From a virus, in IMG/VR virus record IMGVR_UViG_3300027896_000013: a stretch of DNA of 64,000 bases. One strand, given 5' to 3'. Position 1 is the stretch's first letter. Each line of letters opens with the position of its first letter. The notes below the pieces were generated by a model. It saw only the letters and a program-made list of their open reading frames with translations, was not told where the DNA came from and did no database searches. Made by a program: the position numbers and the translations under genes. Shown piece after piece: positions 1 to 64,000 of the stretch.

Positions 1-1
1 G

Positions 2-175
2 ATAGGTTTAATGATCAAGAATCCTGGATATTATAAAACTCTAAGCAAAGGTGGTAGAGAGATGGCAGAGAAGAGATTCCTTGAAAGAGATGAGAACATC
101 GACAAATACGTCGAGATGTATACTCTACCATATAAAGATGAGAAGCGCGTACTTCTAAATAGTATCAACAAATAG
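2..175 (+). CDS. 3' end of a gene truncated by the window edge, possibly a glycosyltransferase
   Basis: Open frame IGLMIKNPGYYKTLSKGGREMAEKRFLERDENIDKYVEMY...SINK* ending at TAG 173-175. It resembles the C-terminal helices of GT-B fold enzymes. Confidence 0.45.
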   Translation: MGLMIKNPGYYKTLSKGGREMAEKRFLERDENIDKYVEMYTLPYKDEKRVLLNSINK

Positions 176-176
176 C

Positions 177-204
177 TTGAATATTATAAAAAGTCAATTA
201 TTAT
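177..204 (+). promoter_or_regulatory. sigma70-like promoter of the DNA polymerase gene (leaderless)
   Basis: TTGAAT-16nt-TATTAT, 6 nt before ATG 211. Confidence 0.55.
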
Positions 205-210
205 ACAGTA

Positions 211-3000
211 ATGTATAGAAATGCAGTTTATCTTCCGAAGAATAAGATAATTCGACTGTACTCATGGGATATGCATGGTAAGCGAATATCCTATGATACC
301 TCGTTTGAACCTTATATCTATCTTGAAACGTCTTACGAAGGTGATGCAAAGAGCATATTCAATACAGCTCTCAGAAAGAAGACTTTTAGTGCTCAATACG
401 AGAGATACAAATACGTAGCTGATAATGAGAGTCAGCGTATTTTTGAAAACTTACCCGTTACACAACAGTTTCTAGTCGATGTCTTTCACGGTAAAAATGA
501 AGCACCCGAATTTTCGCAGTTTCCTCTTAAGTTAATGTTTATCGATATCGAAACAGATACACATGACCATAAAGATTCTCAGATGGTGAAGATTCGTAAG
601 ATCAATTCCGGGAACGAAAGAGAGATAACTCTTGGAGAAATAAGGCAGAGCAAGGAATTTCAAAAAGATTATGAAATTTATGATGATGGTAAATGGTTAA
701 CATATCATTCTACATGTTATGCTATAAATGTCTCATTTCCTAACACCGAGCAAGCGAATCAGGAAGTTAATATCATAACAGTATATGATTCATTATCACA
801 AAAATACTACACTTGGAGTACACGCAAATGTTCAAAAGAGATAGAAGATTGTGTATATGTTGCATGTAATACAGAGAAACAAATGTTCTTAAAGTTTCTT
901 GAATTCTACGAGAGTGATTACCCTGACATCTTGTCAGGTTGGAATTCAGAAGGCTTTGATATACCATACATTATTAACCGGTTAAACGTACTATTCGGTG
1001 CAGATTATGCTCAAAGATTATCACCGGTTGGTAGAATGTCTTCACGTACGTTTATGTCTAGATTCGGTAAACAGCAAGTACGTTGGTATATTGAAGGTGT
1101 TTCTTGTATTGACTATCTTGACATTTATCGGAAGTTTTGTATGTCTCAGCGTGAAAACTATAAGTTAGGTAACATAGGTGAGACAGAGTTAGGTGAGAGC
1201 AAGGTTGACTTTGGTGATCAAACTCTAGCTGCGTTGTCTGACACTGATTGGGATCTATTCGCTGAGTATAACGTAACCGACGTTAAGCTATTAGCTAAGC
1301 TTGAACGCAAGCTGAAATATCTTGAACTTCTACGATCTATCGCATATGCTGGTTGTACTACGTTTGAAAGCGCTTTAGGTACATTATCGGTTGTTAACGG
1401 GTTATGTGCAATAAAAGCTCGTTCTAAGAATCTTAAAATACCTACATTCAACCGCGAAGATGGAGAGGGTAAGAAGAACGAAGGTGCTTATGTTGGTGAA
1501 CCACAGAAAGGGTTTCAAGAGCATATCGTATCATTCGACGCAAACAGTCTATATCCAAACGTGATGATATCTCTCAATCTATCACCAGAGACGAAGATTG
1601 GTAAGATTATAGAGAAGACTGATACACACGTTACTATTGCACACGTAAATGGTCAACGCTTTGACATAACTCATCAAGGTTTAAAGGATTTCCTTAAAGC
1701 AGAGAAGGTGACGATGTCAATGGCATCTGTTCTCTTCTCACAAAAAGAGAAGGGTATTGTACCTGATATTGTAGATAGCTATTACAAAAAGCGTGTTGAG
1801 ATTCAAAAGAAACAAGACAAATTTTCTCGTGTATTATCTAATACCGAGCAGGAGATTAAAAAGCTAAAGCAAAGTGGTGTTGACGTAGCTGATAAAGAGG
1901 CAGAGTGTGTACAACTTAAGAAGGAGATTGAACAATTCAATATTCGTCAGCATACAATCAAAATTCTTATTAACAGTATCTACGGATACTTCGGTAATAA
2001 ACACGCTCCGATTGGTGATGATGATTTAGCACGGTCAGTTACCCTCACAGGTCAAGCAGCTATTAAGCAGTCGAATTGCTTAATGCAAGAATACATACAA
2101 ACTAACGCTAATCTACCTGATGATTACCTGAAGAGTTATGATCCTGTTATATACAATGACACTGATTCATGTTATATCTCGCTAAAGAAAGTAGCTGAAG
2201 CTAAAAAGTTAACGATGATTGGTGCTAACGGTCAAGTTACCCAAGAATATCTAGACGAAGTGAGTAGAATTGATACACATCTAAACACAGGTATTAAGAA
2301 ATGGGGAGAAGATGCTTTGAATTCTCATGATTGTAGGTTAGTTTTTAAACGAGAAGTTATTGCAGATAGTGGTATATTTCTATCTAAGAAGCATTACGTT
2401 CTGCATATTTTAAATAATAAAGGTATTCCTTGTGACAAATATAAGTACGTCGGTGTAGAAATGGTTAAGACAACGATGCCTAAGAATATTAAACCTTACG
2501 CGAAGAAAATCGTTGAAACAATGTTGAAAACAAAGGACAAGGTTCAAGTCGATAAAGTGTTTAATGAAGCGTATGAAACATTCAAATCATTAAGCATAGA
2601 AGATATTGCTCACGTTAGTGGTATTACAAACTATAACAAGTTTGCTGATAAGTGTAATGAGTTTACTACAGTAAAGGGTATGCCGAAGCACGTCAAAGCT
2701 GCATACTTTTATAACTTACTTCTTAAGAGGTTTAGTATTGATAACAAGTATGAATCAATTTCTTCAGGTGATAAAATTCGATATATCTCAGTGCGCCAAC
2801 CGAATAAATTTGGGTTGAAAGCAGTAGGATACAAATATTACTACCCGCAAGAGTTTAAGGAGTTCTTTGAACCAGACTACGAAGAGATGTTTGATAAGCT
2901 AATGTTTAGCGTTATAGAGAGGTTCTATCAAGCGGTAAATTGGCAGATCAGAACACCATCTATGAATACTCAAACGGATCTATTCGATCTGTTTAGTTAA
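211..3000 (+). CDS. gp43: Family B DNA polymerase (T4 gp43-like)
   Basis: ExoI DIET, ExoII GWNSEGFDIPY, ExoIII YNVTD, motif A FDANSLYP, motif B KILINSIYG, motif C YNDTDS. Confidence 0.97.
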   Translation: MYRNAVYLPKNKIIRLYSWDMHGKRISYDTSFEPYIYLETSYEGDAKSIFNTALRKKTFSAQYERYKYVADNESQRIFENLPVTQQFLVDVFHGKNEAPEFSQFPLKLMFIDIETDTHDHKDSQMVKIRKINSGNEREITLGEIRQSKEFQKDYEIYDDGKWLTYHSTCYAINVSFPNTEQANQEVNIITVYDSLSQKYYTWSTRKCSKEIEDCVYVACNTEKQMFLKFLEFYESDYPDILSGWNSEGFDIPYIINRLNVLFGADYAQRLSPVGRMSSRTFMSRFGKQQVRWYIEGVSCIDYLDIYRKFCMSQRENYKLGNIGETELGESKVDFGDQTLAALSDTDWDLFAEYNVTDVKLLAKLERKLKYLELLRSIAYAGCTTFESALGTLSVVNGLCAIKARSKNLKIPTFNREDGEGKKNEGAYVGEPQKGFQEHIVSFDANSLYPNVMISLNLSPETKIGKIIEKTDTHVTIAHVNGQRFDITHQGLKDFLKAEKVTMSMASVLFSQKEKGIVPDIVDSYYKKRVEIQKKQDKFSRVLSNTEQEIKKLKQSGVDVADKEAECVQLKKEIEQFNIRQHTIKILINSIYGYFGNKHAPIGDDDLARSVTLTGQAAIKQSNCLMQEYIQTNANLPDDYLKSYDPVIYNDTDSCYISLKKVAEAKKLTMIGANGQVTQEYLDEVSRIDTHLNTGIKKWGEDALNSHDCRLVFKREVIADSGIFLSKKHYVLHILNNKGIPCDKYKYVGVEMVKTTMPKNIKPYAKKIVETMLKTKDKVQVDKVFNEAYETFKSLSIEDIAHVSGITNYNKFADKCNEFTTVKGMPKHVKAAYFYNLLLKRFSIDNKYESISSGDKIRYISVRQPNKFGLKAVGYKYYYPQEFKEFFEPDYEEMFDKLMFSVIERFYQAVNWQIRTPSMNTQTDLFDLFS

Positions 3001-3428
3001 GCTTGAACACCAACCGGTTGTGTACCAGGTGTAGCTCCAGCTGCTGGATTAGTTGCCGCACCTTGCTGTGGTTTAGATGTTGCTGGTGAAACTGGTGCAC
3101 CCTGCGGTTGTACAGGTGTCTTCGATGCAGGCGACTTAGCAAGCATATCCTGTATAGCTTTTGTTACTGCCTGTACATGCTTAGGATCTTTAAGACCTTG
3201 CAATGCAGTTGCGAGAGATTGAACAGCATCAGTCGCTGCTTTAACCTCAGGTGCATTAGGATTTGCTTTATCACCCTCTGCAGTCTGAGCATTAGCTGGT
3301 GCTAAGTTCTGCGGATTTTGTGGCCCACCGGCATTTTGTACACCAGTCGCGGGAGCTTCTTCATTTAGATGTTTGATGTAAGAGTTGTAAATCTTTGTAA
3401 ACTCGGTTTTGCACAATGGTTTCGGCAT
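2997..3428 (-). CDS. Hypothetical late protein, Ala/Pro/Gln-rich, putative virion internal protein
   Basis: TATAAATA 5 nt upstream; N-terminus FTKIYNSYIKHLNEE ends in a gp21-type L-x-E site. Confidence 0.7.
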   Translation of the reverse strand: MPKPLCKTEFTKIYNSYIKHLNEEAPATGVQNAGGPQNPQNLAPANAQTAEGDKANPNAPEVKAATDAVQSLATALQGLKDPKHVQAVTKAIQDMLAKSPASKTPVQPQGAPVSPATSKPQQGAATNPAAGATPGTQPVGVQA

Positions 3429-3433
3429 ACAAT

Positions 3434-3441
3434 TATTTATA
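3434..3441 (-). promoter_or_regulatory. T4-type late promoter TATAAATA
   Basis: Exact T4 late consensus, 5 nt before ATG 3428. Confidence 0.75.
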
Positions 3442-3486
3442 AGATCCTGAGTGGATTTACCGGCAGGTAGTAGTTAATATCTATAT

Positions 3487-3852
3487 ATGGAACAACAAAA
3501 ACTAACAACCTTTATCGACCAAACCGGCAGAACCATTATCGGTATTCTCGCTAGTGAAACGCCTGAAACTATTATTGTCAAGGATCCTGCGATTCTTTAT
3601 GTGCAACCTACCCAAGATGGTAAGCTAAACGTCCAAACAATTCCGCTCTACTTCCGTGAATTTATTGGCGACAAGCATAAGAATGATGGTACGCTGTGGG
3701 TATACAACAGAGCAGGTATCACACTGGGTCTTGACATTGATAACGATCAACGTCTCGTTACGCAGTATAACAACTTGTTTAACGCACCTATTCAATCGGC
3801 TCAGCCGACACCCGCTACTACGCCCGCCGTAGTTAAACTGTTTGATAACTAA
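3487..3852 (+). CDS. Hypothetical protein (possibly Sm-like beta fold)
   Basis: 121 aa beta-rich ORF directly upstream of uvsX. Confidence 0.7.
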   Translation: MEQQKLTTFIDQTGRTIIGILASETPETIIVKDPAILYVQPTQDGKLNVQTIPLYFREFIGDKHKNDGTLWVYNRAGITLGLDIDNDQRLVTQYNNLFNAPIQSAQPTPATTPAVVKLFDN

Positions 3853-3857
3853 TCAAT

Positions 3858-5030
3858 ATGAGCCAGCTTGATAAAAGAGTTCTAGAGGCACTATCGGAAA
3901 TCGATAAGATTAATCCGTACGCTACATTCCTTAACGAGAGTACTATCTCAAATGTAGAAGAGTGGATCGACACAGGTTCAATGCCGTTGAACGCTATTAT
4001 CAGCGGTTCATTATATGGTGGTATCCCACGTAATCGTGTTACATTGGTTGCTGGTGAGAGTATGACGGGTAAAACGTTCTTCCTCTTGCAAATCCTTGCA
4101 AGAGCACAAAAACAAGGACTTATACCCGTCATATTCGATCCGGAATTTGCAATTGATAAGAAATCTGCAGAGAATCTCGGACTAGATCCTGCCGGTGTCA
4201 AGTATGTTCCGAGCTACAGCATTGAAGAGACTCGTAATTCACTTTATAAGTTTCTTACTAAAGCAAAGGAGCTGGGTATTGAGAACAAGTTTATCGTTGC
4301 GATTGAGTTGGGTAACTTAGAGAATCAACTTCAAATCTCTCGAATGGAAGCTCCACTTAAGAGTGGAGAGTCTAACACTTCGATGGATATGGGAACTCGT
4401 GCACGTGCAATGGGATCTCTTCTTAAGACGTGTACAATTCTCTCAGGATACACTAAAACTACGTTCTTGCTTACTAATCACATTTATGATGACCCGTCAG
4501 CAACTTACGAGTCTATTATCAAGACTATGCCGGGTGGTAAGAAAGTTATCTATCTTCCAAGTGTTACGGTTCAGCTAGCACGTAAACCTGAAAAAGGTGA
4601 TGAAGGTAAGACGATGGATGCGACACTGGCTGTTGGTCAACGTAATTACCCTGGTGTTATTCTTCGCGCTTTGACAGTTAAGAACCGGTTCATTCAGCAG
4701 TATATCCAAACTGAAATGTATCTAAGCTTTACAACTGGTCTAGATAAACACTACGGTCTATTGGATCTCGCTGTAGGTTTCGGTAGCGTTATCCAAGGTG
4801 GAGCGACATACTCTCTACCAGATGGTACTAAACTTGGATACTACTCTAAGTGGAGAAAAGACGAAGAGGTATGGGCTAAGATCCTACCTGACTTGGAACA
4901 GAAGATTAAAGTTGGCTGGGCTTATGGTAAGAAGAGTGATGTTGAAGAGGAGATGCCGGATGAAAGTGAATCTCTTCCAAGTAACGTTGGTAAGAAAGTC
5001 AAAGTCGAACTACCAGATGACGAAAAATAA
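3858..5030 (+). CDS. uvsX: UvsX/RecA-like recombinase
   Basis: IDTGSMPLNAIISGSLYGGIP, Walker A GESMTGKT, DMGTRAR, TNHIY, MPGGK, KNRF; atypical Walker B. Confidence 0.93.
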   Translation: MSQLDKRVLEALSEIDKINPYATFLNESTISNVEEWIDTGSMPLNAIISGSLYGGIPRNRVTLVAGESMTGKTFFLLQILARAQKQGLIPVIFDPEFAIDKKSAENLGLDPAGVKYVPSYSIEETRNSLYKFLTKAKELGIENKFIVAIELGNLENQLQISRMEAPLKSGESNTSMDMGTRARAMGSLLKTCTILSGYTKTTFLLTNHIYDDPSATYESIIKTMPGGKKVIYLPSVTVQLARKPEKGDEGKTMDATLAVGQRNYPGVILRALTVKNRFIQQYIQTEMYLSFTTGLDKHYGLLDLAVGFGSVIQGGATYSLPDGTKLGYYSKWRKDEEVWAKILPDLEQKIKVGWAYGKKSDVEEEMPDESESLPSNVGKKVKVELPDDEK

Positions 5031-5033
5031 TTT

Positions 5034-5225
5034 ATGAGTAAACTAATACTGCAGATGAATGTAGTCGGTGAAGCCGACGGCAAAACGATCATTAAGTCAC
5101 AGATACCTATTGAGACCTTGAGCAAGATGCTTCAGGCTCATGGTGAACCTGGCGTTAAGGATACGTTGATGGAGATGTGGAGACGCATCGCTGATGATCT
5201 GAAAAAACCTTCACCTAAAGCTTGA
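5034..5225 (+). CDS. Hypothetical protein
   Basis: 63 aa ORF closely following uvsX. Confidence 0.6.
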   Translation: MSKLILQMNVVGEADGKTIIKSQIPIETLSKMLQAHGEPGVKDTLMEMWRRIADDLKKPSPKA

Positions 5226-5255
5226 TTTAATCAAGAGGTTTAATATCATTGAAAT

Positions 5256-5963
5256 ATGAGTAAATGTGTTATTCCTTTTTCAGGTGGGATGGATTCTACC
5301 ACGATACTGTATCATGCCATAAAAGAGCATGATACAGTATACGCTGTTTCTATTGCGTACGGTCAGCGACATCTACAACGCGAGATTACAGCTGCTAATA
5401 ATATACTGAACGACCTTAATAAGGTTTGTAATTCAATCAGTTATAAAGTTCTTGATTTGTCATTCTTTCGAGACGTAGCTAGTATATCATCTCTTACAAA
5501 CAATAGCATTAATGTAGCTAAAGCGAAAGATGTTATGGGAGACCCGCAAACGGTTAACTATGTACCCTTCCGTAATATGATGATGCTGAGTATCTGCTCA
5601 GCGTATGCTGAAACAGTTGGCGCAGAAGTTGTATATCACGGTGCAGCTCAAGCAGATAGCGTTGCTGGATTCTGGGATGGTAGCAAAGAGTTTATTGAAG
5701 CTATTAACAATGTAAACATGCTCAATAGACGACACAAGATTAGAATTGAAGCACCACTACTTGATAAGAGTAAGGCTGATATCATTAAATGGGGAATGTC
5801 TATGGGTGTAGACTATTCTAAGACATGGACTTGTTACGAAGGAAAAGAGCAAGCTTGTGGAGTTTGTACAGCTTGCTCTTTGAGAATCGGTGGGTTTATG
5901 GCAGCCGGTATAAAGGACCCTGTCGAATATTCAGTTAAAATTCCTTGGCCTAACCAGAAGTAA
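5256..5963 (+). CDS. queC: 7-cyano-7-deazaguanine synthase (QueC family)
   Basis: SGGMDS PP-loop, YGQRH, YVPFRN, TWTCY, CGVCTAC..R zinc site. Confidence 0.93.
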   Translation: MSKCVIPFSGGMDSTTILYHAIKEHDTVYAVSIAYGQRHLQREITAANNILNDLNKVCNSISYKVLDLSFFRDVASISSLTNNSINVAKAKDVMGDPQTVNYVPFRNMMMLSICSAYAETVGAEVVYHGAAQADSVAGFWDGSKEFIEAINNVNMLNRRHKIRIEAPLLDKSKADIIKWGMSMGVDYSKTWTCYEGKEQACGVCTACSLRIGGFMAAGIKDPVEYSVKIPWPNQK

Positions 5964-6639
5964 TCTGGTTAGGTTCACTTACTACCTCGGCATCGATAGG
6001 TTCTTCTGATTTCTTCCTTCTCTTAGATTTACCTTTACTCTTAGCTTTACCGGTAGCTGCTTCAGATTTATTTACAGCTGCTTCTGCTTCTGCTTTCAAT
6101 GAGTTTAGATTCTGCTGCAGTACGTTAACATTAACAGTTTCTCCACGTTCAGCCTTTTTCTTTTGTGCAGCAGTTAAATTGCTTATAGATCTTTGTAACG
6201 ATTTGATGGTCTTTTGTAAATCCTCAACCACTTTATTATTATCTATTGTGGTACCACCTATATTACTAGCTTGTGGTCCTGCAGGTCCACCCTGATGTAC
6301 ACTACCTTGTTGACTTTGAACCGTTTCATAATCTTCAATAGCATTAAGAAAAATCTGTCCAATATCACCTGGTATCTCTTGAGAGTATTGAGTTTCACCT
6401 AAGATACGTTCAATAGTCTGACGTATGTTAGTTATCTGTTGTCTAGGATTGCGAGCTAGTTCAGATAGTGTTCGAGATGTAGAGGTATCAACTGTTTGTG
6501 ATTGTTTAAAGAAATCTATAAGTTGCTGGCCTGTCGCACTTACATCCGCTGTTGGTTGAGGTTGTTGAGCAGGCGCTGCAGCTGCAGCAGCATTTGCTAC
6601 AGCCTCTCTATAAATCGATCTTGCGTCAAATCTTAGCAT
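5950..6639 (-). CDS. Hypothetical protein (putative virion internal protein)
   Basis: 229 aa, low complexity with coiled coil; last gene of a 3-gene minus-strand late unit. Confidence 0.7.
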   Translation of the reverse strand: MLRFDARSIYREAVANAAAAAAPAQQPQPTADVSATGQQLIDFFKQSQTVDTSTSRTLSELARNPRQQITNIRQTIERILGETQYSQEIPGDIGQIFLNAIEDYETVQSQQGSVHQGGPAGPQASNIGGTTIDNNKVVEDLQKTIKSLQRSISNLTAAQKKKAERGETVNVNVLQQNLNSLKAEAEAAVNKSEAATGKAKSKGKSKRRKKSEEPIDAEVVSEPNQITSG

Positions 6640-6642
6640 AAA

Positions 6643-7110
6643 TTAAGTTGGTTGCTGTGCAGGTACTGCAGCTGGTTGAGCTGGCTGAACAGCTTGAGTA
6701 TTATCCACGGGTACCGCCTCAGGTTGAGGAGCTGGTTGAGCTGTTTGAGTGTTTATCCACGCTTCAAATTCATTATATACTTTAGATACCTCTTCAGGTG
6801 TATTCTTCAATAACCCAGTCAGCGTCGGGGATTGATCTGCTTTTAGACCAACATATTTTTCAAAATATGTTACTAGGTTACCTACAGTTACACGCTTATC
6901 TCTCTGGGTTCGTAACCACGCTCTAAAGCTATCATAAGCCTTATTAACGTTAGCCTTAAAATCTTTACTCTGCTGTCCACCTACTCTACCTGTGGATGTA
7001 GGTGAGAGTTTACTCTGTATAGCCGATCCCATTCTGCTAAAGATGCCAAATGGTTTACCTTCAGTTACAACTTCATATCGTTCCGCAAGTAATTTTAAAT
7101 CATTATTCAT
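6643..7110 (-). CDS. Hypothetical protein (putative virion internal protein)
   Basis: N-terminus MNNDLKLLAERYEVVTE resembles that of the upstream gene; QPA-rich tail. Confidence 0.75.
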   Translation of the reverse strand: MNNDLKLLAERYEVVTEGKPFGIFSRMGSAIQSKLSPTSTGRVGGQQSKDFKANVNKAYDSFRAWLRTQRDKRVTVGNLVTYFEKYVGLKADQSPTLTGLLKNTPEEVSKVYNEFEAWINTQTAQPAPQPEAVPVDNTQAVQPAQPAAVPAQQPT

Positions 7111-8098
7111 ATGAACCTCTTACATCCGTTTTACCACCCATCGTTTGTCTTTCAAGGTCGCTGAAGACATCATCATGGCGCTCATCTTCATCTGGTTTAT
7201 CTAGAACAGGTATATGTCTCTCATCGTTCTCATCCTCACCACTATCCTCTGTAATAGCACCAATAGCTAGTAAGTCCTTAACAGCTTTAGTAGCGGTATC
7301 CCAAGGCATTTCGAGCTTATTAATTAGATCAGCTCCTTTTATAGTAGCACCTTTACCAACATTGCTTATCATGCGATGACGAGCGATTTTTGCTTCCATC
7401 TTACGTTCACGGTTAGCTATTTTATTAAAAGCATTATCTGGTACTTCATCCTCAATATAATAGGTATTGCTGAGACTCCATTGAGCACCTCTAGTTATAG
7501 CAGATACTCTCGGGATAGCTATATCAGCTTCAGTTTCAACAGCCTTAGGAGCGACTTCAGGTGCTTTTATAACCTCACCAAGAGCATCTAGAATAGCGCT
7601 GTCATGCGACGCTCTCTTTATTTTAATAGTAGATGTTCTTACCCCGGCACTCTCTCTAGATTTAATCGGCAATACTCCAATAATATCATTCATTATAACA
7701 CGCGCAGCATGGCCAGCCGCAGTATTAGCAGCACTTTGCGGTAAGTTACAAACGTCAACTATAATTTTCTTAACCTCTTCCTTAAACTCCTCCGGGTCAC
7801 CAGGGTAATATAAATCATATTGTCTACCACCTACGCTATGAGGTTCTGCAGTAAATACATTCTTCTTGACTCTATCAAGAATCTGAGTTACCATATCAAC
7901 AAGATCTCTGCCAGTTTGTTGAGCAGTTTTACCTATTTGATATCCACGAGGAGCAGGTTGACCCTTCTCCATTGGCTGCTTTATAGTGTTTATTTTAGTA
8001 GCTGTTCCAGCTGGATCATAATCACCACTATAGACTGGTGACCATTCTTTTAATACAGAGTTGTATTTTTCTGATAGTATTTTATAATCAGTATTCAT
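7103..8098 (-). CDS. Hypothetical protein (putative virion internal protein; possible C-terminal winged helix)
   Basis: TAAATA upstream; N-terminus MNTDYKILSEKYNSVLKE; LEMPWDTATKAVKDLLAIGAI is wHTH-like. Confidence 0.75.
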   Translation of the reverse strand: MNTDYKILSEKYNSVLKEWSPVYSGDYDPAGTATKINTIKQPMEKGQPAPRGYQIGKTAQQTGRDLVDMVTQILDRVKKNVFTAEPHSVGGRQYDLYYPGDPEEFKEEVKKIIVDVCNLPQSAANTAAGHAARVIMNDIIGVLPIKSRESAGVRTSTIKIKRASHDSAILDALGEVIKAPEVAPKAVETEADIAIPRVSAITRGAQWSLSNTYYIEDEVPDNAFNKIANRERKMEAKIARHRMISNVGKGATIKGADLINKLEMPWDTATKAVKDLLAIGAITEDSGEDENDERHIPVLDKPDEDERHDDVFSDLERQTMGGKTDVRGSYE

Positions 8099-8160
8099 TT
8101 GAGTAAAGCTTTGAAGTATTTATTCTTGATGTTTGTGTATTTGCACGTATAATAACATGT

Positions 8161-8193
8161 ATGAACTTCAAACCATATAGAAAGGAAGGGTAA
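8161..8193 (+). other. Putative 10-aa upstream leader ORF (MNFKPYRKEG)
   Basis: TTGATG-16-TATAAT (8126-8153) lies 7 nt before ATG 8161. The ORF contains AAGGAAGGG, positioned like an SD for the ATT at 8198. Confidence 0.45.
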
Positions 8194-8197
8194 ATCT

Positions 8198-8866
8198 ATT
8201 TGCGCTATATTTGCATCCCCAATGTTTTCCGAGTTTAAAGAGCTCTACAAGCTAAATCAGAGTAGAGGTAACGCAGCTCTTGGTGTCTTACTTCTGTCCA
8301 AGTCACCACAATGTGTAGGCTATGTAACGTTAAAATTCGAAGGAGTTGTCGACCTCGACAAAGAGCTCGCTGAATATAAGTTAGATGACATATATTATTT
8401 TGTCGGTCATACACAAGCACCAACATCCGCAGCCCAATCATTTAATCATAGAACTTCTCACCCGTTTACATACGGATCCTGGATTGTTGCACATAATGGT
8501 ATATTGACAAATTTTGACAAGCTGAAACAAGATGTACCTGTGGGTAGGTATAATATTGTTGATAGCTCTATAATACCAGCCATGCTGCATCAACGCTGCA
8601 CCAAATCAGATGATATAACGTCAGTTACGCAAGTCTTAGGTGAGTTAGAAGGTACACATGCAACATGGATATACAATATACAAACACAGAGGTTGTATAT
8701 CTCGAGGTGTGGTAGTGTACTCTACGCAAATCAAGATAAGTGTGTATTCTCATCTGTACCAACAGAGGATATGGAAGAGTTGCAAGATGGTACGTTATAT
8801 ATTAAACTTGATAAAATATGCAGTGTAAGCAAGTTTAAGAACAATTCACCTTTTTATATAGTATGA
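8198..8866 (+). CDS. Class II (Ntn) glutamine amidotransferase-like protein; probable ATT start giving Met-Cys
   Basis: In-frame ATT-TGC-GCT-ATA-TTT (x-C-A-I-F) upstream of the listed ATG 8222; motifs SRG, GHTQAPT, HPF, AHNGIL, VDS. Confidence 0.8.
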   Translation: MCAIFASPMFSEFKELYKLNQSRGNAALGVLLLSKSPQCVGYVTLKFEGVVDLDKELAEYKLDDIYYFVGHTQAPTSAAQSFNHRTSHPFTYGSWIVAHNGILTNFDKLKQDVPVGRYNIVDSSIIPAMLHQRCTKSDDITSVTQVLGELEGTHATWIYNIQTQRLYISRCGSVLYANQDKCVFSSVPTEDMEELQDGTLYIKLDKICSVSKFKNNSPFYIV

Positions 8867-9531
8867 AAACAGTAATCATATCAGCTACCAAGTCAAACGA
8901 CATCAGCAAGACCATCTTGTATCAGAGTCTTCAATCGCTCACTACCAGAAATGTTTCTTTTACATATGAGTTTGAAAAGAACAACTCAACAGGTTTAAGC
9001 AAAGTGTATAACAAATATATTGAGCAATATGCAGATCAAACTGATTGTATGATATTTGCTCATGATGATGTCTACATAGACGACGCCTTCTTTATCGATA
9101 AAATTGAAGACAGTTTTTGTAACGGTTACGATATCATAGGCGTAGCTGGTGGTGTTTCACCTAATATCAAAGCACCGACATTGTGGCATATAATGTGCGG
9201 CCAGGGTAACTTGAGAGGCGCAGCTGGACACTTCAGCCCTGATATGTCTGCGATACAGATTACATCATTTGGTCCAATGCCTGCAAGAGTAGCTTTGCTT
9301 GATGGTTTGTTTATTGCTGTAAATACTAAAAAGATTCGTGAAGCTGGTTGGAAGTTTAATGAAAACTACGACTTCCATCTTTACGATCTTGCAAGTTGCT
9401 TAGATGCTAATAAAAAGAAGCTCAGAATGGGTGTAATACCAATACATTTGATTCATAAATCACCAGGTCTTACATCGTTCACTGATTGTTTTAATACCAA
9501 TCAGGCCAAATTTCTTGCGGAATATTCATAA
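8863..9531 (+). CDS. GT2-like (GT-A) glycosyltransferase
   Basis: GLSKVYN, FAHDDV (DxD), IIGVAG, LDGLFIA, FHLYD. Confidence 0.8.
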   Translation: MKTVIISATKSNDISKTILYQSLQSLTTRNVSFTYEFEKNNSTGLSKVYNKYIEQYADQTDCMIFAHDDVYIDDAFFIDKIEDSFCNGYDIIGVAGGVSPNIKAPTLWHIMCGQGNLRGAAGHFSPDMSAIQITSFGPMPARVALLDGLFIAVNTKKIREAGWKFNENYDFHLYDLASCLDANKKKLRMGVIPIHLIHKSPGLTSFTDCFNTNQAKFLAEYS

Positions 9532-10865
9532 TGAATTTAAATTTAGACCAATTTGAAACACTATTGACGTATAAATGTCTAACGGATGAAGTTTATCTTT
9601 CATCAATTATAGACCATTTAAAACCTGAATACTTTAAGAGTAAGGAGATTCAAGCTGTACTTGGTATCATTACAGAATTTTATAGTAAGCGTAGCGTTGC
9701 ACCAACTCTCACAGAGATTCGAAACTATCTATCAACCGAGACACTAAAGAATCAATTTAAAACCGTAGTTGGTTCTTTCACAGGTATAGATAAAAACCTA
9801 AACACTGATGAGTTGTATGAGAATACAGAGACATTTTTAAAAGAGCGAGCAGTTTTTCACACACTGTCTAGCGTAGTCAATAAAGTATCAGGTAAAGATG
9901 CAATAGACACCGCGGATATTCTAAGCCGTTTTGAGAAATCTTGTAATATATGTCTGAATTACGACATAGGTCTTGACCTCGTACCTGGTATCGGTAGAGT
10001 GTATGATGACTTAAAGAGAACAACACCTTATATCGGTACCGGTTGGAAGTGGTTAGACGGTAAACTCGATGGTGGATTTCTTGAGAATGGTAGAGCTTTG
10101 TATGTATTTGCCGGTGAAACTAACGTCGGTAAGAGTATATTCCTTGGTAATATAGCTTCAGCTATAGCTTCTACAAACAAAACAGTACTGTTAGTGTCAT
10201 TAGAAATGTCTGAGATGATGTATGCTAGAAGAATATGTACAAACATCACAAAGATACCTATAAGCAGGCTCCGTGACGAAGCAGATGTACTCAAAGTAAA
10301 GGTAGCTGAGTTCGCTCAACAGAAACCAGCAGCTAAGATAATAATCAAGGAGTTTCCACCTAGCACACTCACTGTCAGTAGTCTAAAAGCTTATATTCAA
10401 AAGCTGGTTAACAAGGGTATTAAACTAGACGCTATTGTAGTGGACTATGTTAACCTCTTACATTCACCGACGGGTAACAATTCATATGAACGAGTGAAGT
10501 ATAGTGCTGAGCAACTACGAGCACTTTCATATATTTTTAGTTGTCCGGTTATTACTGCAACACAACTAAATCGTAGTGGTTACGGTATCAATGAACCAAA
10601 GCTTGAGACTATATCTGAAAGTATGGCGCTACCAAATACAGCCGACTTTATGTGTGGTATCTGGCAGGATGATACCGATCGACAGCTAGGAGTCATTAAG
10701 ATGAGCTTAATGAAAAACCGTTTCGGACCCAATTTTGGTACCTGTAATATGAGAATTGATTACGGTACCTTAACAGTATATGAAGATAACGATGTAAGCA
10801 AAACAGAATCAAGTAATTCTACTCTATCAACATTAGCAGCCTTGAGCGTTGATAAAGGCAAGTGA
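9531..10865 (+). CDS. gp41: Replicative DNA helicase (T4 gp41/DnaB-like)
   Basis: GETNVGKS, SLEMSE, IKEFP, VDYVNL, TATQLNRSG, SES, KNRFG. Confidence 0.95.
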   Translation: MNLNLDQFETLLTYKCLTDEVYLSSIIDHLKPEYFKSKEIQAVLGIITEFYSKRSVAPTLTEIRNYLSTETLKNQFKTVVGSFTGIDKNLNTDELYENTETFLKERAVFHTLSSVVNKVSGKDAIDTADILSRFEKSCNICLNYDIGLDLVPGIGRVYDDLKRTTPYIGTGWKWLDGKLDGGFLENGRALYVFAGETNVGKSIFLGNIASAIASTNKTVLLVSLEMSEMMYARRICTNITKIPISRLRDEADVLKVKVAEFAQQKPAAKIIIKEFPPSTLTVSSLKAYIQKLVNKGIKLDAIVVDYVNLLHSPTGNNSYERVKYSAEQLRALSYIFSCPVITATQLNRSGYGINEPKLETISESMALPNTADFMCGIWQDDTDRQLGVIKMSLMKNRFGPNFGTCNMRIDYGTLTVYEDNDVSKTESSNSTLSTLAALSVDKGK

Positions 10866-10886
10866 TAGCATAACTACTTTAACACC

Positions 10887-11783
10887 ATGGCAAAGAACGT
10901 ATTCATATTTGCAGATAAAGACATGGACGGCGCTGGTTGCGTACTAGCTACTGTCTGGTCTCTACCGAATGTAAATATCAAATTCATATCTGCAGGTGAA
11001 TACAATTTCAGAGAGGTTTTTACGAAGTGGTGGGCTGATGCGGAAACCCACAATACAACCGATCAAGTATTTGTCTGTGATCTAAATGTAGCTGCCGACC
11101 ATGCGGATATATTAGATTATGACAAGGTTTGCATTGTTGATCATCATGTCTATAGTAATGATGTAAAGCATCTTTACAAGCGAGCACATCTTTTTTGCGA
11201 TAAATTAGCCTCTAGTAGTACGCGACTTATGTGTACACTACTCAACAACTATAGTACATTTACCTGGCAACAAAGAAAGCTAATTGATCTGATAGATGAT
11301 AATGATTCCTTTACACACCTGATACCTGAATCAAGAGATCTCAATACAGTATTCTACTCTCTTCAAGGTGATAAAGTGAGAGCGTTTGTTAATCAATTTA
11401 AGACAGGTTTTAACAGTTTTAATTTAGAGCAGCAGAACATTATCAGATTTCACAAATTAAAACTACAACAAACGATTGATAACGTAACACCGTTTAAAGC
11501 AGAGCTAGACCTTGGAGGTGCTAAACGCGTAGTATTTTCTGCGTTTGCTGATTATGGTGTTAATGATGTAGCACAGCATCTTATTAAAAATTACGGTGCT
11601 GAGATAGCTATTATCATAAACCTTAAGAACAAAACAGTATCGTTCAGACGAAGCAAGACGAGCAATTATGACGTTAGCATACTCTCTAAACAGCTAGTCG
11701 GTGGCGCTGGACATGAGAAGGCTGCAGGTGGTGTCATAACTGATAAACTCCTAGCATTTTCAAAACTCTTTCAACCCGCATGA
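10887..11783 (+). CDS. DHH-family phosphoesterase
   Basis: DKDMDG, CDL, VDHH, SFRR, GGAGHEKAAG (DHHA1 domain). Confidence 0.88.
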   Translation: MAKNVFIFADKDMDGAGCVLATVWSLPNVNIKFISAGEYNFREVFTKWWADAETHNTTDQVFVCDLNVAADHADILDYDKVCIVDHHVYSNDVKHLYKRAHLFCDKLASSSTRLMCTLLNNYSTFTWQQRKLIDLIDDNDSFTHLIPESRDLNTVFYSLQGDKVRAFVNQFKTGFNSFNLEQQNIIRFHKLKLQQTIDNVTPFKAELDLGGAKRVVFSAFADYGVNDVAQHLIKNYGAEIAIIINLKNKTVSFRRSKTSNYDVSILSKQLVGGAGHEKAAGGVITDKLLAFSKLFQPA

Positions 11784-12064
11784 AATTTGACGATTATATT
11801 GAAACAGAAGTATTAGAAACCTCTTATCTATTTTTAAGCTTCTGTACTTTTGCCTCTCTCTCACAAGGCAAAAAGCTCAACACTGCTAACGTCTTCTTGT
11901 TGCTTCTTCGCAATAAAAACTTACGCAACATTTTCAAGCGTCGTATGGAGATAGATAGTGATTACGAAGCTGTTAGTTTATTTCTCAAATTTGACTCATC
12001 ATTATACAAGAGCAAATATATCATGAAATATTTAAATAAAGCTGGAGATAAGAAGATAAAGTGA
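11780..12064 (+). CDS. Hypothetical protein
   Basis: 94 aa, ATGA overlap with the DHH gene. Confidence 0.7.
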   Translation: MKFDDYIETEVLETSYLFLSFCTFASLSQGKKLNTANVFLLLLRNKNLRNIFKRRMEIDSDYEAVSLFLKFDSSLYKSKYIMKYLNKAGDKKIK

Positions 12065-12076
12065 TATACTTAGGTA

Positions 12077-12730
12077 ATGGAAAATTTCGAAAAGTATGTT
12101 TATAACACTTGGTTGAAGCACTCACGTAAGGGTCAGCCATGGCAGCCTCGGAAAGATTTCTCTGATTTCGAAAATGATAAGAATTATGTACCGTTGATGA
12201 AGTTAGTCAGCTTTTTTAGATCACACCCAACAGTAAATGTAGAATGGTTTATTCAAGCACCTTATCTAGTTCACCCTGAAGAGTCATTCTATTTAGACTT
12301 CTATATAACTTTCCGTGCTATAACTGCCTATAGTGTCATGACTTCTACTATTGCTAATGAGCAACCAGATAAATTGCTTAGTCATATTGTAGACTCTTTT
12401 CAATTCATCAGAGACTTCTGTACAGAAAAGGGAATTACCATAGAAGAATACCTATCATATAAGGCTGGTGTTATTAACGATTTTGTTACTCATTTACTGC
12501 AACACAAGACAAACATATACGGTTTATTTGCATTTCCTAACTACGATTCTCAAATAAAAGATTTTTCAAAAGAAGAGCTGGAATTTATACTTGGCTCAAA
12601 ATTTGTAAACCAATTGGATATGTTCAGGACTCGCTGGCAGACATCGTCCAAAGCTAAAAAACTTTCTGTAGAGTGCTACAAAAAAATTAAAAAAATACTT
12701 GAAAAAGAGAAAGAAGAGACTAAGATATAA
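12077..12730 (+). CDS. Hypothetical protein, possibly gp59-like helicase loader
   Basis: 217 aa, basic and aromatic, immediately upstream of gene 32 as gene 59 is in T4; no motif-level proof. Confidence 0.45.
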   Translation: MENFEKYVYNTWLKHSRKGQPWQPRKDFSDFENDKNYVPLMKLVSFFRSHPTVNVEWFIQAPYLVHPEESFYLDFYITFRAITAYSVMTSTIANEQPDKLLSHIVDSFQFIRDFCTEKGITIEEYLSYKAGVINDFVTHLLQHKTNIYGLFAFPNYDSQIKDFSKEELEFILGSKFVNQLDMFRTRWQTSSKAKKLSVECYKKIKKILEKEKEETKI

Positions 12731-12794
12731 CGTATGACGCTTCTTGTGAAGCTGAAATGCACAACAGAAAAACACAAATAAAACAAAAACTAGT

Positions 12795-13646
12795 ATGAGT
12801 ACATATACAAACAGCATGTTCGAGAGTATCAAAGGAGCACTTCAGAAAAACGACTCCGGTAGCACACGATACAAAGACCAACTCCGCCTTGAAGTGGGCA
12901 ATTCCTATACAGTACGGCTTCTACCGTATGTGAAGGACCCAAACAAGACGTTTCTTCATTATTATTCCTTTTCGTGGGCTAGCTTAGCCACCGGACAGAA
13001 GCAAATCTTGACGAGTCCGACGTCCTGGGGTGACCCGGATCCGATTGCAGAGGAACGCAACCGTGTCTATCGCAATGGTACCGAAGCAGAAAAAGCGAAG
13101 ATTAAGGCAATCCGCAGAAGCGAAAACTGGATGGTTAACGTTTACGTTATCTCTGACCCAGTTAACCCTGATAATAACGGTAAGGTTAAGACGATTCGTA
13201 TGGGTCGCCAGCTTTACAAGATTATTAACGACGCCATGGAAGGTGAAGGCGCAGAGGATATCGGTCCGCGTATGTTTGACTTGAGTGCTGCAGGTTGCAG
13301 CTTGGTTATCAAGGTTGAACAACAGGGTGACTATCCGACCTACGTGTCATCTAAGTTCCGCTCAGCCAAGGCTATCGAAGGTCTTGCTGAAACGGAGTTC
13401 GAGAAAATCTACGGTTCAGTGCACGACTTGAGTCAGTTTGTTACGACCAAGACGTACGATGAGCTGAAGACGATTCTTAACCAGCACTACTTCTGTATTG
13501 GTGTTACAACGCCGCATCCAGTTCAAGATAATATTGCACTGCCTGCTTCCGTAGTTGAATCTACACCTACAGCTGTTGCGCCGGTGGCAGCAACTGCAGG
13601 TAGCCAAGACCCACAGCTTGATGCACTGATGGCAACACTCAAGTAA
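12795..13646 (+). CDS. gp32: Single-stranded DNA-binding protein (T4 gp32-like)
   Basis: TVRLLP, DPIAE, NVYVISDPVNPDNNGKVK, GCSLVIK, YPTYVSSKF. Confidence 0.92.
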   Translation: MSTYTNSMFESIKGALQKNDSGSTRYKDQLRLEVGNSYTVRLLPYVKDPNKTFLHYYSFSWASLATGQKQILTSPTSWGDPDPIAEERNRVYRNGTEAEKAKIKAIRRSENWMVNVYVISDPVNPDNNGKVKTIRMGRQLYKIINDAMEGEGAEDIGPRMFDLSAAGCSLVIKVEQQGDYPTYVSSKFRSAKAIEGLAETEFEKIYGSVHDLSQFVTTKTYDELKTILNQHYFCIGVTTPHPVQDNIALPASVVESTPTAVAPVAATAGSQDPQLDALMATLK

Positions 13647-14087
13647 ATGAACAATCCTGATGACATGTCATCTGTTGACCCGCTTATTGCACGGCAAATA
13701 GCTATGCAGTTTTGCGGGCAACAGATGGGGGAGATGAAAGACCTTAACAGTCGCATAGTTTCATCAAACTCCACTATGCAGCCTGTTAAGGTCGACATCA
13801 AAGCTGTGGTAGACTCTGTACCCATCTTTAGAGGTCCACCAGTACAACAGACGCCAGTTCACCAATCAATGAGTCAACCGGCGCCAAGTCTACCACAGCA
13901 GATTGTACACGTACCTATGGCACCACCGCAAGTGTTACCACCGGTGGTATCTAGAGATTCAAATCAACTTGAATTGATTTTTGATTATAACGCAGCTCAA
14001 GATGTTATTAAGCGTCTTGAACGTATCGAGGCATTAGTTAAACGTATTGCAGAAACAATGCCTCAGCCAAAGCAAAAAAAAAGTTGA
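13647..14087 (+). CDS. Hypothetical Pro/Gln-rich protein
   Basis: 146 aa ORF abutting gene 32. Confidence 0.7.
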   Translation: MNNPDDMSSVDPLIARQIAMQFCGQQMGEMKDLNSRIVSSNSTMQPVKVDIKAVVDSVPIFRGPPVQQTPVHQSMSQPAPSLPQQIVHVPMAPPQVLPPVVSRDSNQLELIFDYNAAQDVIKRLERIEALVKRIAETMPQPKQKKS

Positions 14088-14118
14088 ACTTCCTTCAAAT
14101 AGTTCGTAATATATTCGA

Positions 14119-14853
14119 ATGAATTTACATTTTGAAACACCCGGTGTCTTTATAGACTCCTTTCTTCAACCACTAAGTCGTATTACTGATAGTGGTATTA
14201 TGAAGATCGAACCTTCAAAGATCTCTTGTTTGATTGCTACAGGGGATGGTACTATAATCGTGTATGGTGAATACACTGACCAGTTTAAAGAAATTGTAGA
14301 TCCACTTACACTGAACATACCTGACCTTAAAAAGCTTCATAAATTGCTTAATCTCATTGACGGTGCTATCGACTTAGCTGTTGATACCAATAGTGTATCG
14401 TATGATTCAGATGCAATACGTTTTAAATATCATCTCTTCGAAAATGGTATTATTAAGACACCTTCTCTAAACATGAGCAAGCTAGCTACCATACCGTTTG
14501 ATAGTAGTTTTAGTATAACGAATGAGAAGCTTCACAACCTATTGAAAGGTAGTACATTAAACCCGGATATTAATAAGATATACCTGTCCTTCAAGGAGAA
14601 TAAGGTTTACGCTGAGATTACCGATAAGTCTAAGCACAATACTGACAGTTACGCAACACTCATTTCAGAGAACTATACAGGTCCGACAATATCTAAACCC
14701 ATACCTGTTAATTTTGAAATTATCAGGCTACTTAATAGTAGTAAGATTGCAGAGTTTAAAGCAAAGCTTTCAACGAAACTTAATGTTTTTAACTTTGAAT
14801 TGATTTCCGATAAAGTGGTTCTAAATTATATTGTATCAGCACTCATCAACTAA
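14119..14853 (+). CDS. gp45: Sliding clamp (T4 gp45-like)
   Basis: 244 aa with a two-domain alpha/beta pattern (LNIPDLKKLHKLL, YIVSALIN C-terminus) in replication context. Confidence 0.7.
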   Translation: MNLHFETPGVFIDSFLQPLSRITDSGIMKIEPSKISCLIATGDGTIIVYGEYTDQFKEIVDPLTLNIPDLKKLHKLLNLIDGAIDLAVDTNSVSYDSDAIRFKYHLFENGIIKTPSLNMSKLATIPFDSSFSITNEKLHNLLKGSTLNPDINKIYLSFKENKVYAEITDKSKHNTDSYATLISENYTGPTISKPIPVNFEIIRLLNSSKIAEFKAKLSTKLNVFNFELISDKVVLNYIVSALIN

Positions 14854-14854
14854 T

Positions 14855-15304
14855 ATGTCATTATCTAAAAATAAGCTAAAGACGGCAGGTTATGTTACCA
14901 AACGTCTCCGCGACAATGGATTTATTGTTCTTAAACTATTCGCGTTCTACTCGAAGACTGATCCACGTCGATGGACTCTACTCATTAACCCGGGTGAGGC
15001 TTCATTGTTTATGACGTGCTATCATAATCTAGACAATATTGACGAGTTTCAATTTGAGTTGAATGATGGTGGAACAAGATTCCCGAGAAATTATTCAATC
15101 AAGACCGACAGCTTAGAAGTTATTATTGAATTCCTGATTAATAAAGGTGTCACAAATAAAGACTACTGGCCTGGTAAAAATAAGTTTGTTAAAAGCAGAT
15201 TAAATACTATTGATGAGCAAAAAACCCAACTCCAAGGCCAAGAAGTCAACGGCTGCGACGAAGAAAACTCTCAAGGTAGCAGCACTGCCACCAGCTCCGT
15301 GTGA
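14855..15304 (+). CDS. Hypothetical protein
   Basis: Likely start ATG 14855 (MSLSKNKLKTAGY...). Confidence 0.7.
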   Translation: MSLSKNKLKTAGYVTKRLRDNGFIVLKLFAFYSKTDPRRWTLLINPGEASLFMTCYHNLDNIDEFQFELNDGGTRFPRNYSIKTDSLEVIIEFLINKGVTNKDYWPGKNKFVKSRLNTIDEQKTQLQGQEVNGCDEENSQGSSTATSSV

Positions 15305-15536
15305 GATAGTAGCAACCACGAGCAGAGCGACAAATGATAATTACGAAACTCTGATGACAATATTGTCAGAGTTTTTAGATTGTTATATTATTCTAGGTTT
15401 TAATACAGAGGGTCAAGATGTGAGAATCGCTTTTTCACACAACACCAAAGAGGCTTGCAGTCTCTCAACTCTTGTTAATGATTTTGCAGCTCAGCTTCGT
15501 GAACCACCCCCACAGTCACCACCAGAAAACAGTTGA
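15210..15536 (+). CDS. Hypothetical protein
   Basis: TAAATA immediately upstream; 108 aa. Confidence 0.6.
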   Translation: MMSKKPNSKAKKSTAATKKTLKVAALPPAPCEIVATTSRATNDNYETLMTILSEFLDCYIILGFNTEGQDVRIAFSHNTKEACSLSTLVNDFAAQLREPPPQSPPENS

Positions 15537-15566
15537 TTAATAGCGAATACGAGCTATTATGTAAAT

Positions 15567-16424
15567 GTGAAAACTGTTATTATCCTTGGTAAAGGGTATG
15601 TGGGGTGTAAGATGAGTGAAGAACTATCTAAAGCAGATAGCTCTTTGAACGTCATTAATATATCTGCTCGTGTACCCCAGACAGATTATACCAGTCGACA
15701 AGTCTTTGATACAATTCTGAGCGAGCATACCAATGGTGATCCACTCATCGTAATAAATTGTTCTGGTCCATCAGAAGTTAAGCTAGCAGATGACATAAAG
15801 TATGGTTTAGAGTTACCTCTTATGTTAGACGAAGTATGTGCCTCTCGAGCTGCAAAATTTATACACTTGGTAGACGCTTCGATATACAGAGGTCATAATA
15901 CACTGTTTACAGAAACTGATAAGGTAACCGACGCTGGTGAGCAAACATCTTTTAAAGAGATGATTAAGTGTATATGTGAAAATATCCTCTCAGAAAGAGG
16001 TGACGCTATCATACTCCGTACAAAAAATTTATTCGATGATACTCGTAACAAACGCAATTTTATTCAACAGGTTCTAAACGGTTCATACAGAGAAACAGAC
16101 ACGTGTGAGGATAATTACACTAGTTTAATTGATTTTTCTATATTTATTAGTAGGCTTCTATCTAGAGATGCAGAAACAGATTCTGGTATATACAACGTAG
16201 TTAATGAAGGTATAATGACTCCTCGCACTATAATAATGCTATTGCGTACAGCTGGGTATAGCCACCATGATTGGCACCACGGATCAGCTCGAGCGACCAA
16301 AAATAGCAGTATCCTATCGACGAGCAAAATAAAAAGTATGGGGCTTGGTTTACCATCAGTAAGTGAATCTTTACAGGATTGTATTAATGAAATCAAAAAT
16401 CCAACAACTGCTAACGTACCGTGA
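15567..16424 (+). CDS. NAD(P)-dependent sugar epimerase/reductase (RmlD-like SDR), degenerate
   Basis: ILGKGYVG Rossmann motif, VINCSG, FIHL, GIYNVVNEG, ILSTSKI; the catalytic YxxxK is not evident. Confidence 0.75.
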   Translation: MKTVIILGKGYVGCKMSEELSKADSSLNVINISARVPQTDYTSRQVFDTILSEHTNGDPLIVINCSGPSEVKLADDIKYGLELPLMLDEVCASRAAKFIHLVDASIYRGHNTLFTETDKVTDAGEQTSFKEMIKCICENILSERGDAIILRTKNLFDDTRNKRNFIQQVLNGSYRETDTCEDNYTSLIDFSIFISRLLSRDAETDSGIYNVVNEGIMTPRTIIMLLRTAGYSHHDWHHGSARATKNSSILSTSKIKSMGLGLPSVSESLQDCINEIKNPTTANVP

Positions 16425-16689
16425 TATTCACCCAAAAAAGCGTTACTCTTATGCCGTAACTGCTGGTGTTTTTGTCGGGGAGATATTGGTTTATACTGAA
16501 TCAACACCAGAGAATCATTATTTTCTTAGCATACCTAAGATGGTTAATAGAGAGGTACCTGTTGAGAAGTTTAGAGAAGCTTTAACGTGTAAACTAGTAG
16601 ATATTGTCGAGAAATTACCAAAATCTGTCTACAAAGTGTGTTATTTGCAGTATAAAAAGAACAATCCACCACTAAGTAATCATACATGA
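16387..16689 (+). CDS. Hypothetical protein
   Basis: ORF with likely start ATG 16387. Confidence 0.6.
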   Translation: MKSKIQQLLTYRDIHPKKRYSYAVTAGVFVGEILVYTESTPENHYFLSIPKMVNREVPVEKFREALTCKLVDIVEKLPKSVYKVCYLQYKKNNPPLSNHT

Positions 16690-16880
16690 ATGCACCAACA
16701 ATTAAGCCGATAATTATCACATCACCGATTAGTGGCCAGCCCTGCAGACCGACGCTAGCTACCTATATTCGCGGTGGTAAGAAGATTACTGAAGCTTCTT
16801 ATATTGACCCCGCTTCAGGTGCCTTTATTAGAAAAGGTATTGTTAGCGTTGAGGATGTCGCAAAAGAAGAGAAGAAATAA
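16686..16880 (+). CDS. Hypothetical protein
   Basis: TAAGTA 6 nt upstream of ATG; 64 aa. Confidence 0.65.
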   Translation: MNAPTIKPIIITSPISGQPCRPTLATYIRGGKKITEASYIDPASGAFIRKGIVSVEDVAKEEKK

Positions 16881-16883
16881 CTC

Positions 16884-16912
16884 TTGCACTTCTATTAGAT
16901 ACTTCGTATAAT
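16884..16912 (+). promoter_or_regulatory. sigma70-like promoter of the primase gene (leaderless)
   Basis: TTGCAC-17-TATAAT, 6 nt before GTG 16919. Confidence 0.75.
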
Positions 16913-16918
16913 TCCAGG

Positions 16919-17974
16919 GTGAGTTTACCTGAGGAATATATAATTCAGAAATTCTTTTCTTACAATGGTGGTGTAAAATATCTTAAGCACCAGCATGTAT
17001 ATCAAGGATCATGTTACATCTGTAAAGAAGGTAACTCGTGGCTAAAAAAGAAGCGTTGTTACTATCTCACTAAGGAAGATGCAATTTGTTGTCATAATTG
17101 CGGGTGGTATAGCAAACCGTTAAAATGGATAATGGAGGTAACAGGTTCATCATATGCTGAGGTGATGAAAGAAGCAAAGACTTTTGAGTTCATACCAAAA
17201 ACTTTAGAAGATACTGTTAAGGTTAAACCTAAGATAGCGGAAAAACTACCACATGATTCAATAAATCTTCTCGATAAATCTCAGGTAATGTTCTACAAAG
17301 ATGTTCCAGTGGTTCGAACGGTTATAAACCTAATGATGAAGCGTAGGCTTGCTACTGCTATTAATAGACCGAAGGGTTTATACGTCAGTTTAACAGATAA
17401 GGTGCATGCCAATAGGCTTATATTACCGTTTTATAATGAGGTCGGTGATGTTGTATTTTATCAATCTAGAGGTGTACTTGATACTGATATTGCAAGCAGA
17501 CCGAAGTATATCAGTAAAATCGGTGGCGACAAAACACTCTTTAATATCGATAAAATCACCAATGATTTTGATAGTATTTTCATTTTTGAAGGCCCTATAA
17601 ATTCGTTCTTTTGTATTAACGGTGTAGCTGTTGGAGGTATTCAAGAGAAGAGTTACAACAACTACACACCTATGCAGGCGAAGCAGATACAGAAATATCC
17701 ATTACATCGAAAGATATGGGTATTAGACTCTCAATGGATAGATACCGCTAGCGCAAATAAATCACAGCGATTGATTGAATCAGGTGAGTCGGTTTTTATA
17801 TGGCCGAAAGACAAAGGTACCAAATATAAAGATTTTAACGATATTGCTATTGCAGAGGGTATAGATAAAATTGACCCCCAGTTTGTATTTGATAATACAC
17901 ACCAGGGGTTAAATGCTAAACTAAAGCTAGCTGAGATATTAAGAGTTAGAGGAGATAAGGTACCCCTTCATTGA
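16919..17974 (+). CDS. gp61: DNA primase (T4 gp61-like)
   Basis: CYIC...CHNCG zinc finger, RLILPF, YQSR, PKY, TOPRIM FEGPINS, KDFND. Confidence 0.93.
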   Translation: MSLPEEYIIQKFFSYNGGVKYLKHQHVYQGSCYICKEGNSWLKKKRCYYLTKEDAICCHNCGWYSKPLKWIMEVTGSSYAEVMKEAKTFEFIPKTLEDTVKVKPKIAEKLPHDSINLLDKSQVMFYKDVPVVRTVINLMMKRRLATAINRPKGLYVSLTDKVHANRLILPFYNEVGDVVFYQSRGVLDTDIASRPKYISKIGGDKTLFNIDKITNDFDSIFIFEGPINSFFCINGVAVGGIQEKSYNNYTPMQAKQIQKYPLHRKIWVLDSQWIDTASANKSQRLIESGESVFIWPKDKGTKYKDFNDIAIAEGIDKIDPQFVFDNTHQGLNAKLKLAEILRVRGDKVPLH

Positions 17975-18364
17975 CTCAGATAGAGAGCTAAGCTCAGCTG
18001 CGAGACGGGATATCTTCTTCTTTTCACTGCGAGCAATGTCATCAAACATGGTATCACAACCAGCTGCATGAAGCTTTGATTGCAGAGAATCAGGTGTTGG
18101 CGCATTAAGAAATTCAATAAAATTGTCAATCGTAGCAATCCACGCTTTAAGTTCACCTATCTGTTTATGCTTATGTTCGTCGTTCTTCTGGGGTGGTGTT
18201 GGTACATCGTAATCTTCAGCTCTTGCACCACTATCGAGAGAATTCGCCATAGCTGCGCGCTCAGCATTATCAGCATTACCGACGTCTCCACTAGGGTTAG
18301 GAGCGGCATCAACAACTGGAGCATCCTGCTCCAAAGCGAGTATAAAGCGATCTTGGTATTTCAT
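17939..18364 (-). CDS. Hypothetical late protein
   Basis: TATAAATA at 18371-18378; N-terminus MKYQDRFILALE resembles a capsid-targeting sequence. Confidence 0.75.
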   Translation of the reverse strand: MKYQDRFILALEQDAPVVDAAPNPSGDVGNADNAERAAMANSLDSGARAEDYDVPTPPQKNDEHKHKQIGELKAWIATIDNFIEFLNAPTPDSLQSKLHAAGCDTMFDDIARSEKKKISRLAAELSSLSESMKGYLISSNS

Positions 18365-18370
18365 TGTAAT

Positions 18371-18406
18371 TATTTATATCTAGCCATGCTAAAATAGGTA
18401 TAAATA
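18371..18406. promoter_or_regulatory. Divergent pair of T4-type late promoters
   Basis: TATAAATA on minus (18371-18378) and on plus (18399-18406), each 5-6 nt from a start codon. Confidence 0.75.
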
Positions 18407-18411
18407 ATTCG

Positions 18412-18771
18412 GTGAATAGAACTACTGCACTCTTTGAAGATACAACAATGGCATATAATAGATGGGTACAGGGTATCGCATCTAGAGAACTTGCTTCGAC
18501 ACGTGTAAATGTACCACAGGTTTTAAACAAACAACCTATAGTCGACAAAGCACCGAAGACGATGCACCCAGTTTTAGACAAGACACCAGAAATTGTTGGT
18601 AGTCTTATACTAAATCTGACCAATCTTAGTCAGAAAGTCGACCTTGCTCTTAACTCTAATTTAGTAAAGAGTGAACGGAAAAAGGAAACACTCATTAGAC
18701 TTCAAAAGAAGATAAAGAAGAATTTGAGATATGTTAGCACATTTATTACTGATTTCGAGAGTCTATCTTGA
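18412..18771 (+). CDS. Hypothetical late protein
   Basis: GTG start 5 nt after TATAAATA. Confidence 0.7.
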   Translation: MNRTTALFEDTTMAYNRWVQGIASRELASTRVNVPQVLNKQPIVDKAPKTMHPVLDKTPEIVGSLILNLTNLSQKVDLALNSNLVKSERKKETLIRLQKKIKKNLRYVSTFITDFESLS

Positions 18772-18801
18772 TTTCGCGTAAAAATGTCGTAAAATATCTG
18801 C

Positions 18802-19275
18802 ATGATTAAAAGAGCAATATTCGGTCTCCTCATCGTTACTACTATTAGCGCTCTAGTAGCATTCGTATTTTCATCTGGTACATTATCATTCCTTAGATGG
18901 TTTATAGGTACATTCGTATTCCAGTTTATACTTCAATATGTGATTACACTGGTGTTAGATGCAAGAATCGGTTCGAAAATTAAACAATTTGAACAACAAA
19001 CTGCAGAGCTTTTAACTAAAAATGAACAGCCAGTGGCTTGTCCATGCCCTGTAAAAAACGTACAATTGGTATCTGTAGATTTCTCTAATCCAGTAACATA
19101 CAAGTGTTCACAGTGTAATAAAGATATCAAAGCTTATACTGAGATCACATCTGTTTTAGCAACAGTGCCAATTGATAACAAAAAAGTTCTCAAAGAGAGT
19201 CTTGATAAGCTGAATAGTGAAGTAACGAAAAAAGAAAAGGATGTATATGCTCACTCTGCAACAAGCGACCAGTGA
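18802..19275 (+). CDS. Membrane protein with two TM helices and a CxC...CxxC zinc ribbon
   Basis: Two N-terminal hydrophobic segments; CPCP...CSQC. Confidence 0.7.
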   Translation: MIKRAIFGLLIVTTISALVAFVFSSGTLSFLRWFIGTFVFQFILQYVITLVLDARIGSKIKQFEQQTAELLTKNEQPVACPCPVKNVQLVSVDFSNPVTYKCSQCNKDIKAYTEITSVLATVPIDNKKVLKESLDKLNSEVTKKEKDVYAHSATSDQ

Positions 19276-19609
19276 AGTTGATCTAGCAGTACTTAAATCT
19301 GCTAATAGAGAAATGTATGAGGCTTATAAAAAGGGCCAGGAAAGCATGCGTAAAGTATTCACAAACGACGCAGAATTTGTTCAATGCTTTTTAAAGTCGT
19401 TTTTTGAGTATTATTCAACTATCATTTTAACACTTCCAGAAGCCGATAGAGTTATAGAAACTGCGAAACTTAGGCTTGCACAAGAGCAGCTAGAAGCCAT
19501 AATGAAAATATTTGTTTTTAATAAGAATTATCTTGATAAAAACTTATTTCTGTTCTATACTCTAGCCTATGTCAACGACATTGTTAGAAAACAAAGTGGT
19601 AACGCGTAG
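19241..19609 (+). CDS. Hypothetical protein
   Basis: 122 aa helical ORF. Confidence 0.6.
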   Translation: MYMLTLQQATSEVDLAVLKSANREMYEAYKKGQESMRKVFTNDAEFVQCFLKSFFEYYSTIILTLPEADRVIETAKLRLAQEQLEAIMKIFVFNKNYLDKNLFLFYTLAYVNDIVRKQSGNA

Positions 19610-19850
19610 TAAACAAGGTATAGCAACATACGACCTAGATGAGTATTGTAGATGGTTGTGCTTACTTGAAGCAATCGAACATATCGATTACAAAGCTAAA
19701 GAATTAGACTTCGACTTAGATACTGATAAAACATGGGTACAACCTCTAGCTCTTCAGAAGTATATTAGAGAACGATTCCTATCTATGAAGTTTGATGTGG
19801 TTTCACAGCTCGGTGGAGATGTTAGTGGTATTACACTACCAGTAAAATAG
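19569..19850 (+). CDS. Hypothetical protein
   Basis: TTGATA-17-TATACT 7 nt upstream of ATG. Confidence 0.7.
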   Translation: MSTTLLENKVVTRSKQGIATYDLDEYCRWLCLLEAIEHIDYKAKELDFDLDTDKTWVQPLALQKYIRERFLSMKFDVVSQLGGDVSGITLPVK

Positions 19851-19854
19851 CTAG

Positions 19855-20580
19855 TTAGTATCCACCGTAGACGTTATCGTTTCCGTTGGTTTGCGAATAG
19901 TCAAATACGTTGGTTTTATTATCCGTATTAACGTCATAGCTATACGTCTTGGCTGCACCGGAAACACCAGCTTGTAATGTATCATCATATACCTGCTGGT
20001 TAACTGTTTCACCACCACTCAAACCAGGTTCGAATGAGTATTCGAATCGCTTAGCTTTTATGAGCCATACATAGTGACCTGCAAGTGCATTTATTTGAGC
20101 TATGTCCTGATCTAGCCGCTGTGTTATCTCATATATGTTACCGCTTCGGCCACCGACACGGTCAGAACCGTATTCAGACATACGAAAGATATCACCAGAT
20201 TTAGGTTCTGCATTAACACCAAATACAGCATAGAAAGAGCTGATGTGTATAAAACCTGTAAGCTCATCATCACCAACTAACCCCCATTTGCTGAGCATTA
20301 GAGCATTTTCGTTGAGACTTATACCCAACACGATAGATTTAGGAGCATCGTATTGTTGAGTAGGTTGTTCACCGTATAGGTTATCTGCAGATAGGGTAGA
20401 GTAGCTGTGTTGTTGATACTCTACCTTTTGACCGTATAGATTAAGCTGTTCTCTCCAGTAGCTACTATAAAGTGCACGCTCACATGCAGAGTTATCTTTA
20501 TCTGTAAACCTATTACATAAGTTATCAGTTGGCGCTGTCGGGTAAACAATGATTTCTGGGCTACCTATACGACCTAACAT
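19855..20580 (-). CDS. gp14: Neck/head-closure protein (T4 gp14-like)
   Basis: EQLNLYGQKVEY, LYGE, LSKWGL..DE, PKSGDIF, FEYS. Confidence 0.75.
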   Translation of the reverse strand: MLGRIGSPEIIVYPTAPTDNLCNRFTDKDNSACERALYSSYWREQLNLYGQKVEYQQHSYSTLSADNLYGEQPTQQYDAPKSIVLGISLNENALMLSKWGLVGDDELTGFIHISSFYAVFGVNAEPKSGDIFRMSEYGSDRVGGRSGNIYEITQRLDQDIAQINALAGHYVWLIKAKRFEYSFEPGLSGGETVNQQVYDDTLQAGVSGAAKTYSYDVNTDNKTNVFDYSQTNGNDNVYGGY

Positions 20581-20581
20581 A

Positions 20582-20896
20582 TTATTTGTTCTTTGTTAAT
20601 ACAAACTTACCGTCTCTGTAACTTAGCAATATACCTGTATTGCCTAATTTAACAGGTTTAGCTATAGACAACCTAAATCTAAACTTGTCATGTAATTCGT
20701 GTATATCCTTCTGAGTTAAAAACTCTGTACGTGATGTACCATTCTTAATGTTTAGGAACTTGATATTTTCATCAGTTTTAGTCTGATGCATCTTTGGCAC
20801 AAATCGTCCAGGAAACTTCTTTGAAATTCGACTAAGAGACTTCATGTGGCGTCTCTTATCCTGACCCGTTTTGTAAAAAGACTTAAAGTTTAACAC
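20582..20896 (-). CDS. Hypothetical basic late protein
   Basis: TAAATA 5 nt before GTG; (M)LNFKSFY N-terminus resembles a capsid-targeting sequence. Confidence 0.65.
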   Translation of the reverse strand: MLNFKSFYKTGQDKRRHMKSLSRISKKFPGRFVPKMHQTKTDENIKFLNIKNGTSRTEFLTQKDIHELHDKFRFRLSIAKPVKLGNTGILLSYRDGKFVLTKNK

Positions 20897-20909
20897 AGAA
20901 TTATTTAAT

Positions 20910-20939
20910 AAAAAAAGCCCCGGCTAATGCCGGGGCTTT
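20910..20939 (-). terminator. Rho-independent terminator
   Basis: AAAGCCCCGGC-TAAT-GCCGGGGCTTT hairpin with an A-run on the left (U-tail on minus), downstream of ORF 20961-21854. Confidence 0.85.
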
Positions 20940-20960
20940 AAGAGCAATTAACTTAATGGA

Positions 20961-21854
20961 TTACGTACCAATCTGACGACCCTGTTTAACGTTGCCGTTG
21001 GCTACGTTCTTCTTAGGATAGGTCATACCCTTGTTCATACGTTCCGGGCTGATCAGCGGATGAATACCGGTTTCGGTATTACCAACCTCGTCCGTAACTG
21101 TGGCTTTAGCCTTACCACCAGCTACCTTGCTAGCATGGCCGGGAACGACGTTCGCCTTACCTTTTGGGCTCGTTGGCTTTGTATTTGGAAGCTCCTTCAT
21201 TTCTGTGGCTTCACCGGCGACTTCCTCTTCGTCTTCACCCTTCTTCTCTTCGTTGTCTTCAGAACCACCATCGGCGTTGTCAAAATGTTCACCCTCTTCA
21301 CCTTCACCCTCGGCGCCAAAATGTTCACCCTCTTCGCCTTCACCCTCTTCCTGCATATCAAGCTGGTCGAGCAAATCGCGAATCTTGCTGATGATCTCAG
21401 CTGGGGTCAGCTCTTCTAATTCACCACCCTCGCCTTCACCTTCGCCACCTTCATGGCCATATCCTTCATGACCGGATTCTGGTGCGGCGGAGATATCATC
21501 GATTGTTTCGATGTCGGGGTTTTCAAGCTGGAGACGGCCATTAAGAACGTCACTTACAATTTTATCAAAGCTTTTGCTCATATGATTATTTATATTCTTA
21601 TTCTCTGTTTTTTCTGATGATAGGGAAAATTTTGATTCTGCTTTGGTGGCTGGTTTAAATCCAGATGCACCCTCAGGACCAGTCTTCTTACCAACAAACG
21701 GTGCCTTCTTCTTTTTCTTGGTAGGTTTACCCTTAACACCTTCAAAGGTACCTTTAGGTGGGAATTTGTTCGCTTTTTCGGTTATAACCTTATCAAGCAT
21801 GTTACCGTAGAGCTGGTTTATTTCAACTAAATAGTTGCTGCCTTTGTGTTTCAT
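20961..21854 (-). CDS. Charged low-complexity late protein (prohead core/internal-protein-like)
   Basis: TATAAATA upstream; Lys-rich ends and an E/G-rich middle with duplicated EGEGEEGEHF. Confidence 0.7.
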   Translation of the reverse strand: MKHKGSNYLVEINQLYGNMLDKVITEKANKFPPKGTFEGVKGKPTKKKKKAPFVGKKTGPEGASGFKPATKAESKFSLSSEKTENKNINNHMSKSFDKIVSDVLNGRLQLENPDIETIDDISAAPESGHEGYGHEGGEGEGEGGELEELTPAEIISKIRDLLDQLDMQEEGEGEEGEHFGAEGEGEEGEHFDNADGGSEDNEEKKGEDEEEVAGEATEMKELPNTKPTSPKGKANVVPGHASKVAGGKAKATVTDEVGNTETGIHPLISPERMNKGMTYPKKNVANGNVKQGRQIGT

Positions 21855-21856
21855 CG

Positions 21857-21868
21857 TAAGTATTTATA
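21857..21868. promoter_or_regulatory. Overlapping divergent late promoters
   Basis: TAAGTA (+, 21857-21862) and TATAAATA (-, 21861-21868) within a 13 nt intergenic gap. Confidence 0.6.
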
Positions 21869-23625
21869 TGGCCAGTGCAAAAGATAATCAGTTTTATTTA
21901 GGAAACCCTAATTTACCTACACCTGGAGCTACCTTTAATTATGAAGAGCATCCAGAATGGGTAGAAGATCTAGAGAAGTGTCGTAAGAATATATTGTATT
22001 TTGCAGAAAACTTCTTTTGGATTGTTAACCTAGATGAAGGTAAAACACAGATAAAACTAAGACCTTACCAAAAACGCATCTTACGCGCTTTAAGAGATAA
22101 TCGATTTATTATAATGTTAGCAAGTCGTCAAGCTAGTAAAACTACATTGATGACAATATACGCTCTTTGGGCAGCATGCTTCTTTGATGATCAACGAATA
22201 TTGATTGTAGCTAACCGTGAAGCAACTGCAGCGGGTATATTTAAACGTGTCCGTGTGGCGTATGAACAGCTTCCTAACTATCTTAAACCAGGTACAGTTG
22301 AATATGGTAAAACTTCATTAGCTTTAGGTAACGGTTCTAGTATCGGTATATCAACTACGAGCACAGGGTCTGGTCGTGGTGAATCTGTAAACGTTCTAAT
22401 TGTTGATGAAATGGCGCACATCGAAAATGGTATTATGCAAGAGTTCTGGGAATCGGTATACCCTGTAATTTCATCTTCTAAAAAATCTAAGATATTCGTA
22501 GCATCTACCCCTAGAGGAGCTGGTAACCTATTCCATTCCTTGTATGAAGGTGCTGTCAAGAATGATAATGACTGGCATCCAGAGCGAGTTGACTGGTGGG
22601 AGGTACCAGGTAGAGATGAAGCTTGGAAGATAAAAACTATAAAAACACTTGGTAGTGAATCTGCATTTAATCAAGAGTTTGGTTGTGAGTTTCAACAGGC
22701 CGGTGAAAGCGCTATTAACGAAGAGCTGTTTAAAAAGCTTGTATCTGAATCTAGAGCTCCTTTATATGTATTTGAAGATGGGAAATATCTGCTATGGGAT
22801 AAGTTTAAACCGGATCATTTATATGCAGCAGGTGTGGATGTTAGTGAAGGTGTAGGCGAAAACGCTAGTGTTATACAAGTGATAGATATCACAGATTTAA
22901 AGGATATTCAGCAGGTTGCAATCTACAAAAATAAGAATATAAACCCCTTACAATTTATACCTAAGTGTCACGAAATATTACAACATTGGGGATCGCCACC
23001 TGTATTAATTGAACGCAATAACTGTGGTGGTCAAGTCGTAGATCAACTAAAAACAACACTAGAATATCCAAGTGTTGTTAACTACGGTCCTGGTGCTGCC
23101 GGTACAAGCTACAATCGTAATGGTATCATGGCTCATACAAACACCAAATATAAAGGTGTTATGAATATGAGGTATTACATAAACGAATTAACGGTAGTAA
23201 AGCTTCGTGATGTAGATACTATAAACGAGTTGAGAGGTTTTATTAGACATGCTAACGGGACATGGTCCGCAAGACCCGGTGCTAATAGCTTAGATGATAC
23301 TGTTATGAGCCTTGTATGGGCTCTAATGATATTAGACTCTGACATAGTTGAGAATTACTTTAATGTAGTACAAGTAGATGATAATAAAAAACCGTTATTA
23401 CTCGAAGCATTCAATAATGGTGCAGTTCGCAAATATATAGACCCACTAAAAACTTTAGGTGTTAGTCAGGATACAGATAATACAGGAGGTGTGATGCCTT
23501 TCCTGTTTAACGATTTTGGTGGGAGCTCTGAGCTCGAAGTCTTCTCAAGACAGCAAGACGTTGCCGCTCAAGTAGATAAGGAAGATTTAGATAGAAACGG
23601 CTGGAAACCTTTAAATACTTACTAG
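21868..23625 (+). CDS. gp17: Terminase large subunit (T4 gp17-like)
   Basis: YLGNPNL, LRPYQ, SRQASKTT, GRGESVNVLIVDEMAH, ASTPRG, QEFGCEF, GVDVSEG, IERNN, DDTVMSL; likely start ATG 21868. Confidence 0.95.
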   Translation: MASAKDNQFYLGNPNLPTPGATFNYEEHPEWVEDLEKCRKNILYFAENFFWIVNLDEGKTQIKLRPYQKRILRALRDNRFIIMLASRQASKTTLMTIYALWAACFFDDQRILIVANREATAAGIFKRVRVAYEQLPNYLKPGTVEYGKTSLALGNGSSIGISTTSTGSGRGESVNVLIVDEMAHIENGIMQEFWESVYPVISSSKKSKIFVASTPRGAGNLFHSLYEGAVKNDNDWHPERVDWWEVPGRDEAWKIKTIKTLGSESAFNQEFGCEFQQAGESAINEELFKKLVSESRAPLYVFEDGKYLLWDKFKPDHLYAAGVDVSEGVGENASVIQVIDITDLKDIQQVAIYKNKNINPLQFIPKCHEILQHWGSPPVLIERNNCGGQVVDQLKTTLEYPSVVNYGPGAAGTSYNRNGIMAHTNTKYKGVMNMRYYINELTVVKLRDVDTINELRGFIRHANGTWSARPGANSLDDTVMSLVWALMILDSDIVENYFNVVQVDDNKKPLLLEAFNNGAVRKYIDPLKTLGVSQDTDNTGGVMPFLFNDFGGSSELEVFSRQQDVAAQVDKEDLDRNGWKPLNTY

Positions 23626-23626
23626 A

Positions 23627-24232
23627 ATGCCACAACAATTTGTACAAGCACCGCTTAACAAGCAACGCAAAGACAAGTATCTTATAGTGATACCTGTACC
23701 TAAGGGATTGCGAGAGATGGTCGGCGGTTCAAGCGATCGCGCTAATTCTAAGATTATACCTGAAGCGCTTACAATGTCTATATATGGTAGCGTTACACCT
23801 GATATCGTTGTACCACCACTTACTCAAGGATATGCTGGTCAACATTACAGTGTATCATCTCTTGCTCGTGAAGCATATCCACCGATGAATATTAATTTCA
23901 CAATTGACAACAGGTTTAACAACTGGTGGGTTATTTATAAGTGGTTGAATATATTGAATGACGAGAAAAAAAGCGAGTACGATACCAAGAATACCACAGA
24001 TGTACAACATAAGAACGAGGTGTCGTCACAATATTACATGACCAATATCTCTATTTTCGCTTTAGACGAGTATAACAAGCGTGTTATCGAATTTAAATAT
24101 CATCTTGCCTATCCGACAAAATTAGGTGGCATAACTTTCAGTGACCGAGATCCAGGCGAAGCAGAAGCTACACTTGAATTTGCTTATAGCCAATTTACTG
24201 CGGAACTCGTTGAGAGTGTGGAAAGTTTGTAA
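23627..24232 (+). CDS. Tail tube-fold protein (gp3/gp19-like tail completion)
   Basis: MNINFTIDNRFNNWWVIYKWL, AYPTKLGGITF, TLEFAYSQF. Confidence 0.7.
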   Translation: MPQQFVQAPLNKQRKDKYLIVIPVPKGLREMVGGSSDRANSKIIPEALTMSIYGSVTPDIVVPPLTQGYAGQHYSVSSLAREAYPPMNINFTIDNRFNNWWVIYKWLNILNDEKKSEYDTKNTTDVQHKNEVSSQYYMTNISIFALDEYNKRVIEFKYHLAYPTKLGGITFSDRDPGEAEATLEFAYSQFTAELVESVESL

Positions 24233-24279
24233 ATTGTTTAAAAAGCGTTTTTAAAACGCATAAATAATTTACAGATATT

Positions 24280-26643
24280 ATGGCAACAGTTACATCACTT
24301 CGATCACCAGGTGTTCAGCTCTCTGAAATTGATCTTTCATTGAGTCCCGTTCTAAATAACGCGACTACTGTATTTGTCCCTGGTTTCGCACCAACGGGAC
24401 CGGTTAATGACTCCATCCTGGTCTCTGGCTTGACCGAGTTCCAGCAGATATACGGGCTACCTACAAATGGCGCTGAAAGATACTTCTACCACACTGTTAG
24501 GGCTGCTTTGAATAGTCCTGCAAGTGTCGTAGTTTCTCGTTTACCTTACGGTGATTCTTCACTTTCTGCTACAGGTTCAACGATCGGTTTACTTGCTTAT
24601 CCGGGTTATTGGGTTGATACTACAGATGCAGCATCCGTTACAGCAACAAGTTCTTGTACATATGCTGCAACTGGCGGTACCTATGTTCTAGGTAAACCAG
24701 CACACTATAACCTAACCAGAGAACAATTTGACGAATTTAAACAGGGTAGCTTGTTCTCATACCAATCTGCAGGCACAACATCAGATTATCTATCTGGTGA
24801 GTCAGCACTTAACGGTTCACTCTCATCTCTCGGATTTGCAGCTCTTATTGTCGCAAATCAATCTCAATCGATTATTAACTCGATGTATGAAGGTTATTAT
24901 ATTGGTATTGCAGACAATACCAATCTTAACCCGGCATGTGATTTTGATACAATTGGACACATCAAGACTGTTGTAAATCACAACCAGGGTGTAACTAACT
25001 ACCTTGGTGTCCCAGCTCCGCGTATTTCATTCCCACTTTCTGCTACATCCATGGGTGTTGACGGCAGCTTATCAGAACAGCTTGAAAGCAGCATCCCAAG
25101 CTTTGATATCTATAGCGGGCGCGAATTTGATGATACGATTATTGTTGGCTTATTCAAACTCTCTAAGTTTAATAGCTCTTCATCGAGCATTCAGTTGCAG
25201 TTTAGCTTAGAGGAAGGTTACGTTGGTTCTCTTGATAGCCAGCGCCAGATTAACACTGAAGACGGTAGCCCAGCTACAAGCTTCAGCATTGAGACGGTTG
25301 TTAATAGCTCTAGCCCAAATCTGATAGTTAAGGTTAACCCTTACTTGTCTCGCATTGTTAATGGTCAAACTTATCTGCAGCCAGATGGTACACCAGCTGT
25401 GAAGATTCGCTGTGCAAATGCAACACTTAACAACAGCGCATTGTTTGCAAATAATGCTACGAATCGCTCAACGATGATTGGTTTCGATAACAAGGATGTA
25501 GTAACTGAAATCATAGATATAAATGGTAGCACAAATGCAATCTACCCAGTAGGTTCGTATTATTCCGCTGACATTACAGATAAGAGAATTGGAAATGTAC
25601 CTCTTAAGTTGCAGACAGTTCTAGACAATCTGCTCAACGTAGACCTTTACCAGCTCAATGTTGCTTGTGAAGCAGGTCTAGGTACGGTATATGCGTGCTC
25701 TAAGACAGCCACTGCATCCGCAACTGAAGCATTCGATGATTATGCATATGTCGATGTATCAGCTCTGTCAGCATTTGACGGTACACCGGTAGTTAACGAC
25801 CTTGTTACAAACTATCAGGCAGTTGTAAACACGCTGCAGAGTTTTATTGAAAACAGCGCACGTAGAGATTTGCTTGGTATTCTTGATCCGCTTACACCTA
25901 TATTAGTACAGTCTAACTCGGTGAAGACAATCAAAAACATCGACTCTAACTTCACGCAGAGTATCTTGTGGCCGCTTAAGAATCTATACGCGCCATACAA
26001 TACCAGCTACCTTTGCAGCTTCCCACAGGTTGTGAGAATTGCCGATGCAGCAACTGGTAATCCAATCTGGGTACCATTCTCTGGTTACATGGCAGCGATC
26101 CTTGCGAACATGGATACATATTACACTCCATGGTCTGCACCGGCTGGATTCACTCGCGGTGTTGTTACCGGTGTATCTGATCTTGCTTACTACCCACGTC
26201 AGAAGCAACGCGATCAGTTGTATACTTCAAACTTCAACCCTGTAACGTTCTTTACAAACGAAGGTTTCGTAATCTACGGTCAGAAGACGTTGTTGAAGAG
26301 ACCGAGTGCGTTTAATCGCATTAACGTCCGCCGCTTGTTCTTGAACTTGGAAATCGCAACACGCGAAACGCTCAAGTATTACGTGTTCGAACCGAACACG
26401 TTGTTCACACGCACACAGGTTATCAACTCTATTACACCTATCTTCGAAAATGCGAAGAACACACAGGGTGTATACGATTACCTGATTATCTGCGATGAAA
26501 GAAACAATACACCGGCTGTAATCGATCAGAACACAATGATAGTTGATATCTATATCAAGCCGGTAAGAACGGCTGAATTTATCCTAGCAAATTTCTTTGC
26601 AACTCAAACAGGTGTTAACTTCCAAGAAATTATTGGTGGTTAA
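24280..26643 (+). CDS. gp18: Contractile tail sheath protein
   Basis: SPGVQLSEIDLS, PWSAPAGFTRG, IYGQKTL, AFNRINVRRLF, VFEPN, IKPVRTAEFI. Confidence 0.96.
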   Translation: MATVTSLRSPGVQLSEIDLSLSPVLNNATTVFVPGFAPTGPVNDSILVSGLTEFQQIYGLPTNGAERYFYHTVRAALNSPASVVVSRLPYGDSSLSATGSTIGLLAYPGYWVDTTDAASVTATSSCTYAATGGTYVLGKPAHYNLTREQFDEFKQGSLFSYQSAGTTSDYLSGESALNGSLSSLGFAALIVANQSQSIINSMYEGYYIGIADNTNLNPACDFDTIGHIKTVVNHNQGVTNYLGVPAPRISFPLSATSMGVDGSLSEQLESSIPSFDIYSGREFDDTIIVGLFKLSKFNSSSSSIQLQFSLEEGYVGSLDSQRQINTEDGSPATSFSIETVVNSSSPNLIVKVNPYLSRIVNGQTYLQPDGTPAVKIRCANATLNNSALFANNATNRSTMIGFDNKDVVTEIIDINGSTNAIYPVGSYYSADITDKRIGNVPLKLQTVLDNLLNVDLYQLNVACEAGLGTVYACSKTATASATEAFDDYAYVDVSALSAFDGTPVVNDLVTNYQAVVNTLQSFIENSARRDLLGILDPLTPILVQSNSVKTIKNIDSNFTQSILWPLKNLYAPYNTSYLCSFPQVVRIADAATGNPIWVPFSGYMAAILANMDTYYTPWSAPAGFTRGVVTGVSDLAYYPRQKQRDQLYTSNFNPVTFFTNEGFVIYGQKTLLKRPSAFNRINVRRLFLNLEIATRETLKYYVFEPNTLFTRTQVINSITPIFENAKNTQGVYDYLIICDERNNTPAVIDQNTMIVDIYIKPVRTAEFILANFFATQTGVNFQEIIGG

Positions 26644-26703
26644 TAGGTTGCAATTGCGATTTAAATAGGAAAAGTAGATACAGCTACATAAATAATTGTA
26701 CAT

Positions 26704-27249
26704 ATGGCAGACGTAAGTCAACTAATCACGGATTTTTATAAGGTAGCGCAAAATCGCGATTTTGCTCGCGATATTAACTTTCGTCTACTTTCTATTACAC
26801 CAGGCGATGCATCAGCAATAACGTTTAATCAAGACGACCTTGTCTACATTAAAACCGCTACGCTTCCAGGCAGAGCGATTACAAACGTACCAGTTCCGTA
26901 TATGGGACTGAAGTTTAACATTCCAGGTACCGCTTCTTATCCAGGTAGTGAATCTTACGAATTGAAGTTTTATTGTGATGCTAAATCAAGACTTCGCCAG
27001 CAATTTGAAAGATGGCAGCGTGATATATTTGACGATGCTACCTCAACTGGTAACTACTTCACACCTAAGCAGAATTCAACGATTGACATGGTTCAGCTCG
27101 ATTTCCAAAATAATCGTATTGCACAATATCAATTAGTCGGTGTCGCCGTTAACGATGTTGGAGCTCTTTCATACAACATATCAGACGGTACAGGTGCTAC
27201 AATTGAATTTACTGCAAAGATCAGCTATCATTACTGGACACGGAAATAA
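26704..27249 (+). CDS. gp19: Tail tube protein
   Basis: Follows the sheath gene; TATLPGR, VPYMG, FERWQ, IEFTAKISYHYW. Confidence 0.9.
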   Translation: MADVSQLITDFYKVAQNRDFARDINFRLLSITPGDASAITFNQDDLVYIKTATLPGRAITNVPVPYMGLKFNIPGTASYPGSESYELKFYCDAKSRLRQQFERWQRDIFDDATSTGNYFTPKQNSTIDMVQLDFQNNRIAQYQLVGVAVNDVGALSYNISDGTGATIEFTAKISYHYWTRK

Positions 27250-27298
27250 TCCGTACGATATCCGGTAGCTGTTTTATTAATACTGCATAAGTATTTCT

Positions 27299-28219
27299 AT
27301 GAACAACCCCTTCTCTTCTGCGCTATCGGAGCTCGGAAATAATATTGGCAAAATAAAATCAGGGGAGAACTCTCTTTTCGCTCCACAAGTTACCGAGCTA
27401 TTTGGTTTTAATGTTCAAGGTGTACCTTTAATCAGTTCTCGAGATTACTTCCTGACTCAAATGGAGTCTTGGTTTACGTCAATACCACTTCAAACACAGT
27501 GGATAGTATTGATAAACCCATATCCTAAATGCGTTAATACTTCCATTCTCCAAGGACTTGAACGTACGGAAGGCAATAGCAAAGCATTTGATCTAAACAA
27601 AGCTAAGAGTATATTAACATCTTACCCTCTACAGAAGGTTACAGGTTGCATTTTTGCTCAAGGTGTCAACTTACCCGCAGAGTCGTTTGATGTTGAATAT
27701 GTAAACGTTGAGAACAACAGAGGTTTCACACCTGCACCTATCACATCTAAGCGTGCTAACCCCGGTCAGCTTACAATGGACTTCCTGGAAACAAATACAT
27801 CGTTTACAGATTTCGTTATTAGGCCATGGATTATAGCAGGTTCACATTTTGGCTTTGTTGCTCGTGACCCAAAGGATAAAGTAGAAGCTTCAAAGAATGT
27901 AAGAACAACCGTTACAATATTACAATATACAAGAACATATCAACGCGTCTCAATGATACCTCGAAAGATATGGACCTTTTATAATTGTGCACCTATTAAT
28001 ATTGGAGATCAGTCTCTAACGTATGATTCTGAGGCCTTTACAGGTGGTAGAGCGTTTCACCAAACACGCTGGGTGTATTCACACTATACAGTAGAAAATA
28101 ATTTGTATCTACCTCTTGCAAATATAATTAACAGAATATCTAACGGTCAGTTACCAAGTATAACAACGCTGCAGCAAGCAGGCGGTATAGCTGGTATTAA
28201 CCCGGCTGGTTTATTCTAA
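27299..28219 (+). CDS. Baseplate tail-tube initiator-like protein (gp54/gp48-like)
   Basis: Tube-fold motifs GVNLPAE, LTMDFLET, WTFYNCAP; synteny. Confidence 0.6.
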   Translation: MNNPFSSALSELGNNIGKIKSGENSLFAPQVTELFGFNVQGVPLISSRDYFLTQMESWFTSIPLQTQWIVLINPYPKCVNTSILQGLERTEGNSKAFDLNKAKSILTSYPLQKVTGCIFAQGVNLPAESFDVEYVNVENNRGFTPAPITSKRANPGQLTMDFLETNTSFTDFVIRPWIIAGSHFGFVARDPKDKVEASKNVRTTVTILQYTRTYQRVSMIPRKIWTFYNCAPINIGDQSLTYDSEAFTGGRAFHQTRWVYSHYTVENNLYLPLANIINRISNGQLPSITTLQQAGGIAGINPAGLF

Positions 28220-28365
28220 TCACCTTCTCCACCTTCATCAGGTATATCAATGTTTATATCACCACCATCATTGAAGCCGCTATCGTTAAACATTGATTCA
28301 TCAGCATTTAAACCATCGAGAGCACTTACTTGGGAGCTGGCTGGGTTTGTTCCTGGGTCACTCAT
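28216..28365 (-). CDS. Unlisted 49-aa highly acidic peptide
   Basis: MSDPGTNPASSQVSALDGLNADESMFNDSGFNDGGDINIDIPDEGGEGD*; TAAATA at 28373-28378; fills the intergenic gap. Confidence 0.6.
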   Translation of the reverse strand: MSDPGTNPASSQVSALDGLNADESMFNDSGFNDGGDINIDIPDEGGEGD

Positions 28366-28411
28366 ATACCGGTATTTATTGACTTAACCAAAACCAGCAA
28401 TAATTAATTCT

Positions 28412-29239
28412 GTGAAGTTTTATAGTGAAATAACATTACCTGAGACTGGCGAAGTATGCAAAATACAGCAAGTTCCATTCTCGGCTTATTATGAGTTGAA
28501 TAAGTTCATACAGAACAATATAGACAGTCATATTGAAATTGCGTTCATAGATCTGCTTACAACATATACAAACAAAAAGCATTTTACTACCTTAGATGCA
28601 TTCGTTGCTTTGTTGTTCATGCGTATTATTTCAGTTGGGTCTACTTTAAAATTGGTATCTGATCGTATACAATACGAAACAAAACTGGTTGATACTCTAC
28701 AACGCTTCTCTGATATAAAGATAGAACCGCAAAAAATTCAAATAAACAACGACATATTTTTCAATATAAAGACACCAGCAAAACTGTTTAACATAGACAC
28801 CGAAGATTTTATCTACAGCGTTGACGTTAAGGGTGAATGTACAATCTTAACTACCGACGAGCGAAAACAAATAATGGAAATGCTGCCAGCTACAGCTCTA
28901 GAGACTCTTATATCATATAGTGATATTGTTGAAAATATTCTCAGCAAGATATTTGTTAGAGTAGTAGATAACAACATAGCTTGCAGCTTGCAGGATGATG
29001 TACTGTTTGAACTACTTAAACTACTATACAAAGATGATATATTAGCCTGTCAAAAGAAACTATTACAAGCTGTTCACTACTTTGGAGTGGAAGCTGAATA
29101 TGTAAATAGTTTACCACCCGCAGAAGTAGATATCCTAATGAGTATAATAGAAGCTCAGGAAGCTAAAGAGAATAGTCAGAGCTCATCAGGTAGTATACCT
29201 ATACCGTCAAGAGTTCATGGCAGCTCACCAGACGCTTGA
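28412..29239 (+). CDS. Baseplate hub assembly protein (gp26/gp51-like)
   Basis: EITLPETG, LFMRIISVG, C-terminal EYVNSLPPAEVDI (gp51-like). Confidence 0.6.
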   Translation: MKFYSEITLPETGEVCKIQQVPFSAYYELNKFIQNNIDSHIEIAFIDLLTTYTNKKHFTTLDAFVALLFMRIISVGSTLKLVSDRIQYETKLVDTLQRFSDIKIEPQKIQINNDIFFNIKTPAKLFNIDTEDFIYSVDVKGECTILTTDERKQIMEMLPATALETLISYSDIVENILSKIFVRVVDNNIACSLQDDVLFELLKLLYKDDILACQKKLLQAVHYFGVEAEYVNSLPPAEVDILMSIIEAQEAKENSQSSSGSIPIPSRVHGSSPDA

Positions 29240-29269
29240 TAAAGAAATACACTGTCCTAAATAATTTCC

Positions 29270-30007
29270 ATGAGTGATTTTAATAAAATACTGAGCGCTG
29301 TAAAGGGTGCAGTAGACAGCCAACACGTTAATATATTCGTACCATCGGCTAATAATCAAATTCTGTTCAGACCACTCACTGCAAAGCAGCAGAAAGACTT
29401 GGTGAAGACAGCTGTAGATACAAACCTAGGTGCTATTACTTTTCAGGATGCGCTCAATAACATTCTTACGACTAATTGTCTTCTACCTCACGCTATACTC
29501 GTATCAGATCGTCAATATCTAACAGTTATGCTTAGAGCACTAACTTTAACTCCGAAGTACGTTGATAACAATGTAACTTACGATTTGCTAGCACTCAAAA
29601 ACAATAATACACCGCTAGCTGATGATCTCAAGGCAAAGACTATAACCGTCTCTGATTTTATTATTAAGTGTAAGGTACCTACTCTTAAGCAAGATTCTAT
29701 CTATAACGGTGTAGTGCTTAAACAATCAGCGGAGAAAAAAGATAATGCAGAAACATTTGGTGATCTGTTTATCTACGAAGTTCTGAAGTACGTTGAGCGT
29801 ATTGAGTGTCCAAGCCTGCAAATAAATGTCGCTATGAGTGAGCTTTCTATGCATCAGCAGTATCAACTAATAGATAGTTTACCTGCAACTGCGTACAACG
29901 AAATTGTCGACTATATAAATAGCGTTAAGACTTCTGAAGAGAGTCTCTTTAAGATTGATAACGTTACTCTCAACATTGATGTTGACCAAGGGTTCTTTAC
30001 ACCATAA
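29270..30007 (+). CDS. gp26: Baseplate hub subunit (gp26-like)
   Basis: VPS...FRPLTAKQQK, DRQYLTVMLRA, LIDSLP, C-terminal FF. Confidence 0.7.
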   Translation: MSDFNKILSAVKGAVDSQHVNIFVPSANNQILFRPLTAKQQKDLVKTAVDTNLGAITFQDALNNILTTNCLLPHAILVSDRQYLTVMLRALTLTPKYVDNNVTYDLLALKNNNTPLADDLKAKTITVSDFIIKCKVPTLKQDSIYNGVVLKQSAEKKDNAETFGDLFIYEVLKYVERIECPSLQINVAMSELSMHQQYQLIDSLPATAYNEIVDYINSVKTSEESLFKIDNVTLNIDVDQGFFTP

Positions 30008-30023
30008 TACCTAATAAGTATTA

Positions 30024-31760
30024 TTGATGGACGCCGAACTCATATTAAAAGTAGACAGAGTTATCGAACTGCTTAGCAGTATATCTAAGTCTGCCATTGC
30101 TGCTGAAAAGAAAGCACCTAAAACTTCAGGTGCAGATGCCTTTAAGGCTAAGCTTGCAGCTGATAAAAAAGAAAAAACAGGTGCACCTGGAAAGAGTGAT
30201 AAACCACGCGAAGTTATCAAACATGACACCCTCGTTGAAGTAGATGCTTATAGTGATAATGCTAAAAAGTTCTGGAGTGAACTATTTGACAAATATTTTA
30301 AGCACGATGAATCAAAGAAGAAACCTGCTGAAGACGGTGGAAAAACTAATTGGTTAAAAACACTCCTAACACTTCTTGGAGGAGCTCTGTTAGGAATATA
30401 TACACTGTTCAAAGAAAAAATTCAACCATACTTAAAACTAGCGTGGAATGCTATTAAAGGGTCTCTTAAGTTACTCAAATCAGGTTTTAACAAAATAGTT
30501 GGCCTTATAAAAGAGGCTTGGATAGCTATCAAAGAAGGTAAGATTGGTGAACTGTTTAAGAAAATTGGAACGGCAATAAAAAACTTCTTCGGGAAATTAA
30601 AAACAAATATTGTAAAGCAACTAGGTAAAAGTAAAGTAGGTCGCTTTATTTTGAGAGTATTTGAGTCTATCGGAGAAGCCTTTACCAAGTTTGGTAAAAG
30701 CATAATGAAGGTAGTAAAGAGTTTTAAGTCTAGTAAATCGGTAGGGGTAATAGGTAAAATTTTTAAAGCTATTGGTAAGATTTTTAGAGCGTTTGCCAAA
30801 GGTGCTAAGGTAGGTCTCAAAACTGGCGCTACAGTAATCAAAACTATCATGAGGGTTTTGAAAATGGTATTCAAGGCTTTTGGTGGTGTTGGTAAGATAC
30901 TCTGCAAACTATTACCTGGTATTAAGATGATTGGTAGAGTTATAGGTAAGCTGTTCGTACCACTGACAATCTTAATGGCTGCATGGGATGTTGTTAGCGG
31001 TTTAATATCTACAGTTCAAAAAGAAGGTCTATCATTTACCTCTGTGCTTAAAGGTCTCGCAGTAGGCTTAATAAAAATGTTTACTCTGGGCTTCTTAGAC
31101 TCAGATAAAATTCTTGGTGGTCTCAATACAGCTATAGAAAAGCTTAGTGATTGGTTTGTTAGTATCTGGGAGTTTATAACTAACATACCTAAGATGGGTA
31201 AGAAGCTCCTTAGCAATATACCTGGCATCGGTAGATTCTTTAAAGAAGAGAAGAGCAATGAAGAAGTTCTGCAGGATAAGCTCGCAGCGCAGCAGAAGCG
31301 TAAAGGTGAAAAATCAAAAGGAGCTCCAGCAACAGAAAAGAAAGCTGAATCCGATGGAAGTATTAAAGACCCTGACACTGGAGAGGTTTATAGTAAGCAA
31401 GATTTAGAAGGTAAACCTAAAAAGGTTGCTCAAGACTTTGTGAGTAGGCCTGGCAAAGAACCTTTATACTTCACCGGCAAGGATACTGTATTTGGAGCAA
31501 AGAGTGGAGGACCTATTGAAAGCTTGTTGGCAAAATCCGTAGAGGGTAGCCAGCAAATCGGTCAGAGTACATCGGCTGCAATTGCAAAACAGGCAGCTCT
31601 TCTTGAGATCAACAATAAATTACTGAACGATATACTCAACGTATTGAGCGCTGATGGTAAGAAGAAAGGTGGAACAGTTGTCGTATCTAGTCAAAACAAT
31701 AACCTTGTTATGGGTGGAGTAATGGCACCCACAAAATTTAGAACTAACGCCGCATCTTAA
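30024..31760 (+). CDS. Putative tape-measure/baseplate hub protein (gp29-like)
   Basis: 578 aa with long G/K/hydrophobic amphipathic repeats; lies after the gp26-like genes. Confidence 0.6.
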   Translation: MMDAELILKVDRVIELLSSISKSAIAAEKKAPKTSGADAFKAKLAADKKEKTGAPGKSDKPREVIKHDTLVEVDAYSDNAKKFWSELFDKYFKHDESKKKPAEDGGKTNWLKTLLTLLGGALLGIYTLFKEKIQPYLKLAWNAIKGSLKLLKSGFNKIVGLIKEAWIAIKEGKIGELFKKIGTAIKNFFGKLKTNIVKQLGKSKVGRFILRVFESIGEAFTKFGKSIMKVVKSFKSSKSVGVIGKIFKAIGKIFRAFAKGAKVGLKTGATVIKTIMRVLKMVFKAFGGVGKILCKLLPGIKMIGRVIGKLFVPLTILMAAWDVVSGLISTVQKEGLSFTSVLKGLAVGLIKMFTLGFLDSDKILGGLNTAIEKLSDWFVSIWEFITNIPKMGKKLLSNIPGIGRFFKEEKSNEEVLQDKLAAQQKRKGEKSKGAPATEKKAESDGSIKDPDTGEVYSKQDLEGKPKKVAQDFVSRPGKEPLYFTGKDTVFGAKSGGPIESLLAKSVEGSQQIGQSTSAAIAKQAALLEINNKLLNDILNVLSADGKKKGGTVVVSSQNNNLVMGGVMAPTKFRTNAAS

Positions 31761-31768
31761 GTATCTGT

Positions 31769-33034
31769 ATGGCCAATTACCTATGGCAATTTACAACATC
31801 GAGCAACGCCGCTGACCTCACACCGGTTATTACACCAGTGAACACCGGTACCTCTTTCACTGCTCCAATAGATGTTGTAAACGAATTTTATTGGACTAAC
31901 TCTAAACTAGGTACACAAGCTGGTGGAAGACAAGAGGTACCTACTCTGATCTTAAAGGAGCGAACTGTTAAGACCAACTCGTTCGTCGCTCAAGCTTTAT
32001 ACTCTACAGGTGCAATTGGTGATAGCTTAGGAGCTCTTGGAGTTGATACACCACTAAAAGATGTTGAAGCATTACTCGCTAAGGCTAAGAACGCAGTTAA
32101 AAGTGCATCAAGTGCTGTAACTGGAGCTCTTGGCAACGGTACGATCTCAGCGGCTACCTCTACGGTTGCTGAAGAGATTGTCAAGGGTATAAGCAGCGCT
32201 CAGGATGACCCGTTGTTTCTTAAAGACCCTTGGTTAAGACCGTACAAAGGTCTGTATCTAACAGAGCCAACCGGGTGGATTTATTATCTACCGTTCATCT
32301 CAGCTAACAAATATCAATCTACATCTAACAATTGGGGTGATAGCTCTGGACAATCTGGTGGTCAAATGGTTCTTGGAGCTTATACGAGCATGATAGACGA
32401 GGGTTCTAAACTGCTTGGTGATATAGCTACAACGTTTGACGTTGGTAGTTATCAAGAAAAGCCAAAGTTTTATAACTATGACACAAACGGAGATCAGATA
32501 ACTGTTTCATTCCCATTAATTAATACAGGTTCTGCAACCTACGATGATGTTGTCCGCAACTGGCAATTCATCTATATGTTGATCTACCAGAATAGACCTG
32601 AGAGGCTTACACGCAATATTGTTAACCCACCTCCAATATATGAAGCGGAGATACCAGGTGTTAGATACATGCCGCTGAGCTTTATTTCGAATATCGATGT
32701 AGAGTATAGAGGTGCTCGTAGAACGATGAAGATAACCATTCCTACAGATAAAGGACAATCTTCATTTCAAACTATTATACCAGAAGCATATCAGTTAACT
32801 ATAACGCTTAGTACGCTTCTAGGTGAATCTAAAAACTTTCTTTACGCTGCAGCTGCCAAGCCGAATAATATCACAGTATATGATATTAAAGACCTTGATG
32901 TTACATCATTAACAACACCTAACCTGAATGCAGCAGAAGCTATCGGTGCTCAGCAGTTGAAGAATATACAACAACAGAATCTAAACCTTCCGAATAGCTT
33001 AGGTGGTTCGAACGGACAAACAATATTATCATGA
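31769..33034 (+). CDS. Baseplate/tail tube cap-like protein (gp48-like)
   Basis: ITVSFPLINT, PPPIYE, FISNIDVEY; lies before gp53. Confidence 0.55.
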   Translation: MANYLWQFTTSSNAADLTPVITPVNTGTSFTAPIDVVNEFYWTNSKLGTQAGGRQEVPTLILKERTVKTNSFVAQALYSTGAIGDSLGALGVDTPLKDVEALLAKAKNAVKSASSAVTGALGNGTISAATSTVAEEIVKGISSAQDDPLFLKDPWLRPYKGLYLTEPTGWIYYLPFISANKYQSTSNNWGDSSGQSGGQMVLGAYTSMIDEGSKLLGDIATTFDVGSYQEKPKFYNYDTNGDQITVSFPLINTGSATYDDVVRNWQFIYMLIYQNRPERLTRNIVNPPPIYEAEIPGVRYMPLSFISNIDVEYRGARRTMKITIPTDKGQSSFQTIIPEAYQLTITLSTLLGESKNFLYAAAAKPNNITVYDIKDLDVTSLTTPNLNAAEAIGAQQLKNIQQQNLNLPNSLGGSNGQTILS

Positions 33035-33396
33035 GCGATCTAGGACAATATCAAAACTCAATACCTGAATTACCAACACTTGGTAACCTGAGGTATGAAA
33101 ATATATTCAAGGTGTATGCGAATAAGGATGGAAAGTATTTCTATAACGTATTAACTACTGTTATGTTTCCTAATGAAACAGATGAGAACTTATTCAATAC
33201 TATAACTCTCAGCAAATCTGTACCGTGGCCTATTATAAGCTACAATGCATATAAGACTATCGACTTGTGGTGGCTCATTGCTTTAACAAATGGTGTAAAG
33301 AACCCGTTTACATTCCCAACAGATGGTAAGATACGGATTTTAAAACCTAACTATGTTGGTGATGTTATATCTCAAATATCGCGCTCACTGTTATGA
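33031..33396 (+). CDS. gp53: Baseplate wedge protein (gp53-like, LysM-like)
   Basis: ISYNAYKTIDLWWLIALTNGVKNPF...IRIL. Confidence 0.8.
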   Translation: MSDLGQYQNSIPELPTLGNLRYENIFKVYANKDGKYFYNVLTTVMFPNETDENLFNTITLSKSVPWPIISYNAYKTIDLWWLIALTNGVKNPFTFPTDGKIRILKPNYVGDVISQISRSLL

Positions 33397-34904
33397 TGTC
33401 GACCGTAAATCAGAATGATAAAGTAACAACAGTACTGATTAATAAAACTGAATATGATTTCAGGGTTATATTAATCAGTCCTGAGAATAGATTCTTCGTG
33501 TTCAGACCAGAAGCGATTAAAGAGCTGAGCATATGCAGCACTATTAACAATTACTACGCTACAGGGCATCTTGTCATTGATGATAGCTATGATGTGCTTG
33601 AAAGACCTGCAGGTGACGGAACAAAGCCGTTTGCGTTCCGAGGTGATTCCAGAGAGTATATTAAGGTTGAGATTACTCCTAAGCTAACGAACAATAACAT
33701 AACCGCAGCAACATCAGACAAGGTTAAATCTGTATTCACTCTTGCGTATGATTTTGCGATCCATAATATAGAAGACCTTTTAGACGCAAAGCCTAACGTC
33801 AAGTATCGCAAATTACACCTCTGGGATATGTGGCACCAGATAATGATTGAGCGTAACATTCAGTTCTCAACGTCAGAGGCGTTAACAGGTGTACCGTATA
33901 AACCTAATGTCAATAATGAGGATCGTGGAATTCCGACAGGTACAGCTATTAAGGAAGTAATTAAAAAGGCTCTGCCTGCTGATGAGGGATTTAATCCATC
34001 CTTTTCTGTCTTTGATGTTGGCAGTACTAATGTATTCTTCACATCACCAGCTAACTATAAAGCAGAGGATTGCATACAATATCTACTTGAGCGTCATGTA
34101 ACATCACAAGCAGAGAACTATGATAGAAGCTTTCTCAAGATTGAACGCTATCCTAAAGCATGGTCTCTAACGAGCTTGAAGTCGCTGTTTGATCAAGCAT
34201 ATGACGCTGCAGGTGACGCAGGCGGTCAATTATTTCTAGAGAAGTTTATTATCGCTGGTAATTCGGACGTAACCGCATCTAATAAACTTCAAGTAATCAT
34301 AAGTCGTGCACCAAAGGTAGCCGTTTATTTTGCCGACACAAACACGATTGACAACTTCAGCTTTATACCACCCGCAGGCCGAATCACACAGCAACGCGTG
34401 AATAATCGTATAGTACACAATTACGATCAAGGTTCTAAGATGTTCTCCGTAGATACTAAGGATAATACATTCGATACTGTACAAACGGTGTACAAACAAA
34501 ACTATGTAGATAGTATGAAGGGCCACAACGGCAAACCAGCTTCTAACTTAGTGGGTAACTTTTTACGCAATCAATGTAAGAATGTTGAGCATGTATACTC
34601 GACAGCATCTACACCTAATCAAAGATTAGGTGTTGGAAGAGGTGAAGCTCTCATGCAAGCGGTTCTAAATAGTAATACAATAATCTTTAGAGCAAGAGGT
34701 GCGACCTACAGAGATGCAGGTAGGTTTATAGGTATCGATCGTGATAACAGTTTACCCGATTCGACATTTGATAGTAAGATGCTAGGTATCTATCTGATTG
34801 TTAGCGTAACTCACTCGTTCATAGGTGGTGACTATTATACAGATATGATATGCGTTAAGACATATAATTTTGCAGATACAGGAGAGGCTGGTCAATATAT
34901 CTAA
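33393..34904 (+). CDS. Baseplate hub protein (gp27-like)
   Basis: TGHLVIDD near the N-terminus; G....DAGRFI, GIYLIVSVTHSF near the C-terminus. Confidence 0.65.
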   Translation: MMSTVNQNDKVTTVLINKTEYDFRVILISPENRFFVFRPEAIKELSICSTINNYYATGHLVIDDSYDVLERPAGDGTKPFAFRGDSREYIKVEITPKLTNNNITAATSDKVKSVFTLAYDFAIHNIEDLLDAKPNVKYRKLHLWDMWHQIMIERNIQFSTSEALTGVPYKPNVNNEDRGIPTGTAIKEVIKKALPADEGFNPSFSVFDVGSTNVFFTSPANYKAEDCIQYLLERHVTSQAENYDRSFLKIERYPKAWSLTSLKSLFDQAYDAAGDAGGQLFLEKFIIAGNSDVTASNKLQVIISRAPKVAVYFADTNTIDNFSFIPPAGRITQQRVNNRIVHNYDQGSKMFSVDTKDNTFDTVQTVYKQNYVDSMKGHNGKPASNLVGNFLRNQCKNVEHVYSTASTPNQRLGVGRGEALMQAVLNSNTIIFRARGATYRDAGRFIGIDRDNSLPDSTFDSKMLGIYLIVSVTHSFIGGDYYTDMICVKTYNFADTGEAGQYI

Positions 34905-34906
34905 CT

Positions 34907-36385
34907 ATGGGTAACACTTCTACAATCTTTCCAGCTTTAGTTGAAGTGCAACACGCGCGTAATATACCGCTGCTTAATGCATTTACAACATACATGGACT
35001 TCGTGTCTGGGTTTAAGAATGAGTTGGTTACATACCTTGGTTACAACGAGATTCAATATTCATCTGACTTCGTAACAGCTAACAAAACATTCTTCGATGA
35101 CTTGGATACCAGAAAAACTAATTATGATATAGAATTTCTTGCGTACTATGTTAGACAGTATGAGAAAGCAGTTAGCGCAGTAAAGGAAGAGATACAAAAG
35201 CTCAATAAGAAGAACAGTCTCTACAGCGGGATGAGTGATAGTATAGGTATACTTACAAACACGATGTGTCTTCTTACCGATAGCGTTGTACCGTTAAACG
35301 ACTTAGATGCAACGATATATACAATTGCGCAACCGTACCCTACTTCAATAGTAAATAAAATATCACCTAACGTAAAAGCTCTGACGAGTCAAATGAACCA
35401 GAGCATAACGTCTTTATACCGCCACAATATTATTAACATACAGTTTGTTTATGCAAACAGTACAGAGTCTCACGGTTCTAACTTAATAACAGATCTGAAC
35501 GCTTATATCCGTATGAGGGATATTGTACCTCCTCTCATAAGCAAGCTCATTACAGACTTCGATAAACTATTCGGAGTTGTTACATACTACTCTAATTTAC
35601 ATGACCATGGCGGTTATAACCCGCAAGATCCAACGCTTAATCTGCAATCTATACCACGCATAAAGTTCTCTGAAACAATAGAAGGTGTAAAGGTTGACCT
35701 TGACTTGCTTGGTAAACGTATTGTAGCTGCTCGTAAGGATATAACATTAATGCAGCGACTTGATGTAGCTGCTGTTCCACTCTCTGTAGCTACGCAGACG
35801 CAAGCATCATCAACTCACAGTGGAGCAACACCAACGCAAATTATATCGCAGTCAACAAAGCCAACACCACTCAATAGTACTGCTACGTCGAAGGTTAAGA
35901 TAACGAACCAAAAACTACCAGAACCTGTCGCAAAGACTAAGGAACAAGAAGAAAAGATTAAACAATCTGTTCAAAAGGTAGCTGATGTTAAAAAGAAAGC
36001 ATCTAAGATCGACGTTTCTAAACCGTCAGACCTGCTTAAGAAGATACCGATTAAGCTTCCAGAATTTCCGAGGTTGCCATTTGCTCTATCAAAGAAATCT
36101 CCTATTGCATCATTGAGTGCAATAAAAGACTTCATTTGTACTTTCAAGATACCGAAAATTTCTCTAAGCGCGCTTGGAAGTATCTCTTTACCGAAGCTAC
36201 CAGACTTCTTTAAGAACTTCAAATTCAAAAACCCCTTCACAGGTCTAGCTATGAAGGTTCAAATGATGCTAATAAAGAAGCTGCTATCTCTCATACCACC
36301 GCTGCCAAAGATACCAGACTTCAAGAAGCTGTTTATGGAGTTTGCGAAGAAGCTATTTCTGTGTAATCCGGGGAACAAGAAGTAG
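34907..36385 (+). CDS. Hypothetical structural protein with a Pro/Lys/Phe-rich C-terminus
   Basis: 492 aa ORF in the baseplate module. Confidence 0.7.
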   Translation: MGNTSTIFPALVEVQHARNIPLLNAFTTYMDFVSGFKNELVTYLGYNEIQYSSDFVTANKTFFDDLDTRKTNYDIEFLAYYVRQYEKAVSAVKEEIQKLNKKNSLYSGMSDSIGILTNTMCLLTDSVVPLNDLDATIYTIAQPYPTSIVNKISPNVKALTSQMNQSITSLYRHNIINIQFVYANSTESHGSNLITDLNAYIRMRDIVPPLISKLITDFDKLFGVVTYYSNLHDHGGYNPQDPTLNLQSIPRIKFSETIEGVKVDLDLLGKRIVAARKDITLMQRLDVAAVPLSVATQTQASSTHSGATPTQIISQSTKPTPLNSTATSKVKITNQKLPEPVAKTKEQEEKIKQSVQKVADVKKKASKIDVSKPSDLLKKIPIKLPEFPRLPFALSKKSPIASLSAIKDFICTFKIPKISLSALGSISLPKLPDFFKNFKFKNPFTGLAMKVQMMLIKKLLSLIPPLPKIPDFKKLFMEFAKKLFLCNPGNKK

Positions 36386-36845
36386 AAGATATATCTACTA
36401 CAGTTGTGTCTAGCATACGCATATGTGCTTGCTCGGCTAAGCTCTTAACCATTTCTTCTCTTGTAACTGCAATCTTAGCTTGAGTTTCTGCTAGCAAGCT
36501 ATCTTTTCTATTTCTAGCATCCATCTCCTTAGACTTGTAAACAACTTCAGCTTTGCGATCCATTATGACCTGTTTGTTCAGAGTCTCTATAGCAGACGAT
36601 GCTGCAGATATAAGACCTGCCAAAGCTTCGACATCTCTACCGTTAGGAGAGGATATAACAAAGTCCTTCATGGTGCGTATCATATCTAAACTCTCGCGTA
36701 TCAACTCACCTGATTTTTCAATAACAAACTTCTCGACTTCCTCTTTCTTGAGAGGGTCCTCCTCTGTGCGATTTTGCTTTGCTGTTGTATTCGCACGGTT
36801 TAACTGGTCAATCAATGTATCAACCTCTTGGTTCGGTGTGTTCAT
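36333..36845 (-). CDS. Terminase small subunit (gp16-like)
   Basis: SSPNGRDVEALAGLI matches the S.HPRA.EV...LI pattern of T4-like small terminases; TAAATA upstream. Confidence 0.6.
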   Translation of the reverse strand: MNTPNQEVDTLIDQLNRANTTAKQNRTEEDPLKKEEVEKFVIEKSGELIRESLDMIRTMKDFVISSPNGRDVEALAGLISAASSAIETLNKQVIMDRKAEVVYKSKEMDARNRKDSLLAETQAKIAVTREEMVKSLAEQAHMRMLDTTVVDISSTSCSPDYTEIASSQTP

Positions 36846-36899
36846 CTAATATATTTAGAAAGGTGTTGAAAAAAATAAAGCAGTATCTACAATGATTAA

Positions 36900-37346
36900 A
36901 TGGAAGATTTAAATTACATGCCCAAAGTTGGCTTCGTCAAAGTTCACGCTGATGCTAAGCTCCCGACAAAAAACAACCAGAGCGATACTGGTTACGATGT
37001 CTATGCTGTTGAAGATGCAGTTATACCTGCGAGGGGTAGCGCTGTGGTACCTGTTGGTATTAAGGTTGGATTTATCCCACCTGGTTACTGGTTTAAGGTA
37101 GAAGGCCGATCAGGTCTCGGGTTTAAACACAGCCTAATGCCGCACCCTGGTATTATCGATAACGAGTATCGTGGTGACTGTGGTGTAAAGCTTTATAACT
37201 TCTCTGATGTTGAGTACACCGTTAAGAAGGGTGATAAATGTGCACAGTTCGTATTCTATATGAACTTCAACTTGGATCTTGAATGGCTCTCAGAAGCTAA
37301 GAGTTCCGCGCGCGGCGAGAAGGGCTTTGGCAGCTCTGGTAAATAA
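36900..37346 (+). CDS. dut: Trimeric dUTPase
   Basis: GYDV, GRSGL, GIIDNEYRG, GDKCAQ, RGEKGFGSSG. Confidence 0.95.
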   Translation: MEDLNYMPKVGFVKVHADAKLPTKNNQSDTGYDVYAVEDAVIPARGSAVVPVGIKVGFIPPGYWFKVEGRSGLGFKHSLMPHPGIIDNEYRGDCGVKLYNFSDVEYTVKKGDKCAQFVFYMNFNLDLEWLSEAKSSARGEKGFGSSGK

Positions 37347-37347
37347 T

Positions 37348-37494
37348 ATGAAGACCATTAAGAAGATTTTAATGAATATAGGCTTCAAGCTAATCAAATT
37401 TGGTTATCCGAATGCTCTAGTTATCTTAAACTCAAATTGGGGCCATGATTGGACTGAAGGTGATCTTCGAAAAGCTATCTGTACGAAAGAATAA
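37348..37494 (+). CDS. Small hypothetical protein
   Basis: 48 aa from ATG 37348, filling the dut-gp44 gap. Confidence 0.5.
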   Translation: MKTIKKILMNIGFKLIKFGYPNALVILNSNWGHDWTEGDLRKAICTKE

Positions 37495-37497
37495 ATT

Positions 37498-38415
37498 ATG
37501 TTTGAAAATCTGCTCATAGAAAAATACCGACCACATACGTTAGATGATATCATCTTAACGGATGATAATAGAAAGCTAGTTGAAAGCTTTAAGAATCAAT
37601 CCGAGATTAGTCATCTTCTCTTTCTCGGCGCACCAGGTGTAGGTAAAACATCTCTCGCGAAGATCATAGTCAATGATATACTCAAGTGTCAATACTTGTA
37701 TATTAACGCTAGCGATGAAAATGGTATTGATACTATCCGTAACAAAGTGATTGGCTTCACACAGACAAAGAGCATTGACGGTAAGATTAAAGCAGTTATT
37801 CTTGATGAGGGTGATGCTCTTTCTGGTGATGCTCAGAGAGCTCTTCGTAACGTCATGGAAGAGTACGCTGGTTACGCTAGGTTTATTATCACAGGTAACT
37901 ATCGCTACAAGATTATTGATCCACTCGCGAGTAGGTGTATATCGATAGACCTTACACCACCTCTAGAGCAGGTAGTAAAGCGGTGTTTACACGTACTGCG
38001 CAGTGAGGGTATTACATTAACACCTGAGCAAAGTCCTAGATTTGCTCAAATGGTTCGTAATAATTACCCTGATATTCGTAAGTGTCTCAATGATATACAG
38101 AAGTATACTGCTAATAAACTAATCAATATACCGGATAGTCAACAGGATAGTTTTATTACGTCACTGTATGATATGATTCGAATGAAGAACTTTACAGATG
38201 TTCGCAAGCATATTATATCAGGTGAGCAGCAGATACATGCTGATTATACTACATTGCTTCGAAATTTGTTCAATCATATCGACAAGTGTGAACAAGACGA
38301 GAACAAGAAGAAGATCTACCTGTTAGTTATAGCGGAGCATCTCTACAGAGCTGCGTTTGTAGTTGATCAAGAGATTAACACGTATGCTTGCTGCATCGCG
38401 CTTATAAACTCTTAA
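37498..38415 (+). CDS. gp44: Clamp loader AAA+ subunit (T4 gp44/RFC-like)
   Basis: EKYRP, GAPGVGKT, INASDE.GID, ILDEGD, AQRALR, SRC, PDIRK, DQEIN. Confidence 0.95.
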   Translation: MFENLLIEKYRPHTLDDIILTDDNRKLVESFKNQSEISHLLFLGAPGVGKTSLAKIIVNDILKCQYLYINASDENGIDTIRNKVIGFTQTKSIDGKIKAVILDEGDALSGDAQRALRNVMEEYAGYARFIITGNYRYKIIDPLASRCISIDLTPPLEQVVKRCLHVLRSEGITLTPEQSPRFAQMVRNNYPDIRKCLNDIQKYTANKLINIPDSQQDSFITSLYDMIRMKNFTDVRKHIISGEQQIHADYTTLLRNLFNHIDKCEQDENKKKIYLLVIAEHLYRAAFVVDQEINTYACCIALINS

Positions 38416-39011
38416 CTCTTTTTCGGCATGTAATTGGCAGTATAGCTAGCAGGGTCCTTGTGTCCCTCTGCTGGCGATGCTGGGATAGGAGTATTCTTAT
38501 CCTTAAGAACACGATCGCCAACTACGTTCTTACCATTAACATTTGATTTGAGAGTCTGATTACCAATTGCAAATTCGTCGTTCTGTTCTGCTTTCTTCAC
38601 CGGTTCAGGTTTAAGAGTGATCTTGCTCTTATGCTTCCAGCTATCTGGAATAGGTGGTAAGTTAGGATATGTTGAAACAACTTCAATAGCATCTAGTGGT
38701 ACCGAGATGTAATTATAAAATCTGCTAGGCGCAATTTCCTGCGCGATGTCGATCGTTTCACGAAAAGGTGCAATATTTTGATCATTGTTACCACTTGAAG
38801 GCATCGGATTTTTATTCTTGATGCTTACTACGCGCAAGTTCAGGTCGCTGTTAAGCAACTCCTTAAGCTTCGCCTTCATTTGTTCATTATCTTTGATAAG
38901 CTCGTGACTTAGAATGTTACGTTTGAGCTTAACGACATCACCTACCAAGACACCACCAGATGTAAATCTAGCAATAGTCGACTCGATCAGTTTAGTAAAT
39001 TTGCGCTTCAC
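38412..39011 (-). CDS. Hypothetical late protein (putative virion protein)
   Basis: TAAATA 5 nt before GTG 39011 gives (M)KRKFTKLIES, resembling a capsid-targeting sequence; the listed longer start overlaps gp25. Confidence 0.7.
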   Translation of the reverse strand: MKRKFTKLIESTIARFTSGGVLVGDVVKLKRNILSHELIKDNEQMKAKLKELLNSDLNLRVVSIKNKNPMPSSGNNDQNIAPFRETIDIAQEIAPSRFYNYISVPLDAIEVVSTYPNLPPIPDSWKHKSKITLKPEPVKKAEQNDEFAIGNQTLKSNVNGKNVVGDRVLKDKNTPIPASPAEGHKDPASYTANYMPKKS

Positions 39012-39060
39012 GAAATTATTTATCGTTTTGACTAGAATTTTAACTGATAAATACTTCGAA

Positions 39061-39537
39061 ATGGCATCCATAAAGATAACAACTATTGCACCGACACTTA
39101 CTGCCGACACGAGTGGATACACCTATAAGGACATCCATCTCGACTTAACGCAGTCTAGAAAGGCAGCTGACAAGAGAGATTTAGTCGCCGAATTCGACTA
39201 CGTCGCTATAAAGACCTCCCTGAACAACTTGTTTAATACGATACCAGGTGAGCGCGTCCTTACACCAACATATGGGTTAGATCTTAGACAATTTCTATTC
39301 ATTCCAGTAACATCTCAGAACGCCTTGTTATTAGGTAATGCAATTAAGTCGGGTATTGCTCTTTGGGAACCTAGAGTAACTATATCTGGTATAACGATCA
39401 TAACCGATGCAGATAACAATGCATATCAGATAAACATGACGCTAGAGCTTACAGGTTTGAACACTAGCGGTCAATCGAAAGCAACAGTAACATTACCAGG
39501 TACATTAAATACTTCAGGGTTTGTGTTCCTTAATTAA
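39061..39537 (+). CDS. gp25: Baseplate wedge subunit gp25-like
   Basis: YKDIHLDL, AIKTSLNNLFNTIPGERVLTPTYG, WEPRV; start ATG 39061 after TAAATA. Confidence 0.9.
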   Translation: MASIKITTIAPTLTADTSGYTYKDIHLDLTQSRKAADKRDLVAEFDYVAIKTSLNNLFNTIPGERVLTPTYGLDLRQFLFIPVTSQNALLLGNAIKSGIALWEPRVTISGITIITDADNNAYQINMTLELTGLNTSGQSKATVTLPGTLNTSGFVFLN

Positions 39538-39540
39538 TTT

Positions 39541-41376
39541 ATGGCAAAAAATACAGTCGATTTTACAATTCCAACAGATGGCTATGTAGCCTTCGACGCT
39601 GTTGGATTGCGCGATCTTATTATAGCTCGTCTGAATCAGCAACAAGTGTTCACTGATCAAAACTACACGGGTAGCAATATATCTACGATTATTGAAATCG
39701 TAGCTTACTCATATCACGTGCTGATGTTTTATTTGAACCAAGCAGGTTCCGAAAGTCAATTTACTCAAGCATCTCTTTACGAGAACATTAACAAGATTGT
39801 AAAGGCTTTAAATTATAACCCTATCGGTTATCAAACAGCTACGCTTGCTTTTAACTGTACAGGTCAAGCGAGCCTACCAACAGGTTCACATACCATACCT
39901 CGATACTCATATTTTCAACTAAACGGTGTTGCGTACTCTTTTAACAAAGATGTAACATTTGTAAAGCTTGTTGAAAATACTGATGAGACTCTAACAGATG
40001 TCTCTAGTAATAATTTACTATATCAAGGTGCATTTAAAGAGTATCCTAAATACACCGCTACCGGTGAACCATTTGAGATAGTTACTGTTGCTGTTAACAA
40101 CACAACCACAACTGGTAGCCGTATATTAGTTGATCACTTTAATGTGCATGTTTATGTGAGAGATAATTCACAAACTGTACCGACATATACACAATACACA
40201 CCAGTAGAGTCTCTATTCCTTGAAACTGGTGATGCTAAAGTATACGAAATAAGACTTAATGAAGGTGGTGTATATGAAGTCAAATTCGGAGATGATATAC
40301 ACGGTAGACAGCTTAATACAAATGACGAAGTTCTCATTTACTACTTACAGAGCAGTGGTCCAGATGGTGTAGTTGGTACTAATGCACTAAATAGCAATTC
40401 ACTTCTCTTCTACAACTCTCCGCAATATGCAGATATAACACCAGCTGGTCTTAATATCATTTCTGCTGAGCATGCAGCAATGCTGGTATTCACGAATGAC
40501 GATAACGGTTCTACAGCTTTCCAGGACATTGAAAGCGTATCTAGTATACGTACAAACGCTCTTAACACTTTTAAGACACAGTATCGTTTAATAACGACAA
40601 CTGACTTCGAAACATACATACTTAAAAATTTCGGAAATATTATCTCATCTGTAAAGTGCATAAGCAATTCAGACTTTGTAAATGGTCATCTAAAATACTT
40701 TTTTGATCTCGGCGTCGAGCAGCCTAGTATTGAATCAAGAATACTGCTTAACCAGGTTAAGTTTAGTAGCAGCAGTAATTTCAACAATGTATATGCCTAT
40801 TGTGTACCAGAGTTAGCTAACACAACTAGTTTAAATACAAGACTAAACTATCTCAGCACAGCTCAGAAACAGCTACTATCAACAAGATTGCAGCCGTATA
40901 AACTAATAACAAGCGAGGTTGTTTTTGTTGATCCAATATACACAATAATAGATTTCGGTATAAACAATATTGGTGAGTCACCTACACCTGATATATCAAC
41001 AGATACATACTTGCAGATAGTAGCCTCGAAGCAGCAACAGCAAAACTTCAGCCACATTCAGCAGTCAGCTGCAACAATACTACAGTCATACTTTGATACG
41101 TCAAAGAATAACCTCGGTAAGTTAATCGACTTGACAGATCTATCAACTCAGCTATTAGAGATCCCTGGGGTAAGTAACGTACAGACTGTAAGGGTTACTG
41201 GTAATGTCACGGTAAGTTTACCTGGTTTAAGTTTCATTGCATATAATCCAGTATACCCCGATAATGATATAACGGTATCCCAGCAAAATCTGCAATTACC
41301 ATATTATAAGTTTCCGATATTGAACGACTCTGCAAATATTGTAAATAAAATTAAAGTCATAACCGCTACGTCTTAA
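39541..41376 (+). CDS. gp6: Baseplate wedge protein gp6-like
   Basis: FTDQNYTGSN, YEVKFGDDIHG, YLQSSGPDG, ESVSSIR.NA, RLITTTDFE. Confidence 0.9.
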   Translation: MAKNTVDFTIPTDGYVAFDAVGLRDLIIARLNQQQVFTDQNYTGSNISTIIEIVAYSYHVLMFYLNQAGSESQFTQASLYENINKIVKALNYNPIGYQTATLAFNCTGQASLPTGSHTIPRYSYFQLNGVAYSFNKDVTFVKLVENTDETLTDVSSNNLLYQGAFKEYPKYTATGEPFEIVTVAVNNTTTTGSRILVDHFNVHVYVRDNSQTVPTYTQYTPVESLFLETGDAKVYEIRLNEGGVYEVKFGDDIHGRQLNTNDEVLIYYLQSSGPDGVVGTNALNSNSLLFYNSPQYADITPAGLNIISAEHAAMLVFTNDDNGSTAFQDIESVSSIRTNALNTFKTQYRLITTTDFETYILKNFGNIISSVKCISNSDFVNGHLKYFFDLGVEQPSIESRILLNQVKFSSSSNFNNVYAYCVPELANTTSLNTRLNYLSTAQKQLLSTRLQPYKLITSEVVFVDPIYTIIDFGINNIGESPTPDISTDTYLQIVASKQQQQNFSHIQQSAATILQSYFDTSKNNLGKLIDLTDLSTQLLEIPGVSNVQTVRVTGNVTVSLPGLSFIAYNPVYPDNDITVSQQNLQLPYYKFPILNDSANIVNKIKVITATS

Positions 41377-43592
41377 TGAACCCTAATATATACGTTGAGT
41401 TCGCTGTTTATAACTACAAAGGTGAAACATCTTTGTCAGGTTATACTCTACCGGGTAATGAATTCACATTCGTTGCAAACTTAACTGGTGCAGATAAACC
41501 GATATCTCAACAGTCTGTTACTTGGGATCTTGGTGATGGCACTAGGACAGACGAACTGTCACCTACCCATACCTATAACTGGCCAGGTGTTTACAATGTA
41601 AGTCTCGTCGTGTATGATGCTGCAGGCAATGCATTTTATAGTACAACAACATATACTTTGTCTGTTTACGATCTAATTGGTAGTGAATTACAAGCAACAA
41701 ACTTAAGCGATACGTTTGTAATACCTGCAGGAGATTATTCCCCCTTCTATATCAATCGTAGAAATAGCTGGCAAACCTATTCAGCGCTGAGTGCCATTGG
41801 CTATACCGTAAATTTATATCTATCTGGTAATAATGACCCTGTGGTAGATTTAAAAACATATAATAGCGATGCATGGGCTCATCTACGTCGTAAATCAATA
41901 TTTTTTACAAAGAGTTCCACAGCAGCGGTGACTGAGTACATACCAATATCAAGTGTAAACACTGATGATATTTTACTATACGCTAAGCTTGACGGTAATA
42001 AAGAGTATCAACTCTGTTCACAATCAGAAACTGGTTCTGTTTTTATAGGTACCTCTGGAAGTGCTACAGTATATTTTACAAGCAACACACCAAAGAATGT
42101 CAGTGTATCGGCATTCGGTATACCATCGCTAATATTCTGCACTCTAGATACATCACATTTACAAGATGCATTTACATATAATACCAATTATTTTGATTAC
42201 TTTTCTCCTTCTATAGGGTACATTAATACACAATCCGCTGTATTACCAGTATGGATAACATACTCACCAGCGAACAGATTATCGTTCTCTACTAATGGTA
42301 TAGATACACAAGGTGATGCAACACTCGACACGTTTGAAATTCCATCTATCAGCTGGCAAAATACGCAGATACCCTTTGTTCTAAAGTTAAAGAGTAATAA
42401 TGGATATTCAACACTATTTTACCCACTTCTCAGTTCGAATATTGTTAATATGTCGGGTGCTGGTGAATATTTTAGAGCTGATTTTCAACTACTCTCGGAT
42501 TCAACAGTATTATCTGCAGACTTCTATCAAGACTTTAATAGCGATCTACCAAGTGATGCTGGTGGGTACTTTAAAGGTTATTTTGTATGTCCAGTTACTG
42601 CAACTAACTGCCAGATAGCTGCTATAGTAACGACTAAGGACCCAACGTATTACGACTCTCAAACCTCAACTGTAGTACTTGCAATAACATCAACGCTTTA
42701 TGGTACGAGTAACTTGTTTAACATATACCCACAAACAGGTAAATATTCTATTGCGAAAAATAATGAAAACTTTGATATGCAAGGGTTTTACAATACTCTA
42801 AGACTTCCTGAATATCTAGTAGATAAAGACGTACTGTTTAACTCCTTCCTTGGTTCAATCGCTGGTAATCTTTCAAGCCAGCCGTTTGAATTAGGCAAAA
42901 CAGTATATGAAAGAATAGCGAACTTCTGTGAAAATATTAATGACGTAGATACAGCTACTGTACAATCATTGGTATCTCTTTGCACTCAATATGGTGTAGA
43001 TGTTGGTGAAGTTAATACGGAATACCCACCGCAACTCAGACGTATTATTGATATGATATCAATCAAAAAGTCGAAATTGTTTGGAACATACAACCACTAT
43101 GATCTCAATTTTAGACCTGTCGGTGGCGCAACTGCTAACCCAGGTAAGATAAATCTAGGAGAGCTTATTGATATAAACACAGGTACGTTTAGCTTGAGTG
43201 AGTCTCTGGTAGCTTATAACCGCTTCTATGATAAACACTTCGTAGTAAAGCTACCGGCTCTATCGGGTTATACAGGGTCGTCTACATTCTATCTATCAGA
43301 TTATAATGCTTCTTGGAATTTAGGTTTACCAATAGAGGTACCAGCTGAGGATGTAAACGGTACCAATATTGGTGAATTTTACAGCTTTTATAGGTATCTT
43401 GAATCAACTCAGTGGCCTATAACAAACTCTGTTATCAATTGGGATGATAGCAAGAACACGTTAAACTTTACAGTTAGTTCTTATACGGAGTGGGTTAATG
43501 ACGATGGTATTATGGACAACTTATTAAACTATGAGATTACAAAAGGTTTAAGGTTGTTTACTAGCGCTGTTGATATAACCTACAACAATTAA
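41376..43592 (+). CDS. Baseplate/structural protein with an N-terminal PKD domain (gp7-like position)
   Basis: WDLGDGT...PTHTYNWPGVYNVSLVV PKD signature; follows gp6. Confidence 0.75.
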   Translation: MNPNIYVEFAVYNYKGETSLSGYTLPGNEFTFVANLTGADKPISQQSVTWDLGDGTRTDELSPTHTYNWPGVYNVSLVVYDAAGNAFYSTTTYTLSVYDLIGSELQATNLSDTFVIPAGDYSPFYINRRNSWQTYSALSAIGYTVNLYLSGNNDPVVDLKTYNSDAWAHLRRKSIFFTKSSTAAVTEYIPISSVNTDDILLYAKLDGNKEYQLCSQSETGSVFIGTSGSATVYFTSNTPKNVSVSAFGIPSLIFCTLDTSHLQDAFTYNTNYFDYFSPSIGYINTQSAVLPVWITYSPANRLSFSTNGIDTQGDATLDTFEIPSISWQNTQIPFVLKLKSNNGYSTLFYPLLSSNIVNMSGAGEYFRADFQLLSDSTVLSADFYQDFNSDLPSDAGGYFKGYFVCPVTATNCQIAAIVTTKDPTYYDSQTSTVVLAITSTLYGTSNLFNIYPQTGKYSIAKNNENFDMQGFYNTLRLPEYLVDKDVLFNSFLGSIAGNLSSQPFELGKTVYERIANFCENINDVDTATVQSLVSLCTQYGVDVGEVNTEYPPQLRRIIDMISIKKSKLFGTYNHYDLNFRPVGGATANPGKINLGELIDINTGTFSLSESLVAYNRFYDKHFVVKLPALSGYTGSSTFYLSDYNASWNLGLPIEVPAEDVNGTNIGEFYSFYRYLESTQWPITNSVINWDDSKNTLNFTVSSYTEWVNDDGIMDNLLNYEITKGLRLFTSAVDITYNN

Positions 43593-43601
43593 ATATTGTT
43601 A

Positions 43602-46505
43602 ATGGATTCAGCTATCACATTCACCGATCTAGCCCTGCAGAGCTCTATTACGTATAATAGAGCGAACCTGTCAGCTATCGATAGAAATGCTCCGTTAGCA
43701 TTCTTAGACTGGGTCAAGAACTTTGCAAACATTTCATCTGACCCAGTATTCTTACTAAATGAGTATAAGAAGTATATTAATAAATGGTTTGATGTTACTA
43801 ATTCTAGCTTCAGTTCTAACCAAGATATTATTCGTGAGCTCTACGTTTCACTTTTTCGTAACATAGCAATCAACTATGTAACCACAGAAGAGCGGAGATT
43901 CATTCAAAACCTTGATGTAAATAACCCGTCCGAATTAGCGGTTGTACTGCCGTTGTTAGTTCGCAAGATTAAGGATGTATGCTTACACTATGCTAGCTTA
44001 AGAGATAAAACAAAAGCTGCCGTGTATGACTACAACCTAAAGGGTTCTGAGCATAGTATTAAGCGATTAGTATATGATGAGTTAATTTTAAGCTTCGTTG
44101 ATCCTACTATCAATAAACTGTTTACAGCTGCTGGTATCGATAGGGATACTATCAAGACACAGTTAAACATAATGTTCGAGGAACATTATGATATGGAAAC
44201 CAACTACTTCGATACCAACTCTCAGCTACCTGCTTCAGCATACGAAGCTACAGGTGATAGAGCTGAAATGTTTGCTGCGAATAGTTACCCATTTGATCCG
44301 AACCTGTTTGTTGATTTTGATACTAGTGTGGTATCTGCTATAGAAAAATACCCTGTAATCCTCCAAGAGTTAGGTGATAATTTTAGCGTGAATCTGAACT
44401 TCACGTCGGATGATTTACAGTATCTAAAGGATCAGGACTACATTAACTTAGTTAATAACCTTGATGCGTCTAACTTAAATCTTAATACATTAAAGAGCGC
44501 TTTGCAGCAATTCAGTGGTTCGACTTTTTATTACCTATCTACTAACGCTGATCTAAAGTTCTCATATGATAAGCTATTTGATGCAGACCACTTTACCGAT
44601 TATCTAAACCGTAGATTCCCTACCGTTGCGATGGTACAGAGTGATAAGATAGTTCCTGAGAAGCATGTAGGTAGATTTTTTAGACCTGATAAGCTAGGTA
44701 TTTTGAATTTCCTAGGTTTTAATGTTCATGGCACTGTTACAAGTTTGTCAGCTGACACTATATACGTGTTCCCGGACCCTACAATATATGGTAATATATC
44801 AGGTCTGAGCCGTACAAAATTCCCAACACCGTTTACATTCACTGAAAGTGTTGATGGTTTAAAATGTAACCTAACTAACACTTATAGATTTGGTGAAGCT
44901 ATAAGTGATTTTCTAACGAAGTATAAAGGTTATCAATCACGATCGGAATCTCTGAATTGGGATCCAACAGGTCCATCAAGATTACAAGACCCTGTCGATT
45001 TCTTTACAGGTGCACAAAGACTGGATTGGGCTAATAGTGATGTATTTCCACCTGATACTCAAGAGGTACTACCGATTGACAAGCGACAAGCGACACTGCT
45101 AAACACTAACAAAGTACTATTCCAACATAGGAGTGATGTTTATAATAACGAATACAGCTTATATAAAGAGGTTTATAAATTTGACGATCCTAAAGCTCTA
45201 TACTATAAGGAGAATGGCGAAGCATTAACATGCCTTACATTAAGAGGTCATGTATTTTATGATTCTGTATCTGCATATGACTTCGATTTCTCTGAAGAAA
45301 ATGAGGCGTTAAATTACTCTGGTGTAACCCTCAATACAAATGATAGTATAACTGCAACAAATTTCGATATAATCCTAAAGAGTGTAGATCTATACCCAGA
45401 GTTAGATTGGTATAAAACATCTAATGAATTTGTAGTAACATACTACAATGGTTATACATTTATCGAGATACCGACACCCGGTACAGATATATATGAACTT
45501 GGTGACTTTAGTCAGCCAGATCCATTCACACTCAATATACAAGACAGACCACACGTTTATATGGATTCAGGTCCGTTCTATATTAATGGTGTATTAACTC
45601 TACCTGCAGTGTTCAATGACAATTTTACAGTACAAAATAACCTAGTAGGTGAAACTCTAGTAAATGCGGAAACTCAATTACAAGATGCTGTTGGAACTCT
45701 AAGCGCAGATGTCTCTCTATATGCTCAGCACGATGTATACGGTGAATTATATTATCGTAACTACAACAGTTCAATAATCGAGCCAGCATCTGCTGCTCTG
45801 AGTGGAATGTTTATAAAGTATCCTGGTATTGTCTCTGAAGAAGTGTTTAATAACACAAAAAACATAGACGTTATTCTTGATACCTTGGTAATAGAAACCG
45901 AGTCTTACATGATATTCGAGAAGATTAATTATGTACAGAGTAAGTACCAATTTCTAAACTATCCAGTTGAGCAGAATTATATAGCTCGAGGCAACAATCA
46001 TAACTTCTGTTGCTTTTCTAATATTTGGTTCGATGTTGGTGATCAAGCAATATATGTTGCAGTTACTAACATGGATAACACACAAACTTGGTTACATGAT
46101 AAGACTATATATTTTGACATGTATAAGTATGACTTTGATAATATACATAAGCTAACAATATCGTCTGATTTATCAGCTTTCTCATTGGGTAATACATCTC
46201 TATCTGCTACTGCTGTTGTTTTAGTAGAGCGACCAATATTACATTATTGCCCTGAGGTTGATACATATACATTGAAGTTTCTTGTTAAGGATGTATCTAA
46301 TATGTTTTATCATGTTGATACTACATTCAGTATTGATAATTATGAGACAATATATAACCTTGCTGTTACTGTTTTAACACCGGATATGTATTTGTTTTCT
46401 GAGAATTTTGAAGGTAATCAATTTTCTCCGATTGCAGAAACTATGTATCTGAATGCACCGGGGTCTATGATATCAATTAACAACAATCAACTTGTAATAC
46501 ACTAA
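43602..46505 (+). CDS. Large structural protein (baseplate/tail-associated)
   Basis: ~967 aa; TAAATA before ATG 43602; in the structural module. Confidence 0.7.
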
Positions 46506-48037
46506 TGTCAACAATATACACATCAATTATATCAGGTACACAGGATGGAACCTACGACGGTACATATAGCTCTGATAAGTTCGGTGCTAATCAATATACG
46601 TTGATAAGAACTACTGGAGTAGGTTATAGGCTTATATGGATAGGACGTGGATTCGGTTGGGTTCTATATACGCCTAGCAAGGTAATACTAGGTAATTTCC
46701 CTGATGCTCCTCATAACCCACCAGACACTATACCATACGATTTTAATGGCGGCACTGGGTCAGCGGTTTGGCATAACTATGCACCTGCACCGACCCCAAC
46801 AGCGACTCCGTTACCACCAACACCAACAGCATCGCCAACATCAACACCGACCCCAATACCAACTTCGACTCCGACACCGACGCCGACACCAACGGCAACT
46901 CCTACACCTGTACCAACAGCGACACCTGTACCCACTGCAACTCCTGTACCTACTCCGACTATTGTACCAACAGCAACTCCGATACCACCTACACCCACAC
47001 CTGTACCAACAGCGACTCCGATACCACCTACACCTACACCCTGGATAGGTCCAACAGCTACACCAGTACCAACAGCTACAACGGTACCAACAGCAACACC
47101 AACACCAACGGTATCACCAACACCGTCACCAACACCAACGGTATCACCAACACCGTCACCAACACCAACGGTATCACCAACACCAACGATATCACCTACT
47201 CCGACAGCGACACCGTATGAACCAGCGCTGCCAGTCCTATTTTATGATACTGTGTTCGACGCTCATAAAGATGTAGTTGTTACGGTTGATTACACCGCTT
47301 ATTCAAACAATCTAACTGTATCGCCTAGTGGTAGTATATTAGTAGGCTTCTTACCATTTTATAGAGTTGCTCCAGAGGGTGAAACAGCTGCAGCTGGAGC
47401 AGGTTACTCTAGCGGTGATGTTACTAGCGGTGTTTTAGATGCTCAAGTAGGTGTATGCTTAGATTTCTCTGGTGGCTTTGCTTCTGATGAAACAGGTACA
47501 GGTGGACTAACTGCATATGAACCTAACTCTATAAGCGTCAGAGGACAGGCAGCTAATGGATTCCCACTACTTGCGAATACTGGTAATCTATCCTCTGCCG
47601 CTGTACCATTTAATATAGCACAAGGTACACCTAACAGAACCAGAATTCGTCTAGCAAATCTCGGCACTGCAGTATACGTAGACTGTAAGTACACAACCGA
47701 TCGCGTATTCACAAATTATCTAACAGTTCCTCTAGAGTCTGCAACAACTAGATACTGCAGAGTCTATGTAGCCTTTGAAATTTTAAACGACAATACATAT
47801 GTCGTTATACAAAATGTCAATATAAACGCGTACGATGCAACATTATCATACAGCTATTCTGCAGCAGATTATATAGGTCTCGACCCTAACCCCGCATTAC
47901 TGTCAAGAGGTCAAGTGATTACCGGTTCAAATGATAACTCCGTTCCCGGTACACCTGAGCTCTTTATAATAGATGACCCAGCTAATTCAGGTGCACCTTA
48001 TATAGGTAGTGAGTATATTTCTATAACATACCAATAA
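46505..48037 (+). CDS. Virion protein with a Pro/Thr mucin-like linker and a C-terminal lectin-like beta-sandwich
   Basis: ~145 aa PT/PTATP repeat; C-terminal [18 protein letters not shown] resembles L-type lectin domains. Confidence 0.65.
47098..47184 (+). repeat. 30-nt tandem repeat (~2.9 copies) encoding [10 protein letters not shown]
   Basis: ACCAACACCAACGGTATCACCAACACCGTC repeated exactly. Confidence 0.85.
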
Positions 48038-48045
48038 ATACTATT

Positions 48046-49092
48046 ATGCCAAGTGCAACAGCAACTTTTACTCTTAATGTCTCAGCAATTCAAGCGCTCT
48101 GCGTTGGTCCGCGAGGATCAGCAATGCTCAACGGTTCCGGTGTACCGTCAGACTCTACAGGTCTACCAGAAGACTTTTATGTAGATACGTCTCTCTACCC
48201 GTTGCTCTATAGTTGCTACGGTCCAAAACTATCATCAGATCCGATAGGTACCTGGCCGTTGACAGCTGTACAGTTCCCTACAACAACTCTTCTTGATAGC
48301 ATTTCATCATCACTGTATAGTGAACTTACTGCAATTAGTAACACTGTTAATATCTCAAGCTTATCAGCTCTTAATATTGTTAATAACGGGCTTGCTACGG
48401 TTTTAACTGTTACACAGCAAGGCAATACGTATGGTAAAAATATTGCTACGTTTAATCATAATACTAGCACTACTTTTGTTATAACGAATAGTGGTAATGT
48501 TGGTATAAATGTTTCTGAACCCAATGTAGATACAGCTCTACATGTTGTAGGTGATACGCTTCTAACACAGTCACTTTCTGTTCAAGGTGACATATTAGCA
48601 TCTACAATAAATGTAAGCACCCTTACTGCTGCAAATGGGGGTATATTTGGTAGCTGGTCGTCAATTGTTAGCGCTGGAAGTAATAACCTAGTACAAGTCG
48701 CAGGTTTAAATCTTGGAGATGTTAGCTCTTACATTAATGTACTTTCAGCATATACTGCTGTATTTGCTTTGTTATCATCTTTTGATACTCGACCTGTTCG
48801 TATACATGGTACATTGTTTGAAGTTGGCTCCGGGGATGGCACAGCAGCAATTAATGATAGATTCTTCGTTGTGGATCCAACATGGAATATCAAAAGAGTT
48901 ACTATTGCTGGTAGCGTATCAGCTCTAAGCTCATTCAACTCAAGTGTATATGACGCTAATAAGAATCAGCTACTCAGCGGTCGTCGATCAGCACCAGCAA
49001 GACTAACCGCTATGGTTTCTACATCAGCAGATATCATAGCGTCTTATAACTCGCTACTCGATGCTTTAACAGCTCACGGTCTCATACGTTAA
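48046..49092 (+). CDS. Tail fibre/spike-like protein
   Basis: GPRGS...GSGVP...G..DFYVD; SGNVGINVSEP..ALHVVGD; C-terminal NSLLDALTAHGLI trimerisation-like motif. Confidence 0.7.
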   Translation: MPSATATFTLNVSAIQALCVGPRGSAMLNGSGVPSDSTGLPEDFYVDTSLYPLLYSCYGPKLSSDPIGTWPLTAVQFPTTTLLDSISSSLYSELTAISNTVNISSLSALNIVNNGLATVLTVTQQGNTYGKNIATFNHNTSTTFVITNSGNVGINVSEPNVDTALHVVGDTLLTQSLSVQGDILASTINVSTLTAANGGIFGSWSSIVSAGSNNLVQVAGLNLGDVSSYINVLSAYTAVFALLSSFDTRPVRIHGTLFEVGSGDGTAAINDRFFVVDPTWNIKRVTIAGSVSALSSFNSSVYDANKNQLLSGRRSAPARLTAMVSTSADIIASYNSLLDALTAHGLIR

Positions 49093-49094
49093 TC

Positions 49095-49463
49095 ATGAAC
49101 GAATATCTATTTACTAGAAAGCGAAAGACTCTAAAGGACTGTTATTCTAAAGTCACTAGTAAGGCTAATATAGTAGAAGGTGATTGTGGTTCATATGCTT
49201 CACCTGGTTACTCTTATGTTCCTCAAGGTAGAAACGTTAATACTCTAGGACCTGTACCGCAAGGTTTTCCAGGTCAAGTTACGTCAAAGGTAATACCGGT
49301 TGGTATTAAGATGAAGAGGGTGCGACCTCCCAAGGGAAGACAATCCAGTCATCATTCGAAACAGTTGAAACGTAAAAGTCAGGGTAAAAAACCGTCTTCG
49401 GTTTTACATACAGCGTTGCAGTCCGGAACTTACAAAGAGAAAAGTTTTCAGCCAATTCCTTAA
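49095..49463 (+). CDS. Hypothetical protein
   Basis: Follows the fibre gene; its 3' 158 nt overlap the convergent PRTase gene. Confidence 0.45.
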   Translation: MNEYLFTRKRKTLKDCYSKVTSKANIVEGDCGSYASPGYSYVPQGRNVNTLGPVPQGFPGQVTSKVIPVGIKMKRVRPPKGRQSSHHSKQLKRKSQGKKPSSVLHTALQSGTYKEKSFQPIP

Positions 49464-49758
49464 AAGTTTTACCTGAGTCTACTAAGTCGTCTATAATCAG
49501 AACTAGGTCGTTACCGACTGATATATCCTTAGGTACATACTGATATACAACAAGCGTCTCGTGTCGGAACATGCTAGTATATGAACAAGCTCCAATGTTG
49601 TATACCTTCTGTACATCCAATTTATTAGCTATAATAGTAGCTGGAATAAGACCACCACGTCCGAGTCCGATAATGCTGGTAAACTGGAGATGTTTAATTT
49701 TGTCGACAAGAGCGTCACAGTCTCTAGTGATATCATCCCACGTGTAAATCTTTTGCAT
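49306..49758 (-). CDS. Type I phosphoribosyltransferase (xanthine/guanine PRT-like)
   Basis: GLGRGGLIPA, VLIIDDLVDSGKT PRPP loop, WIVFPWE; TTGATT-16-TATAAT 5 nt upstream. Confidence 0.9.
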   Translation of the reverse strand: MQKIYTWDDITRDCDALVDKIKHLQFTSIIGLGRGGLIPATIIANKLDVQKVYNIGACSYTSMFRHETLVVYQYVPKDISVGNDLVLIIDDLVDSGKTFKELAENFSLCKFRTATLYVKPKTVFYPDFYVSTVSNDDWIVFPWEVAPSSS

Positions 49759-49793
49759 ATCCTATTATAGGCGGAGCAACTTAAGAATCAATA

Positions 49794-50402
49794 TTAAAGT
49801 ATAACGTGAAGTACAGGCATGATACTATAATGCGTACCACTATACTCGCTAGTGCCCATCCATCTAACTGCTGCACCTGCAACACCAGCCTCTGCTTGCT
49901 TTCCGAAGATTGTAAATTTGTGCATTCTAATGGACAATCCGCTACCAGCTAAAGTAGAAAACCTGTTAACCTTATCTAACACTGGTACAGCGACACCCGT
50001 AAAAGCAAACGGTGTAAACGTCCATGGTATACCAAACTTTAATAGTGGTTGAGTTGGAAACTTAACAGATACTTGTCCACTAGGCATTGATAGTTGTCCT
50101 AGATAATCAATACCAATTCCCATACCGATAATATCTGATACTTGATAGATGCAAAACAGGCCACCACCAACGTGTGCAGGTCCATTTGGAGCATACGTCA
50201 TATACGGTACAACTATCCACTTCTTCGACGTTTTTGCTAAAGCATTTGTATCTAACCACTTCTTAGTAATATCGAGAATCGACTGGCTAGATGTTAGTAT
50301 ATTACTGTAGAATTGAGGTGGTGGAGTTGGTGATGCTATAGGCTGTGAATGTGATGTTAAATGGAGCATCACAAAGAATGTAATGTATAGAAATAATCTC
50401 AT
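49794..50402 (-). CDS. Exported/membrane protein with a signal peptide (beta-rich)
   Basis: MRLFLYITFFVMLHLTSHSQ signal-like N-terminus, Pro linker, alternating beta strands. Confidence 0.6.
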   Translation of the reverse strand: MRLFLYITFFVMLHLTSHSQPIASPTPPPQFYSNILTSSQSILDITKKWLDTNALAKTSKKWIVVPYMTYAPNGPAHVGGGLFCIYQVSDIIGMGIGIDYLGQLSMPSGQVSVKFPTQPLLKFGIPWTFTPFAFTGVAVPVLDKVNRFSTLAGSGLSIRMHKFTIFGKQAEAGVAGAAVRWMGTSEYSGTHYSIMPVLHVIL

Positions 50403-51010
50403 GCTAATGGTGTTAGAAATTCTTTCTTGTTTAAGTAAAACGCAGTATCGATCTGTATTGCGCTAGCTGCTCCAGTAGTACTCTTTGCGCTATAATACAC
50501 CCCATACTTCATATTAGGACTGGTTGCATATGCAGATAAAGAAGGGTTTGTTGGATCCGCCCACAGGTACTGATTTAAGAAAGCAAACTGATTTGCCATG
50601 AACGTAAATGTAGATAATTCGAAATATGTAACCGGTGCACTTGGAGCAGTAATCATTGGTATCAAACCAGTTGGTTGATAATTGCTTACAAACCCATCAT
50701 ATGTTATGGTAGTTGTATTCCATGTAATCGTCCAGTTTTTTAAGTTACCTCTATAGTCTCGTGAATTACCAAAATAGCTACCGTTATTACGTATGAAGTT
50801 TTGACTGTACGTTTCAAACCTATAACGACAATTATCATCGATGACAGCTGCAAATACACCAGCTGCTGTTGTGAAATCAGGGTGACTAGTTATAGCAGAT
50901 ACTAGAGAGAATCTTTGACCTGCTTGATCTAACAGATAGTCTGATTGTTTTGAACCTACACCGATAAGAGTATCAATGCTGTTTAGATCGTTTTCAATCG
51001 GAGATGTCAT
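50399..51010 (-). CDS. Hypothetical late protein
   Basis: TAAATA 6 nt before ATG. Confidence 0.7.
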   Translation of the reverse strand: MTSPIENDLNSIDTLIGVGSKQSDYLLDQAGQRFSLVSAITSHPDFTTAAGVFAAVIDDNCRYRFETYSQNFIRNNGSYFGNSRDYRGNLKNWTITWNTTTITYDGFVSNYQPTGLIPMITAPSAPVTYFELSTFTFMANQFAFLNQYLWADPTNPSLSAYATSPNMKYGVYYSAKSTTGAASAIQIDTAFYLNKKEFLTPLA

Positions 51011-51049
51011 ATACAGTATTTACTGAGATGTACAATAAATCAATATACT

Positions 51050-51340
51050 CTATACACCACTTAGCGGTGGTACGCTATTAGATTGCGCAACTCTTGCAGC
51101 GATCTCTCTATCCATATTGCGATTATTGATAGATTGATCAACATATGCTCTCCAGGCGATTAAAGCCTGTAGAACAGAGAAGAGGAGAATTGTAAACAGT
51201 TTAATATGAGGTATCTCTGCGAAGCTGTTATATTTGTCAAAGCCATTATACACAGACATCAGAAACGCAATAGTGATATACAACAACCACTTCGTCTCTG
51301 TGCTGCTATAATGTGCTGCAACAAATCTAAAGAACCTCAT
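51050..51340 (-). CDS. Small two-TM membrane protein, holin-like
   Basis: 96 aa, two hydrophobic helices, IAWRAYVD and a charged tail. Confidence 0.5.
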   Translation of the reverse strand: MRFFRFVAAHYSSTETKWLLYITIAFLMSVYNGFDKYNSFAEIPHIKLFTILLFSVLQALIAWRAYVDQSINNRNMDREIAARVAQSNSVPPLSGV

Positions 51341-51343
51341 AAA

Positions 51344-51775
51344 TTACTGTTTAATAAAAATGTAATGAACATCATGATCATTCTTCATTATGAAGATCGT
51401 GTGGTCATCACTAGCTACCGTATATTCTCTATCCATATCATCTGCAGTTAACTTCTCTTCACCTTCGTGTTCAAGTAATGCATTTATACAACACTCCGGA
51501 CACCACTCGCCTGCAGTGATCTCTGCACTGTCTTCGATCTTATCACCTACAACGTGTACAGCGTAAACCTCTACTTCACCTTCACTACCTCCATGTGATT
51601 CATCATGTTCACCGGGTGTTGGTGCTTCGTCAGAACGTTTGCGATACTCAGGTCCCATACCCTCTTCATCAGTAGACTCCTGAACCTTCAAATATTGTGA
51701 ATAGATGTTCCTATCTGTTGTGTGAGTCTTATTGACAACATTAGTCGCAGTTTTACGTTTTTCTCTTCTTAGCAT
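51344..51775 (-). CDS. Hypothetical acidic late protein
   Basis: TATAAATA at 51781-51788; DRNIYSQYLKVQE motif; CPEC. Confidence 0.7.
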   Translation of the reverse strand: MLRREKRKTATNVVNKTHTTDRNIYSQYLKVQESTDEEGMGPEYRKRSDEAPTPGEHDESHGGSEGEVEVYAVHVVGDKIEDSAEITAGEWCPECCINALLEHEGEEKLTADDMDREYTVASDDHTIFIMKNDHDVHYIFIKQ

Positions 51776-51783
51776 ACAATTAT

Positions 51784-52398
51784 TTATACTCCTGATTCTG
51801 TACTCTTCTCTTGTTTTAATGGTTTATGTTGACGGCGAGCTGAAAAGCGGTCTTTGAGATCCTTATAAACACCCTGATACCTCGCCATAGATCTTGCAAC
51901 TAAATTCTTATCACCAATGTCAACATTGAGTGGTATTATTATTTGCACGCTCTCTGCATCATATATAGGTCCTCGTTTAATCAGACAACCATATACACTA
52001 ATATAATCTGCTATATTCCACTCCATGTCTTTTCTTTCATGACCTTGCAGTTTAAGAGACTCACATACATAGTGAGCAATCACATCCTTCGCTCTCTCAT
52101 CAAATATCTTTGCGACATCTGAATAAGACACTAGTGTATCCATATCCTTTTGCGCTAACAATCTAGTCCGTTCAATAAACTCATCAAAGCTTATTGTATC
52201 AGCTATATGGATACTATTAATATCTACAGTATCTACACTAACATCTATCCTACAAACCTTAGTATCACCTGCTATTTCATGAGTCTTTTTTATAATATCA
52301 GGTAACCTGCTCGTCATCACTATACAAGGCTTGTAATCACCACCGGTCGTAGCATTCTCAACTAACGTATCAAATCTGTATAGTCTATTTCTTTTCAT
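51784..52398 (-). CDS. Paralogue array member 8
   Basis: YRFDTLVE; VYGCLI...IIIPLNVD; LKDRFSARRQHK. Confidence 0.8.
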   Translation of the reverse strand: MKRNRLYRFDTLVENATTGGDYKPCIVMTSRLPDIIKKTHEIAGDTKVCRIDVSVDTVDINSIHIADTISFDEFIERTRLLAQKDMDTLVSYSDVAKIFDERAKDVIAHYVCESLKLQGHERKDMEWNIADYISVYGCLIKRGPIYDAESVQIIIPLNVDIGDKNLVARSMARYQGVYKDLKDRFSARRQHKPLKQEKSTESGV

Positions 52399-52900
52399 GT
52401 CTCCTTTTCGCGAATCTATCTTTAAGCTTTGTTAGATCCATATTGGGCAGCTGTACAATAAATTGTGCTACTTCTTTTTTTTGTGTACTATCAACTTCCA
52501 GTGGTATTAAGAAGCTTAGAGAATATTCACCGGACTTTTCAATAAAACCATACAGCTCATGAGACATTACTCTCATATATAAATTACGTCTATCCATATC
52601 ACTTGTCAGATGAGCATTTGACAGTATTTCATTGTATACGGCACGTTCAATTGCTTCATACTCTACATCTATGTTAGACTCTTCTTTACTCTCACCAGCT
52701 AACATTTCTTCACAGGCGTCTATATAGGTATCTATCGCATCAACCTTACTAGCATTGTCTTCAGTAAGATGTGGGTAATATACCTGACGGGTGAAGCCGT
52801 AATCTAATCGAGTATCTAGATTATCATCATCCCAGACGAGAGCAAATTTTATCTTGAGAAATTTATGAGGTCCGGGGTTAAATGTTTTAAAACTTTTCAT
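52385..52900 (-). CDS. Paralogue array member 7
   Basis: Likely start ATG 52900, MKSFKTF; LYGFIE...FLIPLEVD; LKDRFAKRRHEKK. Confidence 0.8.
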   Translation of the reverse strand: MKSFKTFNPGPHKFLKIKFALVWDDDNLDTRLDYGFTRQVYYPHLTEDNASKVDAIDTYIDACEEMLAGESKEESNIDVEYEAIERAVYNEILSNAHLTSDMDRRNLYMRVMSHELYGFIEKSGEYSLSFLIPLEVDSTQKKEVAQFIVQLPNMDLTKLKDRFAKRRHEKK

Positions 52901-53229
52901 GATTTCCACTCCCGTCTCTTTTTAAACCTATCTAAATATTTCTGCATAGCAGGGTCAGGTTTAGCTTGATTTGGCTGCTTTATAGCGTCATATCTACCAT
53001 ATACAAAATGACCTTCTGTAGCCCACGCTAAATCAAAGTTATAATCATGTAGAAATGCTGGTGGTCGAATTATATCACCACCGACATAAACCATACCGTT
53101 CGCATTAGCTCTATCAATTACCTTTATACGCATTAAAGCTACGCGACCTTCATTACCATCTAGATCATCTGACGGGTGCCGATGTAATTCAATCTCTACT
53201 TCATCATTTATTTTATGCGTTATTTCCAT
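52897..53229 (-). CDS. Paralogue array member 6 (short form)
   Basis: Lacks the N-terminal motif and F.IP core; keeps VYG and YLDRFKKRREWKS. Confidence 0.75.
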   Translation of the reverse strand: MEITHKINDEVEIELHRHPSDDLDGNEGRVALMRIKVIDRANANGMVYVGGDIIRPPAFLHDYNFDLAWATEGHFVYGRYDAIKQPNQAKPDPAMQKYLDRFKKRREWKS

Positions 53230-53765
53230 TGCCTTCGCTCCTTAAATTTATCGACTTTAGATTGGAACTCAGCAGCTGATTTGTCAAGGGTAGAGTCTAA
53301 TGCAAAAGCTACTGAATGTCTGCTATTAGGGTGCACTGTCATAGGTACTACAAACTCCATCCAACCATTCTCTTTTATAGGTAACATAAAACCATAGAAG
53401 TTGCCAAACTCCATATTGTTTATTATGTTACCATACTCAGCTGTATTTTCCTCAACATGAAGATTACGTGCTATCTCTCTACCTATAGAGACGAAAAAAT
53501 TTTTATATCTCTTATGAAACTGATTACCACCGATCCAGGCATCGACATGAGCTACCTTAGCAATATGCTGCCTGACATTATGTATAAATTGTGAGTTATC
53601 TACAATCTGACGCTCGTTAACCGGTGGGAGAGGATGAGTTACACCTGCTACTTCAAAACCATCATCGAAATCTTCAAAAGATTTAGCACCCGGAGGTATC
53701 TTATAGCGTATAGTAAAATAAGTATACGCCATACTACCCTCTAAAAAAATCTTAAACGATTCCAT
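53220..53765 (-). CDS. Paralogue array member 5
   Basis: Own TAAATA (53771-53776); MESFKIFLE; FYGFML...FVVPMTV; VDKFKERRQWK. Confidence 0.8.
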   Translation of the reverse strand: MESFKIFLEGSMAYTYFTIRYKIPPGAKSFEDFDDGFEVAGVTHPLPPVNERQIVDNSQFIHNVRQHIAKVAHVDAWIGGNQFHKRYKNFFVSIGREIARNLHVEENTAEYGNIINNMEFGNFYGFMLPIKENGWMEFVVPMTVHPNSRHSVAFALDSTLDKSAAEFQSKVDKFKERRQWK

Positions 53766-53776
53766 ATTGTTATTTA

Positions 53777-54340
53777 TTACTTCTTCCAGACACGTGGTTT
53801 ACTATACTTGTTATATAGGGGATTAGTATTCTTGCGTACATTTACATCAACTAGCTGCTTCATTACTGATTCTTCTGTACAATTGATACCTAGAGGTATT
53901 AGGAAGTCTATTGAATATACAAAACTACTAGCTTCTTCAGTCTCTTGTTGAAATCCCCATACATCCATATTGTTAAGCTTGTGAGCTAGCATAGGGTCAG
54001 TGAAATTATTAGTACCGTATGCATATACATTAGACTTGATGTCTGGTAATACACCAGCATTATCAAATGCCGACTCTACTTCTTCTATATACTCGTTCTT
54101 ACCTAGTCTCTCATTTATTGAACTATCGATAAAGCGTCCGCAGTTACCAAAGTAATCTATCATATGAGTAATCACGCTAAACTGTGAAAAGTGTTTAAGG
54201 ATGAAAGCACTACTCTGCGTCTGAAACGCAAAGCCAACACTCCAGGGGAACCTAGCATCAATACCACACTCGACAATCGCCCAGCGTTCAACATCGTGTA
54301 TAGTATCTACCGACTCAGTATATTGTTTAAAACTTTTCAT
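53777..54340 (-). CDS. Paralogue array member 4
   Basis: MKSFKQYTE (ATG 54340 or 54349); VWGFQ...FLIPLGIN; YNKYSKPRVWKK. Confidence 0.8.
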   Translation of the reverse strand: MKSFKQYTESVDTIHDVERWAIVECGIDARFPWSVGFAFQTQSSAFILKHFSQFSVITHMIDYFGNCGRFIDSSINERLGKNEYIEEVESAFDNAGVLPDIKSNVYAYGTNNFTDPMLAHKLNNMDVWGFQQETEEASSFVYSIDFLIPLGINCTEESVMKQLVDVNVRKNTNPLYNKYSKPRVWKK

Positions 54341-54906
54341 TTTTTCCATTGTCGCGGTTGTTTATATTTGTCGAATTGCTTAACAAACTGTTTAGCAGGT
54401 CCATCTGATTGGGTACCATGCATCTTCATGTTTTTTAAGACATATATAGTACTATCAAAACTAGTAAAATCCTCTGAGGCGGGTATCAGAAATGAGATGT
54501 AATATCCACCCTCAATACGTCTGAGCTCAGGTTGTATAAAGCCGTAGATAGTACCATTCAATACCCTCATCTGGCGCATCCTGTTCCAATCCTCAAAATC
54601 ATACTCCTCAGCTATCTTGTTAATCTCAGGAGCTATATGCTGTTCATCGTATATATGATTTCTAACCGAGAAGCCATCACTATATCTACCAGTGTAACAC
54701 GTCCGCACTACATGATCACATTTAGATAAAAACCCACCTATACCATTAACCCTCTCAAACTCCCGCTGATGCTCTCGAAGCTCTTTTGTCATACGAATCT
54801 CGAAATATGGAGCTTTGGCCTGTGTCATTATAAAGTCAAGGTACATCCACAAGGCGCCAGGTTCACGCTTGTAAGTCTCTGCAATAAATGTATCAAAGGG
54901 TTTCAT
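54337..54906 (-). CDS. Paralogue array member 3
   Basis: MKPFDTFIAE (ATG 54906); IYGFIQ...FLIPASED; FDKYKQPRQWKK. Confidence 0.8.
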   Translation of the reverse strand: MKPFDTFIAETYKREPGALWMYLDFIMTQAKAPYFEIRMTKELREHQREFERVNGIGGFLSKCDHVVRTCYTGRYSDGFSVRNHIYDEQHIAPEINKIAEEYDFEDWNRMRQMRVLNGTIYGFIQPELRRIEGGYYISFLIPASEDFTSFDSTIYVLKNMKMHGTQSDGPAKQFVKQFDKYKQPRQWKK

Positions 54907-54908
54907 AT

Positions 54909-55484
54909 CTATTTTTTCCACTGGCGCCGTTTTGAGAAGCGGTCACGTAAAGTATTATTTCTCTTAGATAGGTGATCTATCACTGCCTGTTTACTTACCA
55001 CGTTTACACCTAACGGAATTATAAAGTCAACAAAACGATCTAGATCAGTTTTAGCATACATAGTTGGAATCATCAAACCAAACAATTCTTTATTTTCAAC
55101 TGCCTGATAAAGGTCAGGAATCTCAAAGCCAGCCTCCCTAGCATAATACAATACATTCTGATAGATGTACCTCTCAAAACTATTATGATTAAACGCACGC
55201 ACAATAGCTTCGTCAGGTATACTAGGTGTGTTAAGAATACGGCGCGACCTCCCAAGACACTGTCCGAGATAACACGACACCGGCTGAACCATATCAGGAT
55301 CAAAGTCAACAGGCACCTGGAGACCGTAACCATAGGAATGCTCAATTTGACCAGTCTCTACCGTAGCACCAAAGTACCCTACCCTATCATGACTAGGACT
55401 CCAACTGGAAGGTACATTATATGAGAGGTATATACCTATTGGCACATTAAACGACTCAGTTAAAAATGTTTTAAACGAATTCAT
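54909..55484 (-). CDS. Paralogue array member 2
   Basis: MNSFKTFLTE; LFGLMIP...FIIPLGVN; LRDRFSKRRQWKK. Confidence 0.8.
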   Translation of the reverse strand: MNSFKTFLTESFNVPIGIYLSYNVPSSWSPSHDRVGYFGATVETGQIEHSYGYGLQVPVDFDPDMVQPVSCYLGQCLGRSRRILNTPSIPDEAIVRAFNHNSFERYIYQNVLYYAREAGFEIPDLYQAVENKELFGLMIPTMYAKTDLDRFVDFIIPLGVNVVSKQAVIDHLSKRNNTLRDRFSKRRQWKK

Positions 55485-55486
55485 AT

Positions 55487-56062
55487 CTATGTTTTCTGCC
55501 GGCGCGGTTTGCTAAACCTATCCTTCAAAGCTTGGTATTCTGGCGATATTGTACTGCCAGGTTTAAAGTGTTCTATAACAGCTTGTTCATTTGAGACATC
55601 TACACCAAGCGGTATAACAAATTGTGGGTTTATAGATATACTACCATCAGGTGGTATATACAGTCCCCACAGTTTGTAATCAGCACAGAGTTCACGCAGT
55701 TTAGGGATCTGTATATTACCTCGATATTGATTAAGCTTAGCTTCTGTTTTTTCTGGAAGACCATAAGCATCATACGTATATGCTATATCAGAGAATATTA
55801 TGTCACGGCTTAAATCAGGTCTCCATGCTGCTAACCGCTCTTTACACATCATCAGATAATCTTTTAATGTAATGACATTATCTTCTATAAAATTTCCATC
55901 TACACGAGAGCTACCATCCATGACGGTGAAATCACCTACTGTACCTGATGGTGAACCTGTAAATTTTACATCATCCGTATTAGGAAGTATGTAAGTTATT
56001 AACATGATATTACCCACGTTAAAGGTCTCACAAAATGTTTTAAACCCGCTCAACTTTTCCAT
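55487..56062 (-). CDS. Paralogue array member 1
   Basis: TAAATA (56068-56073); MEKLSGFKTFCE; LWGLYIP...FVIPLGVD; LKDRFSKPRRQKT. Confidence 0.8.
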   Translation of the reverse strand: MEKLSGFKTFCETFNVGNIMLITYILPNTDDVKFTGSPSGTVGDFTVMDGSSRVDGNFIEDNVITLKDYLMMCKERLAAWRPDLSRDIIFSDIAYTYDAYGLPEKTEAKLNQYRGNIQIPKLRELCADYKLWGLYIPPDGSISINPQFVIPLGVDVSNEQAVIEHFKPGSTISPEYQALKDRFSKPRRQKT

Positions 56063-56093
56063 ATTAGTATTTACGAGAACCCCGCCGGAAAAA

Positions 56094-56134
56094 CCATATA
56101 GAAAATTCTATAAAAAAACGCGCAAAAAAAATTT
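56094..56134 (+). repeat. Diverged direct repeat, copy 1
   Basis: CCATATAGAAAATTC...GCGCAAAAAAAATTT, similar to 63865-63903. Confidence 0.55.
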
Positions 56135-56454
56135 GAGTATTTGGACGAGAATTTGGACGAAGAAAGTTGCCATGCACCTTCTGTGGAAAAAAAAGTTCTC
56201 GCTATACCAGTCTTATTTTCGTGGTGGGGGCTAATCCCCGGTCGTGTCTCGCAAAACCACCTGTGTTTCTCAGACACAGTCAGTGTTTCTCATATGACCT
56301 ATTAATATAATTAGCATATGTGTATCGATGGGTTCCTTTAAGGTGTTCTAGATGAACATGTTATAAAAATTTGAGGACGGAAATAGAATGTGTACCTATT
56401 CAAACCTCTTAGCACCTCTCAGACACTCTCAGACACTCTCAGGTAAGAATAAGC

Positions 56455-56483
56455 TTGACAGTTGTCGTCAGAGCCTCTATACT
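56455..56483 (+). promoter_or_regulatory. Near-consensus sigma70 promoter
   Basis: TTGACA-17-TATACT, 6 nt before ATG 56490. Confidence 0.8.
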
Positions 56484-56489
56484 ACTCAC

Positions 56490-56603
56490 ATGAAGACTAA
56501 ACCATATTACATCTTAGTCGGTAACCTGACTGCAGAGCAGAGAGAGGCTGCTCGTACCTTCTATCGCCTCCTCGGCTATCAGGAGTGGCAGCCTAAGAGC
56601 TAG
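56490..56603 (+). CDS. Small hypothetical early protein (37 aa)
   Basis: MKTKPYYILVGNLTAEQREAARTFYRLLGYQEWQPKS, directly after the promoter. Confidence 0.6.
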   Translation: MKTKPYYILVGNLTAEQREAARTFYRLLGYQEWQPKS

Positions 56604-56706
56604 TCGCCAGGGAAGAATATATCAGCTACTTCAAGCATCACTAGTGCCAGTACTATTACTACAAAGGCTGTTAGCATCTATATTATTTATATCTGACCAT
56701 AAGAGT

Positions 56707-56741
56707 AGCCTGACAGCTAGTCCTCTTCTAGCTGTCAGGCT
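56707..56741. terminator. 14-bp perfect hairpin between convergent units
   Basis: AGCCTGACAGCTAG-TCCTCTT-CTAGCTGTCAGGCT. Confidence 0.55.
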
Positions 56742-56759
56742 TGTCCCCAACCCCTTAAC

Positions 56760-56984
56760 CTAAAGCTTCTCGATGACAACACTTGGACGACGGACGCGCT
56801 TGATGGGCGTGCAGCGGCAGATGACAAACTCACTGCTGTCACCGCGGTCGATTTGTCGAGTCGCCTCTTTGATAGCCTCCTCCTCGCTGTAGTGCCGAGT
56901 GTAGTAGCCGTCAGTCAGTACCATGAAGGTCACTTGAGTTTTGTCAGGTTTTGTCTTTGTTGGTTCGTCGTCTGTTTGGTTCAT
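56760..56984 (-). CDS. Hypothetical early protein
   Basis: 74 aa; AC-rich leader and TTGCAT-17-TACAAT promoter upstream. Confidence 0.65.
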   Translation of the reverse strand: MNQTDDEPTKTKPDKTQVTFMVLTDGYYTRHYSEEEAIKEATRQIDRGDSSEFVICRCTPIKRVRRPSVVIEKL

Positions 56985-57369
56985 ATGTTTGTTTAATTGT
57001 TACAAGTACATTGTACTGTCTTCATCAACAACATGCAAGCTAATAGTGCAACAACTTTATCAGATAGGCTTTGTTATTAGCTTGATTTCGTTTTCGGACC
57101 TATGCCGAATCCTCTCGCTGCAGCTTGCTTGGCATGGGTCTGTTCGAGCCTTTCCTATCTCCGCGCACTGCTTCTGCCAACGCATCTAAAGCGTCTGTTG
57201 ACTTGTCCATCCCATGCTGGTGGAGTTGTTCAATTAGGTTCATAACCATTTGATTGTTATTGTGAGATGCTTATCAATGTAGGAACACAACATTAAGATG
57301 CTGTAAACAAAATTAATGAGGCAATATAATGCTACTATAATTAATGAATTTTCGTATAAATTTTTCATA

Positions 57370-57663
57370 TTATTTCATCTTTCCCGTTGCTACGAGTAAT
57401 GCATCGGCTAGTTGGATAGGGGTTGCGTCTATCCAACTACCTTCAAGTTGACACAAAAGTTTTAATTGAATGTCACTATCCTGCCTCTGAATCAGCGGGA
57501 TGATGGCGTCGTAGGAGGTGAGGTAGTCGTTAAATTGACCAACACAACCTTCAATAATTGGAAACTCAAACTCTCCATATCCATCATTCGTCTTTCCTGT
57601 CTTAAACCCATCCAACTCAGCCAACGCTTTAATCTTTTCTTCGGGTGTCATAGAGTTATTCAT
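57370..57663 (-). CDS. Hypothetical phage protein
   Basis: 97 aa, DYLTSYDAIIPLI...ATPIQLADALL. Confidence 0.65.
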   Translation of the reverse strand: MNNSMTPEEKIKALAELDGFKTGKTNDGYGEFEFPIIEGCVGQFNDYLTSYDAIIPLIQRQDSDIQLKLLCQLEGSWIDATPIQLADALLVATGKMK

Positions 57664-57799
57664 AAGTCCTTTGGCAGTTCTAGTTCTTCAAGAGATTTAA
57701 GAAATGATGAAAATGTTCCATCTTCTTTGATTACATCCGGCAACATCTTCGCCAGCAGTTGTTTTAGTTCGATGTCTGTCATCATAAGTCAATTATAAA

Positions 57800-57997
57800 C
57801 TATTCAGCTGCTGATTGCAAATACAATTTCTTGATTGCGTCAAGATTATCGACTACCCATTTCTTTGCGTCAGTAGCAGCTTGAGAGGTTTCAACCCTCA
57901 GGCAAGATACTCGCTTCTGAAGCTGCTTGTTCTCGTCAGCAAGCTTCTCAATCTGCTTCTGCAGCTTGTCGATATATTCCATTGACATGTAACTCAT
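57800..57997 (-). CDS. Small coiled-coil protein
   Basis: 65 aa heptad pattern; ATGA overlap with the upstream gene. Confidence 0.6.
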   Translation of the reverse strand: MSYMSMEYIDKLQKQIEKLADENKQLQKRVSCLRVETSQAATDAKKWVVDNLDAIKKLYLQSAAE

Positions 57998-58197
57998 ACG
58001 CTTATAATAGCTGCTGCCTGCTCATTCGTCAAGCTTTCTTTCGGAATTGTTGACAGGTAAATCCACTGCTGCCTTGCTTCATTCCACCAGAGCAAGTCGA
58101 GCCATTTCAGGTGCATGTTGTGAACCTCCAGATGAGCTCCGTTAGGGGCTGTTCGTCCGGTGAAGGGCCATTTGATGCCAAATGCTTCGATGCTCAT
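57994..58197 (-). CDS. Hypothetical early protein
   Basis: TTGCAC-17-TATAAT (58204-58232) 6 nt before ATG 58197 (MSIEAFGIKW...). Confidence 0.65.
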   Translation of the reverse strand: MSIEAFGIKWPFTGRTAPNGAHLEVHNMHLKWLDLLWWNEARQQWIYLSTIPKESLTNEQAAAIISV

Positions 58198-58237
58198 AAG
58201 GGGATTATAGTGCAACGCGGCGATTAGTGCAACACGA

Positions 58238-58522
58238 TTATGACCGTTTGAAGATTTTGTTCCAATCTTCATCCATAATGCAGTTGATAAACTCATCGTT
58301 ATTTCTGCAAATGCCCCACTCACAATTCCATTGCACAAATTTGTCGATTTGCTTTCTGAACTTGGCGTCCTTCTTATAACGCTTTTTGAAATCCTCAAAG
58401 TCTTCTGGAACAGAAATGCCTCTAATAGGCTCTCCATCCGTATCGAAAGCTAGTTCAGTAGCTCCGTCAATAATGTGTTGGATTACTTCTCTGTTAAGGT
58501 CGACTGTAATTGTAATTTTCAT
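58238..58522 (-). CDS. Hypothetical early protein, paralogue of 59570-59824
   Basis: TTGCAA-17-TATACT (58529-58557); MKITIT...KKRYKKDAKF. Confidence 0.7.
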   Translation of the reverse strand: MKITITVDLNREVIQHIIDGATELAFDTDGEPIRGISVPEDFEDFKKRYKKDAKFRKQIDKFVQWNCEWGICRNNDEFINCIMDEDWNKIFKRS

Positions 58523-58566
58523 ACTCAGAGTATAGCTGATTCCTAGCTAGGTTGCAAGCTAAAAAG

Positions 58567-58773
58567 TTACATGCATTGATAAGTTTCTGATTGCTGCCAA
58601 TGCTTATACCACATATCCTCGTCTTCGTAAACCTCTGACAAGGGTACGCGTTTGTGATTGACCCTGCTGCCAAAGATGCTGCCGAGGTTGACAGAGTCTT
58701 TGTAGCGGGCAGTTACCCGCTGCCAGCCCTCGTTGTAATGTACAATAGAGCCCTTGATGATTGGTCTGTTCAT
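58567..58773 (-). CDS. Hypothetical early protein
   Basis: 68 aa, WQQSETYQCM C-terminus. Confidence 0.65.
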   Translation of the reverse strand: MNRPIIKGSIVHYNEGWQRVTARYKDSVNLGSIFGSRVNHKRVPLSEVYEDEDMWYKHWQQSETYQCM

Positions 58774-58782
58774 AAATTAGAA

Positions 58783-58854
58783 TGGGGGCCGGCGAATGCC
58801 GTGAGGCTCTCGTTATATCGGACTTTTGCGCGCTGCCTCTGTCGCCGACCCCCA
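58783..58854 (-). ncRNA. Candidate structured RNA (long stem ending in CCA)
   Basis: Minus-strand TGGGGGTCGGCGA/TCGCCGGCCCCCA 13-bp stem with a G-U pair; inner GAGGC/GCCTC stem. Confidence 0.4.
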
Positions 58855-58859
58855 AATTG

Positions 58860-59078
58860 TTATGTTAATACTTTTGCTATCTCTTCGCGCATCTTGTTCA
58901 GTTCGGCTTCATCTACGACCCAGAAGTGTTCGCTCTCAGCTTCCTCCTCAGCGGCAGTCTCCAGGTCGCCATGCTCTTCAATCAGCGCATCGCGTTCGTC
59001 GTCATCAAGGTCCTTCCAAGGCTTGATGTAATCGAAGCCGGCTTGGTCGTACGCAAAGATAAAATATTTCTTTTTCAT
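58860..59078 (-). CDS. Small acidic hypothetical protein
   Basis: Likely start ATG 59078 (MKKKYFIFAY...). Confidence 0.65.
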   Translation of the reverse strand: MKKKYFIFAYDQAGFDYIKPWKDLDDDERDALIEEHGDLETAAEEEAESEHFWVVDEAELNKMREEIAKVLT

Positions 59079-59079
59079 G

Positions 59080-59307
59080 TTACAATTTGATAGGCATTGC
59101 GTTCGGAATCTGTTTGCCGTTCTTGAGAGCTTCAATCGCTCTCTGGATGATATCCTTTTGCGACAGGCCCGTACGAATCGCTTCGTTCAACAGAAACTCT
59201 TTGTCAGCCTTATGGATGGGGGTTGAGAATAGCTTGCTGTCCTGTTTGACAGCAGCAACGATAATGGTTGGTGAGGTTTGGGATAGAGCGTCTTTCAGTT
59301 TCTTCAT
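59080..59307 (-). CDS. Putative ribbon-helix-helix DNA-binding protein, paralogue of 61452-61796
   Basis: LFSTPIHKADKEFL...RTGLSQKDIIQRAIEAL. Confidence 0.55.
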   Translation of the reverse strand: MKKLKDALSQTSPTIIVAAVKQDSKLFSTPIHKADKEFLLNEAIRTGLSQKDIIQRAIEALKNGKQIPNAMPIKL

Positions 59308-59345
59308 AGGGGTATAATAGTTGATTTTGTCTGGTCGTGCAATGT

Positions 59346-59531
59346 TTATTCTTCACCGAAAAAATTATCTTGACATTTCTGGCACATGCCAGTGATTGTA
59401 TATTCGCGAGCGGAGAGAGGGTCTTTAAAGTCGCTCAGGTTGACCTGCTCTTTGCAACCGGGGCATTTGTCTTCTTCGACAAGAGCGACTTGCTTCTCGA
59501 AGCCGCCTGCAATCATGATGTCTTTATTCAT
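59346..59531 (-). CDS. Small zinc-finger protein
   Basis: CPGC...CQKC. Confidence 0.65.
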   Translation of the reverse strand: MNKDIMIAGGFEKQVALVEEDKCPGCKEQVNLSDFKDPLSAREYTITGMCQKCQDNFFGEE

Positions 59532-59569
59532 ACGTATAGGTTAGTTGATTCCGAGGAAACTGGCAAGCC

Positions 59570-59824
59570 TTATTTGAATAAATCAGTTATGTACTCGTCT
59601 TTAAAAGCTTCGAGAGACGCGTCAAGAGAATCTGTAAAACACGAATCCATTAAGATGCTATCAAATTCGTGTATAAAGAACCGCTTGAGCCTCGCTTCAA
59701 ACTTCTTGTCTGTCTTCATCCTCTTCTTGACCTGCTTAAAGGTAGGGGTACGTATGCCCCATCTGTCAGCAGTCTCGAGTACTGTTTTGATTGCGCAGTC
59801 CGGAATATTGATTGTAATTTTCAT
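59570..59824 (-). CDS. Hypothetical early protein, paralogue of 58238-58522
   Basis: TTGCAG-17-TATACT (59831-59859); MKITIN...KKRMKTDKKF. Confidence 0.7.
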   Translation of the reverse strand: MKITINIPDCAIKTVLETADRWGIRTPTFKQVKKRMKTDKKFEARLKRFFIHEFDSILMDSCFTDSLDASLEAFKDEYITDLFK

Positions 59825-59946
59825 ACGCTCAGTATAGAGGCATCTAGTTGAGGCTGCAAGCTTAATCTGTCAGAATTTTCCTTCTATTTTGTCGAGGTGA
59901 ATTATTCACTAATGAATAATTCATTATAGCCTCTTTCAGGGGAAAA

Positions 59947-64000: not shown

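Follow-up and report, generated by a model that had tools for sequence, protein, structure and literature searches.

What does a phage gain from eight consecutive genes, most of whose products begin with a common leader and all of which end in a common basic tail? The question is raised by positions 51784-56062, on the minus strand of the 64-kb stretch of viral DNA analysed here (the window). The window encodes DNA polymerase B, UvsX, a gp41-type helicase, a clamp loader, TerL, a sheath protein and a gp6-like wedge protein, and its TerL is at most 37% identical to those of cultured phages. It is syntenic with the IMG/VR relatives G001, G002 and G004 (TerL 58-64% identical), of which G002 encodes a Peptidase_S77 (E 4.7e-34) and a T4-type portal. 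No Peptidase_S77 or gp21-type prohead protease was found in the window itself, the head genes too lie beyond it, and the S77 evidence comes from the relatives. Judged by its gene content, the phage is an uncultured, distant T4-type myovirus.

All eight open reading frames that a previous, sequence-only reading had described are present (here m1 to m8, all on the minus strand), with stop and start codons that abut or overlap within units. Also as that reading had it, an N-terminal motif occurs in seven of the eight products, a YG...F-x-IP core in seven and a basic tail in all. Seven members are built from a leader, a variable N-terminal part of ~100 aa, a conserved core of ~45 aa (a YG hairpin, the F-x-IP strand and a helix) and an amphipathic-basic tail of ~20 aa. 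These elements read, respectively, MEKLSGFKTFCE, LWG..FVIPLGVD and DRFSKPRRQKT in m1 (55487-56062; 191 aa); MNSFKTFLTE, the canonical 10-aa leader, LFG..FIIPLGVN and DRFSKRRQWKK in m2 (54909-55484; 191 aa); MKPFDTFIAE, IYG..FLIPASED and DKYKQPRQWKK in m3 (54337-54906; 189 aa from its ATG); MESFKIFLE, FYG..FVVPMTV and DKFKERRQWK in m5 (53220-53765; 181 aa); and MKSFKTF, LYG..FLIPLEVD and DRFAKRRHEKK in m7 (52385-52900; 171 aa), the ATG of which overlaps the m6 stop. The ATG of m4 (53777-54340; 187 aa) overlaps the m3 stop (ATGA), and its leader and tail are MKSFKQYTE and NKYSKPRVWKK. In m8 (51784-52398; 204 aa) the leader is displaced (..YRFDTLVE), the core is VYG..IIIPLNVD and the tail, DRFSARRQHK, is followed by an 11-aa extension. 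The exception is m6 (52897-53229; 110 aa), which has the tail DRFKKRREWKS and neither a leader nor an F-x-IP core. The GTG/ATG extensions listed for m3, m4 and m7 fall within the tail of the preceding gene, and therefore the ATG giving MK.F... is the likelier start of each. The array ends before the next gene downstream (51344-51775, minus strand; 143 aa, acidic and outside the family), because that gene is preceded at 5 nt by a perfect TATAAATA of its own.

Are these proteins one family? Leave-one-out HMMs recover seven of them at E-values of 8e-14 to 8e-4 (Z=1e6): m1 at 5.8e-9, m2 at 7.7e-14, m3 at 8.9e-9, m4 at 1.2e-10, m5 at 1.5e-6, m7 at 3.1e-10 and m8 at 7.9e-4. With both tags trimmed, hhalign still aligns {m1,m2,m4,m7} with {m3,m5,m8} at 90% probability (E 1.4e-6), over 44 columns around YG...F-IP only. 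These seven are true paralogues. The earlier count of eight paralogues fails at m6, which the HMM of the other members does not recover (E 3.3), which shows no similarity to the main family once its tail is removed, and which pairs instead (E 5e-10) with an orphan gene at 63093-63461 on the minus strand. The orphan product (122 aa) has an m6-like body and an array-type tail (LKRFDKRRKHSS), and a late-type box, cATAAGTAct, lies 2 nt upstream of the gene. Thus m6 and the orphan form a second family, which has the tail alone in common with the main one. The proposal of one shared scaffold holds within the ~45-aa core, but outside it similarity is not detectable once the tags are removed. The description of the array as hypervariable is not borne out: a JGI contig is 100% identical across 3927 nt including m1, and the paralogues are old, with scrambled synonymous sites. 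The sequence-only reading did not recognise the family, and rightly so: neither family has a relative among ~15 billion proteins, a Pfam or PHROG match at E up to 1, or a fold match, and a PDB sequence search with the array proteins gave no match.

The array looks late-transcribed. Of the 80 copies of TAA[AG]TA in the window, 21 fall within the 0-25 nt that precede a gene start (1.1 expected), most often at a spacing of 5-6 nt; sigma70-like sites show no excess (17 vs 22 +/- 4.4 expected). Late promoters had been proposed before the first and fifth members, and TAAATA indeed stands 5 nt from both start codons: as gTAAATAct before m1 (56068-56073, minus strand) and as aATAAATAac before m5 (53771-53776, minus strand), the spacing that is also found upstream of the genes for sheath, tube and baseplate. 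At the level of this consensus the array comprises two late-type transcription units, m1-m4 and m5-m8. A terminator-like hairpin at 56261-56279 (minus strand), followed by GTGGTTTTGC, is the sole such site within 51000-57000 and divides an upstream block of small genes from the array.

The capsid targeting sequence (CTS) of T4 is MKTYQEFIAE (PMC8442874), of which residues 4 and 7 have been shown experimentally to serve targeting, and residues 8 and 10 cleavage and processing (PMC9026906). The array leader, MK[ST]FKTF-h-x-E, is in register with it; m2 and m3 have all four determinants (F4, F7, L/I8 and E10), and the m3 leader is identical to that of T4 at six of ten positions. The suggestion of a T4-type leader thus stands on the matches at positions 4, 7, 8 and 10, but not for every member: in m1, m4, m5 and m8 the four determinants are shifted by 1-4 residues, m7 has no Glu, and m6 and the orphan have no leader. 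A generous leader regex found no enrichment among late genes.

Most members start with a T4-type head-loading tag and every one closes with the private basic tail, which leads us to read them as head cargo. We give a chance of about one in two to this reading, in which one lineage has multiplied a set of late genes and a T4-type capsid targeting leader directs their products into the prohead. The leader, M-x-S-F-K-T-F-h-x-E, would bind the scaffolding core and be removed after the Glu by the phage's gp21-type protease, and the mature proteins of ~170-190 aa would remain in the head and exit with the DNA. Docking or binding may be the common function of the shared core and tail, with an acidic scaffold, DNA or one common partner as the target, and the divergent N-terminal parts would confer on each copy a specificity of its own. 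That the cargo counters host defences or takes over the host is no more than a guess from the T4 precedents IPI* and Alt.

If the leader is a loading tag, where else does it occur? In IMG/VR the pattern M-[KN]-x-F-K-T-F-x-x-E matched at least 120 contigs, and 113 of the 121 matches listed begin open reading frames of at least 50 aa. These frames fall into at least 46 unrelated body clusters, with varied codons and a hydrophobic position 8 that the pattern does not force. Nearly all the contigs come from phages of 130-270 kb (among the matches listed; of those of at least 19 kb, 38 of 40 have a CheckV-implied genome size of at least 130 kb), and Peptidase_S77 is present in five of the six leader-bearing records listed that are at least 90% complete. 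One complete record, of 69 kb, bears the leader and gave no S77 match. One record, G041, carries MKTFQEFITE, which is identical to the T4 CTS at eight of ten positions. The leader thus behaves as a portable tag: it heads no fewer than 46 unrelated protein families, for the most part in large phages that encode a gp21-type protease. No name for it was found in the literature searched.

The same survey bears on a possible, if rather doubtful, alternative, in which the proteins are late but cytoplasmic and unpackaged. Their N-terminal motif would then be a generic amphipathic start helix or another signal (for a chaperone, a regulator or stability), their tail would bind nucleic acid or a host factor, and they would act late in the infected cell, for example in assembly, superinfection control or the timing of lysis. 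The leader also heads enzyme-like proteins with P-loop GPGSG (kinase-like), HAD DxDxT and HxGH nucleotidyltransferase motifs, for which packaging has no obvious need, and therefore the tag could serve some other purpose. It is incomplete or missing in m6, m7 and the orphan, the bodies of the array proteins are not basic, and no fold or family match links them to virions. These points are countered by the agreement of the leader with a CTS mapped by experiment, by a hydrophobic position 8 followed by Glu, as at gp21 cleavage sites, and by the near-restriction of the leader, among the matches listed, to large phages with an S77 protease. Moreover, the podovirus CRP-4 has a homologue of one tagged body that lacks the leader; that tagged body also weakly matches a PHROG annotated as 'minor head protein and DNA pilot'.

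The tail (..L-x-D-R-F-S-K-R-R-Q-W-K-K) is private to this phage. Its regex matches exactly nine frames in the window, m1-m8 and the orphan, always at the C-terminus, and it was not found outside this phage, the leader-sharing genes of the relatives included. One tail is thus found on two unrelated bodies, that of the main family and that of m6 and the orphan; the latter two proteins carry it without any N-terminal leader. Might it be a matter of DNA rather than protein? The shared ends could be mere junction cassettes, the tail codons giving a ribosome site and start context to the next gene: the array has DNA repeats at its junctions only (29-56 nt, 75-86% identical), and the tail codons supply GGA, GGAG or AAGG immediately before the next ATG. 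This is very improbable. Codon usage largely refutes it, as the conserved residues are written in codon families that do not interconvert (Arg by CGC/CGA/CGT/CGG/AGG/AGA, Ser by AGC/AGT/TCA/TCG, Pro by CCG/CCC/CCT/CCA), and the conservation therefore lies at the protein level. The DRF part is also separated from the next start by over 20 nt, and the tail is retained where no family gene follows, in m4 (followed by a late box), m8 and the orphan. On the head-cargo reading, the conserved tail-stop-start-leader joint of ~56 nt would still provide homologous sequence at which unequal crossing-over could enlarge and shuffle the array.

Short C-terminal peptides that dock proteins are known from other systems: the P22 scaffolding protein docks by a basic C-terminal helix-turn-helix, and encapsulin cargo carries C-terminal loading peptides. 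The array tail, amphipathic and then basic, is comparably a short C-terminal peptide on otherwise unrelated bodies and has the appearance of a docking tag; it differs in having no sequence similarity to these and in occurring only in this phage, and docking would be its role by analogy. In an extension of the head-cargo reading, which we think unlikely as it stands, the tail would itself be a portable signal for sorting or docking, independent of the leader. Head cargo would then be loaded or anchored by two signals, a CTS that is clipped off the N-terminus and a C-terminal anchor that stays on and holds the protein to scaffold, DNA or a hub protein, and the joint would be a recombination cassette for plugging in new bodies.

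A common C-terminal module with a variable remainder is also the layout of swappable fibre tips, which the array resembles. The proteins could accordingly sit on the outside of the virion as accessories, either as interchangeable proteins associated with tail fibre or baseplate or as a capsid decoration, attached by the C-terminal core and tail, with variable N-terminal parts for host recognition. Their late-type timing would suit this, as would the position of the array ~2.3 kb from a block of large late genes (41376-49463) that itself follows a baseplate wedge gene. We regard it as distinctly unlikely: array and fibre genes lie on opposite strands with five other genes between them, the array proteins gave no fibre-like repeats, trimer motifs or fibre or chaperone family matches, and a clip-off h-x-E leader would have no role.

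How far does head cargo of this kind resemble known systems? Like the T4 internal proteins, the array proteins are products of late genes in a T4-type phage, with a short N-terminal tag (aromatic at 4, Phe at 7, Ile or Leu at 8, Glu at 9-10, then a small residue) common to diverse proteins in a plastic locus; the T-even internal proteins have only the CTS in common (PMC3012670; PMC9026906). The bodies, however, have no sequence or profile similarity to them, and no homology to IPI, IPII or IPIII was found in PHROG and Pfam (E up to 1) or by PDB sequence. The T4 proteins are basic and of 8-20 kDa, whereas those of the array (170-204 aa) are acidic to neutral (whole-protein pI 5.2-8.4, body pI 4.5-6.6) and basic only in the last ~10 residues. 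They number eight, and seven of these are true paralogues that conserve a C-terminal core; we found no description of an additional basic C-terminal tag for the T4 internal proteins.

Nor is the array unique in kind, since head paralogue families of giant phages are already published. In SPN3US and phiKZ, family A (pfam12699) has 2-7 members and family B as many as 20, and a gp21-related protease processes them; SPN3US gp53 and gp54 are 34% identical, yet have an identical 15-aa N-terminus, and copy number varies among related phages (PMC5694885). These families are multi-copy and diverged like the array, but are unrelated to it in sequence, and their propeptides are mostly longer than 100 aa and cut at A/S-x-E. 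They have been found in virions by mass spectrometry, whereas the array proteins are predicted from sequence.

Closer to home, two of the relatives have a row of 5-6 tandem genes upstream of a phosphoribosyltransferase gene (180627-186043 in G001 and 9604-15093 in G002), with late boxes before several. Position, strand relation and late boxes are as in the array, and the products likewise start with 10-12 aa ending in h-x-E, then Ala or Thr. The leader, MNKDxHLxFE|AY, is however a different one and is all that they share; the bodies are not paralogues but unrelated to one another, and there is no common C-terminal tail.

If the head-cargo reading is true, the head cargo of T4-type phages in nature is far more varied than that of T4 itself, with its three internal proteins and Alt, and the array adds to this a family with a second, C-terminal tag. 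The leader tag, a side result, is possibly more useful than the array itself. Provided that it does direct packaging, it would allow the injected proteins of uncultured phages to be predicted from sequence by a simple rule, and the proteins so predicted would be a natural place to seek counter-defence factors and tags for payload delivery.

Eight consecutive ORFs (m1 to m8) follow one another without gaps on the minus strand at 51784-56062. Read from the nearest ATG, they encode proteins of 191 (m1), 191 (m2), 189 (m3), 187 (m4), 181 (m5), 110 (m6), 171 (m7) and 204 (m8) amino acids. Stop and start codons share an ATGA at the m3/m4 and m6/m7 junctions, the m5/m6 and m7/m8 junctions overlap by 8-14 nt, and the MK.. 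starts of m3 and m7 are also those chosen by the gene caller of a public protein collection. The three motifs described in the sequence-only reading are all found in the array: an N-terminal leader of the type MK[ST]FKTF-h-x-E, a YG...F-x-IP core and a basic C-terminal tail. Downstream of the array, the minus strand encodes a protein of 202 aa whose start resembles a signal peptide (MRLFLYITFFVMLHLTSHSQ; 49794-50402) and one of 96 aa that contains two hydrophobic stretches (51050-51340), the latter with a weak homologue in the related IMG/VR record G002.

Paralogy holds for seven of the eight members that had been proposed as one family. In leave-one-out profile searches, m1-m5, m7 and m8 were each recovered, with E-values between 8e-14 and 8e-4 at a nominal database size of one million sequences, and m6 was not. 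With leader and tail trimmed, mutual matches were left among m1, m2, m4 and m7 only, and a profile-profile comparison of these four with m3, m5 and m8 gave 90% probability (E 1.4e-6) over just 44 columns around YG...F-x-IP. What the members share is therefore restricted to leader, tail and a ~45-residue core; no likeness was detected across the whole set in the first ~100 body residues. The remaining protein, m6, aligns (E 5e-10) with the 122-aa product of an orphan minus-strand gene at 63093-63461, at a distance of 7 kb, and shows no similarity to the main family once its tail is removed. A profile of m6 and the orphan retrieves only itself.

Conservation in the array acts on proteins. Invariant arginines are encoded by CGC, CGA, CGT, CGG, AGG and AGA, conserved serines by AGC, AGT, TCA and TCG, and conserved prolines by all four of their codons. 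Since such codons are not interconvertible, the residues are kept by selection at the protein level and the duplications are old. Repeats in the DNA itself are confined to the junctions where tail codons meet leader codons (29-56 nt, 75-86% identity). The members had also been called hypervariable, of which there is no strain-level sign: a JGI contig covering m1 is 100% identical over 3.9 kb. The array proteins are encoded on the 157,201-bp ENA contig ERZ27247850 k141_1822129, of which the window is the last 64 kb, and the phage is present in the samples ERZ27247850, JGI 3300003852 and SRR5272259. About the last 90 nt of this contig are a direct repeat of the preceding sequence (locus L001 1-98 against window 63913-64000), and could reflect either misassembly or a terminal repeat.

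Searches for relatives of the family returned little beyond the phage itself. Pfam and PHROGs gave only noise for all eight proteins (E up to 1), and a sequence profile search of the PDB was empty. Among 1.84 billion cluster representatives, a profile search found all eight proteins of the phage itself and one further protein, P0010, which was rejected as a spurious repeat protein; a word-index search of 5.8 billion clusters agreed in finding no members elsewhere. Array DNA had no blastn match in 50,697 phage records, related-locus searches seeded with m2 or with the neighbouring gene 46505-48037 were empty, and the family profile, run on ten IMG/VR records that are related or carry the leader, found a single, leader-only match. 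The common fold that had been anticipated did not emerge either. AlphaFold2 models were too weak, both for the eight-sequence alignment (pLDDT 53) and for the C-terminal 80 residues with nine sequences (pLDDT 62); with these models, Foldseek against PDB and BFVD reached E 0.4-0.5 at best and a VIA wide fold search Z 3.1, and in the ESM Atlas m2 has a model of its own at pLDDT 0.33 with no usable neighbours.

The unusual feature is the tail, an amphipathic stretch predicted to be helical as far as a basic cluster K/R-R-x-W/H-K-K. Across the window's six frames its pattern occurs nine times, each time at the C-terminus of m1-m8 or the orphan, so that it is carried by two unrelated bodies (main family; m6 and orphan). 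As the tail is kept even where no family gene follows, a translational junction alone is insufficient as an explanation. A regular-expression search of G002 and of a second related record, G004, and a search of IMG/VR with the DNA pattern for DRFxKRRxWK gave eight matches, which were rejected; they appear to be due to chance because none terminates a plausible ORF. On these searches, the tail does not seem to be a widespread tag: neither the relatives nor IMG/VR more broadly has it. C-terminal tags of cargo and scaffold proteins offer an analogy, under which it could plausibly dock on an acidic scaffold, on DNA or on a common partner.

Judged by its genes, the window derives from a distant T4-type myovirus. 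It encodes a family B DNA polymerase, UvsX, a gp41-type helicase, gp32 and a clamp loader, as well as TerL, sheath, tube and a gp6-like wedge protein; identity of its TerL to those of cultured phages is at most 37%. A major capsid protein motif, used as a DNA pattern in IMG/VR, identified 19 contigs, three of which (G001, G002 and G004) have a TerL 58-64% identical to that of the window and are syntenic with window 211-43592. G002 codes for a T4-type portal and for a prohead protease of the gp21-type Peptidase_S77 family (E 4.7e-34). QueC is encoded at 5256-5963 and GTP cyclohydrolase I just upstream of the window (Pfam), which together suggest that the phage DNA is modified with 7-deazaguanine.

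Neither the main family nor the tail was found in these three relatives. At the locus of the array, G001 and G002 have five or six tandem genes just upstream of, and on the same strand as, a phosphoribosyltransferase gene. Late boxes occur at several of these genes, and their mutual similarity is limited to a 10-20-residue start, MNKDxHLxFE|AY. Such rows fit the pattern of T-even internal-protein loci, which have 'only a conserved CTS' (capsid targeting sequence) in common (PMC3012670).

The CTS of T4 is MKTYQEFIAE (PMC8442874), in which residues 4 and 7 serve targeting, and residues 8 and 10 processing by gp21 (PMC9026906). The array leaders are in register with it: m3 (MKPFDTFIAE) and m2 (MNSFKTFLTE) match all four positions, and m1, m4, m5 and m8 match with small shifts. 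The first seven leader residues are present in m7, which lacks the Glu, and m6 has no leader at all.

This leader is a portable tag. An IMG/VR scan for DNA encoding M-[KN]-x-F-K-T-F-x-x-E found at least 120 contigs (loci L053-L172), and, among the matches listed, 113 of 121 stand at the start of an ORF that is 50 aa or longer. Without their first 12 residues, the leader-bearing ORFs fall into at least 46 unrelated clusters, and the tagged bodies among the matches listed include P-loop kinase-like, HAD-like and nucleotidyltransferase-like proteins. Position 8, left free in the scan, is mostly Leu, Ile or Val in the matches listed, where the synonymous codons of the leader vary. The tag is also associated with large phages encoding S77: among the matches listed, CheckV implies a genome of 130-350 kb for 38 of 40 leader contigs of at least 19 kb, and Peptidase_S77 is present in five of six leader records at least 90% complete (seven of nine at least 73% complete). 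Of the contigs listed, nearly all stem from phages of 130-270 kb. Five S77-positive records have a T4-like TerL only 31-38% identical to that of the window, so that the tag reaches across deeply separated T4-type lineages. The version in record G041, MKTFQEFITE, shares 8 of 10 residues with the T4 CTS, and a T4-like Kyanoviridae phage has a shorter leader, MKTFAELQE, on the P-loop protein. A 102-aa tagged protein weakly resembles part of the 'minor head protein and DNA pilot' family; its homologue in the podovirus CRP-4 starts without the tag. A looser regular expression showed no enrichment among late genes and was too permissive to inform, and a literature search found no paper containing the MK[ST]FKTF-h-x-E strings.

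Leader-like starts occur elsewhere. In G041 (IMGVR_UViG_3300047548_000652, 145920-146369), a 149-aa ORF with the leader MKSFKDFITE and no PHROG match lies directly upstream of TerL, at the position of the small terminase gene in T4; if it is the small terminase, that would speak against reading the tag as a mark of capsid cargo alone. In the window, three minus-strand late-box genes (2997-3428, 5950-8098 and 17939-18364, the last kept in G002 and G004) have starts ending in h-x-E (MLRFDARSIYRE, MKYQDRFILALE and ..SYIKHLNE) and Ala/Pro/Gln-rich, low-complexity bodies, and may encode scaffold or core-type head proteins.

Late-type boxes are present at the array. TAA[AG]TA lies 0-25 nt, mostly 5-6 nt, upstream of 21 gene starts in the window (1.1 expected), including sheath, tube, baseplate and fibre-region genes; sigma70-like sites show no excess. 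The late-promoter boxes noted earlier at m1 (gTAAATAct) and m5 (aATAAATAac) are borne out, both at a distance of 5 nt from the start codon. A perfect TATAAATA box precedes the gene that follows m8, the orphan has cATAAGTAct, and the sole terminator-like hairpin in the region lies upstream of m1. At the level of consensus boxes and hairpin, the array would comprise two late units, one of m1-m4 and one of m5-m8. Early genes have TTGAnn-17-TAtaAT ending ~5-8 nt before the ATG (e.g. 170-210, 5215-5255, 14075-14118, 16880-16918 and 49759-49795). Given these distances and those of the late boxes, most transcripts would have little or no leader; few window genes have Shine-Dalgarno sequences. Dozens of small early-region ORFs in G002 (IMGVR_UViG_3300025405_000009, 14-8338) and G001 (186675-192191) start MKNKN.. 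and are preceded by a conserved ..tatactgatNgt sequence. These units resemble the mobile PeSL cassettes, combining promoter and start, that are reportedly described for T4-type phages.

In the best-supported reading, leaders load m1-m5, m8 and perhaps an uncleaved m7 into the prohead; they would bind the prohead core and be cleaved after the Glu, and the mature proteins would be retained in the head and later ejected. Any anti-defence role is speculative. Some observations count against packaging: the bodies are acidic to neutral, unlike T4 internal proteins, a complete leader is missing from three of the nine tail-bearing proteins, and the widespread leader is also found on enzymes.

The kind of system is already known. 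One precedent is the set of CTS-bearing internal proteins of T4, and another is provided by the head paralogue families of giant phages, in which N-terminal propeptides are conserved and copy number varies (PMC5694885). What is new is the protein family of the array, a second, C-terminal tag that also occurs in a leaderless family, and the wide spread of the MK[ST]FKTF-h-x-E tag.
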